A DNA stretch of 64,000 nucleotides from Actinomycetota bacterium. GTDB lineage: Bacteria; Actinomycetota; Actinomycetes; Nanopelagicales; Nanopelagicaceae. A model generated the notes under the pieces. The model saw only the letters and a program-made list of their open reading frames with translations. It was not told the DNA's origin and made no database searches. The stretch lies in contig WLKQ01000002.1 of assembly GCA_009701185.1 (NCBI GenBank), positions 17,979 through 81,978 of the forward strand. The letters run 5' to 3'. Of the stretch, positions 1 through 64,000 are shown in pieces. The translations under genes were made by a program, and so were the position numbers. How positions within the stretch are numbered: position 1 is the stretch's first letter; each line of letters starts with the position of its first letter.

Positions 1-1
1 A

Positions 2-103
2 ATGACCGATGGCTCGCTGTGTGCCATGGGTGGTTTAACGCCAATGCCGGTAAAGAGCGCGATGGTAAATTTCCCATCGGATTTCTTAGGAGCCACGAAA
101 TGA
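2..103 (+). CDS. fdsB: 3' end of NAD-dependent formate dehydrogenase beta (NuoF-like) subunit, truncated by window edge
   Basis: Frame 2 reads MTDGSLCAMGGLTPMPVKSAMVNFPSDF..., the typical FdsB/NuoF C-terminus; its TGA overlaps the next ATG (ATGA at 100-103). Not in ORF track. Confidence 0.8.
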   Translation: MTDGSLCAMGGLTPMPVKSAMVNFPSDFLGATK

Positions 104-3093
104 CCATGGTATTTGAGCCTGATTTTGGTACTCCGGCCAGTGAAAAAACCCAACTGGTCACCTTAGAAATCGACGGCAATGCCATTACGGTTCCCGCCGA
201 TACGTCGATTATGCGTGCAGCACTTGTTGCTGGAATCGATATTCCAAAGCTGTGTTCCACTGATCGCCTTAAAGCTTTTGGCTCATGCCGTTTGTGTGTG
301 ATTCAAGTAGATGGTCGAAATGGCACACCGTCATCATGTACAACTCCTGTGGCAGATGGCATGAAAGTTTCAACGCAATCAGAGAAGCTTGATCGTATTC
401 GCAGAGGCGTTATGGAGCTGTATTTATCTGATCATCCAGCTGAGTGCGCAACAGGGGATGAGTGTGAAGTTCATGGAGTCGCAAAAAAGATTGGAATCAC
501 GACAAGTCGCTATGCACAAGGTCAGACACACTTAGAGTTAAAGAAAGATGAGTCAAATCCTTACTTCACATTTGATTCAACCGAGTGCATTGTTTGTAAT
601 CGATGTGTTCGTGCGTGCGATGAAGTTCAGGGAACTTTCGCACTAACGATCGAGAATCGGGGATTCGAAGCACGGGTTTCATCTTCAGGTACATCATTTA
701 TTGAGAGCGAATGCGTTTCATGTGGTGCTTGTGTTCAAGCATGTCCTACAGGAGCTTTAACTGAAAAAACTTTACTGACTATAGGTGCACCTACCTCTTC
801 AGTTATTACCACGTGTGCTTACTGCGGAGTTGGTTGTTCATTTAAAGCTGAGATGCGTGGAGACCAGTTAGTGCGCATGGTGCCATTAAAAGATGGTGGT
901 GCTAATGAGGGACATTCATGCGTTAAGGGCCGCTTTGCTTATGGTTATGCAACACATAGCGACCGAATAACTAAGCCCATGATTCGCAATTCAATCACGG
1001 ACCCATGGAAAGAAGTTTCTTGGGCAGAGGCAATCTCTTTTGCTGCCGATGGACTCAAGAGGATACAAGCAGAATCAGGGAGAAATGCGATTGGTGGCAT
1101 TACATCTTCTCGTTGCACTAACGAAGAAGTCTACGTAGTCCAGAAGATGGTTCGAGCGGCCTTTGCTAATAACAACGTCGATACATGTGCGCGCGTGTGC
1201 CATTCACCCACCGGGTATGGCTTAGGGCAGACTTTTGGAACCTCTGCTGGAACTCAAGACTTTGAATCTGTAGAACACAGCGATGTCATTATGTTAATTG
1301 GCGCTAATCCAACATCTGCCCACCCAGTTTTTGCATCTCGAATGAAGCAGGCTATTCGTAAAGGTGCACAACTCATTGTTATTGATCCTCGTGTGATTGC
1401 ACTAGTAAGGACTCCAGGAGTAGTTGCCGCCCATCACCTGCAGCTAATGCCAGGTACAAATGTTGCAGTGATTAACGCTTTAGCCCACGTTATTGTCACT
1501 GAGGGCTTAGTTAAGCGCGATTTCGTGGATGCTCGCTGTGAAGAGAAATCCTTTAAGGACTGGGAAGCATTTATTTCATTGCCAGAGAACTCACCTGAAG
1601 CTCTAGAAGAATCATCGCGTGTACCGGCGCAGGAGATTCGCAAAGCAGCTCGTTTATTTGCTTCGGTCCCTAACGCTTCAATTTATTACGGCCTCGGAGT
1701 AACTGAACATAGCCAAGGTTCAACAATGGTGATGGGAATTGCAAACTTGGCAATGGTGACCGGAAATATTGGCCGTAAAGGCGTAGGAGTAAATCCGCTG
1801 CGCGGTCAAAATAACGTACAAGGCTCTTGTGACATGGGTTCTTTCCCACATGAGTTGCCAGGCTATCGACACATTTCAAACCCCGATACTCGCAAGATTT
1901 ATAACGATATGTGGGGCGTTACCTTAGATTCTGAACCAGGAATGCGTATTCCAAATATGTTTGATTCAGCCCTTGCTGGTGAATATCGTGGACTCTACGT
2001 GCAAGGTGAAGATATTGCGCAATCAGATCCAAATACTTCACATGTACATGCAGCCTTACGGGCCATGGATATGGTTATTGTGCAGGATTTGTTCCTCAAT
2101 GAGACTTCAAAGTTTGCTCATGTTTTCTTACCCGGAACTTCGTTTCTAGAAAAAGATGGCACGTTTACCAATGCTGAGCGACGCATCAACCGTGTGCGCC
2201 CAGTAATGAAATCTCCAACCGGTAAAAGTGAATTTGAAGTTACCTGTGATTTGGCTACAGCGATGGGATACCCCATGTCCTATGACAATGGCGCGCAAAT
2301 TATGGATGAGATCGCAGCGACAACCCCAACTTTTTCTGGTGTTTCCTTTAAGAAGCTCGATGAACTGGGCAGTGTGCAGTGGCCATGTAATGATGCAAAT
2401 CCAGAAGGCACCCCCATGATGCATACCGAGACTTTCATGCGTGGTTTAGGTCAATTTATGCGCACGCCGTACGTTGCTACTGACGAAAAAGCCAATCGTA
2501 AGTTCCCACTGCTTTTGACTACAGGCCGCGTTTTAAGTCAGTACAACGTAGGCGCACAAACACGACGTACGGCCAACAATATTTGGCACACCGAAGATAT
2601 TTTAGATCTGCATGAGTCAGATGCCCAGATGCGTGGAATCGCCGATGGCTCCTGGGTCAAACTTTCAAGCCGTGTTGGCGAAACAATTATGCGTGCTCGA
2701 ATTACTGATGAAGTCCCAGCAGGTGTTGTGTACACAACTTTCCACTTCCCTGAAAGTGGCGCGAACGTTATTACAACCGATTTTTCAGATTGGGCAACTA
2801 ACTGTCCTGAATACAAAGTAACTGCGGTTGAGATTGCGCCGAGCGCCAAGGGACCAGGTGCCATGGTTGAAACGCACATCGAAGGTGATACGCAGTTGGA
2901 TTCGATTGTTCGAATGGCAAATCAAATTGCCGCCAACATTCCGGCAAGTGATGCTCCTGAAATCAAAGTTGCACATCACATAGTTCAATTTTGGACTAAG
3001 TCCATGATTGAACGCTTACACAAGGATGTGGATAGATCTCAACTCTCACCAATTGTAATTAAGGCGATGGACGTTCTTTTAGTTACGCAATAA
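100..3093 (+). CDS. fdhF: Formate dehydrogenase alpha subunit (molybdopterin, Cys-ligated) with C-terminal FdsD-like domain
   Basis: N-terminal 2Fe-2S and 4Fe-4S Cys motifs, CAYCGVGC, CARVCH active site, LRGQNNVQG. Start moved to ATG 100 (AGGAG RBS, ATGA overlap). Confidence 0.93.
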   Translation: MTMVFEPDFGTPASEKTQLVTLEIDGNAITVPADTSIMRAALVAGIDIPKLCSTDRLKAFGSCRLCVIQVDGRNGTPSSCTTPVADGMKVSTQSEKLDRIRRGVMELYLSDHPAECATGDECEVHGVAKKIGITTSRYAQGQTHLELKKDESNPYFTFDSTECIVCNRCVRACDEVQGTFALTIENRGFEARVSSSGTSFIESECVSCGACVQACPTGALTEKTLLTIGAPTSSVITTCAYCGVGCSFKAEMRGDQLVRMVPLKDGGANEGHSCVKGRFAYGYATHSDRITKPMIRNSITDPWKEVSWAEAISFAADGLKRIQAESGRNAIGGITSSRCTNEEVYVVQKMVRAAFANNNVDTCARVCHSPTGYGLGQTFGTSAGTQDFESVEHSDVIMLIGANPTSAHPVFASRMKQAIRKGAQLIVIDPRVIALVRTPGVVAAHHLQLMPGTNVAVINALAHVIVTEGLVKRDFVDARCEEKSFKDWEAFISLPENSPEALEESSRVPAQEIRKAARLFASVPNASIYYGLGVTEHSQGSTMVMGIANLAMVTGNIGRKGVGVNPLRGQNNVQGSCDMGSFPHELPGYRHISNPDTRKIYNDMWGVTLDSEPGMRIPNMFDSALAGEYRGLYVQGEDIAQSDPNTSHVHAALRAMDMVIVQDLFLNETSKFAHVFLPGTSFLEKDGTFTNAERRINRVRPVMKSPTGKSEFEVTCDLATAMGYPMSYDNGAQIMDEIAATTPTFSGVSFKKLDELGSVQWPCNDANPEGTPMMHTETFMRGLGQFMRTPYVATDEKANRKFPLLLTTGRVLSQYNVGAQTRRTANNIWHTEDILDLHESDAQMRGIADGSWVKLSSRVGETIMRARITDEVPAGVVYTTFHFPESGANVITTDFSDWATNCPEYKVTAVEIAPSAKGPGAMVETHIEGDTQLDSIVRMANQIAANIPASDAPEIKVAHHIVQFWTKSMIERLHKDVDRSQLSPIVIKAMDVLLVTQ

Positions 3094-3663
3094 AGCCAGT
3101 ACCTGCGAACTTAATTGCCCATAGCCGACATTCTCAATTTCTAGCGGTAATCCAATTTCTTGTGCTGCTTGATGGGCTAAAACTTTCAGCTCATCTGTCG
3201 GTTGTTGAGCTAACCAGATGACTCGTGAGTAATTCTTAAAATAATCATCACGAAGTTCAGGTCTTTTATCTAGCCCAAGCTCAACAATGACGCTACGGTG
3301 GAAAGATTTAATTAGGAAATCGGTCAGAAAGTACGTTCCTGCATCCGATTCCATCAACTCTTCTATTTTCGATGTGCCGGCAAAGATGTCATAGCAGTGA
3401 TTTCCGCCTAAGCGCTTGACGTCATGGGCTTTAATGACCGAATCAAGTGCGCCATATGTTCCACAATCAGCGTAGGCAACGGCACAGTTCGTGTGTTTAA
3501 CTTTTATCTCAGTCAGTAGAGCATCGACTTCGCCAGCGATTTTCTCAGGTCGGTTGTGCAATAAAGGCGGGAGTGGATAAATGACGGCATCGATAGCGTT
3601 TTCGGTGACAATGTCAGCGATATGGGTCGCTAGTGCGCCACACGCCACTATGCCAATACTCAT
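3079..3663 (-). CDS. DUF1638-like protein associated with corrinoid reactivation
   Basis: IVACGAL, LHNRPEKI, YADCGT, HCYD, YFLTDFL motifs; coupled to the ASKHA gene. Confidence 0.75.
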   Translation of the reverse strand: MSIGIVACGALATHIADIVTENAIDAVIYPLPPLLHNRPEKIAGEVDALLTEIKVKHTNCAVAYADCGTYGALDSVIKAHDVKRLGGNHCYDIFAGTSKIEELMESDAGTYFLTDFLIKSFHRSVIVELGLDKRPELRDDYFKNYSRVIWLAQQPTDELKVLAHQAAQEIGLPLEIENVGYGQLSSQVLALLRN

Positions 3664-5468
3664 GCTGGAAAAGCTAAGCGATCCACAAATTTGTCGTTGA
3701 AATCGGTTCGATCAGAGAGTTCAACGTAATCAATCTCTTCAAGAAGCGCGTTAGCACCATGTCGCTCTTGGGCAGATAGCAAAACCATTTTGGCACCTTC
3801 ACCGGCAACGTTTCCGGCAGACATAATGCGCATAACGGGTAACTTTGGAACAAGACCGATTTTGATTGCCGATGCAGGGGATAAGTAGGATCCAAAAGAA
3901 CCAGCAAGAAGTACTTGTTGAACATCAGACTCTGCAACACCAAACTCTTCAAGAAGTAATGCCCAACCCGTAGCTATTGCAGCTTTAGCAAATTGGAGTT
4001 CACGAACATCTCGCTGAGTTAAAAAGACACAATCACTTAAGTCACCAACTTCTTTGCTCCACGTGAGAACAAATACTCGCTCACCTTCACGCTCTAATAA
4101 GCGATCAGCCAGCGTCGGTGCAACTTCACGTGCAATCTCATCGGTAACAAAGCGTCCAGAGTTATCAAGTAAGCCAACACCAACCAGTGATGCACAAGCA
4201 TCGACTAGGCCAGAGCCACAAATTCCAACTGCTGGCGCATCATCAATTGTTCCAATAATTAATTGACCATCGCTAATTTTAATTGTTTCAATGGCACCCG
4301 ATGCTGCCCGAACACCACATTTAATACTCGCAGCTTCAAAGGCAGGACCAGCCGGAGCTGCGGTTGCCAAAATCTTTTCACCATCACCCAAAACGATTTC
4401 GCAGTTAGTACCAACATCAATAAATAATCGCAGGCGTTTATCGCGATCCATTCCAGAGGCTAAAGCTCCAGCAATAATGTCTCCACCCACATAGGCACCG
4501 AGGGAGGGCAGAATTACTGCCTTAGCTCGTGGGTGTATCGAGATGCCAATTTCAGCTGCGCTTACATCAGGGAAATCAGCAGACGACATAATGAAGGGTG
4601 CAACGCCTAACGCTTCAGGATCGATACCTAGGAGTAAGTGATTCATCGTTGCATTACCTGCGATTGCGATTTCATAGACGTGAAGTGGGTCAATTCCAGC
4701 CTCAATACAGACTTCTTGAGTCAATTGATTCAGAGTCTGCTGCGCAAGTGAGCTCAGTTTCTCAAGCGCGGCAGGATCGAGCATGGTTGCACTGATACGG
4801 GTAATTACATCGGCACCGAATGGTTGCTGCTTATTGAGCATCGATTTAACCGCTAAGGGTGTTCCAGTATTTAAATCCAGCAACGTTGCAACAACTGTAG
4901 TTGTTCCTAAGTCGTAAGCGATTCCATAACGAAACCCGGTGGTGTCACCCGGTTCAATATCGATAAATTCCTGATCAACAAAGACTGCAGTAACTTTAAA
5001 GTTAGCGGCGCGCATAATTTTTGGCACATTGCGCATGGCTGCAAGTGAAGCCGTACCCTCGATGTCATCGATTGCATCAAATAAACGAACGATATCGGTG
5101 CGTTGATCGTGCAACGTTGGCTCTTCTAGTTCTACATAGCGCTTTTGAACTGCAGGTCTTAAAATTACTTGACGCCCAACACCAACTGTTGCTGCCTTTG
5201 GACGGGTGGTTAACGGTGGAACATCGATAGAGATATCGGTGCTAGTACGAACTAGACATGCAAGGCGCCATCCTTGTTTGATCTCAGTCTCTGTAAAGGC
5301 TCTAAAATCTAATTTTGATGGTTCAACATCGCCATTAGTAATTTTTACTCGACACTTCTTGCATGTTCCGTAACCACCGCATGTTGAATCAATGGCGATT
5401 CCATTCCATGACGCTGCATCAAAAGCGCTGACACCAGTTGGAACTGTAATTGTTTTTTCAGATGCCAC
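3660..5468 (-). CDS. Reductive activator of corrinoid proteins (2Fe-2S + ASKHA ATPase; RACo/RamA-like)
   Basis: CGGYGTCKKC 2Fe-2S, DLGTTT, DVGTN, APAGPAFE, GICGSG, LAGSFG. The open frame extends upstream to about 5570. Confidence 0.88.
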   Translation of the reverse strand: MASEKTITVPTGVSAFDAASWNGIAIDSTCGGYGTCKKCRVKITNGDVEPSKLDFRAFTETEIKQGWRLACLVRTSTDISIDVPPLTTRPKAATVGVGRQVILRPAVQKRYVELEEPTLHDQRTDIVRLFDAIDDIEGTASLAAMRNVPKIMRAANFKVTAVFVDQEFIDIEPGDTTGFRYGIAYDLGTTTVVATLLDLNTGTPLAVKSMLNKQQPFGADVITRISATMLDPAALEKLSSLAQQTLNQLTQEVCIEAGIDPLHVYEIAIAGNATMNHLLLGIDPEALGVAPFIMSSADFPDVSAAEIGISIHPRAKAVILPSLGAYVGGDIIAGALASGMDRDKRLRLFIDVGTNCEIVLGDGEKILATAAPAGPAFEAASIKCGVRAASGAIETIKISDGQLIIGTIDDAPAVGICGSGLVDACASLVGVGLLDNSGRFVTDEIAREVAPTLADRLLEREGERVFVLTWSKEVGDLSDCVFLTQRDVRELQFAKAAIATGWALLLEEFGVAESDVQQVLLAGSFGSYLSPASAIKIGLVPKLPVMRIMSAGNVAGEGAKMVLLSAQERHGANALLEEIDYVELSDRTDFNDKFVDRLAFPA

Positions 5469-5566
5469 AGAGTTATCTTTTTCTAAGGATCTAAAGGCAA
5501 GCTTGATGCGCCCAGTACCATCGTGTTGAGGTACTAGGGACGGATCAAGCTCTTTTTTGCTAATTT

Positions 5567-6442
5567 TTATGCACCAGTACCTTCCGCAGCTTTTGAAGCT
5601 TCAAGTGCTCTAAAACGTGTGATCCAGTTGGAACCCCATGGATCTAATCCCAACAATAAATCTGCAGCTCGAACTGATTCGACGATTAATGGAGTACGTG
5701 CATCCATCACCGCACTGGTCAGACCATGTGACATCGCAGCGGGCAAAAATGCAGCATTGAGTGCATGGCGATAAGGCAGACCGAAGGAGATATTTGAAGC
5801 TCCCAATGTCATATTCAGGCCCCATTTTTCGCGGATTAAATAGATAGTTTCCAATGTAATTTTTACGGCCTCAGGGTCAGCTCCGACAGTCATCGCAAGT
5901 GGATCAATCACTAAATCCTCAAGTGGGATTCCATGTTTTTCTACTGCACGAACAATCTTCTCAGTAATGATCATTCGCTCTGCCGCAGTTGCAGGAATAC
6001 CTGTCTCATCATTGGGTAGCGCGATGATGGCAGCGCCATGCTTTTTAATAAGAGGTAGAACTAACTCCATGCGATCATCTTCGCCAGTAACACTATTTAC
6101 AAGTGCCTTGCCTTGATAAGTTTCAAGGCCCACCTGCAGTGCTTCAATAATTGACGAGTCAATGCAGATTGGAATATCGGAGATGCTTTGAATCAACGTA
6201 ATCGCTTTGCCTAAAAGTGCTGGCTCATCGGTTAGAGGGACTCCCATGTTGACATCCAACACATTGGCTCCACCAGCAATTTGGTCAGCTACATCTTTTT
6301 CGATGGCAGATAAATCACCTTCGCGCAGCTGCATCTGAAACTTCTTACGCCCTGTAGGGTTAATACGCTCTCCAATAATACAAAATGGCTGATCATGACC
6401 GATTGTTACGGTCTGTCCAGGTGAAGTGAGAACTGTATGCAT
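5567..6442 (-). CDS. Methyltetrahydrofolate:corrinoid methyltransferase (pterin-binding, AcsE/MetH-domain-like)
   Basis: IIGERINPTG, LDVNMG, IDSS, VNSVTGE, GASNISFGLP. Confidence 0.88.
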   Translation of the reverse strand: MHTVLTSPGQTVTIGHDQPFCIIGERINPTGRKKFQMQLREGDLSAIEKDVADQIAGGANVLDVNMGVPLTDEPALLGKAITLIQSISDIPICIDSSIIEALQVGLETYQGKALVNSVTGEDDRMELVLPLIKKHGAAIIALPNDETGIPATAAERMIITEKIVRAVEKHGIPLEDLVIDPLAMTVGADPEAVKITLETIYLIREKWGLNMTLGASNISFGLPYRHALNAAFLPAAMSHGLTSAVMDARTPLIVESVRAADLLLGLDPWGSNWITRFRALEASKAAEGTGA

Positions 6443-6446
6443 TGTG

Positions 6447-7349
6447 TTACCCCTGTCGTTTCGGTGTTCTGCCTAAGTCGCTCATAAAAGTATCAAGCGT
6501 TTCATCGTGTCTAAAATCTGTTACATGCAGACCACGTACACCAGGAAGACTCAGTGCGTGCTGTGCCAGCTCTAGAGTTAACTTATTGACCTCAACACTG
6601 GGATCACTCGCGTTTTGTACCCGCGACAAAGTGTCCGCAGGAACGTCGATGCCGGGAACTTTATCATTCATGAAGGCCAAACCTCTGGCGCCTTTCATCA
6701 AGACCACCGTTGGAATAAGTTTGAGATCAGGAGCTACTTGAGCAACACCTTTGCAAAAGGCCTCTAATCGATCAGGGTGATAGCAAATCTGTAGTTGTAA
6801 GAACTGTGCGCCAGCACGGTGCTTCTTCAGCGCGCGTTGAATTCGATAATCAAATGGGGGAGCTGCAGCATTTTCAACCGCACCGATATAGAAATCAGGG
6901 GCTGGATTAATTTTTCGGCCCGATAAATACGTACCGGAGGCCATAATTCTGGCGATATTGATGGCTTGTGCGCTATCGATATCAAAGACTCGGCGAGCCT
7001 CTGGTTCATCACCTGCAGTTACATCATCTCCGGTCAACAAAGAGATGTTTGAAATCCCATGTAATGAAGCACCCATCATGTCAGATTGAATTGCGAGCCG
7101 ATTTTTATCACGGCAGACTATTTGCATAATTGGTTCTAAGCCATGCATCTTCATAGCTATCGCTGTTGTTGTGTTTGAAGCATGCGCGTGTGCGGCAGGA
7201 TTATCAGTTGCATTGACCGCATCAAACCAGGGCGCCAACCGTGCCACATTTTTAACAACTGATTCCATTCCACCGCCATCAATTGATGGAAATTCAGCGG
7301 TAAATACAAGCTCAGATGTATTCTCTAACTTCTCGCGCAAAACTGACAT
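6447..7349 (-). CDS. metF: Methylenetetrahydrofolate reductase
   Basis: TDNP, CRDKNRLAIQSD, LTGD, GAQFLQ motifs of MTHFR. Confidence 0.85.
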   Translation of the reverse strand: MSVLREKLENTSELVFTAEFPSIDGGGMESVVKNVARLAPWFDAVNATDNPAAHAHASNTTTAIAMKMHGLEPIMQIVCRDKNRLAIQSDMMGASLHGISNISLLTGDDVTAGDEPEARRVFDIDSAQAINIARIMASGTYLSGRKINPAPDFYIGAVENAAAPPFDYRIQRALKKHRAGAQFLQLQICYHPDRLEAFCKGVAQVAPDLKLIPTVVLMKGARGLAFMNDKVPGIDVPADTLSRVQNASDPSVEVNKLTLELAQHALSLPGVRGLHVTDFRHDETLDTFMSDLGRTPKRQG

Positions 7350-7723
7350 TAGTGTTCACCTACAGTCCAACCAGCAGGAACTTGCTGATCGCGTTTAGTG
7401 ACCAAATTTATCCAGGAAGATGTTCCTTGAAGTTGCATATCTACAGGTGGACGCAGTTCGTTGTAATGCTCTTTCCACACTTTAGGTAAGGGCAATGAAA
7501 CAGTTCGATCATATGCTTTCACCCAGATACATTGCATTTCAGGTTTTACTTCGCAGTTTCCATCTTCACGCACGCCACCGCATGGGCCATTGCGCAAAGT
7601 CTTAGGACATGTCATGGGACAGGTCATGCCTGTCGAGTGCAGTACACATTGCCCACACATACGGCAATCCCAGACAGGTTTCTTTAGCGCATGTTCAACG
7701 ATGGGCAGAAGTTTCTTCAACAT
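7349..7723 (-). CDS. MTHFR C-terminal-domain/MetV-like Cys-rich protein
   Basis: CRMCGQC, CPMTCPK-LRNGPCGG, CEV..C.W; adjacent to metF. Confidence 0.82.
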   Translation of the reverse strand: MLKKLLPIVEHALKKPVWDCRMCGQCVLHSTGMTCPMTCPKTLRNGPCGGVREDGNCEVKPEMQCIWVKAYDRTVSLPLPKVWKEHYNELRPPVDMQLQGTSSWINLVTKRDQQVPAGWTVGEH

Positions 7724-7731
7724 GTTAGAAC

Positions 7732-8397
7732 TTAGGCAGAAACCGATGCACGTTTTTTAGAAATCAGATCCTTGGCAATTCGTACAGCCGTAGATGCATC
7801 TGCGGCAAAGCCATCGGCGCCAACAACATCGGCATATTCTTGAGTCACTGGAGCACCACCGACCATGATGATCACTTGATCGCGAAGACCAGCCTTAGTG
7901 ATTTCGTGAATATTGACTTTAAACATTGGCATAGTTGTAGTTAAGAACGCTGACATTCCGACGATGTCTGGCTTGTGTTCAATAATTGCTGCAACGAATT
8001 TTTCTGGTGCAACTTGAACACCTAGATCAATGACGTTAAAACCAGCGCCTTCGAGCATGATATTTACTAGGTTTTTGCCAATATCGTGCACATCGCCCTT
8101 AACTGTTCCCATCAAGAAAGTTCCAACAGTTTCAGCTCCAGTCTCAGCCAACATTGGGCGGAGCACATTGAGCGCACCTGACATAGCTTTACCAGAGATA
8201 AGCATTTCAGGAACAAAGAAATCTCCGCGCTCAAATCGTGCGCCTACTTCTTCTAGCGCAGGAATCAATGCATCAAAGAGAATCGTGCTTGGCGTCATTC
8301 CTTCGGCGATGCCCTGATTGGTTAGCTCAAGAACTGCAGGAGCATTTCCAACTAAAGTCTCGTCAAAGAGAGCCTTGATGATGTCGTCATGAGTCAT
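7732..8397 (-). CDS. Corrinoid (B12-binding) methyl-carrier protein, MttC/MtgC-like
   Basis: FVPEML cap domain; DVHDIGKNLV (DxHxxG) cobalamin motif; VGGAP. Confidence 0.92.
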   Translation of the reverse strand: MTHDDIIKALFDETLVGNAPAVLELTNQGIAEGMTPSTILFDALIPALEEVGARFERGDFFVPEMLISGKAMSGALNVLRPMLAETGAETVGTFLMGTVKGDVHDIGKNLVNIMLEGAGFNVIDLGVQVAPEKFVAAIIEHKPDIVGMSAFLTTTMPMFKVNIHEITKAGLRDQVIIMVGGAPVTQEYADVVGADGFAADASTAVRIAKDLISKKRASVSA

Positions 8398-9155
8398 GCT
8401 GCACCTATCTTTCCGTCATTGTTTTTCTGGTTTAAGTGGATCTCTTCGATGATGGTTTCACCGATTTTTGCTAAATCTTTTGGAGTCAATCGTGGTGATG
8501 GGCCTGAAATAGAAATCGCTCCTACGACGCGACCATCGTTCTCGCGGATAGGAGCTGCAACTGCAACTAAACCATCCTCAAGTTCATCAATAATAATTGC
8601 GTAACCTTTTTTACGTACAACTTCTAGTTCGGCAAGTAGTCGTGTTCTAGAGGTTATGGTCTTTGACGAGATTTTTTCAAGACGCCCCATCGGAATCGTT
8701 GCAACGCCGTAGGCCAACAAGATTTTGCCAAGGGCGGAGGCGTGATAGGGGATGTGTCTGCCAACCCAATTTGTCGCACCCAATAGATAGTGACCATCAA
8801 CTTGATCTATTAGCTTCATCTCACTATTGCTGGAGACTGCAAGGTTGGCGGTTTCACCAGTGAGGTGAGCCAATTTCTCTAAAACAGAATGCATGCGTGC
8901 GACCAAAACTGAATCATGATTTTGCGAGCGCGCAAAGGTAGATAAAACATCTCCAGCAATATATGCACCGTTTCGATCACGGCGAATTAATCCTTGGCGC
9001 TCTAGTGCACTGAGCATTCGAGACGTTGTGCTTTTTGGAATTTCATGAGTGCGAGATAACTCCGATAAAGCCGGAGGTGTTGCAGATTCGAGAATGTCTA
9101 TGAGCAGCGCGCTGGCACGATCAATTGCTTGAGTGCCATTAACTACGGTGCTCAT
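8394..9155 (-). CDS. IclR-family transcriptional regulator
   Basis: HTH (IPKSTTSRML), HASALGK, AVAAPI, ISISGP. Start moved to ATG 9155 after GAGGAG. Confidence 0.9.
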   Translation of the reverse strand: MSTVVNGTQAIDRASALLIDILESATPPALSELSRTHEIPKSTTSRMLSALERQGLIRRDRNGAYIAGDVLSTFARSQNHDSVLVARMHSVLEKLAHLTGETANLAVSSNSEMKLIDQVDGHYLLGATNWVGRHIPYHASALGKILLAYGVATIPMGRLEKISSKTITSRTRLLAELEVVRKKGYAIIIDELEDGLVAVAAPIRENDGRVVGAISISGPSPRLTPKDLAKIGETIIEEIHLNQKNNDGKIGAA

Positions 9156-9181
9156 CAGCTGCTCCTCGTGCTCTGCAGAGT

Positions 9182-9198
9182 GTTCCATAATATGGAAC
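9182..9198. promoter_or_regulatory. Palindromic operator GTTCCATA-A-TATGGAAC, probable IclR site
   Basis: Perfect 8-1-8 inverted repeat between the divergent iclR and mttB-family genes. Confidence 0.7.
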
Positions 9199-9264
9199 CA
9201 CTGTTCCACTATCTAAGGGTATTCTCGTATGTGTCCAGTGGTCAATAGGCGCAAGGAGTGTCAT

Positions 9265-10701
9265 ATGTTTGAAAATCGGATGCCTCGTTATGAGATCCTC
9301 AGTGAAGAATCGATGGCAACGCTGACTCTTGGATGGCGCCGTATTGTCTCTGAGATTGGTATCGAGTTCATGAGTCCGTGGGCAATCGATGTTTTGCGCG
9401 ATGCAGGACAAACGGTTGAAGGCGACAACGTTAAGTTTGATCCGGACTGGATTCTCAAGCAAGTTGCATTAGCGCCAAGTGAATTTAATCTGCGTGCTCG
9501 TAATCCAAAGAATAATGTGCATATTGGTGGCAACTCCATGGTCTTTGGTGGCGTCTATGGCCCACCATTTGTGCGCGAAGGTGATGTTCGCCGTGATGCG
9601 ACATTTGCTGACTATGAAAATTTTTGTAAGTTAGCTCAATCCTACGACGCCCTCGATAGCGTCGGCGGCGTTGTCTGTGAACCAAATGATTTATCACTTG
9701 ATTCTCGTCACTTAGATATGGCATATGCAGCTGCAACTCTGACCGATAAATTCTTTATGGGAAATGTTGTAACTGCTGAGAATGCTAAAGATGTAATCAA
9801 AATGTCTGAAATTATCTTTGGTGGACGTGCAGCGATTGAAGAAACTCCTGCATTGATTTCACTAATTAACTGTAACTCTCCATTGCGCTGGGATGATCGA
9901 ATGTTGGACTCTCTTCGCGAGTATGTACTTGCTGGCCAACCAGTTGTTGTTACACCATTCTTACTCATGGGTGCAATGAGCCCAGTAACTATTCCAGCAA
10001 CCCTTGCGCAACAAATTGCCGAAGCTTTAACTGGAATTGCTCTTGCACAAACTATTAACCCAGGGTGCCCAATTGTCTTTGGTTCGTTTCTTTCAAATAT
10101 TGATATGCAATCAGGATCACCTCAATTCGGCACACCTGAATCAGGCATCGGCCTTCTATGTACTGGTCAAATTGCCCGCAGCTTTAACTTGCCATTTCGT
10201 GGCGGCGGCGGCTTGAACTCATCACAAACCGTAGATGCGCAATCTGCTTACCAATCAATGATGACCATGATGCCAACATTCTTATCTGGTACGAACTGGG
10301 TCATGCACACCGCTGGTTGGTTAGAGGGCGGACTTGTCTCTTGCTATGAAAAATTCATCTTAGATATTGAAATTCTGCAGTCGCTTATGACTGAGTTCAC
10401 CCCGCTTGAGTTCAATGTGGAATCACTTGCCTTTGATGCTCACCTTGAAGTTGGCCACGGGGGTCACTTCCTTGGCGCAGCCCACACAATGGAGCGCTTC
10501 CGCGACTGTTTCTACCGACCATTCCTTACAAATAGCGATAACTATGAGCGCTGGATGCGACTTGGTGCAAAAGATACCAAGGAGCGCGCCGCTGAAATCT
10601 ATAAGAAGAAGCTTGAGGATTACGTTGCCCCAGAAATCGATGCATCAGTTCTTAAAGAGCTCGATGAGTTTGTGGCAATGCGCAAAAGCCAACTAGATTA
10701 A
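9265..10701 (+). CDS. mttB: Trimethylamine methyltransferase (MttB) family, non-pyrrolysine; probable glycine betaine:corrinoid methyltransferase (MtgB-like)
   Basis: NCNSPL.WD, GAMSPVT, GTPES, HTAGWLEGG, VGHGGHFLG; no in-frame TAG, Leu at the apparent Pyl-equivalent position. ATG 9265 follows AAGGAG. Confidence 0.88.
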   Translation: MFENRMPRYEILSEESMATLTLGWRRIVSEIGIEFMSPWAIDVLRDAGQTVEGDNVKFDPDWILKQVALAPSEFNLRARNPKNNVHIGGNSMVFGGVYGPPFVREGDVRRDATFADYENFCKLAQSYDALDSVGGVVCEPNDLSLDSRHLDMAYAAATLTDKFFMGNVVTAENAKDVIKMSEIIFGGRAAIEETPALISLINCNSPLRWDDRMLDSLREYVLAGQPVVVTPFLLMGAMSPVTIPATLAQQIAEALTGIALAQTINPGCPIVFGSFLSNIDMQSGSPQFGTPESGIGLLCTGQIARSFNLPFRGGGGLNSSQTVDAQSAYQSMMTMMPTFLSGTNWVMHTAGWLEGGLVSCYEKFILDIEILQSLMTEFTPLEFNVESLAFDAHLEVGHGGHFLGAAHTMERFRDCFYRPFLTNSDNYERWMRLGAKDTKERAAEIYKKKLEDYVAPEIDASVLKELDEFVAMRKSQLD

Positions 10702-10707
10702 AGCACT

Positions 10708-12201
10708 ATGGTCGCAACGCTCTTCATCAATGGTGCTTGGAGACAAGCATCTGATGGTGGGGCGCATGATGTTCATAGCCCTCACGATCAACGCGTGGTA
10801 GCAACGGTTTCGCAAGCAACGCTGGACGATGTTTTAGATGCGATAGCCGCAGCCCGTGAATCTTTTGATAGTGGCATCTTTACGTCCTGGTCCTTTAAAG
10901 AGCGCAGCGCCCTTGTTGCCAAGATTGCCGACTTGTTAGAGCGAGATGCAGACTTAGTTGCACGCAAAGAAAGTGACGACACGGGTAAGCGTTTTATTGA
11001 AGCCCAGTACGACATCGCCGATGTGATTGCAACCTTTAGACACTTTGCAAGCCTTGGTGTCAAAGAGCATGATCGAAGCGTTGATGTTGGTTTAGCCCAT
11101 GTAACAAGTCGCATCGTTCATGAGCCATTAGGCGTGGCATCTTTGATTGGGCCTTGGAACTATCCATTGCTACAGATTGCCTGGAAAGTTGCACCAGCAC
11201 TTGTTGCCGGATGTTCTTTTATCGTCAAACCCAGTGAGCTCACTCCACAAAGTGCAATCGCATTGATGAAAATTATTGAAGAGGCTGGAACGCCCAAAGG
11301 TGTTGCCAATCTAATTCTTGGCCCAGGTTCAGTCGTTGGAACTCCACTGATCAATGATGCACGCGTTGATCTCGTTTCATTCACCGGCGGCTTAACGACA
11401 GGGCAGACCATCATGACTGCAGCCGCTAAGACGATTAAAAAATTAGCTCTTGAACTCGGTGGAAAAAATCCACATATTATTTTTGCCGATGCCGACATTG
11501 ATGCGGCCATTGATAATGCAGTAACCGCCGCTTTCTTGCACTCGGGTCAAGTGTGTTCAGCGGGTACGCGCCTAATCGTTGAGCGTTCAATCCATGATCG
11601 TGTTGTAACCGAGATTGTGCGCCGAGCAGCACAGATTCGCCTTGGTGGCCCAGATGATTTAACTGCCGAAACAGGTCCACTTATTAGTCAAAGCCATCTG
11701 CGCAACGTTTCGCAGTATGTTGATAAAGGAGTTGCTGAAGGTGCGAGGCTTCTCATTGGCGGAAAGCGCAGCGAATTACCTGAGCATGCCAATGGTTGGT
11801 ATTTTGTGCCGACAGTCTTAGATAACTGCACAACTACTATGTCGTGCGTTCAAGATGAATCCTTTGGTCCAGTCATGACCGTTGAAGTTTTTGACTCAGA
11901 GGCGCAAGCAATTGCTCTCGGCAATGACACAGTCTTTGGTTTATCTGGGGGAGTATGGAGTGGTGATAGCGCCAAAGCCGCGCGTGTAGCTAGCGCGCTG
12001 CGCCATGGCACGATTTGGGTCAATGACTTTGGCCCTTATCGCCCTGCCGCTGAGTGGGGTGGTTACAAACAATCTGGAATTGGCCGCGAATTAGGTGAAC
12101 ACGGCTTGGGTGAGTACCTTGAAATCAAACACATTTGGACTAACAATTCACCTAGTCGATCTGGATGGTTTTCAGATTCTGCAGAAGGGGAGAGTCAATG
12201 A
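10708..12201 (+). CDS. betB: Betaine-aldehyde dehydrogenase
   Basis: PWNYP, KPSE, FTGG, LELGGK, GQVCSAG catalytic Cys, ESFGPV; context with betA. Confidence 0.82.
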
Positions 12202-13226
12202 GTTCTGAAGCACCAATGATTTCTGTAAAGAATCTTTGGAAAGTCTTCGGCTCAAACCCTCAAAAAGTTATTGGAACACCGCTAGCAGATTTAACTCGCG
12301 CTGAATTACGTGCGAAAACCGGAAATACGATTGCAGTGCGCGATGTGTCATTTGATGTCGCCCCAGGTGAAGTTTTCGTAGTTATGGGTCTATCTGGATC
12401 TGGAAAATCAACACTGGTCCGTTGCATGACACGGTTGATTGAGCCAACTGATGGATCCTTAACTTTTGAAGGCGAAGATATTTTACAAGTGGACAATGCT
12501 CGTTTACGCGAACTGCGCAAGACCCGCTTCTCGATGGTTTTTCAACACTTTGGTTTATTGCCCCACAGAAATGTCATAGACAATATTGCGTACTCGTTAG
12601 AAATAAATGGGGTCAGTAAATCTGAACGTCACGCACGCGCCAATGAAGTAGTCGAACTCGTTGGCTTACAAGGGTATGCAAATGCATATCCAGAACAATT
12701 ATCTGGCGGCATGCAGCAGCGAGTGGGTCTAGCTCGTGCTTTAGCTGTTGACCCAGAGGTTCTCTTTCTCGATGAACCATTTAGTGCACTCGATCCGCTT
12801 ATACGTCGCGATATGCAGCAAGAAGTTATTCGTTTGCACCATGAGCTTGGCAAGACAATGGTTTTCATTACGCACGATCTCTCTGAAGCGGTAAAGGTGG
12901 GTGATCGTATTGCCATCATGCGTGATGGTGCCATCGTTCAAATTGGAACACCTGAAGATTTAGTTGCCCACCCTGCAGATGATTACGTTGCCAACTTTGT
13001 TCGAGACATCGCCAAGTCACATGTTCTTACTCTTCGCTATCTTGCACGCCCTGCTAAGCCAGGTGAGGATACAAGCGGGCCTGAACTATCTGCCGACATG
13101 ATCATCAGAGATGCCTGCAGCTTAATTCTTGATGAGCAGCGCCCAATAAGAGTGAGCGATAAAGGAAAAGCCTTAGGAGTCGTATCAAGTGATGATGTAT
13201 TACGAATCATCTCTGGGGTCGCTTAA
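12198..13226 (+). CDS. proV: Glycine betaine/choline ABC transporter ATP-binding subunit (ProV/OpuAA)
   Basis: [39 protein letters not shown]. Confidence 0.9.
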
Positions 13227-15154
13227 TGCAGATTAAGAAGCCGTATCTGCTTCTCGGTTCAATAGCAGTATGGATTCTGCTTGGTCGATTACTCCATGGC
13301 AAAGACACACTTCAGATAGATACGTATGAAAATACGCCCTTCACACGTTTTATTGGTGAAAAGGCTTTAGAGCTTCGCGGAAATCGAACTGAAAGCCCCG
13401 CCTTTATTTATTTCTTCAATCCCATTCGTGCAACGATTGATGGTTTCGTACAGTTCATACGTAATTTAATCGCTGTTCCAGCACCTAACACAGTAATTCC
13501 AGTCATTGGTTGGTTAGGGGTAGTCGGACTTATAGCATTTGTGGTTTTTGCAACAAGCCGCTTACGAACGATGCTGCTGTCCGTGTCACTTCTTTTAGGC
13601 TGCGGCCTTCTTGGTATGTGGCAATTTACGATGGATTCAATTGCGATGACTTTAGCGGCAGTGCTGCTCTCACTTGCAATTGGAATCCCACTTGGAATCT
13701 GGGCCGGACTCTCTAACCGGGTTTTGAAAATCCTGACACCATTTCTAGATTTAGCGCAGATATTGCCCACACTTGTTTATATGGCCCCGATTGCATTGGT
13801 GTTTATGATCGGTGCTGCATCGGCAACAATTGCGACAATGATTTATTCAATACCTATTTGTATACGTATAACCTCTCATGCCATTAGAAACCTCAACCAG
13901 TCACCGGTTGAAGCCGCAGAATCAATGGGTTCAACGCGTAATCAAACGTTGATTAAAGTGCAGATTCCCATGGCAAAACAGATGATCGTATTAGGCATCA
14001 ATCAAACGGTTATGGCCGCAGTTTCCTTTGTCGTTGTTGCCGCATTAATTGGTGCACCTGGGTTAGGTAAGCCAGTGATTGATGCGTTGATTATTAGAAA
14101 TGTGGGGCAGGGCTTTGTCGCCGGTTTTGCCGTAGTTTTCCTCGCTATTTTGATGGATCGAAGCACCAGCGCTGCGGCTAAGCGCCAACAGTCTTTTGTT
14201 CCTCCAACAGCTGCTGAAATCAAAGGTAAGCGAATCATTCTTATTGTTTCAGCGCTGGCGACTGTGATTTCAGTACTTCTATCTCGCACCATGCTTTGGG
14301 CAGCTGTTTGGCCAAAAGAAATTACAATTGCACCGCAGGTTGAAAAGTTTACGAATAATGCAACTGCTTGGGTCCTAGATAATCTCTATATCTTTACCGT
14401 TGGTTTTAAAGATTTTATCTCTTACTCAATTCTTAATCCACTTGAAAGTCAATTATCTGCATCTCCTTGGTATCTCACTGTTGCAATGATTATTGCACTT
14501 GCTCTGATTATCGCAGGAGTGCGCACCGCAATGCTTGCAGCAGTCTTAGCAATCGCAATCGTGCTTTCTGGTTTGTGGTATGAAGCAATGTTGACATTAA
14601 CTCAGACAATAGTGGGTTGTTTGCTGACCATGATTATTGGAATTGCGTTGGGTATTTGGACCGGACGCAGCGATCGTGCAGAAAGGGTCTTGCGTCCATT
14701 CTTAGATGCAGGCCAAACACTTCCGGCATTTGTTTACTTAGTTCCGATGTTAGGTTTATTTGGACCAACTAGATTTACTGCTATCGCTACAGGAATTGTC
14801 TATGCGATTCCAGTTGTAGTAAAGATTGTCTGTGAAGGTATCCGCGCCGTACCGCATTCACTTATAGAAGCAGCAACTGCAGCGGGGTCAACCACGCGTC
14901 AGATTATTACGAAAGTTCAATTACCTGCAGCCAAGAAAACAATTCTGCTGGCGACCAACCAAGGTCTCATCTATGTATTAGCTGTCGTTGTAATTGGTGG
15001 TTTTGTGGGTGCTGGTGGCCTTGGATATTTGGTCATCGTAGGAAACTCAAAGCCCGAGCTGCAAGGAAAGGGGCTCATCGCTGGAGCGGCGATTTTGCTA
15101 CTTGGTGTTATTTTCGACCGAATTATGCAAGCCGGGGCCAAGCGTTCGGGATAA
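13226..15154 (+). CDS. proW: Glycine betaine/choline ABC permease with two tandem ProW domains
   Basis: Two EAA loops (EAAESMGST, EAATAAGST); hydrophobic. Confidence 0.88.
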   Translation: MQIKKPYLLLGSIAVWILLGRLLHGKDTLQIDTYENTPFTRFIGEKALELRGNRTESPAFIYFFNPIRATIDGFVQFIRNLIAVPAPNTVIPVIGWLGVVGLIAFVVFATSRLRTMLLSVSLLLGCGLLGMWQFTMDSIAMTLAAVLLSLAIGIPLGIWAGLSNRVLKILTPFLDLAQILPTLVYMAPIALVFMIGAASATIATMIYSIPICIRITSHAIRNLNQSPVEAAESMGSTRNQTLIKVQIPMAKQMIVLGINQTVMAAVSFVVVAALIGAPGLGKPVIDALIIRNVGQGFVAGFAVVFLAILMDRSTSAAAKRQQSFVPPTAAEIKGKRIILIVSALATVISVLLSRTMLWAAVWPKEITIAPQVEKFTNNATAWVLDNLYIFTVGFKDFISYSILNPLESQLSASPWYLTVAMIIALALIIAGVRTAMLAAVLAIAIVLSGLWYEAMLTLTQTIVGCLLTMIIGIALGIWTGRSDRAERVLRPFLDAGQTLPAFVYLVPMLGLFGPTRFTAIATGIVYAIPVVVKIVCEGIRAVPHSLIEAATAAGSTTRQIITKVQLPAAKKTILLATNQGLIYVLAVVVIGGFVGAGGLGYLVIVGNSKPELQGKGLIAGAAILLLGVIFDRIMQAGAKRSG

Positions 15155-15240
15155 ATAGTCGAATTAGCGCCTACAAGTACTAGTTTTAGCCCGATTCCCG
15201 CTCTAGGATAAGGCAAAACTTACACTCTTTAGGAGGGTTA

Positions 15241-16203
15241 ATGAACTCACTATTTAATCGCCGTTCAGCGCTCGTTACCGTCGTGATTGCAGCAGCACTA
15301 GTTCTATCTGGCTGCAGCAAGGGCGTTAATGATTCTGCAGGCGGGGCATCAGGAGATTGCGGTTCATGGTCAATTGCCATGCACGCATGGGGTGGTTACA
15401 CAGCATCTGCACAAGTAGTCGCTGAAATTGCTAAGAAAGAATTAGGTTGCACAATCACACAGACAACTCTGGATGAAGGTCCAACTACATATGATGCAAT
15501 GGAAGCTGGAACAATCGATGTAATAATCGAAGATTGGGGCGGCGGACGTTGGTCAGAATGGGTAGATCGCGGCGCTGTCTTTGAAGCAGGAGAAAACGGC
15601 AACGTTGGATTAATCGGTATGTATGTTGCTCCATGGATGGCTGCAAAGTATCCAGACATTACAGACTCAAAGAATCTAAATAAGTACGCAGATCTATTTA
15701 AGACTGCAGACTCAGGTGGCAAGGGCGCATGGTTTGAAGGCCCAGCTGGTTACACAACAATCGGTGAAAAAATGGTTTCAGCCAATAAGTTGAACTTCAA
15801 AGTTATCTTCTCAGGTTCAGAGGCTGCATTAGTTGATGGCTTTACAAAAGCCGAAGCTAATAAGACCGCATTCATTGGTTATGCATGGCAACCATGGACT
15901 CTCTTTGCAAAGATTCCTAACCTTGAATCAGGTCATGTTAAATTCCCTGCAAATGATTGGTCTGATGCCGCAACAGCAAGCGGTCTCACTGATTACCCAT
16001 CAACTCCACTCATTAAGTTAATTTCTAAGAAACTCAATGATGCAAATGATCCATTTACTTCACTGGTTAATAACTTCAAGTGGACAAATGATGATCAAAA
16101 TGGTGTAGCTGCCGATCTTGAAGGCGGAATGACTGCAGAAGAGGCGGCCCAGAAATGGATCGATGCTCATGCTGACATTGTTGCTACCTGGCTTGGTAAG
16201 TAA
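15241..16203 (+). CDS. proX: Glycine betaine/choline ABC substrate-binding lipoprotein (ProX/OpuAC)
   Basis: Lipobox LSGC; aromatic-rich EDW and YAWQP motifs; AAQKWI C-terminus. Confidence 0.85.
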   Translation: MNSLFNRRSALVTVVIAAALVLSGCSKGVNDSAGGASGDCGSWSIAMHAWGGYTASAQVVAEIAKKELGCTITQTTLDEGPTTYDAMEAGTIDVIIEDWGGGRWSEWVDRGAVFEAGENGNVGLIGMYVAPWMAAKYPDITDSKNLNKYADLFKTADSGGKGAWFEGPAGYTTIGEKMVSANKLNFKVIFSGSEAALVDGFTKAEANKTAFIGYAWQPWTLFAKIPNLESGHVKFPANDWSDAATASGLTDYPSTPLIKLISKKLNDANDPFTSLVNNFKWTNDDQNGVAADLEGGMTAEEAAQKWIDAHADIVATWLGK

Positions 16204-16219
16204 CTAATAATCTATAGAG

Positions 16220-16268
16220 CAAGGCCTCTACTTGGTGAAAAATCATCGAGTAGAGGCCTTGTTTTATT
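16220..16268 (+). terminator. Rho-independent terminator
   Basis: CAAGGCCTCTACT...AGTAGAGGCCTTG followed by TTTTATT. Confidence 0.8.
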
Positions 16269-16283
16269 AGTACAGTTAGCCAT

Positions 16284-17930
16284 ATGAGCGAGCACTACGA
16301 CTACATCATTGTTGGTGGTGGCTCGGCAGGCTGCGCCCTAGCCAATCGCTTAAGTGAAGATCCCAACCATAAAACCTTGGTCCTTGAGGCTGGTCGGCGT
16401 GACTATAAGTGGGATGTATTTATCCATATGCCGGCAGCGTTAGCTTTTCCAATTGGTAACAAACACTACGACTGGATGTATGAGTCTGAGCCAGAACCAT
16501 TTATGAATAACCGTCGCATCTATCATGCACGTGGCAAGGTTTTAGGTGGCTCATCATCTATAAATGGGCAAATTTGGCAACGTGGTAATCCTTTAGATTA
16601 TGAACGTTGGTCCCACGATGCTGGAATGAGTAGTTGGGACTACGCGCACTGTCTGCCGTACTTTAAAAAGATGGAAAACTGTTTAGCCGATCAAAGTAAT
16701 ACTTTTCGTGGCACTAGCGGCCCACTCAAATTAGAGCGCGGAGCCGTGAAAGGTCCGCTCTTTGCCGCATTCTTTAAAGCGACAGAGCAAGCCGGTTATC
16801 CACGTACTGATGATGTCAATGGTTATCGTCAAGAGGGATTTGCAGCCTTTGATCGCAATGTCTATCGAGGACGTCGCCTAAGTGCCGCACGCGCATATCT
16901 CTATCCCATAATGAAGCGCGCTAACTTAACAATCAAGTTACGCGCACATGTGACAAAGGTTTTATTTGAGGGTACAACTGCTACAGGTGTTGAAGTAATG
17001 ATTAAGGGAAAGAAGCATGTTTTTACATCGCGTGAAGTGATTTTATGTGGAGGGGCTATAAATACTCCCCAAATTCTACAACTCTCTGGCATTGGAAATG
17101 AAAAGGATTTAGCGCCACTTGGGATAAAAATGGTGCATCATTTACCCGGAGTCGGTGCTAACTTGCAAGATCACCTTGAAGTCTACGTTCAGTACAAATG
17201 CAAGCTGCCAGTAACCCAACAACCGATTACTCAGTTCTGGCGCCGCCCATTTATTGGTGCAGCATGGCTGTTCTTTCGCAAAGGCCCAGGTGCAACAAAT
17301 CAATTTGAGGCAGGGGGCTTTACGCGCAGCAATAACGATGTGGCCTACCCAAATTTGATGTTTCACTTTCTACCGCTTGCCATTCGTTATGACGGAACGG
17401 GGGATACGCGTGGGCACGGTTATCAAGTCCACGTAGGTCCTATGTATTCAGATTCCCGCGGCCGGCTCACAATTAAGAGCGTCGATCCACGGGAAAAGCC
17501 TGCGATTTTGTTTAATTATTTATCTACAGATGAAGATCGCCGTGAGTGGGTTGAAGCGGTTAAAACTGCGCGAAATATTCTGACTCAGCCCGCAATGAAT
17601 GATTTCAACGCAGGCGAATCATCTCCTGGTGCATCGGTATCAACAGACGCTGAGATTTTAGAGTGGGTGCGCAAAGACGCCGAGACTGCTTTGCATCCTT
17701 CTTGCACCGCCAAGATGGGTACAGATGCAATGTCGGTTGTGGATCCAGAAACCATGAAAGTTCATGGAGTTAGCGGTTTGCGAGTATGCGATGCATCAGT
17801 ATTTCCATATGTGACTAACGGCAATATCTATGCACCTGTAATGATGGTGGCAGAAAAGGCAGCGGATTTAATTCTAGGAAAATCACCACTACCTGCAGAA
17901 AAAATTGAGTTCTATCGCCATGCCAAGTAA
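16284..17930 (+). CDS. betA: Choline dehydrogenase (GMC oxidoreductase)
   Basis: [40 protein letters not shown]. Confidence 0.93.
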
Positions 17931-18771
17931 CGAACTGACACCTTCTGCAATAGCTAAAGTGAAAGTACAGAAGACCGATTCAGATACACCGAGTTCGGAT
18001 TCAGTAGTTGTAGAGGAGCCCCTTGAGATTCGCATTAAACGCGGTGGAAAAGATGAGCAGCTCGGAATAACTATGCGTACACCGGGTAATGATTTAGAGC
18101 TAGCTGCAGGATTCTTGTGGGGTGAGGGTTTTCTTCAAAACCCTAATGAATTAATAAGTGTAAAAGTCTGTGGAGATAAAGAGCTCTCGGCCCGCCAACG
18201 CGCCAATGTTGTTATCGCAGAGGTAACTGAAAACTCTCAAGGCTCGGTACGAATCCTGGAACGCCGCTTCACAATAACAGCAGCTTGTGGCGTGTGCGGA
18301 TCTACCAACATCGCTGATTTACATAAGCGTGGAGTAACTAAAGTTTCACGCACGACACATACCGTTCAAGAACTTGCCGCGATGGTCTCACTTCTAGAAG
18401 GCCGCCAACGTATCTTTGAGAAGACCGGAGGGCTTCACGCTGCAGCACTTGTTAATCCAGATGGAGTTGCAGTGTGGGTTCGCGAGGATGTTGGGCGCCA
18501 TAACGCCGTCGATAAGGTAATTGGTGCAGGACTCATGGCCGGTGTAATTCCCATGGCCAACTGGACATTAATTGTCTCAGGGCGCATTGGTTATGAACTT
18601 GTTCAGAAAGCTATCTGTGCTGGGGTTTCAGCCATCGTTGGGGTGAGTGCACCGTCGTCACTAGCTGTTGATTTAGCGGCTGAGTTTGGCTTAACTCTCT
18701 TAGCCTTTGCCCGCGGTGGAGTAGCAAAGCATTACTTACCAAACCATAATATTTCCGAAAGTCAGGTGTGA
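17920..18771 (+). CDS. fdhD: Formate dehydrogenase accessory sulfurtransferase
   Basis: [43 protein letters not shown]. Confidence 0.93.
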
Positions 18772-18772
18772 G

Positions 18773-20665
18773 ATGAGCGCATTCAATCACCCACTCGATC
18801 CGCTGAGTTATGCCGAACAAGAGTTAATCGTTGCTCATGCCCGATCTGCGTGGAAACTAGAAGAACACCACCTCTTTGCAATGCTTCAACTGCATGAACC
18901 AACCAAGGCGCAGTTAGCTTCGGGGACAAAGCTTGATCGCACAGCGCGTGTAACTATGTGGGATCGCAAAAAAGCGATTGTAACTGAAGGTTTGATTACT
19001 ACTGAAGGTATTGCTAAAGAATATAAAGAAATCCCTGGCGCTAAATCTCCCGTCAGCGTTATTGAATCTGCGATTGCCCTTGCAGTTGTTGCGAAAGATA
19101 AGTCGGTTATTGAGGCACTTGCTCGTCGCGGTATCGATGACATAAGTACTGTGCATATGGAGACATGGCCAATCGGAGCCCAGATTCCTAAACACTTAGA
19201 TGATGGCCGCCGACTTATCTGGACACCGATGTGGCATCAACCAACTCCAGATGCAAACTTTTACGCACACCCTATTCATGGCCTGCATGCAATTGTTGAT
19301 ATCGATGCAGAGGAAGTGGTTGGATTAGAAGATAACGGCGACGTTCCTATCCCACAAACTCCTGGGCCATATCGAGAATCCCAGACTGGCGCACATATAA
19401 AACTTAAAGAGTTAATGATTCATCAGCCTGATGGCGCATCCTTTGACGTTGAAGGATGGAGTATTAAATGGGAGCGATGGTCATTTCGCATCGGCTTTGA
19501 TCAACGTGAAGGCTTAGTAATTCATGACGTGCATTTCAATGATGAGGGCACTGCGCGAAAGATCGCCCATCGCTTATCAATCGCAGAGTTAGTTATTCCA
19601 TACGGTGATCCGGCACAAGGGGCATATCGCAAAAATGCCTTCGATACAGGTGAATTTGGCTTAGGAAACTTCACGAATTCACTCACTTTAGGCTGTGATT
19701 GCCTAGGTGAGATTGTTTATCTCGATGCAGCAGTAACTGAAGGCGATGGCCGAGTTCGAACAATTAAGAATGCAATCTGTATGCATGAAGAAGACTTTGG
19801 AATTCTGTGGAAGCACGTGGATGTAGATGGGCATACCGAAGTTCGCCGTGGTCGTAGATTTGTTGCTTCATCAATTGTTACGGTCAATAACTATGAATAT
19901 GGTTATTTCTGGTACTTCTACCAAGATGGATCAATTGAATTTGAAGCAAAGTTAACTGGAATTGTTCTGACCTTGGCCGATACGCCAGGTAAGGACCATC
20001 CATCGGCAACTGAAATAGAGCCTGGTCTATGGGCGCCTTATCATCAGCATATTTTGTGTGCCCGTATGGATATGGATATTGATGGCACCGATAACAGTGT
20101 TGTTGAAGTCGAGTCATTTGCCCATCCAATTGGCGAGAAGAATCCTTATGGTGGGGCCTATGAAACTCGCGAAACTATATTAAGTAGTGAGAAAAAAGCT
20201 CAACGTTTAATCGATCCTTTGAAGAGCCGCTTCTGGAAAATTGTCAATCCACAACGAAAGAATCATGTGGGAAATAGCGTGGGTTACAAGTTAATTCCCG
20301 GACATACTACTTTTCCTTTAGCTCATGAAGAGTCAATACTAGGTATGCGCGCAGGGTTTATGTACAAGCACCTATGGGTTACACCTCATACTGAAAGTGA
20401 GCGTTACCCAGCAGGTGACTATCCATTCCAGCATGAAGGCGGCGCTGGACTTCCAGAATGGACCAAGGGCGATCGTTCTACCGAAAATACAGATGTAGTT
20501 CTTTGGCATGTCTTTGGAACTAATCACATTCCACGCACCGAAGATTGGCCGGTTATGCCGGTTGAACGCACAGGTTTTCATTTAAAACCATCGGGATTCT
20601 TTAGACGCAGCCCGGCTATGGATGTTGCATCATCTGAGGCTGTAGAAACTAGTTGCGATTGTTAA
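18773..20665 (+). CDS. Copper/TPQ primary amine oxidase
   Basis: TVNNYEY TPQ motif, HQH and H copper ligands, EDWPVMP, LGCDCLG. Confidence 0.92.
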   Translation: MSAFNHPLDPLSYAEQELIVAHARSAWKLEEHHLFAMLQLHEPTKAQLASGTKLDRTARVTMWDRKKAIVTEGLITTEGIAKEYKEIPGAKSPVSVIESAIALAVVAKDKSVIEALARRGIDDISTVHMETWPIGAQIPKHLDDGRRLIWTPMWHQPTPDANFYAHPIHGLHAIVDIDAEEVVGLEDNGDVPIPQTPGPYRESQTGAHIKLKELMIHQPDGASFDVEGWSIKWERWSFRIGFDQREGLVIHDVHFNDEGTARKIAHRLSIAELVIPYGDPAQGAYRKNAFDTGEFGLGNFTNSLTLGCDCLGEIVYLDAAVTEGDGRVRTIKNAICMHEEDFGILWKHVDVDGHTEVRRGRRFVASSIVTVNNYEYGYFWYFYQDGSIEFEAKLTGIVLTLADTPGKDHPSATEIEPGLWAPYHQHILCARMDMDIDGTDNSVVEVESFAHPIGEKNPYGGAYETRETILSSEKKAQRLIDPLKSRFWKIVNPQRKNHVGNSVGYKLIPGHTTFPLAHEESILGMRAGFMYKHLWVTPHTESERYPAGDYPFQHEGGAGLPEWTKGDRSTENTDVVLWHVFGTNHIPRTEDWPVMPVERTGFHLKPSGFFRRSPAMDVASSEAVETSCDC

Positions 20666-22146
20666 AAGTACGAGCGTTCTTAAAGGCTGCGCACTTTGGC
20701 CCCACAATGCTGATTACTGCAATCTCATTCTTTCTTGCAACCCGCTTATGGTGGGAAGGCCCAGCATATGTAATCGCATTCACTGTTTTCTTAGGCCAAC
20801 TGTTAATTGGTTGGAGCAATGATATTTATGATTATGCAGATGATGTAAAGCATGATCGGCTAAATAAACCCTTAGTTGCCGGCAGTATTTCAGTACAAAA
20901 ACTTCGTACTGCCACATTTATTCTCTTGCCGATTGCAGTAATCGCTAATCTAATAGGGCCACTGGGAATAAAAGGCGGCTCTGTTTATTTACTTGGGGTT
21001 GGCTGCGGAATCGCCTATAACTTCTACTTCAAGTTCTCCCCACTTTCGCCTTTGCCGTATGCAGTGGCGTGTGCAGCGTTGCCCGCCTCAATTTTCTACG
21101 CTACTGATCGCACACCGACATTAGCGGTATTGGCAGTTGGCTCAATGCTAGGTGTGGCGTTTCATTTTCTTAATGTACTGAAAGATTTATCTCAAGACAG
21201 GGCGAGCCAGATCGGTGGCCTTCCACAGCGCCTGGGCAAAAACACTTCTTCAGTGATAGCTCTAGTTCTAGCTATTGCTTCGGTACTAGTTTTTACTACT
21301 GGCCAAGTAGGTCAGAGCCTAACTTCACAGGAAGGGATTGATCTTCTAACATCGTCTACTTTCACAGTCGGTGGAGATAGACCTACTTTCGTAACCGTGC
21401 CAACAGGCTACTCACATAGCAGCCCGGCACCATTAATCATTGATTTACATGGATACATGAGTAACAGCCTTGCCCACGAAAGATTCGCCATGATGGATTC
21501 GGCTGCACACAAGCGTGGCGTTATTTATGCCGCCGCCGATGGATTGAAAGATTCGCAGGGGTATCAATTCTGGAATGCATCTAAGGCCTGCTGTAATTTC
21601 AATAATAATCCAGTTGATGACGCAGCCTTTATTCAGTCTCTTATTGATGAGATCTCTAGCAAGTTCTCAGTCGATCCCAAGCGCATCTATGTCTTCGGCC
21701 ATTCAAATGGGCATTTCATGACTTATGCATTTGCCTGCACATATCCGCACACTGTTGCAGCTATCGCAGGATTAGCCGGAGCCATGGATGTTGATTCTGA
21801 GTCTTGTGGTACTACTTCGCCCGTGAACGTTTTGCACATTCATGGAACTAGTGATGAAGTGATTACTTACGAGGGTGGATCAATAGTGAATAATTTTTAT
21901 ACAAGCGCCAAGCAGAGCGCTCAGCGGTGGTCTGATATTGATAAGTGTTCTTTACCTGCAGTTACAGGTGAAGCATTTGATTTAGTGACATCTCTTGAAG
22001 GGGCCGAAACAGTTCCATTGATTTATTCCTGCCCTCAATCAACCGTAGAGTTATGGAGTATTAATGGGGGAGCACATGGCCCAGTCATGGATTCTAGCTT
22101 CGGCTTGAAGGTAATGGATTGGTTACTCGCACACCCTAAGAAGTAA
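20653..22146 (+). CDS. UbiA-family prenyltransferase fused to a PHB-depolymerase/LpqC-like serine esterase
   Basis: N-half: WSNDIYDYADD..R.NKPL, NVLKDLSQD. C-half: LHGY, WNA..CC, GHSNG, HIHGTSD, GAHGP. Exact start uncertain. Confidence 0.78.
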   Translation: MRLLKVRAFLKAAHFGPTMLITAISFFLATRLWWEGPAYVIAFTVFLGQLLIGWSNDIYDYADDVKHDRLNKPLVAGSISVQKLRTATFILLPIAVIANLIGPLGIKGGSVYLLGVGCGIAYNFYFKFSPLSPLPYAVACAALPASIFYATDRTPTLAVLAVGSMLGVAFHFLNVLKDLSQDRASQIGGLPQRLGKNTSSVIALVLAIASVLVFTTGQVGQSLTSQEGIDLLTSSTFTVGGDRPTFVTVPTGYSHSSPAPLIIDLHGYMSNSLAHERFAMMDSAAHKRGVIYAAADGLKDSQGYQFWNASKACCNFNNNPVDDAAFIQSLIDEISSKFSVDPKRIYVFGHSNGHFMTYAFACTYPHTVAAIAGLAGAMDVDSESCGTTSPVNVLHIHGTSDEVITYEGGSIVNNFYTSAKQSAQRWSDIDKCSLPAVTGEAFDLVTSLEGAETVPLIYSCPQSTVELWSINGGAHGPVMDSSFGLKVMDWLLAHPKK

Positions 22147-22945
22147 CGGTCAGTTGAATTTCAAATACATCACTGCCGTGCGTTACATGCAGAGTAGTAG
22201 TGCCAACCTTGAGTGCCTTTACCGCAGGATTGGTTGTGTATGTTCCTTGATCTCCACCAGGTATAAATACAGCGATATCCATATCTACTAAGGTCACACT
22301 CCACTTGTCTGGATCAGTAACGGTAAAGACCACTGAATTTCCAAGGCGTACTGATACTTCTGAAGTCATCGCCGGATCGATCATCACTGGGGGTAGAGCT
22401 TGTGGCATTTTGCCGCTGGCAGTAACAGTCTTAAGAGACTTTGCGACTGTCAACAACTGCGCATATGTAATCCCGCCAATGGCCTGCACCTGAATCTCAG
22501 TTCGCTTTAAATTCTTTGCAGCTTTATTGGTAAAGATTAAGTAGCCACCCAGGCGTCCAATATCTTCAGTTCCGCACCTTTTATAAGAAGCAGGTTTGCT
22601 CGGATCGCAGTAGACATATAACTTTGCCTTAACGCCATTTATTGGCAGTGTTTTCAGGTACTTCGACAAACCAGGGTCAGAGCATTTAACTCCCGCCATT
22701 GTCTGCATAATCTCTAAGTAACGTTTAGTACCGCCGTACTTAACATAAATCCACTGCTCGCTGCCCATGCCGCAAGTAATCAGTTGGAACTTACTGGCTG
22801 TTAGACCCAATGTATAACTTGGCTTATAGACCGTATAAGTAACTCCAGTTTGAGCATCAGAGAACTTATCGCCTGAGCCCATGGCAATTGCCGTTAACGG
22901 AGAAAGAAATATTGCACAGAGGGCTGCAGCAATGGCTTTTCTCAT
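22136..22945 (-). CDS. Secreted hypothetical protein
   Basis: Signal peptide MRKAIAAALCAIFLSPLTAIA; TATGAT-6nt-ATG leaderless start. Confidence 0.7.
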   Translation of the reverse strand: MRKAIAAALCAIFLSPLTAIAMGSGDKFSDAQTGVTYTVYKPSYTLGLTASKFQLITCGMGSEQWIYVKYGGTKRYLEIMQTMAGVKCSDPGLSKYLKTLPINGVKAKLYVYCDPSKPASYKRCGTEDIGRLGGYLIFTNKAAKNLKRTEIQVQAIGGITYAQLLTVAKSLKTVTASGKMPQALPPVMIDPAMTSEVSVRLGNSVVFTVTDPDKWSVTLVDMDIAVFIPGGDQGTYTTNPAVKALKVGTTTLHVTHGSDVFEIQLTVTS

Positions 22946-22991
22946 GCCCACATCATAACTGAGGCGCACAGATAGGTAGACTCCATGCATT

Positions 22992-24176
22992 ATGAGTGCA
23001 ATCAGGGCTGGAATTAAAAGAGTTATCACGCTCTTTACTGCGCGTCGAGCATGGGTCAGACAGATAGCTGTTGCTGGATTAGCCGGTGCTACAGCGTGGG
23101 CAGTGGGCGATCAATTAGTAGTCAATGGTGGCGTTGTTGCAGCCATTGTCTGCACCTTGAGTATTCGGATATCGCTGCATAAATCCCTTCGTGAAGGCTT
23201 TGGACAGATAGTTGGTACCGCGATTGGTGCATCGGTTGCCCTCACTGCAGTCTCTCTTTTTGATTTTGGATTTATATCGGTTGGCATCACGATTATTATG
23301 TGCGCAGTTGTAGGACGCGCACTTCATTTGGGTGAAGTCGCTTCCATCAATGTACAAGTAACGGCACTGATTGTCATCAGCCCTGGTCTATCAGAAAGCA
23401 CAGCGTTACATAGATTAGCTTCTACGCTGATTGGTGCAGCGATTGCAATTTTCTTCTCATATTTTTCTCACCACAAAACGCCAGTTGGTCGCTCACTTGA
23501 TCAGATTCAAAGAGTTAGCGTAAAGGCAGCGACTTTACTTGCAACAATGTCTGAAGGTGTTGCAATAGGGTATACGCAAAAAGAAGCTGGGAACTGGTTA
23601 GCTAAGGCACGACTTCTAAATGAGGAAATTCCAATTATCCGTGCGCAATCTGTTGAAGCCCGTGGACATGCGCGCTGGTTTCCAACGGCTCGAAAAGATG
23701 AGGCCGAAGAGATTTACATACAAGGCATTGCACTAGAACATACAGTTGTGGAAATTCGAACAATCGCACGAACCTTATTTGATTCAGCAGTTAGCGGAGG
23801 AATTGCAGATTCAACACAAAAAGCTATCGCCGTTGCTTTATCTGCAGCTAGTTATGCAATCTCATCTAAGTTTGAAGACGTTGGTCCAAGTTCGGATGAT
23901 TCGCATCAAAGCGCTACTACTGATGCGCGTGAGGCCAGTGCGGCATTAACTGAAACTTTAATGGGTGATGCTAAAGATGCCGATCAAACACAAATTGTGC
24001 GTGGGATATCGATGGCGGCAAATATCGAACTTATCGCTGATTCACTAGATCAGAATTCACCGGCTTTGCGTGAAGTAATGACACCTGATGAACCGGCTGA
24101 GGCTAAGGTCTTGCGTATCTCAGTTCCTGCGCCGATTCGGAAGCTGGGAAAAGCTATCTTCAGGCGTAACCGTTAG
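22992..24176 (+). CDS. FUSC/aromatic acid exporter family membrane protein
   Basis: N-terminal TM bundle (GTAIGA, RLASTLIGAAIA) followed by a helical cytoplasmic domain. Confidence 0.72.
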   Translation: MSAIRAGIKRVITLFTARRAWVRQIAVAGLAGATAWAVGDQLVVNGGVVAAIVCTLSIRISLHKSLREGFGQIVGTAIGASVALTAVSLFDFGFISVGITIIMCAVVGRALHLGEVASINVQVTALIVISPGLSESTALHRLASTLIGAAIAIFFSYFSHHKTPVGRSLDQIQRVSVKAATLLATMSEGVAIGYTQKEAGNWLAKARLLNEEIPIIRAQSVEARGHARWFPTARKDEAEEIYIQGIALEHTVVEIRTIARTLFDSAVSGGIADSTQKAIAVALSAASYAISSKFEDVGPSSDDSHQSATTDAREASAALTETLMGDAKDADQTQIVRGISMAANIELIADSLDQNSPALREVMTPDEPAEAKVLRISVPAPIRKLGKAIFRRNR

Positions 24177-24203
24177 ATGTGGAGGCACTGCAACCGACAG
24201 TGA

Positions 24204-25562
24204 TTAAATAGCGTCTAATAGTTCCAGGTCCGTATGAATAATGTGGGCAATTAAACCTCCAAAAAGTGAATTACACCAAGCAAACCAGGGCCTTGTGTAG
24301 TCCTCAATCTCATCTACATTAAATGATTCATGAAGTAATCCAGTGCCAGCACTTGAATCTATAAGAGTCCTTAGACAATCAAGTTTTTCATTCTTATCTG
24401 TTGCGGTAGCAGCTTGCATGATCAAGGCGATAGGCCAGAGCATATTCCTACTTGTATGTGATGAACCAACGCCCTTACCAAATTTGCCAGAGAAGAAATT
24501 TTCATTTGCTGAAGAGAGAATTAACTTTCGCGTTGCTTGATACTTCACATCAGAAACCTCAAGGGCTCCAAGAAAAGGTAGCGAAAGCAGGCTGGGAGCA
24601 TTTGCATCATCTAGCAAAAGTTTATTCCCCAGGCCATCTACTTCATAAGCAAAGACTTCACCTAATTCTGGATGCTCAACCGTTGAATGTTTCTCAAGCC
24701 CAGAAGCCAGGCTCTCAATTATTTGCTTGATCTCATTAACAGGCTCAAAAAACTCCAGCTCTTGAATTAATCCGAGTATCTTTTTCAAAATATGCAGAGC
24801 ATAGATATTTCCTGGAATATTGAATGGATATTTACAAGCATCATCTGATGGACGAAAACTTGAAGCGATTAATCCGGTAGGGGCATAGGCAGGGCCAATT
24901 CCCGAATTCGACAGAGTATCTGCGGGATTATCAGTTACGCGATCAAAATAATATGCTCCATGCCCGTGCATTCGGCGCTGAGTTAGAAGAGTTTTCACAG
25001 TGAGTGAGATTGAAAGCCTCCAAGTTCTATCAAATGGAGTCGTATCGGCGGTATGAGCCCAATAACTGAGTGCCAGATCCATCGGATATATCAAGGAGTC
25101 AAGCTCCCATTTACGTTCATGGACTCCTGGAAGCATGTGCGTCAAATCTTTGGCATGGACTCCAAATTTCTCGATCTCATAGAAAGCATTTGCATAAGGG
25201 TCCTTAAGAATGCACTCTGCATGACTTCTTATTAGGCCTCTAAATAGAGTAGTTAACTCGGGTGATTTACTTATCAAAGGTAAGTAATGCTGCACTTGTG
25301 CACTCGAGTCTCTTAACCACATAGCTTGAATATCCCCTGTAATAATATGGGTATATGGCGCACCGCTCCTTGTAAGAACATATGCAGTTGTGTCTAAAGT
25401 ATTAGAGAATGTATTTATATACAGCCTTCTAAGATCATCAGATATTATTAATGTTGACGTCTGATCAAGGTATTCATCTAGAGTTGGAGAATAAAAAGCG
25501 CGATTTCTTGGTAGCGGTCTTTCCCAATTATCAAACTTGGTATAGTGCTTAAAAACCTCCAT
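24204..25562 (-). CDS. Glycoside hydrolase family 125 (exo-alpha-1,6-mannosidase-like)
   Basis: ITGDIQAMWLRDS, DPYANAF, ERKWELDS, FRPSDDAC, DDANAPSLL, HESF, TRPWFAW. Confidence 0.92.
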   Translation of the reverse strand: MEVFKHYTKFDNWERPLPRNRAFYSPTLDEYLDQTSTLIISDDLRRLYINTFSNTLDTTAYVLTRSGAPYTHIITGDIQAMWLRDSSAQVQHYLPLISKSPELTTLFRGLIRSHAECILKDPYANAFYEIEKFGVHAKDLTHMLPGVHERKWELDSLIYPMDLALSYWAHTADTTPFDRTWRLSISLTVKTLLTQRRMHGHGAYYFDRVTDNPADTLSNSGIGPAYAPTGLIASSFRPSDDACKYPFNIPGNIYALHILKKILGLIQELEFFEPVNEIKQIIESLASGLEKHSTVEHPELGEVFAYEVDGLGNKLLLDDANAPSLLSLPFLGALEVSDVKYQATRKLILSSANENFFSGKFGKGVGSSHTSRNMLWPIALIMQAATATDKNEKLDCLRTLIDSSAGTGLLHESFNVDEIEDYTRPWFAWCNSLFGGLIAHIIHTDLELLDAI

Positions 25563-25564
25563 GA

Positions 25565-27199
25565 TTAAATCTCTTCGAACAATAGAATAAGAGAAGTATT
25601 TTCAGCTAATACATTAATAAAAATAAATATTCCTTGATGTGATTCACAAAGAACTTCACCATTTCTGGCATTTATGATCTTATAGTGAGCCAAAGAGCTA
25701 GGAGGAGTATATTCAATCGTATGTAAAAGATTCTTGTGATCAAGTTGATAAATAATAACTATGGGGTTAAAAGCATCGGCTTCAATGGCGAAAGCGATAC
25801 TTCTACACCCTTGTGAATAAAGTTCAGGTTGAGACGTAAGGTGTTTCACGAAGGCATTAGATTGAAATCTAGGTCTGAACTCTTCTTTATAGATCGAGAC
25901 ATATTCCTGCAAAATGATTTGCTTGCCTATTGAGAAATCTGGCAATCGCGCGCTTATTCCGAATCCACCAAGGAGTGCAATGGAGAGTGCAAACTCAAGA
26001 TCAGAATCTGAAGATTCGATTGCGTTAAAGCTTTGGTTGGGATGCTCTCCACGCCATTGGCTATCACACCAACCCAGGAGTTTTTCAACTGGAAAGAAGA
26101 GAGAGGATGCCCAAAAACATGACAGGGCGTGCTCTGGCCAATCAGTATCACTTGAAAATCCAAAATCTACGTGCTGGGCCATTGCTAAATCCCATCGAAG
26201 GCCACCCGAACTGCAGTTTTCAACTATGAGATCAGGATTTTTCAACTTTATAGAGTCCAATAATTGATAGAGAGCTAGGAGATGATTATTTAATCCCAGC
26301 AAGCTCGGGTGCCCATGGTCATTACGATTACAGCCGGGGCCTGGATCAATATTGAAATCCATCTTAATCCATGCAGCGTTGCACTCTTCGATAAGATTTT
26401 GGGATACGTTTTCTGCCCACGTTAAGGCTTTAGGATTTGCAAGGCATAGATATCCCAGATCACTTCCATCGTACTGCGCCATGAAATCTGGATGCTCGAT
26501 CAGAATCTCTGCTTTTTTCCCAATAGCTTCAATCTCCAGCCAGATTCCAAACTCCATGCCAAGATTTCTTATGTTCTGGGCAATATGGCTAAGTCCACTT
26601 GGAAAACGCTCCGTGTTTCTCTGGCCCCAATCTCCACGAACATCATGCCAGTGTGATTCGATTTGTGATGGACCAAACCAACCGGCATCTAGAAGTGCAA
26701 CTTCTATCCCAGCTTTTTTAGCAATTACAGCATTGGATACAAAGACCTCCTCATTGATCTCTATATCTTCATATGGCCACCAAGAGTTCCACTCAGTCAG
26801 TAGCTTTGGTTTACCAGATGAATTAATGCTACGAAATTTGCTAATGAAATCCTTCGTACACTTATCTATGCCCCCGGACTCGACAAATGAAGTGATAACT
26901 TGCAGGTCATTGCAATCGCTGTCAACGTGGATTTTCAAGGTTTTTGAGCCGCAGATTGTAGTTATTCGCCAATTACCCGACCATGCCACTGCAAGAAAGT
27001 AAGCACGTTCACCATCTTCTACAATAATAAATGGGTGATATCCCTTACTCGACCTTCCAGAAGTAACTGCTATCTCCACATTTGAAGTGGCGTTCACACA
27101 ATGAGGCTGCCATTCGCTACCCCAGTCAGAACTCCAGTAATGGATCCGCGTTAAAGATAGATTATTAAAATGGGAGAGTGAACTTTCAAATCCGTTCAC
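25565..27199 (-). CDS. Alpha-galactosidase, GH36-like
   Basis: GRSS, WSGNW, WNSW, LDAGWF, GDW..RFPSG, FGIWLEIE, IKMDFN, ENCSSGG.R. Confidence 0.88.
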   Translation of the reverse strand: MNGFESSLSHFNNLSLTRIHYWSSDWGSEWQPHCVNATSNVEIAVTSGRSSKGYHPFIIVEDGERAYFLAVAWSGNWRITTICGSKTLKIHVDSDCNDLQVITSFVESGGIDKCTKDFISKFRSINSSGKPKLLTEWNSWWPYEDIEINEEVFVSNAVIAKKAGIEVALLDAGWFGPSQIESHWHDVRGDWGQRNTERFPSGLSHIAQNIRNLGMEFGIWLEIEAIGKKAEILIEHPDFMAQYDGSDLGYLCLANPKALTWAENVSQNLIEECNAAWIKMDFNIDPGPGCNRNDHGHPSLLGLNNHLLALYQLLDSIKLKNPDLIVENCSSGGLRWDLAMAQHVDFGFSSDTDWPEHALSCFWASSLFFPVEKLLGWCDSQWRGEHPNQSFNAIESSDSDLEFALSIALLGGFGISARLPDFSIGKQIILQEYVSIYKEEFRPRFQSNAFVKHLTSQPELYSQGCRSIAFAIEADAFNPIVIIYQLDHKNLLHTIEYTPPSSLAHYKIINARNGEVLCESHQGIFIFINVLAENTSLILLFEEI

Positions 27200-28026
27200 G
27201 AATTACCTATTCCTGTAGAGACCCCACGGACGAGGTATTTGGAGCTCATGGCAAGGAGAATAAGCGTTGGTGCGGCAGTTATACAGAGCGCTGCGGCAAC
27301 CAGGGGTTGGTTTGTTGTGTAGCGCCCGCCAATACTGGCTAATGCTGGGGTCAGCAAGCGCTGGCTTTGATCAGGCAGAATTAGATAGGCATAGAGAAGT
27401 TCGTTCCACATACCCAGGAACTGAAGAACGGCAAGGGTGGTGATGCCCGCGGCTGCATTAGGGACGGCGATCTTGAAAAAAGATTTGAAGAATCCTGCAC
27501 CATCAATTCGTGCCGCATCCAATATCGTATCTGGCACGGCACTAAAGACAGACTTTAGGAAAAATACTCCAAAAGGAATATTCGTACCGATATAGACAAA
27601 CATTAATCCATGTAAATGACCCACTAATTCAAACTTAGAAAGTAAGAGATAAATAGGAATTATGAGAATCTGACTTGGAAGGAGCATTACCGCGATAAAG
27701 GACCAATTCATCGCCTTACTACCAGGGAAGTCATATTTCGCTAATGCAAAGCCGGCAAAGGAGGAGAAGATAATTGCGGTTAGTAAGCTGATTCCAACCA
27801 CCGTTACTGTATTACGAGCTGCAGTACCAAGTGAATAATTTTCTATCAAAATTCGAAAACTATCTAAGGTGAAAAATTTAGGAATCCCATAGGCATTCTT
27901 ATTATAATCTTCTAGTGTTCGCGCCGATGTCATAGCAACATAAAACAGGGGATACAAGGTAGTTATTGCCGCACTTAATAGAGCTAAGAAAATCAACAGG
28001 TTAGTTCGCAAGCTAAATTTACGCAT
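27196..28026 (-). CDS. Carbohydrate ABC transporter permease
   Basis: DAARIDGA loop; WNE motif. Confidence 0.9.
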   Translation of the reverse strand: MRKFSLRTNLLIFLALLSAAITTLYPLFYVAMTSARTLEDYNKNAYGIPKFFTLDSFRILIENYSLGTAARNTVTVVGISLLTAIIFSSFAGFALAKYDFPGSKAMNWSFIAVMLLPSQILIIPIYLLLSKFELVGHLHGLMFVYIGTNIPFGVFFLKSVFSAVPDTILDAARIDGAGFFKSFFKIAVPNAAAGITTLAVLQFLGMWNELLYAYLILPDQSQRLLTPALASIGGRYTTNQPLVAAALCITAAPTLILLAMSSKYLVRGVSTGIGNS

Positions 28027-28028
28027 CT

Positions 28029-28976
28029 CTACCTACCTGCGTCATTCTTGAGATGTTTGCTCTGCGCAATTGTCAAAAGTGCTATAACACCAAACATAAT
28101 GATTGCAAGGGCTGAACCTTCACCCATATCAAAGGCAGAGAACGCTTTTTGATACACAAGGTAATCTAAAGTTGTTGTCGAATACATCGGTCCGCCGGCA
28201 GTCATGACAAAGATAAAGCCGAATAAAGAGGTGAAGGTGTACAGGGTATTTATGATGGAGACAAAGGCAAGTTGTTGTTTCACGCTTGGAATGATGATGT
28301 AACGAAACTTTTGCCACCAACCAGCACCATCTACTTCTGCTGCGGCAAAGAGATCTGTATCTATACTCATGAGACCACTGAGCAGAATCATCATTGAATA
28401 ACCAAAGCCAGCCCAGATAAGCGCCAGAACTACCACGAAAATCGCCATATTTGCCCGCGCAAAGAAGTTGATGGGTTCAAAACCAAACTGTATTAAGGCG
28501 GTATTTATAGGGCCATTGAGCGTAAAGGCTGATCTAAACATGAGGCCGATAACAGATGTTGATAGAACTGAGGGTAAGAAAAAGATGATTCGAAAGAAAC
28601 GCCACCCCCAAATTTCTTGATAGAGGAGTACGGCCGTAAATAAGCCGAGAAAAATCACCATAGGAATAGCGATAAGAAACTTTAAATTAGTCACAAAGAC
28701 TTCATGAACTAATGGTTCTGTAAAGATATTGGCATAGTTTGAAAGACCAATAAATTTGGAAGTCACGCCATCGGTCTTTAAGAAGGATATCCAGACTGCA
28801 TAGCCGATTGGATAGAAAAGCAGGGAAGTGACAACGAGAAAGGCAGGCAGTGCTGCAAAGAGACCTATTCTCTGTTTTTGTTGGGTCAGAGTGGCGCCCC
28901 TAATGTGACCTTGAACTCTGCCTGCGAAGGTTGGCCCCTTGTCGGGGCCAACCTCCAACAGAGCAGGTAAGGTCAT
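28029..28976 (-). CDS. Carbohydrate ABC transporter permease
   Basis: AAEVDGA loop, FFLPSVLS, MTAGGP. Start uncertain because the 5' region forms a long hairpin. Confidence 0.88.
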   Translation of the reverse strand: MTLPALLEVGPDKGPTFAGRVQGHIRGATLTQQKQRIGLFAALPAFLVVTSLLFYPIGYAVWISFLKTDGVTSKFIGLSNYANIFTEPLVHEVFVTNLKFLIAIPMVIFLGLFTAVLLYQEIWGWRFFRIIFFLPSVLSTSVIGLMFRSAFTLNGPINTALIQFGFEPINFFARANMAIFVVVLALIWAGFGYSMMILLSGLMSIDTDLFAAAEVDGAGWWQKFRYIIIPSVKQQLAFVSIINTLYTFTSLFGFIFVMTAGGPMYSTTTLDYLVYQKAFSAFDMGEGSALAIIMFGVIALLTIAQSKHLKNDAGR

Positions 28977-28984
28977 TCTCTCTT

Positions 28985-30298
28985 TTACTTATTCTCAGTT
29001 AATGAAGCTTGCAACTGTTTGACGGCATCGGCAGGTGTTGTCTGACCGAGTGCCACAGAGGCGTTTAACTTGTAGAACAAGTCATTGGTTGGTCCAGGCA
29101 TAATGTTGTCAAAAGGATAAACCTGTGGATTTTTTGCAACATCTCTTGCTTGAGCTTTTAGTAAAGGGTTGACAATGACAGTTGCATCAGCGTTAACGTG
29201 ATTTGATGGTTCGGTCTGTGTGATCTTTACATATGTGTCGATGGTCTTAGCTTGCATCAAGTACTTAAGGAACTTAATGGCTTCGACCTTATTCTTGCTG
29301 TACTTAGTCACTGCTACTGCCACATTTGTTCCACCGGCAAGGATCTTTGGATATTTAGAGCCAGCTAACTGTGGAATTGCAAAAGTACCTGCATTTGAAC
29401 CCATTGCTTTAAAAATTGGGTCGTTGTCCCAGCCGCCATCAATGATCATCGCACCCTTGCCTGCAAGGAAACCATTGAGACGATCACCTTGTCCGGCAGT
29501 AGTTGCATCAGCGTTAGTGACACCTGTTGTGTAGAGTTTTTGGTAACCCTCGTAGGCTTTTACCATCGCCGCCGAATTGACCTTTGTCTTTCCGGTATAC
29601 ATATCGAAAAATGCATTTGGACCAAGTTGGCCGCCAACGAGTGATGCAATTACCCATGCACCGGTGTAACCCTCAAGATTTGTCTCCCAGATTGGTGTAT
29701 CGACACCAGAGGCCTTAAGAGTGTTAGCTAAATCTAGGAATGCTTCCCATGTCTTAGGTGGTGTACTCATATCTATATTGTGCGAAGCCATAATACGCTT
29801 GTCATAGAAGACATAGAAGTATGAACCTGCACCGTATGGCATAGCCAATAGTGGACCAGTTGGGTTGTAGCCTTCTCTAACAGTTCCCGTTCCTTTGATA
29901 AGAGCAAGCTCTGCTTTAGTAAAGTGCTTATCTAATGGCTCCAGGAATGCTGCGAAGGAAAGTGTATTTCCACCAGCAAAACCAATTTTGATATCTGGAC
30001 CATTCTTGGCAATTGATGCAGCTTTAAACTGTGTGTCAGAAACACCGCCATCAATCTCTGATATAGCAATTGTGACGTGGGGATTCAATTTCTCGTAGGC
30101 AACTTTTGCTTTATAGATAAATGATGTCTTTGTATCAAGGGCACCATTTGTTAAGTGACCCATTAAACCCGGATCCCATACTTTTAGCGTTACTTTCTTT
30201 GTTGCTGCATTTGCATGTGTTACAAGCCCACTAATCGCAAATACTAAGGCTACAGCAGTAATAATACTGAACGCCTTACCCATTCTGCCTTTTATCAT
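28985..30298 (-). CDS. Carbohydrate ABC substrate-binding protein
   Basis: Signal peptide (ANA/A), GPDI, FLAGKGAMIIDGGW. Confidence 0.88.
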   Translation of the reverse strand: MIKGRMGKAFSIITAVALVFAISGLVTHANAATKKVTLKVWDPGLMGHLTNGALDTKTSFIYKAKVAYEKLNPHVTIAISEIDGGVSDTQFKAASIAKNGPDIKIGFAGGNTLSFAAFLEPLDKHFTKAELALIKGTGTVREGYNPTGPLLAMPYGAGSYFYVFYDKRIMASHNIDMSTPPKTWEAFLDLANTLKASGVDTPIWETNLEGYTGAWVIASLVGGQLGPNAFFDMYTGKTKVNSAAMVKAYEGYQKLYTTGVTNADATTAGQGDRLNGFLAGKGAMIIDGGWDNDPIFKAMGSNAGTFAIPQLAGSKYPKILAGGTNVAVAVTKYSKNKVEAIKFLKYLMQAKTIDTYVKITQTEPSNHVNADATVIVNPLLKAQARDVAKNPQVYPFDNIMPGPTNDLFYKLNASVALGQTTPADAVKQLQASLTENK

Positions 30299-30341
30299 CG
30301 TCGACCTCTCCTATTAGATAGTATTACTTGGTTTAACTCAA

Positions 30342-31751
30342 TTACCACCGATTCCACATCTGTCGGTGATCTTGTGCCCATGCATATGCAGCTACCGTCC
30401 AGCCTTGAATCATTTGTGGAGGCTGAACAATTCGGTTGAAGCCACGTCCGAAGCCATCGGCCGCGCCTTCAATATCAATGACTTCAGAGCTGACCCAGCC
30501 ATGTAATGGGGCATCGCTTCGAAGTAGTTCTGGAAAACCGCCGATTGAATCAATAGCTGCAACGGTTCTTCCAATAAGTGCTGTTGCTTGTGGCAAAAAG
30601 CCATGGCGCAAGAGGCCTCTGCCAGCAAAAATTCCATCCATAGGCCAGGCAGATCCGGTGTGATAGCCACCTGGTCGATATGAGGGATGCGCGCTCGATA
30701 GCGTTCGCAAACCTGCAGGACCAAGTAACTGTGGGTCGGTGAGCGCATGGGCAATTACCATTCGATACATACCCCAATGAGGGCCATCGAAAATCGCTGA
30801 ATCCAAAAGGCGTCCTTGATTACTGGCTTGGGAATCTAAGGCACGCTGCTTTCCCTGCTTATCTCTCTCTGTGGCCATTGCGAATCTATCTCCGAGCCAC
30901 ATATGTTCAATCAACTTTAAACGAACGTGATGTGCTTTCTCAATGAGTTTTTCACCATTGAGAGGCCAATCTAAATATGGACGCAATAGATAAAGTTGCG
31001 CAGCACCCGTTAACGCATCGAAGACTTCTGCCGCTGTTTCAATCGATGCTAGAGATCCCTCACCTGCAATCGTGCCATCTGCATGGACATAAGAGTCACC
31101 TGAGTCTTTCCAAAACTGATTCTTTATTCCTTGTGGATTAGATCGCTTTGATTCTATTAACTCTGAAGGGGTTTCTAATCGAGAGAGAATCCACTTTGTT
31201 GCTAACACCGCGCGCTCTCCAAGAGTTTTATTTCCAAGTTGAATATCTAGCAAACCCGGCTCCTCAAGCGCCTCTTTTGATAAGGCTTTTAACCACAGTG
31301 GCGTGCTATCAACTGAACCGAAGTAGGGAAATGACCAACCCTCCCTCTCCATAATTTCACGCGCACGTTCATCTCCAGCATCACGAATTTCATGCGCAAT
31401 ACGACCAGGTTCTTCCTCAGATTGAGTAACAAAACTCTCTCCTTGTGCCTCAGCTAATGCGCAGATGACTCCACGCCGAAGGCCAGGCACACGTGCGCCA
31501 AGAAAATCTGCAATTATTAAAGAGTCTCGGCCGAAGAGACATCTAAATAGATTTTGTTCACCAACGCCACGATGATGATCAAATGGAATTGATGCATATG
31601 GAATAAGCCATGGACCCCGATATGCCAGCGTCCACGGAATTACAGTCTCTAACGGAGGTCTAAAACGTGGATCGAAAACCGGATCACTGGGGGAGAGGAT
31701 TAAGCGTCGCGAAATTACACGTTCACCATCCTTGATGTCTGTATCTGCCAC
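30342..31751 (-). CDS. Amylo-alpha-1,6-glucosidase-like six-hairpin glycosidase
   Basis: LFGRDSLI, EEEPGRIAHE, YFGSVDST, WKDSGDS, YHTGSAWP, FPEL. Confidence 0.8.
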   Translation of the reverse strand: MADTDIKDGERVISRRLILSPSDPVFDPRFRPPLETVIPWTLAYRGPWLIPYASIPFDHHRGVGEQNLFRCLFGRDSLIIADFLGARVPGLRRGVICALAEAQGESFVTQSEEEPGRIAHEIRDAGDERAREIMEREGWSFPYFGSVDSTPLWLKALSKEALEEPGLLDIQLGNKTLGERAVLATKWILSRLETPSELIESKRSNPQGIKNQFWKDSGDSYVHADGTIAGEGSLASIETAAEVFDALTGAAQLYLLRPYLDWPLNGEKLIEKAHHVRLKLIEHMWLGDRFAMATERDKQGKQRALDSQASNQGRLLDSAIFDGPHWGMYRMVIAHALTDPQLLGPAGLRTLSSAHPSYRPGGYHTGSAWPMDGIFAGRGLLRHGFLPQATALIGRTVAAIDSIGGFPELLRSDAPLHGWVSSEVIDIEGAADGFGRGFNRIVQPPQMIQGWTVAAYAWAQDHRQMWNRW

Positions 31752-31805
31752 GACACTCTCCTCACACCTGAGCCACTGGGAAGGCGGTTTTTATGAGTGT
31801 ATTGA

Positions 31806-31855
31806 TGTAAATTTTTCATTACAAGAACAGAACGATATGTAATTATTTTGTTACA
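31806..31855. promoter_or_regulatory. Two tandem TGTAA-N8-TTACA palindromes (31806-31823, 31838-31855), probable operators
   Basis: Identical arms, 32-bp spacing, directly upstream of the sugar operon. Confidence 0.6.
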
Positions 31856-31857
31856 TT

Positions 31858-32832
31858 CTATGTCGTTGAGCGTATGATTAACTCCGGCTCAAGTTCATGG
31901 CGCGTTATTTGGCCAAACTCTTCAGTTGAGCGCAGAATCTCAACAGAGCGTCGACCGCTTGCATCTAGATGTGTGCGAACGCTTGTGATGCCTAATATCT
32001 CAGCTGTGTCGGTGTCGCCGTATCCAATGAGGGAGCAATCTCCAGGAATCGAGATGGTCAATTCGCGGGCGAGAAAGATTACAGTCATGGCCAACAAGTC
32101 ACTATCGGCAAAGATGGCATCAGGTGGCTTCTTGGCTGTAAGAATCTTTCTAATCTCACTCACCGCCTCCACAGAGGTGGGATCAACAAGTAACTCTGTA
32201 CTGGCCAACCTCTTCTTCGGATCTAAATGCTCTCTAAAAGATTGCAAGCGAATTCCAGGATGAAGATCTAGAGCTGTTGGTCGTGCGCCTAGCAAGAGAA
32301 TTTTTGAGGATTTACTCTTATTGAAGAAGTCGGCCGCCAACTCACTTCCTTTTTTATCGGAAGTGAAGACGCGAGAAAAACGTGCATCATCGTTATCGAT
32401 TAAGACTGATGGTATCTGAAAGCGCTTAAGGTATATAGCAACCTCGGGAGCTACTAGAACGCCTGAGAAAATTACTCCTTCGATTCGCTTAGTCACAACT
32501 AATTTCTTCACATAATCGATTGAGGCTAAGGAATCATCGACATCATAGAGAAGTAGTTCATGTGGCCAAGGACGAAGTGCATTTGAAATTCCGCGCAGTC
32601 TCTCTAACTCCCCATGACGATGAAATAATCGTGTAAAAACAGCTATACGTGCCATAGATAGGTTACGTTCTAAAATGCGAGGAGCTTTGTAGTGAAGAGC
32701 TACGGCAGCCTGACGAATTATTGCAATCGTTTCTGGTCTCACAAGAGTTGGATCTGAAAATGCTCGGGAGGCAGTTGCGATACTTACCCCAGCGTAAGCA
32801 GCCACTTGCGCAAGCGTGGCGCGTTTAGTCAT
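31858..32832 (-). CDS. LacI-family transcriptional regulator
   Basis: TLAQVAAYAGVSIATASRA HTH; PDAIFADSD, IGYGD, LIIRST. Confidence 0.9.
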   Translation of the reverse strand: MTKRATLAQVAAYAGVSIATASRAFSDPTLVRPETIAIIRQAAVALHYKAPRILERNLSMARIAVFTRLFHRHGELERLRGISNALRPWPHELLLYDVDDSLASIDYVKKLVVTKRIEGVIFSGVLVAPEVAIYLKRFQIPSVLIDNDDARFSRVFTSDKKGSELAADFFNKSKSSKILLLGARPTALDLHPGIRLQSFREHLDPKKRLASTELLVDPTSVEAVSEIRKILTAKKPPDAIFADSDLLAMTVIFLARELTISIPGDCSLIGYGDTDTAEILGITSVRTHLDASGRRSVEILRSTEEFGQITRHELEPELIIRSTT

Positions 32833-32959
32833 AGGTTCTCACGATTCGATCATAATTAAAGAGCGACTAGAAAGGAACAGGCTCAGGCTATGAATGCATC
32901 CCCGCCTCAGGTATCCTGCACCTATCTGCTTTGAAAACAAATGACTTGGAGCTCCACCC

Positions 32960-35900
32960 GTGAAGAAAATATCTCGTATCCTTGTGCTTGCCCTGTTGGC
33001 ATCTCTGCTCACCACCGTTGCAACACTGGCCCCTGCGCAGGCCGCGCCCGGCACGCTGACTGAGAATTTTACAACTTCTTCGCTTTTTAACGCCAATAAC
33101 TGGGTATCTACAAGTAGCGGAGATTTTGGTGCGCACCCATGCCTGAGCGCGCTGAACGATTCAAATCCAGCGATCACGCTATCGCTAGGTACAACGTTGC
33201 CAGGGTGTAGCAGCCGCCCAGATACAAGCGGGGCTGGTTCACTCTTCTTAACATCAAATGACAATCAGCAAGCCGGCACGATGCTTTATAACCAAGCTCT
33301 ACCAACATCTGGCGGATTAGATATCTCTTTCTATCAAGCACAGTACGGCGGAACTGGCGCTGATGGAATCTCATTCTTTGTTAAGGATGGATCAAAGACA
33401 GATCTAACCGTTGGCCAGCCAGGTGGAAACCTTGGATATAAGGGAATTCCTGGCGCACTCTTTGCTGTTGGTTTTGACTCATATGGAAACTGGATGAATC
33501 AAGGCTATGGGGATGGCGAGTGCACAAATAATATTTTAGGTGGAGTTCCTAAGGCACTCGCAGTTCGCGGCCCCGATACAAGCGACGGTAAAGATGGTAC
33601 ATCTGGTTTTTGTATTCTTCCAGGTGGATTTGTTGCGCCGAACGGTGCAATTGGCGCTGAATACTTCGGTACAGGATCAGATACCCGCGAATCGGCTGCA
33701 CGACCTGTGAGAATTCTTGTAGATCCTTCAACAAACAGTAATCCTAAGATTCGCGTATACATGTGGAAATCAGGATCATTAACCCAAGACGTAAACACTG
33801 CGCCAATTGCACTGACGGTAGATCAACCGGCAGATTATGTTCAGGCTGGTACTTTCAAATTTGGTTTCTCTTCATCTACGGGTGGAGCTAAAGATATACA
33901 TGCAATCTGGGGTCTTGGAATTGCACCTCTTATCGCCGAATCAGCACCTACTATTTATGTAGTACCTGATGATGTAACGGTAAGAGCTGGTGAAGCTGCG
34001 ATTTACACATATAAGTTCTATTCCGATGCGGCAAAAACTATAGAAATAGCGGCTAATACCCTCTCTTATCCACAAAATATATGTGGCAGTGCCTACACTC
34101 TGAGCACCAATTATCCAGCCACGCTGCCGATCACTTGTACTGGTGCAGTTGCGATGTACAACACCATCACAGCTGACAGAGCGATATTAACTGTTGTTCG
34201 CGGAACACCATCAATTGAACCTGCAATGAACACAATCACAGGTTCTAGTGGCACACCTATTACTACAACGGCTGCTTATACTGCACGCAACTTCTTGAAC
34301 ATTCAAGATCTTAGATACACGATTTCACCTACGCTACCTGCAGGACTTTCATTCGATGCGACCACGGGAGTTATCTCCGGAACTCCAATATCGCTCAGTG
34401 CAGGCACATATACGGTCACAGCAATATCTTCTACTGAATCTGCAACAGCGAGCGTGATTATCAATATTGCAGCACCACTAACTTATGTCTACACAATCAT
34501 GTATGACAAAGGAGCTGGTACTGCAGGTTTCTTGAACGCACAAAGAGGCACTGGTTCATCTGTAACGCTTTCAGCATTTAGTACCTCGACAATGGTGAAA
34601 CCGGGATACACATTTCGTGATTGGTTGGGATCAGACTCCCTTACCTATGTAGATGCACAATCAATTACTATAAATGGCGCTCTAAATCTGACATTGACAG
34701 CCCGGTGGAGTACTAATCCATCTCGCACAGTTACTTATAACGCCGGCGCCGGAACTGGCATAGTCCCAACTCAAGTTGATGTTCTACAAGGAGAGACATT
34801 CGTAGTTGCAGTAGGAACTGGATTAATTCAGCCGGGCTACACATTTGCCGGCTGGAAAGATCTAGCTGAAACTGCTTATGCTGCTGGTGCTTCTTACACA
34901 GCGGGTGTAAACAACGTCATCCTTACAGCCCAGTGGAGTGTTACCAGCCAGAACGTCACGTATGTAGCAAACGGTGGAACTGGCGTGGTTCCAACGCAAG
35001 CCAATGTGGCAACTGGCGCAACATTTACTGTCGCCGCTAACTCGGGTTTAACTAAGGCGGGCTACTCATTTATAGGTTGGAAAAATGCTGCAGATACAGC
35101 ATATGCAGCTGGCGCAACTATCATCATGGGCGCAACAAATATCACTCTGACTGCTCAGTGGCTCATTAATTCCTATGTTTATGCAGTCGCATTTGAAGCA
35201 AATGGTGGAACAGGAACGATGTCAGGACTAACCGGTTCTGGTTCTTCAGTCGCACTGTCGCCAAATACATTTACGCGCACAGGATATTCATTTTTAGGCT
35301 GGATGGATGATACATCCATGACCTACGTAGATGGTCAGACTTTGATGTTAGTTTCTACAACAGCTCTGGCATTACATGCTCAGTGGTTACAAGATAAACC
35401 AGTAGAACCAGTGTTAACAGACAAGATCACTTCAATAGCTCCAGCAAAAGGCTTTGCGAATGATCAGATCGTTATAACCGGAGAATTTAACCACGTCATA
35501 ACCTCAATATCTATTGACGGTAAGTTGTTGCCAGCAAACTCATGGACACAAACTAAAACTACGGTCACCTTTATTGCTCCTACCCACGATGTTGGCAAAG
35601 TTGATATTAAGCTCATTAATGGCTTTACGCCTGAACTTGCTACACAGCAATTTGAGTACCTCAAACTGGATGACATCAAAATTGGCATCGATGATATTAA
35701 GTGCCTTGGCACATTTGATAAAGCATGTTCACTAAAGCCTGGTGCAGTGCAACCTGTTTCTTTCCAACTTGCCTCAAATGCATTATCTGCCAAGAGCATT
35801 AAGACGCTTAAATCATGGAAGCTTCAAAATGCAAAGCAGGTGGTTGTTTATGGCTATGCATCACCAGAAGGATCTAAAGCACTTAACGATAAGTTAACCA

Positions 35901-36052
35901 AAAAGCGTGCCGCAGAAGTTGGTGCATGGTTAAAGAAGACATGGCCAAACTTATCCATTAAGACAATGGGCCTAGGCACAACCTATAACCGCCTCTGCAA
36001 GCCATTTAAAAACCGATGCGCAATGATCAAGGTTGTTACTATTAAAAAGTAA
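32960..36052 (+). CDS. Large secreted surface protein: L-type lectin-like domain, Ig-like domains, four InlB-B/Listeria-Bacteroides repeats, IPT-like and OmpA-like C-terminal domain
   Basis: Signal peptide AQA; GADGISF and FGFSSSTGG lectin motifs; LPAGLSFD..TGVISGTP; repeated GY.F.GW...LTAQW; GYAS..GS..LN.KL..KRA. Confidence 0.8.
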   Translation: MKKISRILVLALLASLLTTVATLAPAQAAPGTLTENFTTSSLFNANNWVSTSSGDFGAHPCLSALNDSNPAITLSLGTTLPGCSSRPDTSGAGSLFLTSNDNQQAGTMLYNQALPTSGGLDISFYQAQYGGTGADGISFFVKDGSKTDLTVGQPGGNLGYKGIPGALFAVGFDSYGNWMNQGYGDGECTNNILGGVPKALAVRGPDTSDGKDGTSGFCILPGGFVAPNGAIGAEYFGTGSDTRESAARPVRILVDPSTNSNPKIRVYMWKSGSLTQDVNTAPIALTVDQPADYVQAGTFKFGFSSSTGGAKDIHAIWGLGIAPLIAESAPTIYVVPDDVTVRAGEAAIYTYKFYSDAAKTIEIAANTLSYPQNICGSAYTLSTNYPATLPITCTGAVAMYNTITADRAILTVVRGTPSIEPAMNTITGSSGTPITTTAAYTARNFLNIQDLRYTISPTLPAGLSFDATTGVISGTPISLSAGTYTVTAISSTESATASVIINIAAPLTYVYTIMYDKGAGTAGFLNAQRGTGSSVTLSAFSTSTMVKPGYTFRDWLGSDSLTYVDAQSITINGALNLTLTARWSTNPSRTVTYNAGAGTGIVPTQVDVLQGETFVVAVGTGLIQPGYTFAGWKDLAETAYAAGASYTAGVNNVILTAQWSVTSQNVTYVANGGTGVVPTQANVATGATFTVAANSGLTKAGYSFIGWKNAADTAYAAGATIIMGATNITLTAQWLINSYVYAVAFEANGGTGTMSGLTGSGSSVALSPNTFTRTGYSFLGWMDDTSMTYVDGQTLMLVSTTALALHAQWLQDKPVEPVLTDKITSIAPAKGFANDQIVITGEFNHVITSISIDGKLLPANSWTQTKTTVTFIAPTHDVGKVDIKLINGFTPELATQQFEYLKLDDIKIGIDDIKCLGTFDKACSLKPGAVQPVSFQLASNALSAKSIKTLKSWKLQNAKQVVVYGYASPEGSKALNDKLTKKRAAEVGAWLKKTWPNLSIKTMGLGTTYNRLCKPFKNRCAMIKVVTIKK

Positions 36053-36069
36053 GAAACCTAAAGTTAAAT

Positions 36070-36110
36070 TACAAAAGCCCCACAGAGATTATTCTGCGGG
36101 GCTTTTGTTC
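36070..36110 (+). terminator. Rho-independent terminator
   Basis: ACAAAAGCCCC..CAGA/TCTG..GGGGCTTTTGT hairpin. Confidence 0.78.
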
Positions 36111-36216
36111 TGTAACTCTTGGAAAGATCACTCTTTGACTAAGTGTTTGAAATCTAGCACTCATAACTTTATCCACAGCGAAAATCCCCTGAACCCCGCC
36201 AGCGGTGCACACCATA

Positions 36217-36256
36217 AGTAGCCCTTCGGTTAGTCGCGTGGGGCTACTTTTATTTT
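36217..36256 (+). terminator. Second terminator-like hairpin with no preceding CDS
   Basis: AAGTAGCCC...GGGCTACTT followed by TTATTTT. Confidence 0.6.
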
Positions 36257-36370
36257 CACCTGTGCCAAAGAGACATTTCTACTCCAGGCAGCATTCACAA
36301 TCGCTGGAAACATCGGAGTTTTGCGCGTTACCCTAGAAAATCCTGGGGAGAAATAGGTACAGTTTCGGCC

Positions 36371-37348
36371 ATGTCAGGCTCGACAATCGTCTCAATCCGT
36401 TCACTCAAGCGCAGCTTTGGGGACGTGCGCGCTGTAGATGGCATCGATTTAGATATTACGGAAGGGGAGTTCTTAACTCTTCTTGGACCCTCAGGCTCAG
36501 GCAAAACAACCGTGCTTCGCATGATCGCAGGATTCGAAAAGCCTGACTCGGGAACAATTACCTTGGCGGGTAAAGATGTTTCCCAACTTCCTCCTTATGA
36601 GCGAGATGTAAACACTGTATTTCAAGATTATGCGCTCTTTCCGCATATGGATGTATTAGCAAATATTGAATATGGATTAAGGGTCAAAGGCTTTGCAAAA
36701 CAAGAATGTCGATCACGAGCCCTAACTGCTCTGAAGCAAATTCGCCTCGAAGGGTACGAGAATAGAAAACCTGCACAGCTATCTGGTGGACAGCGTCAAC
36801 GCGTTGCACTTGCTCGAGCTCTCGTAAACCAACCCGCAGTTCTTTTGCTAGATGAACCATTAGGAGCTCTGGATTTAAAGTTGCGTGAGCAGATGCAAAT
36901 TGAGCTCAAGGCACTTCAGCGCGAAGTTGGAATTACTTTTGTATTTGTTACTCACGACCAAGAAGAAGCACTTTCCATGAGTGATCGAATCGCTGTTTTT
37001 AATCACGGCAAGATTGAGCAGATTGGAACTCCTCGGGAGATTTATGAGAATCCAAAAAGTGAATTTGTCTCCGAATTTGTAGGGCAGACTAATCGAATTG
37101 AATATGACGGTAAAAAAATTAACATAAGGCCTGAATTTGTCACAATCTCTCGTGCTAGTTCTACAGGTGGGCGTAGCGTTCAAGGAACACTGCGCGATGC
37201 GATTTTTGTTGGTGCATCTACTAGATATTTATTCGATACTTCCATCGGATTTCCTATGATTTCTACGCAATCAAATAACCAGTTAAAGGTGGGCGATGTC
37301 GTGACTCTGTCATGGCAAGAAGAGAAAGAATTCCTAGTTCAACAATGA
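36371..37348 (+). CDS. potA: Polyamine-type ABC transporter ATP-binding protein
   Basis: GPSGSGKT, VFQDYALFPH, LSGGQRQR, LDEPLGALD; leaderless TACAGT-7nt-ATG. Confidence 0.88.
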   Translation: MSGSTIVSIRSLKRSFGDVRAVDGIDLDITEGEFLTLLGPSGSGKTTVLRMIAGFEKPDSGTITLAGKDVSQLPPYERDVNTVFQDYALFPHMDVLANIEYGLRVKGFAKQECRSRALTALKQIRLEGYENRKPAQLSGGQRQRVALARALVNQPAVLLLDEPLGALDLKLREQMQIELKALQREVGITFVFVTHDQEEALSMSDRIAVFNHGKIEQIGTPREIYENPKSEFVSEFVGQTNRIEYDGKKINIRPEFVTISRASSTGGRSVQGTLRDAIFVGASTRYLFDTSIGFPMISTQSNNQLKVGDVVTLSWQEEKEFLVQQ

Positions 37349-37402
37349 ATTGGGGAGGCCATATTCAACCGCTGAATATGGATGATCAAGATGGAGGTAC
37401 AG

Positions 37403-38596
37403 ATGCATAGTAAGCGTCTGTTTTCACGTATAGCAGTTGCATCAGTAGCAGCGCTCATTCTGGCCGGATGTTCATCTAGCAATGATGAAGCATCAAGCAG
37501 TGGCGTACCTGATGTCCCAATGATGAATTCACTTGGCGCTGGGGAAGGCCAAGTAAATGTCGTGGCTTGGGCCGGATATGTAGAGAATGGTTCTACAGAT
37601 CCCAACGTTGACTGGGTAACTGGTTTTGAAAAAGAGACTGGCTGCAAAGTAAATGTTAAAAATGGAGCAACCTCAGATGACATGGTCGCCTTAATGAAGA
37701 CTGGCGAATATGACGTTGTCTCTGCATCTGGTGATGCATCACTCCGCTTGATTTATGGAGGAGACGTTGCCCCAGTCAATACTGAATTGATTCCAAACTA
37801 TGCAGATATTTTTGATAACTTAAAGCTCCAGCAATGGAACTCAGTTGATGGTGTTGCCTACGGTGTCCCACACGGCCGTGGAGCTAACTTACTGGCCTAT
37901 CGCACAGATATCGTCAAGCCTGCCCCAACATCATGGGGCGCAGTATTTGATGTCAATTCACCATATAAAGGAAAGATCACTGCATACGATTCACCAATCT
38001 ACATTGCAGATGCTGCGCTTTATTTGATGAAGACGCAACCAGATCTAGGAATTACATATCCATATGCTCTAGATCAAAAGCAATTCGATGCAGCTGTCGA
38101 ATTACTGAAAGCACAGAAGCCACTTATTGGCGAGTATTGGGGAGATTACCTCAAGCATGTTGCATCACTTAAATCAGGTGGAACTGTTCTTGGAACTACC
38201 TGGCAAGTTAATATCAACTTGGCAAAGGGTGAAGGCACCAAAGTTGAAGGCATCAAGCCAACTGAGGGTTCTACTGGATGGTCAGATACATGGATGATTT
38301 CATCAAAGGCCAAGAACCCAAACTGTGCTTATTTGTGGATGAATCACATTGCATCACCAGAGGCTAATGCCGGTGTTGCTGAGTGGTTTGGTGAAGCTCC
38401 ATCAAATGCTAAATCCTGCGATCTCACCGCTGATAAGAATCACTGCGCAACTTTCCATGCAGCAGATGATGCTTATTGGGATGATGTGTACTACTGGAAT
38501 ACACCAACTGAGGCGTGCCTTGATGGCCGCACAGATGCTACGTGCGTTCCATATGCTGAATGGGTCAAAGCTTGGTCCAGTCTGCGTAACTCATAA
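37403..38596 (+). CDS. Polyamine-type ABC substrate-binding lipoprotein (PotD/YdcS-like)
   Basis: Lipobox LAGC; AWAGY, SASGDAS, GWSDTWM; GGAGG RBS. Confidence 0.85.
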   Translation: MHSKRLFSRIAVASVAALILAGCSSSNDEASSSGVPDVPMMNSLGAGEGQVNVVAWAGYVENGSTDPNVDWVTGFEKETGCKVNVKNGATSDDMVALMKTGEYDVVSASGDASLRLIYGGDVAPVNTELIPNYADIFDNLKLQQWNSVDGVAYGVPHGRGANLLAYRTDIVKPAPTSWGAVFDVNSPYKGKITAYDSPIYIADAALYLMKTQPDLGITYPYALDQKQFDAAVELLKAQKPLIGEYWGDYLKHVASLKSGGTVLGTTWQVNINLAKGEGTKVEGIKPTEGSTGWSDTWMISSKAKNPNCAYLWMNHIASPEANAGVAEWFGEAPSNAKSCDLTADKNHCATFHAADDAYWDDVYYWNTPTEACLDGRTDATCVPYAEWVKAWSSLRNS

Positions 38597-38600
38597 GTAA

Positions 38601-38642
38601 ATAAGCCGGGCGCAGTCACAACTGCGCCCGGTTTATCTTTTT
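38601..38642 (+). terminator. Intra-operon hairpin/terminator after the binding-protein gene
   Basis: ATAAGCCGGGCGCAGT-caca-ACTGCGCCCGGTTTAT followed by a T-run. Confidence 0.75.
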
Positions 38643-38655
38643 GAAAGGGGGAGCT

Positions 38656-39516
38656 ATGTTGCAAGAAATCTCAAACACAATGCATAAGAAGCCAAAACTT
38701 CGACTTGTAGCTCTTCTTACTGCGCCAATTTTGTGGCTCGTAGTTGCTTACTTAGGCGCGCTTGCAACCTTACTTGTTGCAGCATTTTTTACGATTGATT
38801 CATTTACTGGCAATGTTATTCAAACATTTAATTTAGGAAATTTCCACGACATGTTTACCGATGCTGCATACAAAAATGTCGTATTACGCACTGTGGGGAT
38901 AGCCCTTCTCGTAACAGTGGTGTGCACGGTTCTGGCAATACCTATGGCCTTTTACATGGCAAAGATTGCAAAGCCACGCTCTCAAAAGATTTTGGTTGCA
39001 CTCATACTTACCCCACTCTGGGCCTCATATTTAGTCAAGATTTATGCATGGCGAACAATGCTAGAGCCAGGCAATGGTGTTCTTGACTGGTTACTTGGTC
39101 CGCTTGGATTTTCATCACCTGGCTTTGGTGGCCCGGCAATTATTATTGGTCTTTCCTACCTATGGCTGCCCTACATGATTCTGCCTATTTACGCCGGGCT
39201 TGAACGACTACCAAATAATCTTCTTGATGCATCCGGTGATTTAGGGGCTCACAATTGGCACACATTTCGTCGGATCGTATTACCTCTAATTTTCCCAAGT
39301 CTTGTTGCAGGTTCAATGTTTACATTCTCACTCAGCCTAGGTGATTACATCACCGCCACAATTATTGGTGGAAAATTACAGATGCTTGGTAACGTGGTTT
39401 ATCAGAATTTCAGCATTAATCTGCCCTTTGCTGCCACCATTGCAACGATTCCAGTAACAATTATGGCAATCTATTTATGGATGGTGCGCCGTACCGGAGC
39501 ACTTGCGAGCCTGTAA
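38656..39516 (+). CDS. Polyamine-type ABC permease (PotB-like)
   Basis: PLWASYLVK, LPYMILP, DASGDLGA. Confidence 0.87.
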   Translation: MLQEISNTMHKKPKLRLVALLTAPILWLVVAYLGALATLLVAAFFTIDSFTGNVIQTFNLGNFHDMFTDAAYKNVVLRTVGIALLVTVVCTVLAIPMAFYMAKIAKPRSQKILVALILTPLWASYLVKIYAWRTMLEPGNGVLDWLLGPLGFSSPGFGGPAIIIGLSYLWLPYMILPIYAGLERLPNNLLDASGDLGAHNWHTFRRIVLPLIFPSLVAGSMFTFSLSLGDYITATIIGGKLQMLGNVVYQNFSINLPFAATIATIPVTIMAIYLWMVRRTGALASL

Positions 39517-40322
39517 TGACAATCTCACGAAATGCACGGCTCATACTTGCCGCCTTATTGGGAGTAGGTCTTGCATTTATCTATGTGCCATTAACCGTTG
39601 TTGTTATCAACTCATTTAACTCCAGCCGCACATTTAGTTGGCCACCTTCAGAGCTGACAACTAAATGGTGGGCTAAGGCCATTGAAAACACTGGAGTACG
39701 CGAAGCTCTGAAGTGGTCGATCTTGGCTGGACTATCTGCTACCGCCATTGCACTGCTACTGGGAACGGCGCTTGCTTTTGCCGTGAGTAGATATGATTTT
39801 TTTGGCAGGGAAGTAATTTCACTACTAGTAGTTCTTCCTATCTCTCTACCAGGAGTTGTAACAGGTATTGCATTAAATAACGCATTTACAAAGCAGCTTG
39901 GAATGTCGACCGGATTACTTACAGTCGTTATTGGTCATGCCACATTTTGTATCGTTGTTGTTTACAACAATGCTGTAGCTCGACTCAGACGCATGGGAAC
40001 TTCATTACAAGAAGCCTCAATGGATTTAGGCGCTAATGGCATTACAACCTTTAGGTTAATCACTCTGCCAAACATGGCTTCGGCTCTATTTGCAGGTGGC
40101 TTGCTTGCATTTGGACTCTCTTTCGATGAAATTGTCGTTACAACATTTACCGCCGGTCCAGGAATCCAGACGCTACCCATTTGGATTTATAACAACTTAT
40201 TCCGACCAAACCAAGCGCCTATTGTTAATGTGGTTGCAGCGACCTTGGTCTTTTTATCTATAGTTCCGATTTATCTGTCGCAGCGCCTCAGTAGTGATAG
40301 TTCAACTGGTGGTCGATTCTAA
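39516..40322 (+). CDS. Polyamine-type ABC permease (PotC-like)
   Basis: EASMDLGA, LSFDE, TLPIWI. Confidence 0.87.
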   Translation: MTISRNARLILAALLGVGLAFIYVPLTVVVINSFNSSRTFSWPPSELTTKWWAKAIENTGVREALKWSILAGLSATAIALLLGTALAFAVSRYDFFGREVISLLVVLPISLPGVVTGIALNNAFTKQLGMSTGLLTVVIGHATFCIVVVYNNAVARLRRMGTSLQEASMDLGANGITTFRLITLPNMASALFAGGLLAFGLSFDEIVVTTFTAGPGIQTLPIWIYNNLFRPNQAPIVNVVAATLVFLSIVPIYLSQRLSSDSSTGGRF

Positions 40323-40451
40323 GCAGCACTTTGGATTTTTTCTGGGCGCGTTGAGAGGGTGGGAGCTTCGTGGGTGGAGCTCCACTGAGAAAACTGAAAA
40401 TTCATGCATGCATCGTTATCAACTTGTTATAGGAATCCTGGATTATGGGTA

Positions 40452-40494
40452 TTGCCAAGGGGTTTAAGGCTCCCTATTATTTGAACGTTCAAAT
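40452..40494 (+). promoter_or_regulatory. Sigma70-type promoter (TTGCCA-17-TATTAT) overlapped by LacI-type operator ATTTGAACGTTCAAAT
   Basis: Perfect 16-bp palindrome with central CG at 40479-40494, adjoining the -10 box. Confidence 0.75.
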
Positions 40495-40516
40495 TACTTG
40501 AGAATAAGGGGAAAGT

Positions 40517-41737
40517 ATGAAAAAGGCTCCAATAGGGGTGTCATTACTGGCACTTGCATTAACTCTTTCACTCGTGCCGCAGGCTCGTGCTGCCGAAGCT
40601 GTCACCACAATTTCTGTTTCTACGTGGGGTTCATCCCCATCGGAGACTTCAGCACTAAAAGATGCTGTCGCGACCTTTGAATCACGAAACCCAAGCATCA
40701 AAGTGGATCTGATTGTCGATAACGACCATGGCGCACAGATGGCCGCTCGTTTCGCCTCAAAGACTCCTAACGATGTCTTTTATCTAGATGCTGGCGTTGC
40801 ACAGGATTGGGCGGCGCAAGGTGTGCTTCTTGATCTCATGCCTTCAATCACAACTGCGAAATTTAATTTAACTAAATTCAACGCAAGTTACCTAAAGCCT
40901 TTCCAAAGTGGAGCAAAGCTATTTGGTCTACCAAAGGATGCAAACCCACTAGTTCTAGAGGGAAATAAGGATCTGATGGCAACTGCAGGAATTACTGCAC
41001 TTCCAAAGACAACATCACAGTTTGCATCACACGCTAAAGCGCTACTTGCAAAAGGTATAACTCCAATGTGCGTTGATGCTGATATCAATCGCCTCGGTGC
41101 ATACTTTGTTGCATTCGGTGGTGGCTTAGCATCTTCTACAAACAAATCATTGCTTTCTTCAGCTACATCTAAGGCTGGGCTTGAGTGGGCTATGACTAAT
41201 TATAAGAGTGGTGCCTTCAAGACTCCGGCACAACTTTCAGCTGGCTGGGCTGGCGAAGCTTTCGGTAAGGCAAAGTGTGCTTACACGATGGAAGGCGCAT
41301 GGCTTGATCCATACCTAAAGGACTCTTTCCCAGATGTTTACGACTCAATGATTAAGGGTCCACTACCAACTGCTAAACAAGCTGGATCACTTGCATTCAC
41401 TGCTGCTTATGCAATTGGTAAGGATTCACCACATCCAAAAGAGGCTTGGACCTTCATTGAATACATGACAGGTGCTCGTGGAATGACTGTCTGGACTTCA
41501 TTTGGTGTTGCAATTCCATCTCGTTCAGATGTTGCAACTCCACTTGGTTATGAAGTCAATGGAACTGTGGCAAAGCTTGCAACGACAGTTACAACTCCAG
41601 CATTTAAGGGTTGGGGCGATGTAGTTGGTGCATTCAATAATGAAGCTAAGAAGCAGATACAGGACAAGAACTTCAATGTTAAAAAAGCAGCAGCAGCTAT
41701 TATTGCCGCCGCAGAAGCCGCTTGGCCAAAGGGATAA
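40517..41737 (+). CDS. Carbohydrate ABC substrate-binding protein
   Basis: Signal peptide ARA/A; DVFY, FGLPKD, AYTMEGAW. Confidence 0.87.
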   Translation: MKKAPIGVSLLALALTLSLVPQARAAEAVTTISVSTWGSSPSETSALKDAVATFESRNPSIKVDLIVDNDHGAQMAARFASKTPNDVFYLDAGVAQDWAAQGVLLDLMPSITTAKFNLTKFNASYLKPFQSGAKLFGLPKDANPLVLEGNKDLMATAGITALPKTTSQFASHAKALLAKGITPMCVDADINRLGAYFVAFGGGLASSTNKSLLSSATSKAGLEWAMTNYKSGAFKTPAQLSAGWAGEAFGKAKCAYTMEGAWLDPYLKDSFPDVYDSMIKGPLPTAKQAGSLAFTAAYAIGKDSPHPKEAWTFIEYMTGARGMTVWTSFGVAIPSRSDVATPLGYEVNGTVAKLATTVTTPAFKGWGDVVGAFNNEAKKQIQDKNFNVKKAAAAIIAAAEAAWPKG

Positions 41738-41750
41738 TCCACATAGACAA

Positions 41751-41847
41751 GCCTTGATTCAGGTACCTAAATCGCCTGAGTCAAGGCAAATCTAGACAAG
41801 AGTAAGAGTTGATTCCGCCAAAGAGTTGGAATCAACTCTTACTCTTA
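41751..41847 (+). other. Two consecutive intergenic hairpins
   Basis: GCCTTGATTCAGG/CCTGAGTCAAGGC and AAGAGTAAGAGTTGATTCC/GGAATCAACTCTTACTCTT. Confidence 0.7.
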
Positions 41848-41890
41848 GCCTTTGTACCACCATTATAAATGACCAAGAGAAGGGAAGGTT

Positions 41891-42823
41891 ATGACATCAA
41901 CTAGTCACAGAACCTCCCGACTCGGTCGAAAAAGATCAGAGTCTTTGGTGGCCTATGGTTTCATTTCAATTCCTATGGCGCTTTTTCTTTTTCTAAGCGT
42001 GGGTATCTTTATTTATGCAGTCTATATCTCAACATTCGACTGGGGCATTATGGGTCCTACCAAAAATATAGGACTTGATAATTACCGCAAAGCTTTTTCT
42101 GATCCAATATTCTTAAAGGCAATAAGAAACTCAGTTAAATATGCGCTGCTAGTGGTTCCAATTCAAAGTGCGATAGGACTGTATCTGGCATTGCTGGTCA
42201 ATTCGAAGATTAAGGGAAGTAAGTTTTTTCGTTCAGCTTTCTACTTTCCTTCAATAGCAAGTAGCGCAGCAATCACCACACTCTTTATCTTTCTTATGGC
42301 ACCGGATGGTGTATTCAATGGGGTTTTAAGATTCTTTGGGGTAGATACAGCCAATCTCTTTAATCAAGGTGCTTGGTTATCCGACTCGAGGACTGCGCTG
42401 TACTCCATAATTGGTTTGAATGCGTGGACAACCAGCGGAACAATGATGCTTTTCTATCTTGCTAATTTGCAAACCGTCGATTCTCAATTTGCTGAAGCAG
42501 CAGTAATGGATGGTGCCACCAGGAGACAGGTCTTTTGGTACATCACAATGCCGCTGTTAAAGCCAGCCCATCTTTTTGTAGTTGCAACCGGAATGATTGG
42601 CGCCTTGCAACTCTATGATCAAGCAATTTTGGCGGGTGGCGCCGATGGCAGCCCTGACTATTCTTTGATGACCGTAGTTCTCTATATTTACAATGCCTGC
42701 TTTAGAAAATTTGAGTTTGGGTATGCAAGTGCTATCGGTGTAATTCTCTTTGTAATCATCTTTTCTCTTACCGTTCTTCAGAAGTCACTTTTCGGTTCTG
42801 CAGCGTGGAAAGGGGATAATTGA
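41891..42823 (+). CDS. Carbohydrate ABC transporter permease
   Basis: FRSAFYFP, EAAVMDGA, FGYASA. Confidence 0.9.
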   Translation: MTSTSHRTSRLGRKRSESLVAYGFISIPMALFLFLSVGIFIYAVYISTFDWGIMGPTKNIGLDNYRKAFSDPIFLKAIRNSVKYALLVVPIQSAIGLYLALLVNSKIKGSKFFRSAFYFPSIASSAAITTLFIFLMAPDGVFNGVLRFFGVDTANLFNQGAWLSDSRTALYSIIGLNAWTTSGTMMLFYLANLQTVDSQFAEAAVMDGATRRQVFWYITMPLLKPAHLFVVATGMIGALQLYDQAILAGGADGSPDYSLMTVVLYIYNACFRKFEFGYASAIGVILFVIIFSLTVLQKSLFGSAAWKGDN

Positions 42824-43653
42824 TGAGTAAAGTGCGCAAATATAGCTTCTATTCCCTTTTGATCTTCTATTCAATCTTGACCATTGTTCCTTTTCTCTGG
42901 TCTCTTAGTACATCTTTTAAACCTTCAGATGAGGTTTATCAGAGCAACTTAATACCCGATCAACCGACGATGAAGGCGTATGCGACGGTATTTGGCAAAA
43001 TTCAACCAAATTTTCAAACGCTTTTTGCGAACTCTCTCTTTATAGCCTGTGGAGTCGTGGTTCTGCACTTAATTTTTGCGGCATTAGCCGGATATGCCTT
43101 TGCTCGCCTTAGGTTCCCAGGTCGCGATGTTCTATTTTTTGTCGTTCTAGGCTGCATGATGATTCCCGATCAACTGCGTCTAGTTCCAATGTACCAATTG
43201 CTTGTGAAGATGGGTCTCATCAATACCGGCCCTAGTAATTATTTGGCCATCTTTCTCATCAAAGCTATCAGCGCCGCCGATGTTTTTCTTATGCGCCAAT
43301 ATTTCCTGACTATGCCCAAGGAGATGGAAGATGCGGCCAAAATTGATGGAGCAGGACCGTTCCAGCTTTTCACGCGAGTGATGCTGCCTAATGCTGCTCC
43401 AGTTTTGGCGACGGTAGCGATTTTAACTTTCCAGGGAACCTGGAATGACTTGTTCTGGCCTTCCATTGTTTTGCAAAGTCCATCCCATTGGACACTTCCA
43501 TTTGGAATTCTGCAGTTTAAAGGCCAATTCTCGACAGACTGGCCCCCCATAATGGCGTTAGTTGTTCTCTCCACCGTTCCCATCCTTGCCCTCTACACAT
43601 TCGGACAGCGCTACATCATCAATGTTCAACTCGCATCGTCGGCGAAGGGTTGA
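42823..43653 (+). CDS. Carbohydrate ABC transporter permease
   Basis: GYAFARLRFPGR, DAAKIDGA, WNDLFWP. Confidence 0.9.
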   Translation: MSKVRKYSFYSLLIFYSILTIVPFLWSLSTSFKPSDEVYQSNLIPDQPTMKAYATVFGKIQPNFQTLFANSLFIACGVVVLHLIFAALAGYAFARLRFPGRDVLFFVVLGCMMIPDQLRLVPMYQLLVKMGLINTGPSNYLAIFLIKAISAADVFLMRQYFLTMPKEMEDAAKIDGAGPFQLFTRVMLPNAAPVLATVAILTFQGTWNDLFWPSIVLQSPSHWTLPFGILQFKGQFSTDWPPIMALVVLSTVPILALYTFGQRYIINVQLASSAKG

Positions 43654-44315
43654 GTATGAACACTTTTAAAGACCGCAGAGTGTCATCGGTATTTCGTGAA
43701 GCGCTAGGCCAGGTGTGGGATTTACATGTTAAAGCGATCCCTACCGCAATGATATGGGCTATTTCGCTGATGTTTATTTTTCAGAGCCCTAGCTTGCTCA
43801 TTAAGCTCATCTGTTCAATCATATGCTCGGTAATTTCATTAATTAATGCTGCTATGGTCAATTTTTCGACCCCAAGAGTCACGCTACGGAAGCTAGTAAA
43901 AACATCGGAGTTTCAAAGGATCTTGTTACTTAACATTTTGTTGGGAATCTTATTTGTTATTGCTCTCAATAATGCGATTAATATGATTCCGACGCCAATG
44001 TGGCTATCACTTATTATTATGTCAATCGTTCCCTCACTGTTGATGTTATGGATGGGAATGATGATTGTATTTAATCCCATATTCATTATGAATACAGCTA
44101 CTGAGAGTTCAAAAACGGCTTCAGAAATGTTTTTCTATTATTTAAAGAGTGAAAAGAGAGTGATTGCATTGACTTTCTTTATCATACTTGCACTTGCACC
44201 TTTAATTTTTCTCTTTATATGCATCGCCCTCACATTATCGCAGGCTCTTACAGTCAGAAACTTTCAGGAGCTCAACTCAACATTTACAAGTAAGGTAGAT
44301 ATTCATAATGGATGA
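43650..44315 (+). CDS. Hypothetical multi-pass membrane protein
   Basis: About 5 hydrophobic segments; coupled to neighbouring genes. Confidence 0.6.
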   Translation: MSMNTFKDRRVSSVFREALGQVWDLHVKAIPTAMIWAISLMFIFQSPSLLIKLICSIICSVISLINAAMVNFSTPRVTLRKLVKTSEFQRILLLNILLGILFVIALNNAINMIPTPMWLSLIIMSIVPSLLMLWMGMMIVFNPIFIMNTATESSKTASEMFFYYLKSEKRVIALTFFIILALAPLIFLFICIALTLSQALTVRNFQELNSTFTSKVDIHNG

Positions 44316-45696
44316 GTTGAAGACTGGTGAAAAAACAGTTAATTATGAAGTCATTTTAGAAGACAATGACCCGGCTTTAAACCCGGCTAATAGGCCACAT
44401 ATAGATCAAGCCGTTGAGATGATTCTGGGCAAAGCCCATGGTTTTGAAGTCCCATTTGCCGCAGTACCTTTGAAAGAGCACAAGAATTTACCCGAACAGA
44501 ATCTTTACAGTTGCCTTTTTGGACGAGATTCATTGCTGATTGCAGATCTACTTTTCAACGTTAAGCCACATTTGCGGATGAATGTTATTCAGGCCCTAGC
44601 ACTCGTTCAAGGCTCCACGGTTGATTCCAAAAGTGAAGAGGAGCCGGGACGAATCGCCCACGAAGTGAGAACTATTGATGATCCAGTAGCGCGCAAGCTT
44701 CAAGATGAAGGCGATTGGAAGTTCCCTTATTATGGTTCGGTTGATGCAACCTTGATTTGGATGAAACAGGTTTCTAAGGCCGCAGAAGCCGATCCCTCGA
44801 TTCTAGACATCATGGTTGGTGGTCTTGCTCTGTGGGAGCGATTTATTGCCTCTACACAGTGGCTCGTCACACGTCTTGATACATCATCTGGTTTCATCGA
44901 ATCATCTCGATCAAATCCCAAAGGCATCGCCAATCAAATGTGGAAGGACTCTGGTGATTCCTACATGCATGCCAATGGAGTTCTCGCTCGTGGTGACTCA
45001 ACAGCATCTGTTGAAACTGTAGGCGAGACGTATGATGCAATTCTTGCGGCGAAGGCAGTTCAGTTGTTGAAACCGAGTACGAAGTGGCCACTGTCAACCT
45101 CTGAACTCTCTAAATTAGCGCGACATGTGCAGCTCTCTTTAATCGGACATTTTTGGATGGGAGATAGTTTTGCTCTGGGTCTTGAGCGATCTCCCGATGG
45201 TGGAGTGACCAAATTTGAATCCTTAGCCAGCAACCAAGGTCGACTTTTAGATTCAGGTGTCATTTCCGGCGATGAATTTAGTCAATACCGTGAGGCGATT
45301 GCCACAGCTATGACAGATAGTTCAATGTTAGGCGATAGTGGCTTGCGCACACTTGCACGCAGTCATGTTTCTTACCGCCCTGGGGGCTATCACACAGGTT
45401 CGGCATGGCCATTCGATGGAGTCTTAACGGCTCGCGGACTTCTAAAGCATGGTTTCATAAAGGAATCCCAGCAAGTGCAAGCTAGAATCAAAAATGCAAT
45501 TGAATCTTCAGGGGGATACCCGGAGTTTTTCCGAGGAGATTGGCCCGAGAAGGATTTAATTAACCGTTTTATTCAGGATGTACAATTTGATGATGAAAGC
45601 GGAGTGCGTGCGCATACAAATCGAATTGCACAGCCACCTCAAATTATCCAAGGCTGGACCGTTGCGGCCTATTCGTGGCTTACTAGTAGAGGTTGA
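44308..45696 (+). CDS. Amylo-alpha-1,6-glucosidase-like six-hairpin glycosidase (paralog of 30342-31751)
   Basis: LFGRDSLL, EEEPGRIAHE, YYGSVDAT, WKDSGDS, YHTGSAWP. Confidence 0.8.
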   Translation: MDELKTGEKTVNYEVILEDNDPALNPANRPHIDQAVEMILGKAHGFEVPFAAVPLKEHKNLPEQNLYSCLFGRDSLLIADLLFNVKPHLRMNVIQALALVQGSTVDSKSEEEPGRIAHEVRTIDDPVARKLQDEGDWKFPYYGSVDATLIWMKQVSKAAEADPSILDIMVGGLALWERFIASTQWLVTRLDTSSGFIESSRSNPKGIANQMWKDSGDSYMHANGVLARGDSTASVETVGETYDAILAAKAVQLLKPSTKWPLSTSELSKLARHVQLSLIGHFWMGDSFALGLERSPDGGVTKFESLASNQGRLLDSGVISGDEFSQYREAIATAMTDSSMLGDSGLRTLARSHVSYRPGGYHTGSAWPFDGVLTARGLLKHGFIKESQQVQARIKNAIESSGGYPEFFRGDWPEKDLINRFIQDVQFDDESGVRAHTNRIAQPPQIIQGWTVAAYSWLTSRG

Positions 45697-45735
45697 TTGC
45701 ACTCTAATCAAAAAATTAGAGGCGAGTAATAAATA

Positions 45736-46815
45736 ATGGATAAGTCAAGAGCCTCTATTGTTTCAGTTGCAAAAGCAGCTGGTGTCTCACTGCAGACCGT
45801 TTCAAATGTACTTAACTTTCCGGAAAGAGTTCGCCCAGAAACCCGCGATAAAGTAATGCAAGCAATTGAGAAGCTGGATTACACACCAAATTTATCGGCT
45901 CGCCGTTTACGGTCTAATCGATCGTCCTCTATCGCTGTACGCGTTGACTCAAATGCTCCTATGGGAAAGGGCTCAGACGCTCTCTATTCAGGCTACATTC
46001 AAGATGAATTCGTGTACGAACTTGTGCGGGCTTGCGAGATTCGCAGTATTAAGGTTTTTACATATACATGCGAGCCAGATGAAAATGAAGTAGAAAAGCT
46101 ATCAAAACTCATCGATTCACGAGATGTTGATGGTTTTCTTTTAACTTCCACAGTAGAAGCTGATCCACGTTTAAAATACCTATTAAGTAGAAATGTCCCA
46201 TTCTTGAGCTTTGGACGACCGTGGGGCAGTACGCCCGAATTTGCTAATTCATATCCCTGGATCGATGTTGATGGTGCTAGTGGAACAAGAGATGCAACAA
46301 AGATGTTTTGGAAGCTAGGTCATCGAACAATTGGATTCCTAGGTTGGAAAACTACTAATTCAAATCCTGCTAAACCTAAAAGTGTTGCCGATGACCGTTT
46401 ACTGGGTTGGTCGCATGCATATGCTGAACTGACGGGCCTTAAGTCGAAAAAATCCAGCCGTGACTTGTGTGAATTGGGAGATGAATCTATTGCCAGTGCA
46501 CGTGTGTCAACAGCTAAGTTATTAGCTCGCCACCCTGAAATCGACGCCATTGTCTGCGCCAGTGACACATTGGCACTAGGCGCTCAAATGGAAATTTCAA
46601 GATTAAAGAAATCAATTCCAGTCTCTGGTTTTGATAATAGCCCTACATCTAAAGCTTTTAATTTCTCATCGTTAGATCAAAATATTTCTGAAGTTGCATC
46701 TCTGGCCTTAAAGGTCTTGATGGGCGAAGAGGGACATTCGATTAAGAAACTCAATCCACCTAACCAAGTAAGTGAACCTAATTTGATTATTCCCCCTAGA
46801 TTGATTATCCGCTGA
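45736..46815 (+). CDS. LacI-family transcriptional regulator
   Basis: VAKAAGVSLQTVSNVLN HTH; YTPN, AIVCASD, GFDN. Confidence 0.9.
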   Translation: MDKSRASIVSVAKAAGVSLQTVSNVLNFPERVRPETRDKVMQAIEKLDYTPNLSARRLRSNRSSSIAVRVDSNAPMGKGSDALYSGYIQDEFVYELVRACEIRSIKVFTYTCEPDENEVEKLSKLIDSRDVDGFLLTSTVEADPRLKYLLSRNVPFLSFGRPWGSTPEFANSYPWIDVDGASGTRDATKMFWKLGHRTIGFLGWKTTNSNPAKPKSVADDRLLGWSHAYAELTGLKSKKSSRDLCELGDESIASARVSTAKLLARHPEIDAIVCASDTLALGAQMEISRLKKSIPVSGFDNSPTSKAFNFSSLDQNISEVASLALKVLMGEEGHSIKKLNPPNQVSEPNLIIPPRLIIR

Positions 46816-46853
46816 TTGGGAATTACTCTGTTCAGTGGACTAATTCCCAATCA
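46813..46853. terminator. Bidirectional terminator-like hairpin
   Basis: TGATTGGGAATTA...TAATTCCCAATCA between convergent genes. Confidence 0.65.
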
Positions 46854-46878
46854 CTGAGCGAATATTTCCTTTAAGTAT

Positions 46879-47202
46879 TTAGATACTTGCCATATGGTGA
46901 AGTAGTCCGCCTGTTTTGAACTTCAGTGCTGGAGTCTTAGACCAGACATCCATAGCGTCATCAAAGCTCTTTGAATTTGCATGGAACTTATCGAGTGATG
47001 CGCCAAATGCCTGAGCATTGTCGAATTCGATTGCAAATAACCACGTTCCGTTGAACTCGCCGTATCCGCCTTCCCACACCTTTACATCTTTAGCACCCTC
47101 TGCAAGAAATAGCTTCTTCCATTCACCTAGGCGTGCCATTTGCTGACGTCGAGTTGTTCCCTCAACACCCTCACAGATCCATATTTCATTTGTTGTTGCC
47201 AT
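46879..47202 (-). CDS. Small hypothetical protein, possibly dimeric alpha/beta-barrel (NIPSNAP-like)
   Basis: ATG 47202 after GGAGAG; alternating beta/alpha pattern. Confidence 0.6.
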   Translation of the reverse strand: MATTNEIWICEGVEGTTRRQQMARLGEWKKLFLAEGAKDVKVWEGGYGEFNGTWLFAIEFDNAQAFGASLDKFHANSKSFDDAMDVWSKTPALKFKTGGLLHHMASI

Positions 47203-47344
47203 AGTTATATCTCCTCCGTGCCGAGTTTCGGCTTTTTGCAACGTACTCGCATAGTCAGGTCATTACAATAGAAATGACCTGTCAGTGTTGAGGGTGCACA
47301 TCTCACAGGCTCAGAGTGAATGATCCTGATCTCTATCCGATGAA

Positions 47345-48046
47345 CTAAGCAGGTGTTACCGGGGGAGCAGCGATTGCAGAAGGCAATACGAGCTCGGGTT
47401 TAACTGGCTCATCTCCTGCTAAATCTTGTAAAACTTTGTCAACGGTTGTAATGACGCTCTCAAGCCCATTTTCAGCGGCATCAATTGCTTGAGCTAAGAA
47501 TCTATTGAACTCGCGGCCAACGCTGACATCAAATAAAATTCCCGATGTTTTCTGACGATTGCTGACATTAAATATGTAATCACTCTCATCTTCTGAAGTC
47601 GCTGCACCATTCCACTTAGCAAAGGCCCACTCTTTGGTGTTATACATTCCATTAAACATAATGCGATCGGTGGAGAGCACAACATCGCCGACTTCTTTAT
47701 ATGCCTGTATTGCATCCCCGGGCACAAATGTTCCACGCATAGCGCCAACTCGATATCGAATTCCGGCAACAATTGGAATGCTTAAACCCTGACTACCTCC
47801 AACATATTGACCAGGTGTTCTACCTGCTTCATGAAACTGTCCGCGCCCACTCCAGATAACAATCTCTCCAGGTTTTTGCACCGCTAAATTAGAGACCGCA
47901 TCTTCACCCTTAATCGCGCTCTCAAAGGCCGCCTTTATCTTGTTAAAGATCTCGATATCACCAGCCCACTTAGCGTGCTGATACTCATAGTCACTCAACG
48001 CGCTCTTGAACGCCTTTTTAGCTTTTCGATCTGCCCAAAATCCCAT
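47345..48046 (-). CDS. Hypothetical protein
   Basis: Long ORF with leaderless start 6 nt after the -10 box of a TGTCGG-N10 promoter. Confidence 0.7.
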   Translation of the reverse strand: MGFWADRKAKKAFKSALSDYEYQHAKWAGDIEIFNKIKAAFESAIKGEDAVSNLAVQKPGEIVIWSGRGQFHEAGRTPGQYVGGSQGLSIPIVAGIRYRVGAMRGTFVPGDAIQAYKEVGDVVLSTDRIMFNGMYNTKEWAFAKWNGAATSEDESDYIFNVSNRQKTSGILFDVSVGREFNRFLAQAIDAAENGLESVITTVDKVLQDLAGDEPVKPELVLPSAIAAPPVTPA

Positions 48047-48052
48047 GGCCAT

Positions 48053-48074
48053 AGTCTGCTCCTAACCACCGACA
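48053..48074 (-). promoter_or_regulatory. RecA-NDp/PafBC-type promoter TGTCGG-N10-CAGACT
   Basis: Motif geometry matches; one deviation in the -10 (C for T); ATG 6 nt downstream. Confidence 0.55.
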
Positions 48075-48087
48075 TTGTCAGTTACTC
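48065..48087 (+). repeat. 23-bp direct repeat copy 1, ACCACCGACATTGTCAGTTACTC
   Basis: Identical to 48763-48785. Confidence 0.9.
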
Positions 48088-48095
48088 GAGTACAG

Positions 48096-48371
48096 CTACT
48101 TCTTTTTTAAGTCACGGTAAAAGTTTTCATGCGGCCCGATAAGCAGAAGCTTGAGACTTCCCACAGAAACAAAGCGATAGGCCAGAAGCCACTCTTGACG
48201 GTTAATGATGAACTTATAAACGTAGATACCTTCTAGGTCGGCAGCTTTAGCATCTCCAAGAAGGGGATTTGCAACCAACTGATTCAATGCCTTATCTAAT
48301 GAAGCCTTTTGATTCTTATGAAGCTTCTTTACCTGGCGAGCAAAAGTCGGTGTAAGTAGTAACTCCATCAC
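48096..48371 (-). CDS. Type II toxin, RelE/ParE family
   Basis: TPTFARQVKKL, GDAK..DL.GIYVYKF, LLAY, GPHENFYRDLK. Confidence 0.88.
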   Translation of the reverse strand: MMELLLTPTFARQVKKLHKNQKASLDKALNQLVANPLLGDAKAADLEGIYVYKFIINRQEWLLAYRFVSVGSLKLLLIGPHENFYRDLKKK

Positions 48372-48577
48372 CCGAATGCGTAGTGGCCAGCAGCGGTCTC
48401 AGCATCACTCTTTAAAATCTCTTTAATCAGAGCGAAGGAGAGATCAGGATTAGCCTCAGCAATGGCAGCGATTTTGAAATAGAACTCAATCTGCTTCGGA
48501 ATCGATCTGTGCTCGATCGCGGCAATTCGTCCTGCCGCCTGAACAAGATCATCTGAAAGCTTTACATTTGTTGCCAT
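48368..48577 (-). CDS. ParD-like (ribbon-helix-helix) antitoxin
   Basis: VKLSDDLV...HRSIPKQIE....IAEANPDL; 4-nt overlap with the toxin start. Confidence 0.82.
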   Translation of the reverse strand: MATNVKLSDDLVQAAGRIAAIEHRSIPKQIEFYFKIAAIAEANPDLSFALIKEILKSDAETAAGHYAFG

Positions 48578-48762
48578 GGTCAGAACCCCTTTGAGTTGCC
48601 ACACCATATCAGTAAAAGTATCTAAAAGTAACCTTTTGCCACCATAGCCCCAACCCACCAAATCCTTGATCTTCATCTATCCTCTTTTCACTTAGGCTCT
48701 GAATTTAATAGTTAGGGACTGACAGAAAAGCAAACTAATCCACAGCTTTCAATAATTCGCGT

Positions 48763-48785
48763 ACCACCGACATTGTCAGTTACTC
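48763..48785 (+). repeat. 23-bp direct repeat copy 2
   Basis: Identical to 48065-48087. Confidence 0.9.
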
Positions 48786-48795
48786 ACAGTAGTTT
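48774..48795 (+). promoter_or_regulatory. RecA-NDp/PafBC-type promoter TGTCAG-N10-TAGTTT
   Basis: Exact motif geometry; ATG 48802 lies 6 nt after the -10 box. Confidence 0.7.
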
Positions 48796-48801
48796 GATCG
48801 C

Positions 48802-49197
48802 ATGTTCGAGACCATATTTTTCGCAACCCTGATCTTCCTCTTTCTTAACCGCAACAAAAAGAGGCGCAGACCACGAGGCCTCGATGCAGAGCTCAAAGAG
48901 CTCGTTGAAAACTCCAACGATGCAACTGGTATTGGCCTTGAGATTAAGCGCCTGTTACTAGATGTAATCAACGATGACAAGAATGACCTTGAGAAGTTCT
49001 CTGATATACGCCTTGCCCAAGCTCAGCACATATTAGATAGAGCAGGTCCAGGGGCTTTGTATTGGATGAGTGAGATTGCAGGCCAGTTAGCCACACTGTC
49101 GGCTGCACAGATAAATGGAATTCCTACCAACGTCAATGCCGAACTGCGCGATGGCGCAACACCAGAAGACATTGTTCGAATAGTTGTCAGGCCCTAG
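48802..49197 (+). CDS. Hypothetical protein with N-terminal membrane anchor
   Basis: Hydrophobic N-terminus followed by a basic stretch; leaderless. Confidence 0.7.
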   Translation: MFETIFFATLIFLFLNRNKKRRRPRGLDAELKELVENSNDATGIGLEIKRLLLDVINDDKNDLEKFSDIRLAQAQHILDRAGPGALYWMSEIAGQLATLSAAQINGIPTNVNAELRDGATPEDIVRIVVRP

Positions 49198-49207
49198 CTA
49201 CCTCTTG

Positions 49208-49972
49208 TTAAGAAGGAATCAGAGTATTGGCAAAAATCTGCCAAGCAAGGGCTGATTTAGCTATCAAAGAGAGGGTTATGTAGGTTCGCTCTCCACGGAT
49301 GTAATCACTCCACTTTCCAACCTTCTTGTACTGCAACCATTGCACAAGGGCAAAGGAGTTAAAGAAGACAAAGATTGTAAAGACGATTCCGTAAACAAAT
49401 GCCGGCGCTGAAGTATCACTGACTCCACCGATAGAAAAGACATAAAACAAAAGTACTAGCCAAGGAACAACTCCCGCGATGCAACCAAAGATAAATGGAA
49501 GCCATCCGCCATTACCAGGTGTCTCATATTTTTCCTGTAGCCAACCAAATAAAATCATCGATGCATTCACGCCAAAGATCGAGATGATTGATGAAATCTC
49601 TGCAACGCCTGTGACTTGTGCGATCAATACAATCATTACAGATGAGCTAATCGCATACTCGACCCAGCGGAAGTAATTTCTCTGGGCTGCAATACCTGCG
49701 CTATAGCGGCCAAAGAACTGCGGGCTTGCGACAATAAAATGAGCCAAAGCCGATAAGCCTAAGAAAATCGCTACCGTTAAACCGACTGGTGTTGAGAACA
49801 AAACGACAGGAGCTGCAAAGCTAGATCCTGGCGGACCCGACATATAGGTTGCAGTGATTGGTAGTGCAAAGTCATTACTCAATGCCAGAACGGCAATCAT
49901 TTGCGCTAGATGCAGCGTTCCGGCCAGCACATTAGTTCTACGAAGACTTTGGGTTGTAATCGGTTTTCTCAT
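49208..49972 (-). CDS. heR: Heliorhodopsin
   Basis: HLAQ in TM1, NYFRWVEYAISSSVM, LFGWLQE, GERTYITLSLIAKSALAWQ with the retinal-binding Lys. Confidence 0.93.
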   Translation of the reverse strand: MRKPITTQSLRRTNVLAGTLHLAQMIAVLALSNDFALPITATYMSGPPGSSFAAPVVLFSTPVGLTVAIFLGLSALAHFIVASPQFFGRYSAGIAAQRNYFRWVEYAISSSVMIVLIAQVTGVAEISSIISIFGVNASMILFGWLQEKYETPGNGGWLPFIFGCIAGVVPWLVLLFYVFSIGGVSDTSAPAFVYGIVFTIFVFFNSFALVQWLQYKKVGKWSDYIRGERTYITLSLIAKSALAWQIFANTLIPS

Positions 49973-50062
49973 AGTCCAAGCCTAGCCGCCCCATAATAAA
50001 ACCGCCTTGGCTCACCAAATTTTCACCGAGAAAGTTCGCATGGCCTGCGCTAACTTTGCGCC

Positions 50063-50233
50063 ATGCTCGGAGGAATCAATAACGGACTTTATTTCCAAGG
50101 CTTTGGCGGATTTATCGGTGTAGCCATCCTTGCGCTCATTCTTAAGTGGATATTTCCCACTAAAAAAGATCCGCTAGCCAAAGCCGAACGCAAAGCCATG
50201 AAAGCATCACTGCGCCAACTGCGGCGTAAGTAA
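50063..50233 (+). CDS. 56-aa single-TM protein (not in ORF track)
   Basis: MLGGINNGLYFQGFGGFIGVAILALILKWIFPTKKDPLAKAERKAMKASLRQLRRK; TAACTT-6nt-ATG. Confidence 0.65.
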   Translation: MLGGINNGLYFQGFGGFIGVAILALILKWIFPTKKDPLAKAERKAMKASLRQLRRK

Positions 50234-50247
50234 GCGCAGCTATCTCC

Positions 50248-50964
50248 ATGTCACTCGTCGTAGTTACCGGTGGATCTCGAGGCCTTGGTTTTGAAACCGC
50301 TAAAGCACTAAAAGCACTAGGCCATGACATCGTCTTAGTTGCTAAAGACAGCGCCCGCCTTGCCCAGGCTGCAGCCGAACTTGAGTGTGATTTTCGAAGC
50401 GTTGACTTAGAAGATATCGACGCCGCTAAGAAATGCTTCGATGAAATCTTAGAAACCTTTGGAACACCAGAGATACTGATCATTGCCCATGCAGTGATGA
50501 GTGCAAAGATGTCAAAGACTCTTAAAACCGATAATGCAGAGTGGCGCAGAGTGATGGCGATAAATTTAGATTCAGTATTTTGTGCACTCAACATATTGGC
50601 CGCACCTATGGCAGCAGCGCGCAGTGGCCGAGTAATTGTCTTCTCTGCATGTTTGGGTCGCATGTCTGGACCCGGCAACACTGGGGGATTAGCGCCTTAC
50701 AGAGTCAGTAAAGCTGGCGTCAACGCACTCGTTCGAAACCTGGCACATGAGACTGGATTAGGCAGCCGCGGTTTCATAATCGATGCACTGTGCCCAAATC
50801 ATTCACGCACCGATATGGGCGGTCCCGATGCACCTTTATCTGCCGAAGATGGTGCACGCACAGCAATCTGGCTAGCAACTCGCGAGTTCGATGTTAACGG
50901 CGCAACTGATCAAGAGAAGTTAACGGGACTCTTGTGGGAAGAGATGAAAGTCGTACCCTGGTGA
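50248..50964 (+). CDS. Short-chain dehydrogenase/reductase
   Basis: TGGSRGLG, YRVSK, RTDMGG. Confidence 0.88.
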   Translation: MSLVVVTGGSRGLGFETAKALKALGHDIVLVAKDSARLAQAAAELECDFRSVDLEDIDAAKKCFDEILETFGTPEILIIAHAVMSAKMSKTLKTDNAEWRRVMAINLDSVFCALNILAAPMAAARSGRVIVFSACLGRMSGPGNTGGLAPYRVSKAGVNALVRNLAHETGLGSRGFIIDALCPNHSRTDMGGPDAPLSAEDGARTAIWLATREFDVNGATDQEKLTGLLWEEMKVVPW

Positions 50965-51007
50965 TTGAGTGCTTAGTGATTTCTATGCACACCATTAGGC
51001 TTGATGT

Positions 51008-51538
51008 ATGACTAAACAGCAAGAGTTTACGGTGCTGCAAACCTATAAGGATTTTGAGCTTCGCGAATATCTTCCATGCGTGATTGCAGAGGTCAAAGTC
51101 TCTGCCCCGTATTCAACTGCAACAAGTGCTGCATTCTCTTCATTATTTAAATACATCTCACAGGGCAATAAGTCCTCACAAAAAATTGCTATGACTGCCC
51201 CAGTAATTGCCGCCCAAAGAGCAGATAAGCCCAATACTGATGAGTGGTATGTATCTTTTGTCATGCCAGCCGGCAGCAGCTTTGCCGATATGCCAGATCC
51301 AAATGATTCACGAGTGACCTTGCGTGAATTAGGTGCGCAGACCTGTATCGCTACTTCATTTCGAGGCAAAGCAACGGAGGAGCTATCTGCTAAGAAAACG
51401 GCCCAACTGCGAGCAGCAGCCGTTAAGGAAAATATTGCGCTCTCTGATGAAACGCGAATCTGCCGTTTTGATCCACCAGTAAAGCCCGGCTTCTTGCAGT
51501 ACAACGAAATCGTGATCCCTATTTACGCTGGGAAGTAG
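51008..51538 (+). CDS. SOUL heme-binding protein
   Basis: FELREY, LFKYI.GN...KIAMTAPV, SFVMP, P.P.D.RV, FDPP...NEI. Confidence 0.85.
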   Translation: MTKQQEFTVLQTYKDFELREYLPCVIAEVKVSAPYSTATSAAFSSLFKYISQGNKSSQKIAMTAPVIAAQRADKPNTDEWYVSFVMPAGSSFADMPDPNDSRVTLRELGAQTCIATSFRGKATEELSAKKTAQLRAAAVKENIALSDETRICRFDPPVKPGFLQYNEIVIPIYAGK

Positions 51539-51712
51539 ACGTTGGCAGGGGAGCCCGGTGATTAAGAGTTAACGGAAGTAAGGTCTTACGCACTACTAAT
51601 CGCGCGCCCTAACCGCGGTGCTTCAATTTATGCTCCTTGGCTTCACCCAAATCTGGTCAGCCCAGAGCTAATTAAATACTGGCAAAATTACTTAGCAAAT
51701 TAGCTCACGGCT

Positions 51713-52636
51713 TCACTTATTATTTCCCATACTCAGCGAATCAATTGTGATGTAGCGTCCAGTTTGAAACTCATTCTTGATTTCAGTGGTCGTTGCCATC
51801 AACGCATTAAAGGTCTCATCAAAAGTCGCCTTTCGATTTAACAACCACCAACCCGCCATTGCTGCAGTTGCGTTAGACGTTCCCACTGTAAATTTGTTGG
51901 AGCCATCTAACATCGTTGCATACCAGCGCGCATTCAAAAAGAAATCTGTCTGCCCCTGCGCTCCATTGCTATAGCGTGCAATGTATGGAACCGCCTTTGG
52001 GTTATAGGCAATACCCTTAACTCCAGGATCTGGATTATCAGTTGCTCCAATTGAAACAGTGTCAGCAAGACAAGCCGGTGCAAATATGTCTTTATGGTTT
52101 CCATCATTACCGGCAGAAGTTATTACCGGCACATGCGCAGCTTTAAGTGTTGCAACACTGGCCGCCATTCCCACTGGAATATTGCACCCTGGTCTTATTC
52201 CACCTTGTGCAAGGCTTACAACGGCGATGTTGTACTTGACTCGGTTAGCAATGATCCATGCAAAAGCTGCCTGAACATCACTCAAGGAGTACAGATATGG
52301 CGCTCCCGATGCCGTCATTCCAGCGATTCGTATAGGAATGATCTTTGCAGCCGGATTAACTTTCAGTGCAATTGATGCCATCTGCGTTCCATGATCAAAG
52401 GTTTTATTCTTTGTTGCAGGCAGTTGCGCAGCCCCTACACCTTCCATGGTTAACTTTCCATCCGGGCAAGTGCCATATGAGATAACACAGACTTCGTAGG
52501 CAATACTCTCCTTAAATCGTGTTGTATTCATTCCAGTATCGATGATCGCAATCGTTGGAGGAGTATCGGCCATAACGGCCTGAACTGTGCTGACAGTCAG
52601 TGCGCTCACAAAGAGCGCGATAATTATTTTCTTCAT
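51713..52636 (-). CDS. Secreted subtilisin-like (S8) serine peptidase
   Basis: Signal peptide; IIDTG, HGTQMA, SAGNDG, GTSNATA catalytic set. Confidence 0.85.
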   Translation of the reverse strand: MKKIIIALFVSALTVSTVQAVMADTPPTIAIIDTGMNTTRFKESIAYEVCVISYGTCPDGKLTMEGVGAAQLPATKNKTFDHGTQMASIALKVNPAAKIIPIRIAGMTASGAPYLYSLSDVQAAFAWIIANRVKYNIAVVSLAQGGIRPGCNIPVGMAASVATLKAAHVPVITSAGNDGNHKDIFAPACLADTVSIGATDNPDPGVKGIAYNPKAVPYIARYSNGAQGQTDFFLNARWYATMLDGSNKFTVGTSNATAAMAGWWLLNRKATFDETFNALMATTTEIKNEFQTGRYITIDSLSMGNNK

Positions 52637-52756
52637 TTAATCTTTAAACCTTTCTCCACATTGATTGCATTGATAAAATGGCGTTGTAGTTACATATTTC
52701 TGTTCGATATCAGTGCTACGACACATCGGGCACTGCCGATTAGCTACATTCCCCAT
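52637..52756 (-). CDS. 39-aa zinc-ribbon protein (not in ORF track)
   Basis: MGNVANRQCPMCRSTDIEQKYVTTTPFYQCNQCGERFKD; two CxxC; exactly fills the gap between its neighbours. Confidence 0.7.
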   Translation of the reverse strand: MGNVANRQCPMCRSTDIEQKYVTTTPFYQCNQCGERFKD

Positions 52757-52950
52757 CACTTCTTCCGCCTTTCTCGTAAGTAAATTCGCTCTTCCACTTT
52801 TGCTGACTCCAGATTGCGCTGGGCTGCAATCAGTTCAGCCATGGCGATGAAGACTGCTCGCTCTGCTGGTGCAAGCAACGGATCTTCTGCACGCTTAAGC
52901 CACTTCTGTCTCTCTTGTGCATAATGCATGAAATCGTAGATGCCCATCAC
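52756..52950 (-). CDS. Small helical hypothetical protein
   Basis: GTGA overlap with upstream gene; GGTG/GAAGG RBS. Confidence 0.6.
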   Translation of the reverse strand: MMGIYDFMHYAQERQKWLKRAEDPLLAPAERAVFIAMAELIAAQRNLESAKVEERIYLRERRKK

Positions 52951-53531
52951 TCACCACCTTCACCAATAAGTGCGCCACATACTTTGTTATGAATTTTCAC
53001 AAAGTCCTGTGCTTCAACATTAAATATCTCGATCTCACAGGCACCACACTGCTGACAAATCGCGGTCCACAAATATGAGTTCAATTCTTCTCGCCAGATG
53101 AATCCAACAATGAGTGCGACTGAAATACCTTGGAGCGTTGGTAAGTTTCTGTGTTGGCGGATGGTCTGCAAATCCTGCAGATCAATCGCCTCTAACTTCT
53201 TAGCAACTGCCTTAGAAATTACGACTGCAATATCTTGATTACCACTGCCATGAGAGTGAAGAGTTAAACCACATGTACAGCTAGTCGAACCTGGTCCACT
53301 CTCATAGTGAAAGTGATAACCCTGTCCCTGCCAGCGCTTCAAGTTGGCGTAGTACAGCCAGGTCCTATACCGAGCGTATTTGGCCATATCTGGGGCTGTA
53401 TCTAGCGCAGCTTTTAGCTTGTGCAATTGCCTGTCAGTAACCGTGACGTTTTCATAACTCACGCGATAGTCAGGCTCCAGCAGGAGGGGTGTTCCTGCTG
53501 GATCTGACTTTCCACCCTTAAGCAGCTTCAT
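52947..53531 (-). CDS. Hypothetical protein with putative metal-binding motifs
   Basis: HFH..CTCG and CQQCG...HNKVC; start ATG 53531 overlaps the end of the TPR gene. Confidence 0.65.
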   Translation of the reverse strand: MKLLKGGKSDPAGTPLLLEPDYRVSYENVTVTDRQLHKLKAALDTAPDMAKYARYRTWLYYANLKRWQGQGYHFHYESGPGSTSCTCGLTLHSHGSGNQDIAVVISKAVAKKLEAIDLQDLQTIRQHRNLPTLQGISVALIVGFIWREELNSYLWTAICQQCGACEIEIFNVEAQDFVKIHNKVCGALIGEGGE

Positions 53532-54459
53532 GACTACCTTCTTTTCTAGCGAGTTCTTCAACTACCTTTACTCGCCTCAGCATCTCTTGTGCCTGCTCAT
53601 GTAATCCAGCAAGCTCGTATAACTCAGCATGTGCTGTGTCGACCTTGATGAGGAACTTCCATTCCTGCCAACCCATTGCCTGTGCCAAACTCTTGGCCTC
53701 TTCGAAAAGTCTTCCAGCTGTTTCACGATCATCTAGTAGTTGGTAGGCAACTCCTAGAAAATATTTCAGTGTCCACACCTTCTGGTGGCTATTTAGAATC
53801 GTAAAGAAGTCGAGGGCTCGTTGCCCACAGTGCATGACCTCAACTGGATTCTTTAGCTCTACGTAAATCTCTGCTAAGCGGTAATCGCAATCAACTGCGT
53901 TTGCGACTTCATTGCGCTCTTTAAAGGCCGCTCTTGATTTAAGAAAAGCATCGATAGCTTCATCAAAGCGAGCTAAGTCTTGTAGCCCTAAACCCACATT
54001 AAAGTAATCGATTCCATCGCACTCTTTACGCAGATACATCTGCGTAAACTTCATGGCCTCTAAGTGGCACGCTATTGAGTTTTCATATTCACCGGCTGTG
54101 TAATATTGCCGGCCTTGATCTCGCAGTAGATCATCTATCTCTTCGTAATCAAATGTTTTGGCCGCCTCAATGGCTTTGCCCATAGCCTGTGCCGCCTCTG
54201 ATGTGCGACCTAGCTCATAATTAATCTTCGATATTCCCACATGTACTTCGAAGACTTCTCTTTGATATTCACCTGTATCTTCTTTGTCAAAGATATCTCG
54301 CGCTGTTTCACACATTGCTAGCGACTCTTTGAACTTGCCCTGATCGAATGCAATTCGACTTAAGGCAACATAGGCGTTGGCCCTGATGCTTCCTTCATCC
54401 TGGGTTACGCGCTGCCACAGCTCTTTCTCTACTTCTGCGATCTCTCTTTCTTCAGACAC
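53518..54459 (-). CDS. Tetratricopeptide-repeat protein
   Basis: Repeated TPR-like helices (G+F.E.L/A..A); GTG start after AGGAGG. Confidence 0.8.
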   Translation of the reverse strand: MSEEREIAEVEKELWQRVTQDEGSIRANAYVALSRIAFDQGKFKESLAMCETARDIFDKEDTGEYQREVFEVHVGISKINYELGRTSEAAQAMGKAIEAAKTFDYEEIDDLLRDQGRQYYTAGEYENSIACHLEAMKFTQMYLRKECDGIDYFNVGLGLQDLARFDEAIDAFLKSRAAFKERNEVANAVDCDYRLAEIYVELKNPVEVMHCGQRALDFFTILNSHQKVWTLKYFLGVAYQLLDDRETAGRLFEEAKSLAQAMGWQEWKFLIKVDTAHAELYELAGLHEQAQEMLRRVKVVEELARKEGSHEAA

Positions 54460-54679
54460 CTCTTCCCTCCTGACCTTGCTGGGACAATCTATGAGGGACC
54501 ACTGACAAATCGATTGGCCCACCAGGTTCTCCATACACCGCTATCCCGTGTGCGTGGAGCGCTCGCAGAAGATCTACTTCCTCGAGAAATGAAACAGTTG
54601 AAACCCACCCACAGGCACATAAAGCCTGAAAGTAGGGGCATTCAACATCGAAAACAGCGTTTGCATGCTCACTAGACAT
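54452..54679 (-). CDS. Small putative zinc-finger protein
   Basis: H...QALCACGWVS...HAH; overlaps the TPR start. Confidence 0.55.
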   Translation of the reverse strand: MSSEHANAVFDVECPYFQALCACGWVSTVSFLEEVDLLRALHAHGIAVYGEPGGPIDLSVVPHRLSQQGQEGRGV

Positions 54680-54699
54680 CGCAAAACCAGGCCCTAACT

Positions 54700-54843
54700 G
54701 GGCTCTTTAAAAGAAAAGAGACCCGCTACTTCCGGCGGTGTCTTTCATCGCCGGCAGGTTTTCCTTTAGGGCCACCGGACGCGGGTCGTGCTGCGCGGAG
54801 GGCACTAAGCAAGCTAAAGGGCTTATCGCTTAGTTCTTAACCT
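54700..54843 (-). ncRNA. Candidate structured leader or small RNA
   Basis: Multiple stems (ACUAAGC/GCUUAGU; GACCCGC/GCGGGUC; CCGGCG/CGCCGG) ending in UCUUUUCUUUU, downstream of a promoter motif. Confidence 0.45.
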
Positions 54844-54849
54844 AAAGAA

Positions 54850-54871
54850 AAGATAGCACGCACATCTGACA
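54850..54871 (-). promoter_or_regulatory. RecA-NDp/PafBC-type promoter TGTCAG-N10-TATCTT
   Basis: Exact motif geometry on the minus strand, facing the TPR operon. Confidence 0.68.
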
Positions 54872-54897
54872 AATCTCAAATCCCGCGCCGTGTCTAA

Positions 54898-55107
54898 CTA
54901 CATTTCTATATTGATCCACGCGCTAGGCGTAATTACCGATGCTCCCTCTGCATGAGTGAATTCAATAAAAGCTATACCAGACTTAGTACAGTGCGTAACA
55001 AACTCAGTCTCGTCATAATCTTGGCGTTCACGGCCAACTAGAAATAACGTGATAGTGCGTTGTAATTTATTAACAAATACATTGATTAAACGTTCATTTT
55101 CTTGCAT
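54898..55107 (-). CDS. Hypothetical protein
   Basis: 69-aa ORF in otherwise unassigned DNA; no recognisable motif. Confidence 0.35.
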   Translation of the reverse strand: MQENERLINVFVNKLQRTITLFLVGRERQDYDETEFVTHCTKSGIAFIEFTHAEGASVITPSAWINIEM

Positions 55108-55156
55108 ATAAAAAGATTAAAGAGTTGTTGCGAAATAAGCAACTTTTCAAACAACC

Positions 55157-55190
55157 TGTGGACAAAGTTGTCCACAGCCACTTGTCCACA
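55157..55190. promoter_or_regulatory. Cluster of three DnaA boxes
   Basis: TGTGGACAA 55157-65, TTGTCCACA 55168-76, TTGTCCACA 55182-90. Confidence 0.75.
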
Positions 55191-55248
55191 AGTACGCTAA
55201 AAAATAGAAATTCATTGACAGATAAATCAAATTCAATACGCTTAATAC

Positions 55249-55326
55249 ATGAGACTTGATTCGCGTGCTGCAATTGCTTATGACTCCCAGAGTTTAAGCA
55301 CAAAGCATTTAGTGAAACTAAATTGA
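55249..55326 (+). pseudogene. Truncated 5' remnant resembling the start of the 56566 nuclease gene
   Basis: MRLDSRAAIA vs MRHDSRTAYA; preceded by TTGACA-16-TACGCT. Confidence 0.45.
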
Positions 55327-55345
55327 GATACGGGAGAATTATTCA

Positions 55346-56449
55346 ATGCAAGAGATAAATTGTCCACAGTGCGGGAAAGTATTCAAGATCGATGAGTCTG
55401 GTTATTCTGACATTGTAAAACAGGTACGAGACAGTGAGTTCAATAAAGATTTAAAAGATCGTTTGGCTCTTGCAGAATCTGAAAAAACCAATGAACTTTT
55501 ACATATGGAGTCGCAGAAAAATAGTGAGATTCAAAAATTGCAGACTCAAATAGAACTGCAAAAGTCAAAAGAAGAAGTGAATTTGAATCAATCTATCGCT
55601 AGCGTAAAAGAAGAATATGAGAAAGTAATGAAACTCAAAGATACTGAGATTGAGTACTACAAGGACTACAAGGTTAAGCTTTCGACCAAGATGGTAGGGG
55701 AATCACTAGAGCAGCATTGTGAAATTGAATTCAATAAGTTACGTGCAACTGGCTTCTCTCGGGCATTCTTTGAAAAAGACTCGGATGCCAGCGCCGGTAG
55801 CAAAGGTGACTATATTTTTCGTGAATCTGACGAAAATGGGGTTGAATTTATCTCAATTATGTTTGAGATGAAGAATGAAAGTGACACAACAGCTACAAAG
55901 AAAAAGAATGAAGATTTTCTTAAAGAATTGGACAAAGATCGTAATGAGAAAGGTTGTGAATATGCAGTATTAGTTTCGCTTCTTGAATCTGATAGCGACC
56001 TTTACAATACGGGAATTGTAGATGTCTCACATCGCTATCCAAAAATGTATGTTGTACGCCCACAATTTTTCATTCCGATTATTACACTATTAAGAAATAC
56101 TTCACAGAAATCGTTGGAGTATAAAGTCGAGCTAAAACGCCTTGAAGCAGAGAATTTTGATGTGACTACTTTTAAGGACAAATTGGAGGACTTTAAAAAA
56201 GGTTTTGCTCGGAATAGAAAACTTGCTTCAGATAATTTTGAAAAGGTAATTATTGAAATCGATAAGAGTATTAAGCATCTTGAAGAAACAAAAGACGCAC
56301 TCCTACTAACTGATAAGAATTTGCAAATCGCAAATCGCAAATTAGATGATTTAACAATTCAAAAACTAACTCGAGAAAATCCGACCATGGCTTCTAAGTT
56401 CAAGGCGCTAGAGGTTCCTGGGGGAGAGATTAAGGAAGTAGAAGATTGA
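55346..56449 (+). CDS. DUF2130-family coiled-coil protein
   Basis: CPQCG..F.IDESGY, LSTKMVGESLEQHC, SKGDYIF, SIMFEMKNE, YVVRPQFF. Confidence 0.85.
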   Translation: MQEINCPQCGKVFKIDESGYSDIVKQVRDSEFNKDLKDRLALAESEKTNELLHMESQKNSEIQKLQTQIELQKSKEEVNLNQSIASVKEEYEKVMKLKDTEIEYYKDYKVKLSTKMVGESLEQHCEIEFNKLRATGFSRAFFEKDSDASAGSKGDYIFRESDENGVEFISIMFEMKNESDTTATKKKNEDFLKELDKDRNEKGCEYAVLVSLLESDSDLYNTGIVDVSHRYPKMYVVRPQFFIPIITLLRNTSQKSLEYKVELKRLEAENFDVTTFKDKLEDFKKGFARNRKLASDNFEKVIIEIDKSIKHLEETKDALLLTDKNLQIANRKLDDLTIQKLTRENPTMASKFKALEVPGGEIKEVED

Positions 56450-56513
56450 AGCCACCCAACTTGGCATGTATAAGGCTTCACTAACCCCATTAGTTACGCA
56501 TAGTAAGCATAAA

Positions 56514-56535
56514 TGTCAGTCCCCTCCGATACTCT
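56514..56535 (+). promoter_or_regulatory. RecA-NDp/PafBC-type promoter TGTCAG-N10-TACTCT
   Basis: Exact motif geometry upstream of a RecB-like nuclease gene. Confidence 0.7.
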
Positions 56536-56565
56536 GTAAATAGTCAGAAAGGTAGGCGAGCGCAG

Positions 56566-58272
56566 ATGAGACATGATTCCCGCACAGCGTATGCCTGCCA
56601 CGAGTACTTACATAAGAAGTTTGCTCCTAGCCGCTTTGATTTAGCTGCGATTATTACCTCAGATCCTCTTCCTGATGCGCTCAAGAAAGCAGGAGTTGAG
56701 CACGAAAAAGTTGTTATTGAATACCTGAAATCTCTCAACCTCAAGCTTGAGATTCTCGACTCCTCATACCCAGATAATTTGTGGGAGCGTGATACGGCCA
56801 GAGCGATGATGAATTCTGATATCGACATTATTTATCGTGCATCTATTGGAGAGTATTGCGAGGCAGAGTTAGCGAAATTACAAGGCGTTGAAAGCCTTGG
56901 CGATCCATTGCGAGTAAGTCGACCAGACTTGCTCATTAAAGTCGGAACCTCAGAAACCGGTTATCCCGTTTGGGCACCTGTTGATATTAAAAGCCATAAT
57001 CCTTTGGTTGAGAATAAATCTAACAATATTCATATTACAAAGTGGCCAGATTTTGATCCTGAAAAAGCGGAGGTTGTGAAGAGTCGCCTAAATGATGAAG
57101 ATGCACTGCAACTTGCACACTACCTACGGCACTTGCAGTCACTTGGTCTTACAGATGGCTCTGCTTGGGCAGGAGTACTTGGAAAGGATATGAACTTCAT
57201 AGCATGGGCAAATTTAGAAGCACTCACTTTAGGCAAGGAAAGCGCACTTACGGTTTATGAACTGGCATTTGCTGAGGCAGTCAAGATTAAGAATCAAGCT
57301 ATTGCGCGTGAGTCAGATCCAGCTCTAGCGCCTGTGACTATCGCCCGCAGAGTCTCTGAGTGCGTTACTTGTGAAATGCGAAAGATTTGTCGCGCTGAGA
57401 TGGAGGCCTTCGACAACGGTTCTGGGCACGTGACGCTTCTTTCAGATGTCACAGCGGGTAAAGCTGCCACTAATCTGCCTGGAATAGAGAGCATCGCAGA
57501 GCTTGCAAAGGCAACTTCCTTAAACCCAGCCGGTATGAAAGCTGTGACGCGCGCCAAGGTATGGCGGAGCAAGTTTCCGGTTTTACTTGATCCTTCTAAG
57601 GAATTTAAAGTTCCTAGTTTTGATATCGAGATAGATATTGATCTTGAAAATAGCCAAGCCGCGGTTCAAGAAGCCGGGTTAGAAGATTCTCTTGGTCGTG
57701 ATGTTCTCTATATGTATGGCTTTGGTATTCACGACAGAACCGAAAATCCTGATTGGCGATTAGTAAAAATTAATTGCATTGATGACTATTCAGGCACCGA
57801 TGAGTCTGAGTTTATGATTCTCTCTCAGATGTGGAATCGCCTAGAAACCGAGGTTGCTAAGGCTGAAGCAGCTGGTAAAACAATAGGTATTTTTCATTAC
57901 AGCCCTTACGAAAAGAGATGGTGGAAAGATTTCACACGGGTGCATGCAGTCCAACCAGGCACGCCGACTTTGGATCGGGTAGAGCGATTTATGAATAAGT
58001 ATTTTGTTGATTTGTGGCCAATAGCCAAAGAAGTTGCTCTACCGGTTACAGGATACTCAATCAAAGCCTTAGCACCACTTGCTGGATTCGATTGGGAAGT
58101 TGATGCTGCTGGTGGATCAAATTCAATCGTTAAGTACCAAACAGCAATCTCACCTGATTCCACAGATCAGGAAAAGTCTGATGCGATTAAATGGTTACGC
58201 GATTACAACCGGGATGATGTTAAAGCCACATTTGCGGTAAGGGAATATTTAAGAGGTTTGAAATTTGAATAA
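56566..58272 (+). CDS. TM0106-family RecB-like nuclease with C-terminal RNase H-like domain
   Basis: PDLL...PVDIKS...QLAHY PD-(D/E)XK core; CxxC...C; DIDLE, HYSPYE, VDL, YSIKALA..GF.W, YNRDDVKAT. Confidence 0.83.
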   Translation: MRHDSRTAYACHEYLHKKFAPSRFDLAAIITSDPLPDALKKAGVEHEKVVIEYLKSLNLKLEILDSSYPDNLWERDTARAMMNSDIDIIYRASIGEYCEAELAKLQGVESLGDPLRVSRPDLLIKVGTSETGYPVWAPVDIKSHNPLVENKSNNIHITKWPDFDPEKAEVVKSRLNDEDALQLAHYLRHLQSLGLTDGSAWAGVLGKDMNFIAWANLEALTLGKESALTVYELAFAEAVKIKNQAIARESDPALAPVTIARRVSECVTCEMRKICRAEMEAFDNGSGHVTLLSDVTAGKAATNLPGIESIAELAKATSLNPAGMKAVTRAKVWRSKFPVLLDPSKEFKVPSFDIEIDIDLENSQAAVQEAGLEDSLGRDVLYMYGFGIHDRTENPDWRLVKINCIDDYSGTDESEFMILSQMWNRLETEVAKAEAAGKTIGIFHYSPYEKRWWKDFTRVHAVQPGTPTLDRVERFMNKYFVDLWPIAKEVALPVTGYSIKALAPLAGFDWEVDAAGGSNSIVKYQTAISPDSTDQEKSDAIKWLRDYNRDDVKATFAVREYLRGLKFE

Positions 58273-58615
58273 GTATTTTTCACTTTCAATGATCACCAAC
58301 TTTATTTTTTTAATGACCTGTGGTAAACTTGCGATATCACAGAAACCAAGGGGGTAAAAATGTTATACACAGGCATTTCCCCTCACTTACAATCACAAAT
58401 AACCAGATAGCCCGCTACTCGCAAGGCCGCCAAACCAGGCCTTAAAGTTCGATCTACTTCACCGCCCACGTTAGAACTTCTAACTACGGCGCCTTTACAA
58501 GCCTCTTTATGAAATCCATACGTTTTTAGGCTCTCACCGCTCAAACCCTGAGCCCTTTGTCGGGCTAACCCGACACCCACATTTAACTTTCGACCCACAA
58601 ATTAAGGAGCCCCAC

Positions 58616-59950
58616 ATGCAGGTTAAAGCCTTGCTAGATGTAGACATGGTTGCACTTGAAGCAACTGACAAGGTCACGTTAATGATTGATCTGACCGCAC
58701 CACAAAACCCAATGCACGCCACCCGCCCTGGCCAAGCCGTTCAAGTTGTCCTTGATCGCTCTGGCTCAATGGACGGTGCACCACTTGATGCCGCAAAGGG
58801 CTCGCTACTCAAGCTGATCGACCGCCTTGCCCCTCAGGACTCTTTCGGTCTTGTCGCATTCGATGACAGCGCACTTGTAATCGCACCTATGCGCACAATG
58901 GCCGATCATCACCTGCCATCACTTCGCAAAGTAATCCGCGAAATGGAAACCGGCGGATCAACTGATATCAGTGCTGGATACTTAATGGGCCTTCGTGAAT
59001 TAACACGAGTCCAAGCAAGCGGAGGTTCAACACTTCTTCTTATCTCTGATGGTCATGCAAATGCCGGAGAACAGGATCCAAAGTTCTTCGCAGAGGTTTC
59101 AACAAAGTCTGCGACTGAGAAAGTCACCACTTCAACAATCGGTCTTGGTAATGGCTACGACGAGAGAATCCTCGAGGCATTAGCTCAAGGCGGCGGGGGA
59201 GCCCACCGTTTTGCTGGCACCATCGATGAAGCTGTTGGCGCAATCGCCGCTGAAGTTAACGATCTACTCGATAAGACAATCGTTAACGCAGTTCTTCGCT
59301 TAACACCAACGACTGCGATGACCGAGGTTCCAACGATTGAAATCTTGCAACGCCTTCCACATTGGATGGATGGCACTACCTACGTCATACAACTCGGCGA
59401 TCTGTTTAGTGGTGAAAACCGCCGATTTGTCATCGACATCGATGTCCCTGGCATTGCAGCACTTGGCCTTTGCAAACTTGCCGACATCACAATCGAATAT
59501 TTAGATCTAGCAGCACGTCAAGAAATCTCTGTCACATTGCCGGTCAACGTCAATGTTGTCCCCAGTGATGTAGCAGCTGGTCGAGTATCAGATCCAATCG
59601 TTCGTGCAGAACGTTTAATCCTTGGTGCACAAAACGCTAAGTCACTTGCTAAAGAGGAAATTCTCTCTGGCAAAACTAAAGAGGCATCTAATCGCTTGAA
59701 AGGCACTGCATCAAATCTTCGCCGCGAAGCATCCCTCATCCCTGTAACGGACGAGCCAAGCTCTGAATCACTCAGACTTATTCAGGCCGAAGCCGATGAG
59801 ATTGATGCCCTTGCACTCACGGTAGAAAATGAAGACATCTTCTACTCATCAAAACGCATGACCGAGTCCTACTCGCGCAAAACCCGCGGCAAGAACGACC
59901 GCAACCAGATCGTCGATCCTTCGATCGACCCCGACACACTTTCTAACTAA
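58616..59950 (+). CDS. von Willebrand factor A (MIDAS) domain protein
   Basis: VLDRSGSM, GGSTD, LISDGHAN; AAGGAG RBS. Confidence 0.9.
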   Translation: MQVKALLDVDMVALEATDKVTLMIDLTAPQNPMHATRPGQAVQVVLDRSGSMDGAPLDAAKGSLLKLIDRLAPQDSFGLVAFDDSALVIAPMRTMADHHLPSLRKVIREMETGGSTDISAGYLMGLRELTRVQASGGSTLLLISDGHANAGEQDPKFFAEVSTKSATEKVTTSTIGLGNGYDERILEALAQGGGGAHRFAGTIDEAVGAIAAEVNDLLDKTIVNAVLRLTPTTAMTEVPTIEILQRLPHWMDGTTYVIQLGDLFSGENRRFVIDIDVPGIAALGLCKLADITIEYLDLAARQEISVTLPVNVNVVPSDVAAGRVSDPIVRAERLILGAQNAKSLAKEEILSGKTKEASNRLKGTASNLRREASLIPVTDEPSSESLRLIQAEADEIDALALTVENEDIFYSSKRMTESYSRKTRGKNDRNQIVDPSIDPDTLSN

Positions 59951-59960
59951 GGAGAACCAG

Positions 59961-60446
59961 ATGTATCCACAACTGTTTTCAATGATCGCACCTAACCTCT
60001 TTCAAGGAGGAACAGATGACCTCGATGTCATCCACCTACCGGTGACAAATAACCGACCACGCGCTGACCTTCCCTTCGATGCGATCGTGACCATGTATGC
60101 CTGGGCCCGCCCAGCTGATTGGAATGTGCAGGAGTTTCGTTATGGCGTGCCTGACGCATCCATTAAAGACATCGATCTGCAACGCCTAAAGCAGGCAGTT
60201 GATTTCGGCTATGACCGCTGGAAGGCCGGCGATCGTGTTCTGATTCGCTGCCAAGCTGGACTCAATCGATCAGGGCTCGTTACAGCGCTGATCTTGATTA
60301 AAGATGGCATGTCACCAGAGCGTGCAATTGCACTGATCCGCGAAGGTCGCGGAGAAGATGCGCTCTTCAATCAGAACTTCGTCGATTGGCTACTTGCAGA
60401 TGGCCTGCGATTGCTAGGTCTATCACCTTCACAACAAGCTGCTTAA
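59961..60446 (+). CDS. Dual-specificity/tyrosine phosphatase-fold protein
   Basis: CX5R loop RCQAGLNRSG; PD acid loop; ALFN..F. Confidence 0.88.
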   Translation: MYPQLFSMIAPNLFQGGTDDLDVIHLPVTNNRPRADLPFDAIVTMYAWARPADWNVQEFRYGVPDASIKDIDLQRLKQAVDFGYDRWKAGDRVLIRCQAGLNRSGLVTALILIKDGMSPERAIALIREGRGEDALFNQNFVDWLLADGLRLLGLSPSQQAA

Positions 60447-60461
60447 TAGAGAGGATTGCCA

Positions 60462-60896
60462 ATGCAAGAGTTACCAGATTACTTCGATGAACTCATCAAA
60501 GTCCTCGAGACCTACATCGCCCACAAGGCCGATCACTTCACTTTACAAACGTACGGTGGTCAGTACATCAACGGTCCATACGTGCAAGCGCTCCAAGAGC
60601 ACGACAACGTCCTTCTCATCGAAGCCATTAGTAACGAGTTCTTAGAGCCGCCTCTTACGGAGCCTGGCCAGCAGGCCATGCTCTTTATGGGATGGCGCTT
60701 CTATCCAGAGCGCTATCTGCCCAACTACGCACAATTCATCGATCAATCACAGGTTTCACCTCGTGAAATCGCAATCACGATGGCCCAAGCTCTTCACTTC
60801 GCATACGGAGTAGATGACACTTACTCCTTCGAGATAGCGCCGCATCTAGATGCGGCTAAGTCACTGATTGAAAGGCTAGGTATTTCACATGGATAA
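60462..60896 (+). CDS. Probable TY-Chap (T3SS/YbjN-like peptide-binding chaperone) domain protein
   Basis: YVQ....L..EAISN.FL..PL.......M..MGW......PNY pattern. Confidence 0.55.
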   Translation: MQELPDYFDELIKVLETYIAHKADHFTLQTYGGQYINGPYVQALQEHDNVLLIEAISNEFLEPPLTEPGQQAMLFMGWRFYPERYLPNYAQFIDQSQVSPREIAITMAQALHFAYGVDDTYSFEIAPHLDAAKSLIERLGISHG

Positions 60897-61845
60897 AGTT
60901 GAGGTTGCCAAGAACCTAGCTCGATCAATTTGTTCTTGTTCCGAATTGAGCAAAGCTTTGGGGGATGCCAATCATCCGTGCCATAAAGTCGTGATGACCC
61001 AGAAGGCGATGCTTCAAGGTAACGAGAACATGCGGCAACGACCGGAACCATGGATCGGAAATCTACAGAATTCACAAGTGCTGTTTGTTTCATCAAATCC
61101 AAGTATTAGCGATGATCCAGACGTTTCTATTCGTGAAAACTTTCCAACTTTTGGTATTTCGGAAGATGAGTCGGCAGATTTCTTCATTAATCGGTTTGAT
61201 GGAAATAGCGAAACACCCCATGCGACCTTTAATTTCAAGAAATTTGCAAATTTTCTCTTTCGAAGCAACGACGGGAAATATCGAGGAAAAGGGAATAGTT
61301 TCAATAAACCTATAGAAACTTGGCAAGGGGTTTATGAGCGTGCTAAAGAAATCCTAGGGGAAAGTTGCGACCCAACAGAAAACTATGCTTTAACAGAAGT
61401 AGTTAAGTGCAAGTCAAAAAAAGAGGAAGGTGTGAAGGAAGCAAGCGCCACATGCATTAAAAATTGGATGCAGAAAGTGATGGATGTGTCACCAGCGAAA
61501 CTAGTGGTGATTATCGGTGCCCCTGCTCGAAATAATTTTGCCCATAAGATTGCTGACTTGGGGTCTGACTTTGGAACGGATTCAAGGGGATACGAGCAGC
61601 TGGGTCAAAGAGGGCGCGCACTACGCGATATTAAAATCTCCGATTTTGGCGGGAAGCGTCGAGTCTATGTTTTTAATTGGCACCCAACGAGCATGATTCC
61701 TAACAAAAAAGAACTTTTGCAGTTCAAGAATGCTTATGGAGCAAGTCTAGTTCTGTGGATGAATGAAATTGCCACCGGGGAAGTTGATTTACCAGGCTCA
61801 TCGGAAGATCTTATTTTACTTATTCAAGAAAAAACTATCAACTAA
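60889..61845 (+). CDS. Uracil-DNA glycosylase-superfamily protein
   Basis: PEPWIG...VLFVSSNPS, TEVVKC, VVIIG..A, HPT. Confidence 0.7.
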   Translation: MDKVEVAKNLARSICSCSELSKALGDANHPCHKVVMTQKAMLQGNENMRQRPEPWIGNLQNSQVLFVSSNPSISDDPDVSIRENFPTFGISEDESADFFINRFDGNSETPHATFNFKKFANFLFRSNDGKYRGKGNSFNKPIETWQGVYERAKEILGESCDPTENYALTEVVKCKSKKEEGVKEASATCIKNWMQKVMDVSPAKLVVIIGAPARNNFAHKIADLGSDFGTDSRGYEQLGQRGRALRDIKISDFGGKRRVYVFNWHPTSMIPNKKELLQFKNAYGASLVLWMNEIATGEVDLPGSSEDLILLIQEKTIN

Positions 61846-62815
61846 GGAGCGCATCGCAAAAACACAAAACGCAGCTACAACCACGGTCCTAGTACATAGC
61901 GATCAATACGCTAACTGGATCTTTGATCCATCACATCCGACTCAGGGTCGCCGCTTTATCAATGCTCGCAATCAATTTGCGAAGTTAATGGCAGAAAGCG
62001 GCGAAGCCTTCATTGAAGTCACACCACGTTTAGCAACAAGGGCAGAGCTCGAACGAGTTCACGCCCCCCATTACATCGATGAAGTCCTAAGCAATCACAA
62101 AAGTAGTCAATGGTCTGGAAATCGACCAGATCTTGCAACTCTTGCATCCACATTCGTTGGCGGCACATTAACCGCCCTTGATGCTCTGCTCAACAAGGGT
62201 GCACGCACCGCTATCCATTTCCCTGGATCAAAGCACCATGCTCAATACGACCACTCATCTGGCTTTTGCATCTTTAATGACTTTGCAATCGCTGCAGATA
62301 TCGCAACAAAGGATTACGGCCTACGCGTTGCGATCTTAGATATCGATGCCCATCACGGTGATGGCGTTGAAAACCTAATGGCCGATAACCCAATGGTTTT
62401 AACCTATTCAATTCACGAGAAGGGAATCTTTCCTGGAACAGGCAACGAAGATTATCCAGAGAAAAACATCTATAACTTTCCTTTGGTCTCAAAGGACTCC
62501 AACCTCAATAGTCGAGGTAAAGGTGACGATGCACTTCTTTATGGAGTCCAAAAGTTCATTGACAAGCTCGATACCTTCAAACCAGATCTCATCTTCATCA
62601 CTTGTGGTGCAGATGGTCACAAGGAGGATCCGCTTAGCTCCCTTGAATACTCTGTCGATGGGTATGCCGCCATCGCACAACTGCTGCGCAACTACTACCC
62701 AGAAATGCCAATGCTCCTCGGAGGGGCCGGTGGCTATTTACCTGATACTCGAACCCCAGAAGTGTGGGCGAAGTTTGCTTCCATCCTGGCGACCAGGATT
62801 ACCTACCAACCGTAA
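61763..62815 (+). CDS. Histone deacetylase/AcuC-family amidohydrolase
   Basis: HHA..SGFCIFND, DIDAHHGDG, SIHE..FPGTG, GADGH..DPL, GGY. Start uncertain. Confidence 0.9.
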   Translation: MKLPPGKLIYQAHRKILFYLFKKKLSTKERIAKTQNAATTTVLVHSDQYANWIFDPSHPTQGRRFINARNQFAKLMAESGEAFIEVTPRLATRAELERVHAPHYIDEVLSNHKSSQWSGNRPDLATLASTFVGGTLTALDALLNKGARTAIHFPGSKHHAQYDHSSGFCIFNDFAIAADIATKDYGLRVAILDIDAHHGDGVENLMADNPMVLTYSIHEKGIFPGTGNEDYPEKNIYNFPLVSKDSNLNSRGKGDDALLYGVQKFIDKLDTFKPDLIFITCGADGHKEDPLSSLEYSVDGYAAIAQLLRNYYPEMPMLLGGAGGYLPDTRTPEVWAKFASILATRITYQP

Positions 62816-62908
62816 CTTCGTTCACGGTGGTCCTACAGCAAGACCCGCTCAGACTCCAGACAACTACTTCGAACTAAGTAATTGAGTTGGAACAAATAGA
62901 CTCACAAC

Positions 62909-63610
62909 ATGTGTAAGCAACGGGGGCACTCTTTTTGCTCTGAACTTGGGGCAGACATCTCGCTCTGGAGCAAAGAATCCCCGTTACCTAAGCCAGAATG
63001 GATTAATGCGGCAGCGCAAACATTTTCGGATTCATTGCAGTTAGCCCTGAAGGGGAAATTGGATGATGCCAAATCCCTGCTGAAGGAGGCCCCAGATCTA
63101 GAAATGCGCGAGTGGTTTGATGTGCATGCTCAGAACTCAGGGACGTGGCGTTTCAAGGCTTTAGGTATTCCCACTCCCGAGCCAATCCTCCCATTGGACA
63201 CGCTTAAGACTTTTACGAAATTTGAATCTTCTGTATTTGGGCGCGATAACTTTCGCTGTCGGTATTGCTCGATCGAAGTATTCCCAAAGAAAATATTTAG
63301 AAAGACACACGACCTTCTGGGGGATTCAGTTTTACCTTCAGGCAAAACCAATTCCACTCGTAGTGGTTTCTACCTTCAATTTGCTGCAACTTTGGATCAT
63401 GTTTTACCGTGGAGTTTGGGTGGGCGAACCGACGAGACAAATCTTGTGACCTGCTGTTGGTCTTGCAATTATGGCAAATTGAATTACACGGTTGAACAAC
63501 TTGGAATCAGTAACCCTTTATCTCGACCACCTAGCCCAGCAGCGACGGGTACCGCAGAACAGTTATTGACCTTGATTTTCATTCAGGCTCGCCCCGATTC
63601 ATCTTCTTGA
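62909..63610 (+). CDS. HNH endonuclease
   Basis: RDNFRCRYC, DHVLPWSLGG...NLVTCCWSCNYGK; leaderless TAGACT-6nt-ATG. Confidence 0.88.
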   Translation: MCKQRGHSFCSELGADISLWSKESPLPKPEWINAAAQTFSDSLQLALKGKLDDAKSLLKEAPDLEMREWFDVHAQNSGTWRFKALGIPTPEPILPLDTLKTFTKFESSVFGRDNFRCRYCSIEVFPKKIFRKTHDLLGDSVLPSGKTNSTRSGFYLQFAATLDHVLPWSLGGRTDETNLVTCCWSCNYGKLNYTVEQLGISNPLSRPPSPAATGTAEQLLTLIFIQARPDSSS

Positions 63611-64000
63611 GTTTCTTAATTAACTTCGGTTCAGCCACAACAACTAATTTGTCACGCGCTCTAGACATGCCGACATATAGAACATCAGCGGATTGTGCAT
63701 CATCATGGAATCCATCAACTGCTAATACAACGACTGGTCGCTCTAGCCCTTTAAAGCCGCCAACAGTGCAATAAAAAACATCCTCATTAGTCCAAAGTGA
63801 TGCCCAATGCGCTGAACGGTCATTATCGGCTTGTCTTACATACTCTGGGTGCCGCCTCTTAGTAGTCAGTAGAGCAATTTCTCCTGGATGCCAGAACTCC
63901 TTATCCGTCAGTTGCTCGACTACATCATCGGCCTTTTCAAACACGCCTTCTTCGCCGCTTTCAACGTATTCAATTTCGAAGGCGAAAGGTCCTCGAGCGG
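63579..64000 (-). CDS. C-terminal part of a superfamily-1 (UvrD-like) helicase, running off the window
   Basis: TVGGFKGLERPVVV and LYVGMSRAR (motifs V/VI); frame open to the window edge. Confidence 0.82.
   Translation of the reverse strand, partial: ARGPFAFEIEYVESGEEGVFEKADDVVEQLTDKEFWHPGEIALLTTKRRHPEYVRQADNDRSAHWASLWTNEDVFYCTVGGFKGLERPVVVLAVDGFHDDAQSADVLYVGMSRARDKLVVVAEPKLIKKLKKMNRGEPE

Follow-up and report, generated by a model that had tools for sequence, protein, structure and literature searches.

Nobusato et al. reportedly described in 2000 the insertion of restriction-modification gene units with long target duplication. In this line, the 2010 work of Furuta, Abe and Kobayashi dealt with restriction-modification units inserted with long target duplication, for which a threshold of 30 bp was used (PMC2853133). 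By analogy, this is the closest described phenomenon to the one analysed here, found in a 64-kb stretch of DNA (hereafter the window) of a streamlined freshwater actinobacterium, where a toxin-antitoxin (TA) cassette stands between two copies of a 23-bp sequence. As in those insertions, we find an addiction-type unit with no mobility gene, direct repeats around it as against one copy when the site is empty, a repeat unique in the genome, and a presence or absence that varies among close relatives. Unlike them, the cargo is a predicted type II TA pair and not a restriction-modification unit, the 23-bp repeat falls below the 30-bp threshold and is a predicted bidirectional promoter core, and exchange into one site seems to have been repeated across species-level lineages.

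Systems with dedicated machinery resemble the locus in other respects. Campbell-type integration at att sites also leaves the insert flanked by identical cores, as against one core when empty, and hybrid copies such as those of the related genome G409, but the present locus lacks an integrase, arm-type sites and a tRNA target, and its core is explained as promoter boxes. Integron cassettes are likewise small, largely promoter-dependent units, often TA pairs, which come and go at a defined place. Their attC site is made of imperfect inverted repeats of 57-141 bp at the cassette end, whereas our locus has no intI, attI, array or structured attC (R''/L''/L'/R' boxes) and the cassette brings its own upstream region. 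The pdif modules of Acinetobacter plasmids are also small, often TA, and bounded by short conserved sites without an internal recombinase. Those sites are 28-bp XerC/XerD sites (11-6-11) in alternating inverted orientation, in contrast to the repeats described here, which are direct, 23 bp long, with a single-base centre, and unlike the candidate dif of this genome.

Streamlined freshwater actinobacteria hold very few mobile elements, and their gene content varies in small islands. The locus offers a base-resolved case of a selfish two-gene module that can be gained and lost without a mobility gene, and whose homology anchor would be a short, selectively conserved regulatory sequence, duplicated in a way that spares the promoters of both neighbours. 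Taken as a whole, we think that it is probably an indel polymorphism of a parDE-type cassette in a divergent promoter, produced by ordinary recombination with no dedicated system.

The Repeat, the Cassette and Their Surroundings

The 23-mer ACCACCGACATTGTCAGTTACTC is an exact direct repeat, with copies at 48065-48087 and 48763-48785 of the window (both unstranded, and delimited by the sequence and by allele alignment), spaced by 698 bp and enclosing a cassette of 675 bp; the identity ends sharply at 23 bp on either side. No third copy was found in the window with up to three mismatches allowed, and 0 of 100 shuffles gave any. A search for more copies, which the initial annotation had suggested, was extended to the whole assembly containing the window (G000; 1.38 Mb, 84 contigs, 88.6% complete) and returned no further exact 23-mer, both existing copies being those of this locus.

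Within the cassette, the minus strand encodes a predicted type II TA operon composed of a toxin of the ParE/RelE superfamily and a ParD-like antitoxin directly upstream of it, with overlapping stop and start codons at 48368-48371. The ParE-like toxin (48096-48371, 90-91 aa) matches PF15781 ParE-like_toxin with an E-value of 1.3e-30 and 105.6 bits against a cut-off of 28, and a weak RelE_StbE match is obtained as well. The antitoxin (48368-48577, 69 aa from the ATG at 48577) matches PF11903 ParD_like (E=6.5e-11) over residues 37-92 of a possible long form of 102 aa, which would begin at an in-frame start at 48676 preceded by a conserved ribosome-binding site; this upstream start and its ribosome-binding site are kept in 8 homologues. 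Upstream of the operon lies a 185-bp non-coding region (48578-48762, minus strand) in which, when 8 TA homologues of the genus are aligned, a TGTCAG box (48719-48724, minus strand), an ATCCACA element and an AAAAG-TAAC-CTTTT stem-loop (48624-48637) are seen to be conserved. The box of this region matches the promoter of the right neighbour at 11 of 14 positions. At the opposite end, 8 nt separate the left repeat copy from the stop codon of the toxin gene (48096-48098), which is placed inside a remnant 3′ half of a tRNA terminator hairpin (48088-48108, unstranded) that was recognised by comparison with the genome G464. No bracketing repeats were found around distant TA homologues in other contexts (G024, G008 and G011).

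The cassette is flanked on the left by a gene of 233 aa, g235 (47345-48046, minus strand), whose start is placed at the ATG at 48046 because its homologues in G410 and G021 have no upstream in-frame ATG, and on the right by g131 (48802-49197, plus strand), of 131 aa and with an N-terminal hydrophobic stretch; both come from the listing of open reading frames, and neither has a family match in Pfam, NCBIfam or PADLOC. A heliorhodopsin gene follows g131 at 49208-49972, and two sugar ABC transporters, a glycoside hydrolase and LacI occupy the 12 kb to the left of the locus. No intI or attI stands beside the cassette, the neighbours being these transporters, LacI, heliorhodopsin and others, and no Rfam match was obtained in 35500-50500. 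The heliorhodopsin gene is itself involved in an insertion or deletion next door, where a comparable repeat is absent. The early reading of the locus as a ParD-like/RelE pair between identical repeats, with no adjacent integrase or transposase, is thus borne out: the exact 23-mer stands on both sides of a ParE-like/ParD-like pair, and no mobility gene is found within about 12 kb.

A Predicted Bidirectional Promoter Core

A RecA-NDp promoter motif with the consensus tTGTCRgtg - 8 nt - TAnnnT was described in mycobacteria (PMC5656591), and PafBC works through it (PMC6789036). The 23-mer of our locus consists of two such PafBC-type boxes placed back to back with 1 bp between them, TGTCAG rightward and TGTCGG leftward, the latter being the reverse complement of CCGACA. 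In the rightward direction TGTCAGtt is followed at 8 nt by TAGTTT and, 6 nt further, by the ATG of g131 at 48802; in the leftward direction, on the minus strand, TGTCGGTG is followed at 8 nt by CAGACT and, after another 6 nt, by the ATG of g235 at 48046. The sequence agrees with the consensus in both directions, with a C at position 1 of the leftward -10 CAGACT, and the g131 promoter is an exact match to a TGTCRG-N10-TAnnnT scan. Both -10 hexamers (CAGACT of g235 at 48053-48058, minus strand; TAGTTT of g131 at 48790-48795, plus strand) and both 6-nt gaps are kept across all alleles, filled and empty, and TAGTTT also in G464. Without the insert, the whole would make a divergent promoter region of 51 bp for two leaderless genes.

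In the filled form, each copy has one box facing its neighbour and one facing the cassette. The leftward box of the left copy (48067-48074, minus strand) would serve g235, and its rightward TGTCAG (48076-48081) points at the end of the toxin gene with no -10 behind it. The rightward TGTCAG of the right copy (48774-48779) would serve g131, and its leftward box (48765-48772) points at the TA operon, with a conserved ATTATT 8 nt after it. Thus, as had been anticipated in the initial annotation, both neighbours retain one box together with their own -10 after the insertion.

Genome-wide, a scan with TGTCRG-N10-nAnnnT followed by an open reading frame gave 32 matches, 9 of them with a gap of 6-7 nt to the start codon; beyond g235 and g131, the genes with such a gap include RmuC, a PD-(D/E)XK nuclease, DnaB, UPF0102 and a DnaQ-like exonuclease. 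The motif is also found upstream of recA (24 nt) and of DUF6504 (39 nt), counted to the first in-frame start, and two adjacent genes with WYL domains, similar to pafB and pafC, are present on contig C42. Since the raw count of the strict motif equals that of a reversed control (16 vs 16), the support that it provides is positional and functional. An earlier reading, in which CCGACA and CTGACA would be -35 boxes interdigitated with each other and followed by 17-nt spacers, was dropped, as the RecA-NDp consensus and the genome-wide check of the motif fit instead.

The locus shares with the mycobacterial RecA-NDp/PafBC promoters the TGTCRG(tg) box, the 8-nt gap, the TAnnnT -10, the repair genes downstream of the motif and the WYL pair (PMC5656591, PMC6789036). 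It differs in having two boxes 1 bp apart, in serving two divergent leaderless genes without a family match and in belonging to a streamlined freshwater actinobacterium. We infer from the sequence that the boxes are promoters under PafBC control, which would imply DNA-damage control. The bidirectional promoter core proposed at the outset agrees with this reading, in which both halves fit the consensus and the motif precedes repair-type genes of this genome. A ParDE-type module and two leaderless genes with no family match would in this way be placed behind promoters of the DNA-damage type; to our knowledge, the regulon of such promoters has not been studied in this organism.

Empty and Filled Alleles

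When metagenome contigs were scanned for the 23-mer, four were identified. Three of them (L043, L045 and L046) are precise empty sites with a single 23-mer and flanks 93-96% identical to the window, the left flank aligning up to 48087 and the right one from 48763, so that the overlap is exactly 23 bp. Removal of the 698-bp unit had been predicted in the initial annotation to restore one compact bidirectional promoter, and an empty allele had been expected in relatives; the sequence so restored is the natural one of these three contigs. In the more distant species G021, the homologues of g235 and g131 are also adjacent and divergent, 64 bp apart. The filled site, with its 698-bp spacing and its junction sequences unchanged, was found in G409, in G410 and in the fourth contig, L044, and a fragment in G035 is of the L044 type. 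Cassettes at least 90% identical occur, among 299 genomes of the genus, at this site only, in G000, G409, G410 and G035. The TA cassette is a true presence/absence polymorphism.

An artefact of assembly, in which a graph loop forms at a shared 23-mer, could come to mind with an assembly of 84 contigs and with the contigs of G035 breaking around the locus. We regard it as extremely improbable, for the filled form is present, with sequence divergence, in four independent assemblies and the empty form in three.

Other matches did not represent further sites. A shortened degenerate pattern was matched in 64 of the 299 genomes by a conserved coding motif (..PPTMSVA..) of an unrelated gene, and a match with 3 mismatches in G395 has unrelated flanks. 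Viral contigs contained neither the 23-mer nor a close relative of the toxin, the best one showing 54% aa identity.

An Older State of the Locus

The gap between g235 and g131 in G464 contains, in this order, a terminator-like hairpin, a tRNA gene, a second terminator hairpin and the TA pair. ARAGORN calls the tRNA as Ser-CGA in G464, and the homologous gene in L046 as Val-GAC. The ends of the gap are decayed 23-mers, each retaining 17 of the 23 positions: the left copy has kept the leftward box and lost TGTCAG, and the right copy has kept TGTCAG and lost the leftward box. The two match each other at 14 of 23 positions, a level reached in 76 of 2000 shuffles. This looks like the subfunctionalisation of an old duplication, and the G464 allele would then show how such a duplication ages, each copy retaining the half that its neighbour needs. 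In the recently exchanged form, by contrast, the copies are perfect or near-perfect; as old repeats decay, perfect ones point to a recent re-formation.

Seen in detail, the cassette of the G000 type has a left end (GCGTGGGGCTAC... in L044) that corresponds to the 3′ half of the second G464 hairpin, which in G464 is complete and abuts the toxin gene. The left junction falls at the hairpin loop (CAGTTCGTC), which resembles the end of the 23-mer (CAGTTACTC), and would fit a microhomology-mediated illegitimate event. Both hairpins recur in G000 at 36070-36257 of the window, where no more of the tRNA than its last bases accompanies them and where the hairpin at 36226-36257 is complete and homologous. 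With respect to g235, the tRNA/terminator block is ordered differently in G464 and in genomes of the G000 type. A source allele composed of tRNA, terminator, TA pair, core and g131, without g235, is postulated and was not found in this analysis. As for the tRNA itself, the likeness that its anticodon arm in G464 bears to the 23-mer was considered and set aside as not significant, 378 of 1000 shuffles reaching the same level.

The target direct repeats around an insert without its own recombinase gene would also be expected of a non-autonomous transposon-like element, mobilised in trans and leaving a 23-bp target-site duplication. We consider this very unlikely. The left end is a truncated terminator hairpin and no transposon end, terminal inverted repeats are missing, and the element has a single copy in the genome, with relatives at least 90% identical at this site only. 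Moreover, the two copies of G409 share 18 nt and differ as after a crossover and not after a staggered cut, and the target duplications known to us are much shorter than 23 bp.

A Cassette Younger Than Its Hosts

Comparison with G000 shows that the cassette is 96.6% identical at the nucleotide level in G409 and 92.4% in G410, as against 86% and 77-80%, respectively, for 19 kb of core DNA; for the flanking genes, the identity is 85-90% (G409) and 69-76% (G410). The 185-bp non-coding region upstream of the TA genes reaches 90-95% identity, and four-fold degenerate sites differ less within the TA genes (0.13-0.19) than within their flanking genes (0.24-0.72). As four-fold sites and the non-coding leader are less diverged too, selection at the protein level fails to explain the contrast. 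In G464, the cassette is 78% identical to that of G000, for a core of 77-78%.

The flanks and the cassette also tell different histories. Measured against G000, g235 and g131 are 85% and 81% identical at the aa level in G464, and 83% and 76% in G410; the cassette is 78% identical (nt) in G464 vs 92% in G410, and the toxin 84% vs 96% (aa). In these sequences the topologies are in conflict: the flanks of G464 match or exceed those of G410 in closeness to G000, the core DNA of the two is about equally close, and the G464 cassette is far more distant. Such a young cassette, together with this conflict, indicates that the cassette of the G000 type passed from one species-level lineage to another at least 2 times, with the same junctions each time. 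The gain and loss of a gene cassette that had been proposed for the locus thus finds its basis in the empty alleles and in a cassette that moved between lineages after their split, with tract ends at or within the repeats.

Another history would have the cassette inserted once, in an ancestor, inherited vertically and later only lost, with selection or homogenisation among filled alleles keeping it conserved and with empty sites arising as deletions between the repeats. It is well known that direct repeats of 23 bp with a spacing of 698 bp can give rise to deletions; the G464 site is already occupied at about 78% core divergence, with a cassette as diverged as the core, and the locus lies inside a mosaic, recombining island. 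Such a history is nevertheless unlikely, for several of the above observations run against it: four-fold sites and the 185-bp leader are 2-4 times less diverged than flanks or core, the topologies of cassette and flanks conflict, and the repeats of the G000 type are perfect although those of G464 have decayed. Cassettes that stay nearly identical while the core divergence of their hosts varies greatly are, in part, seen as well, and homogenisation among filled alleles would amount to horizontal exchange itself.

Ends of the Exchanged Tract

Mismatches between G000 and G409 are dense as far as 48028, sparse in 48029-48780 and dense again from 48781, that is, from position 19 of the right repeat. 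Consistent with this boundary, the right copy of G409 has 18 identical nt and then its own sequence TCGCCG, and its left copy is a full 23-mer including TTACTC on the cassette side. The repeat halves that adjoin the cassette track its lineage in the four filled genomes, and the outer halves vary by host; positions 19 of the left copy and 11 of the right one are T and T in G000 and G409, and C and A in G410 and L044. The pattern is the one that crossovers inside the core would produce, and it fits alike the integration of a circle with one core by a single crossover and the import of a linear filled allele by a double crossover.

The central base is equal in both copies within every genome, either T,T or A,A. 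A rough estimate gives this coincidence, which concerns one site only, a probability of about 6% by chance (two parallel substitutions), so that it is suggestive only.

Proposed Mechanism

According to the account that we favour, recombination over short homology explains the data without a dedicated system. The origin would have been a one-off illegitimate junction with duplication of the target, the unit having been excised from a tRNA-terminator-TA context that is still seen in G464; such a source is suggested because the toxin end of the cassette is half of a tRNA terminator hairpin. Non-homologous end joining is an unlikely origin, since the assembly, 88.6% complete, has no Ku gene. The insertion could have been retained because the duplicated core leaves a box and a -10 to each neighbour, with both leaderless promoters complete. 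From then on, the two 23-bp copies and a few conserved promoter bases would act as substrates of ordinary recombination. Loss would proceed by recombination or replication slippage between the copies, giving back the exact single-copy site, and gain by the crossing over of a linear filled allele, or of an excised 698-bp circle with one copy, within the core of an empty site. The cassette could in this manner spread among species-level lineages of the genus with junctions that are always alike and with no dedicated recombinase.

Efficient RecA-dependent recombination usually needs no less than the 23 bp present here, and perhaps more. With so short a repeat, and with flanks of 70-86% identity that should hinder homologous import, the reaction may be a catalysed one, and it would in such a case define a new kind of mobile cassette. 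A dedicated site-specific cassette is the form that this would take: the 23-bp core, or the 13-bp near-palindrome CCGACA-T-TGTCAG, would behave as an att-like site from which a 698-bp circle is excised and reinserted, with cutting and rejoining by a recombinase encoded elsewhere or by a DNA-binding host factor. Identical repeats in direct orientation are what integration at an att core leaves behind, and the junctions recur across lineages of 80-86% core identity, with tract ends inside the repeat, a central base common to both copies within each genome, and repeats whose copies are perfect after recent exchange but have decayed in the old allele of G464. We nonetheless judge a dedicated cassette unlikely, given that there is one site with one cargo and no copy elsewhere in the genome or in the 299 genomes of the genus, and that the two promoter boxes explain the 23-mer fully. 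The search for machinery points in the same direction. The only tyrosine recombinase in the assembly, 88.6% complete, is on a different contig (C18); the 23-mer bears no resemblance to the candidate dif site (C42:9710), its 1-bp centre comparing with a 6-8-bp spacer; and the cassette shows neither terminal inverted repeats nor an attC-like structure, its ends being a truncated hairpin and plain promoter DNA.

A variant of this idea unites both functions, so that the back-to-back PafBC-type boxes would double as the attachment site and the 698-bp unit, made of the cassette and one core, would be a minimal mobile element without a recombinase, excised as a circle and put back into the empty promoter core by a host DNA-binding or recombination factor that possibly acts during the DNA-damage response. 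We give it little credence, on a par with the att-like cassette in general. If true, it would represent a new class of cassettes, able to spread addiction modules between species with the neighbouring genes undisturbed.

The comparison of the locus with integrons and dif modules made in the initial annotation is not supported, in view of the one site and one cargo, the lack of attC or dif likeness and the lack of a nearby recombinase. Its broader proposal, that conserved promoter motifs act as recombination sites, stands in part, as the core appears to be a recombination substrate here and no wider cassette system is seen. Genome-wide, no other similar pair containing the box brackets anything and there is no second copy of the cassette, the remaining short-range exact repeats being tandem or coding repeats. 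Other cargo, which had also been expected, was not found between such repeats, only this kind of TA pair. The gap between g235 and g131 is a variable spot in which the core is unused by other cargo, since in G029 it is filled, without bracketing repeats, by 6.5 kb of unrelated genes.

The toxin-antitoxin leader, and a promoter-type motif in the genome

Eight homologues of the ParE-like/ParD-like toxin-antitoxin (TA) pair share a leader (window positions 48578-48745) whose nucleotide sequence is conserved, even though their overall identity is just 72-80%. The conserved features comprise a stem-loop, AAAAG-TAAC-CTTTT (48624-48637), an in-frame upstream ATG with its ribosome-binding site (48676), a TGTCAG box on the minus strand (48719-48724) and the heptamer ATCCACA (about 48739-48745). 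Such a pattern leaves two kinds of reading, namely that 33 extra codons are translated, or else that the leader acts as an operator or RNA element.

The genome harbouring the window was scanned for the motif TGTCRG-N10-nAnnnT, which was found upstream of the genes for RmuC, a PD-(D/E)XK nuclease, DnaB, a UPF0102 protein and a DnaQ-like exonuclease, with the start codon 6-7 nt away, as well as upstream of recA (24 nt) and of a DUF6504 gene (39 nt), the latter two distances being counted to the first in-frame start. The same genome carries an adjacent pair of WYL-domain genes (C42:1682-2816; the motif-preceded genes lie on contigs C24, C34, C35, C37, C58, C80 and C23). Motif and gene pair together suggest a PafBC-type DNA-damage regulon in this streamlined freshwater actinobacterium.

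Variable gene content beside the cassette

The heliorhodopsin gene next to the TA locus (49208-49972) also shows a presence/absence polymorphism. In three metagenome contigs with an empty TA site (L043, L045 and L046) the sequence skips from 49204 straight to 50016, so that 49205-50015 is missing, and no long direct repeat was found at the junction of this indel. Heliorhodopsin frequently adjoins TA homologues in the genus, as seen in genomes G464, G024, G388, G461 and G445. In the complete genome G029 (L093, G029:C1:888500-897500), the homologues of the right (g131) and left (g235) neighbour genes of the TA pair are separated by 6.5 kb with genes for an ABC transporter of the Liv type, an enzyme of the histone deacetylase family and a methyltransferase; no repeat bracketing this insert was found.

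Allelic mosaicism of the left neighbour

The 5′ part of g235 (47954-48028) is a sharp mosaic of two alleles, one shared by the genome of the window, G410, L043 and the filled-site metagenome contig L044 (the first two being identical over 48006-47), and the other by G409, L045, L046 and G035, with about 40% of positions differing between them. This grouping conflicts with the overall relatedness of the genomes concerned. In G035, contig C71 is 94% identical to the window, against 76-82% for the core contigs, and terminates at about 48027, which is the mosaic boundary; contig C124 is of the L044 type. Either G035 is a mixed bin or the region was recently imported.

A possibly remodelled tRNA gene and an apparent flexible island

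Homologous tRNA genes of G464 (L094, 3349-3423) and L046 (3581-3655) have the acceptor, D and T arms in common and wholly unlike anticodon arms, being called by ARAGORN as Ser-CGA and Val-GAC, respectively. The 75-nt serine call is open to doubt; G464 may carry a remodelled tRNA gene here, or a pseudo-tRNA. The tRNA gene is complete in G464 and L046; in the window, two terminator hairpins (36070-36257) enclose just its last ~13 nt. This hairpin pair lies at the left edge of a 10.6-kb block (36258-46870) whose genes encode a pair of ABC transporters for sugars, a GH-like enzyme and LacI. The block is missing in G410 and far shorter in L046, and looks like a flexible island adjoining a decayed tRNA.
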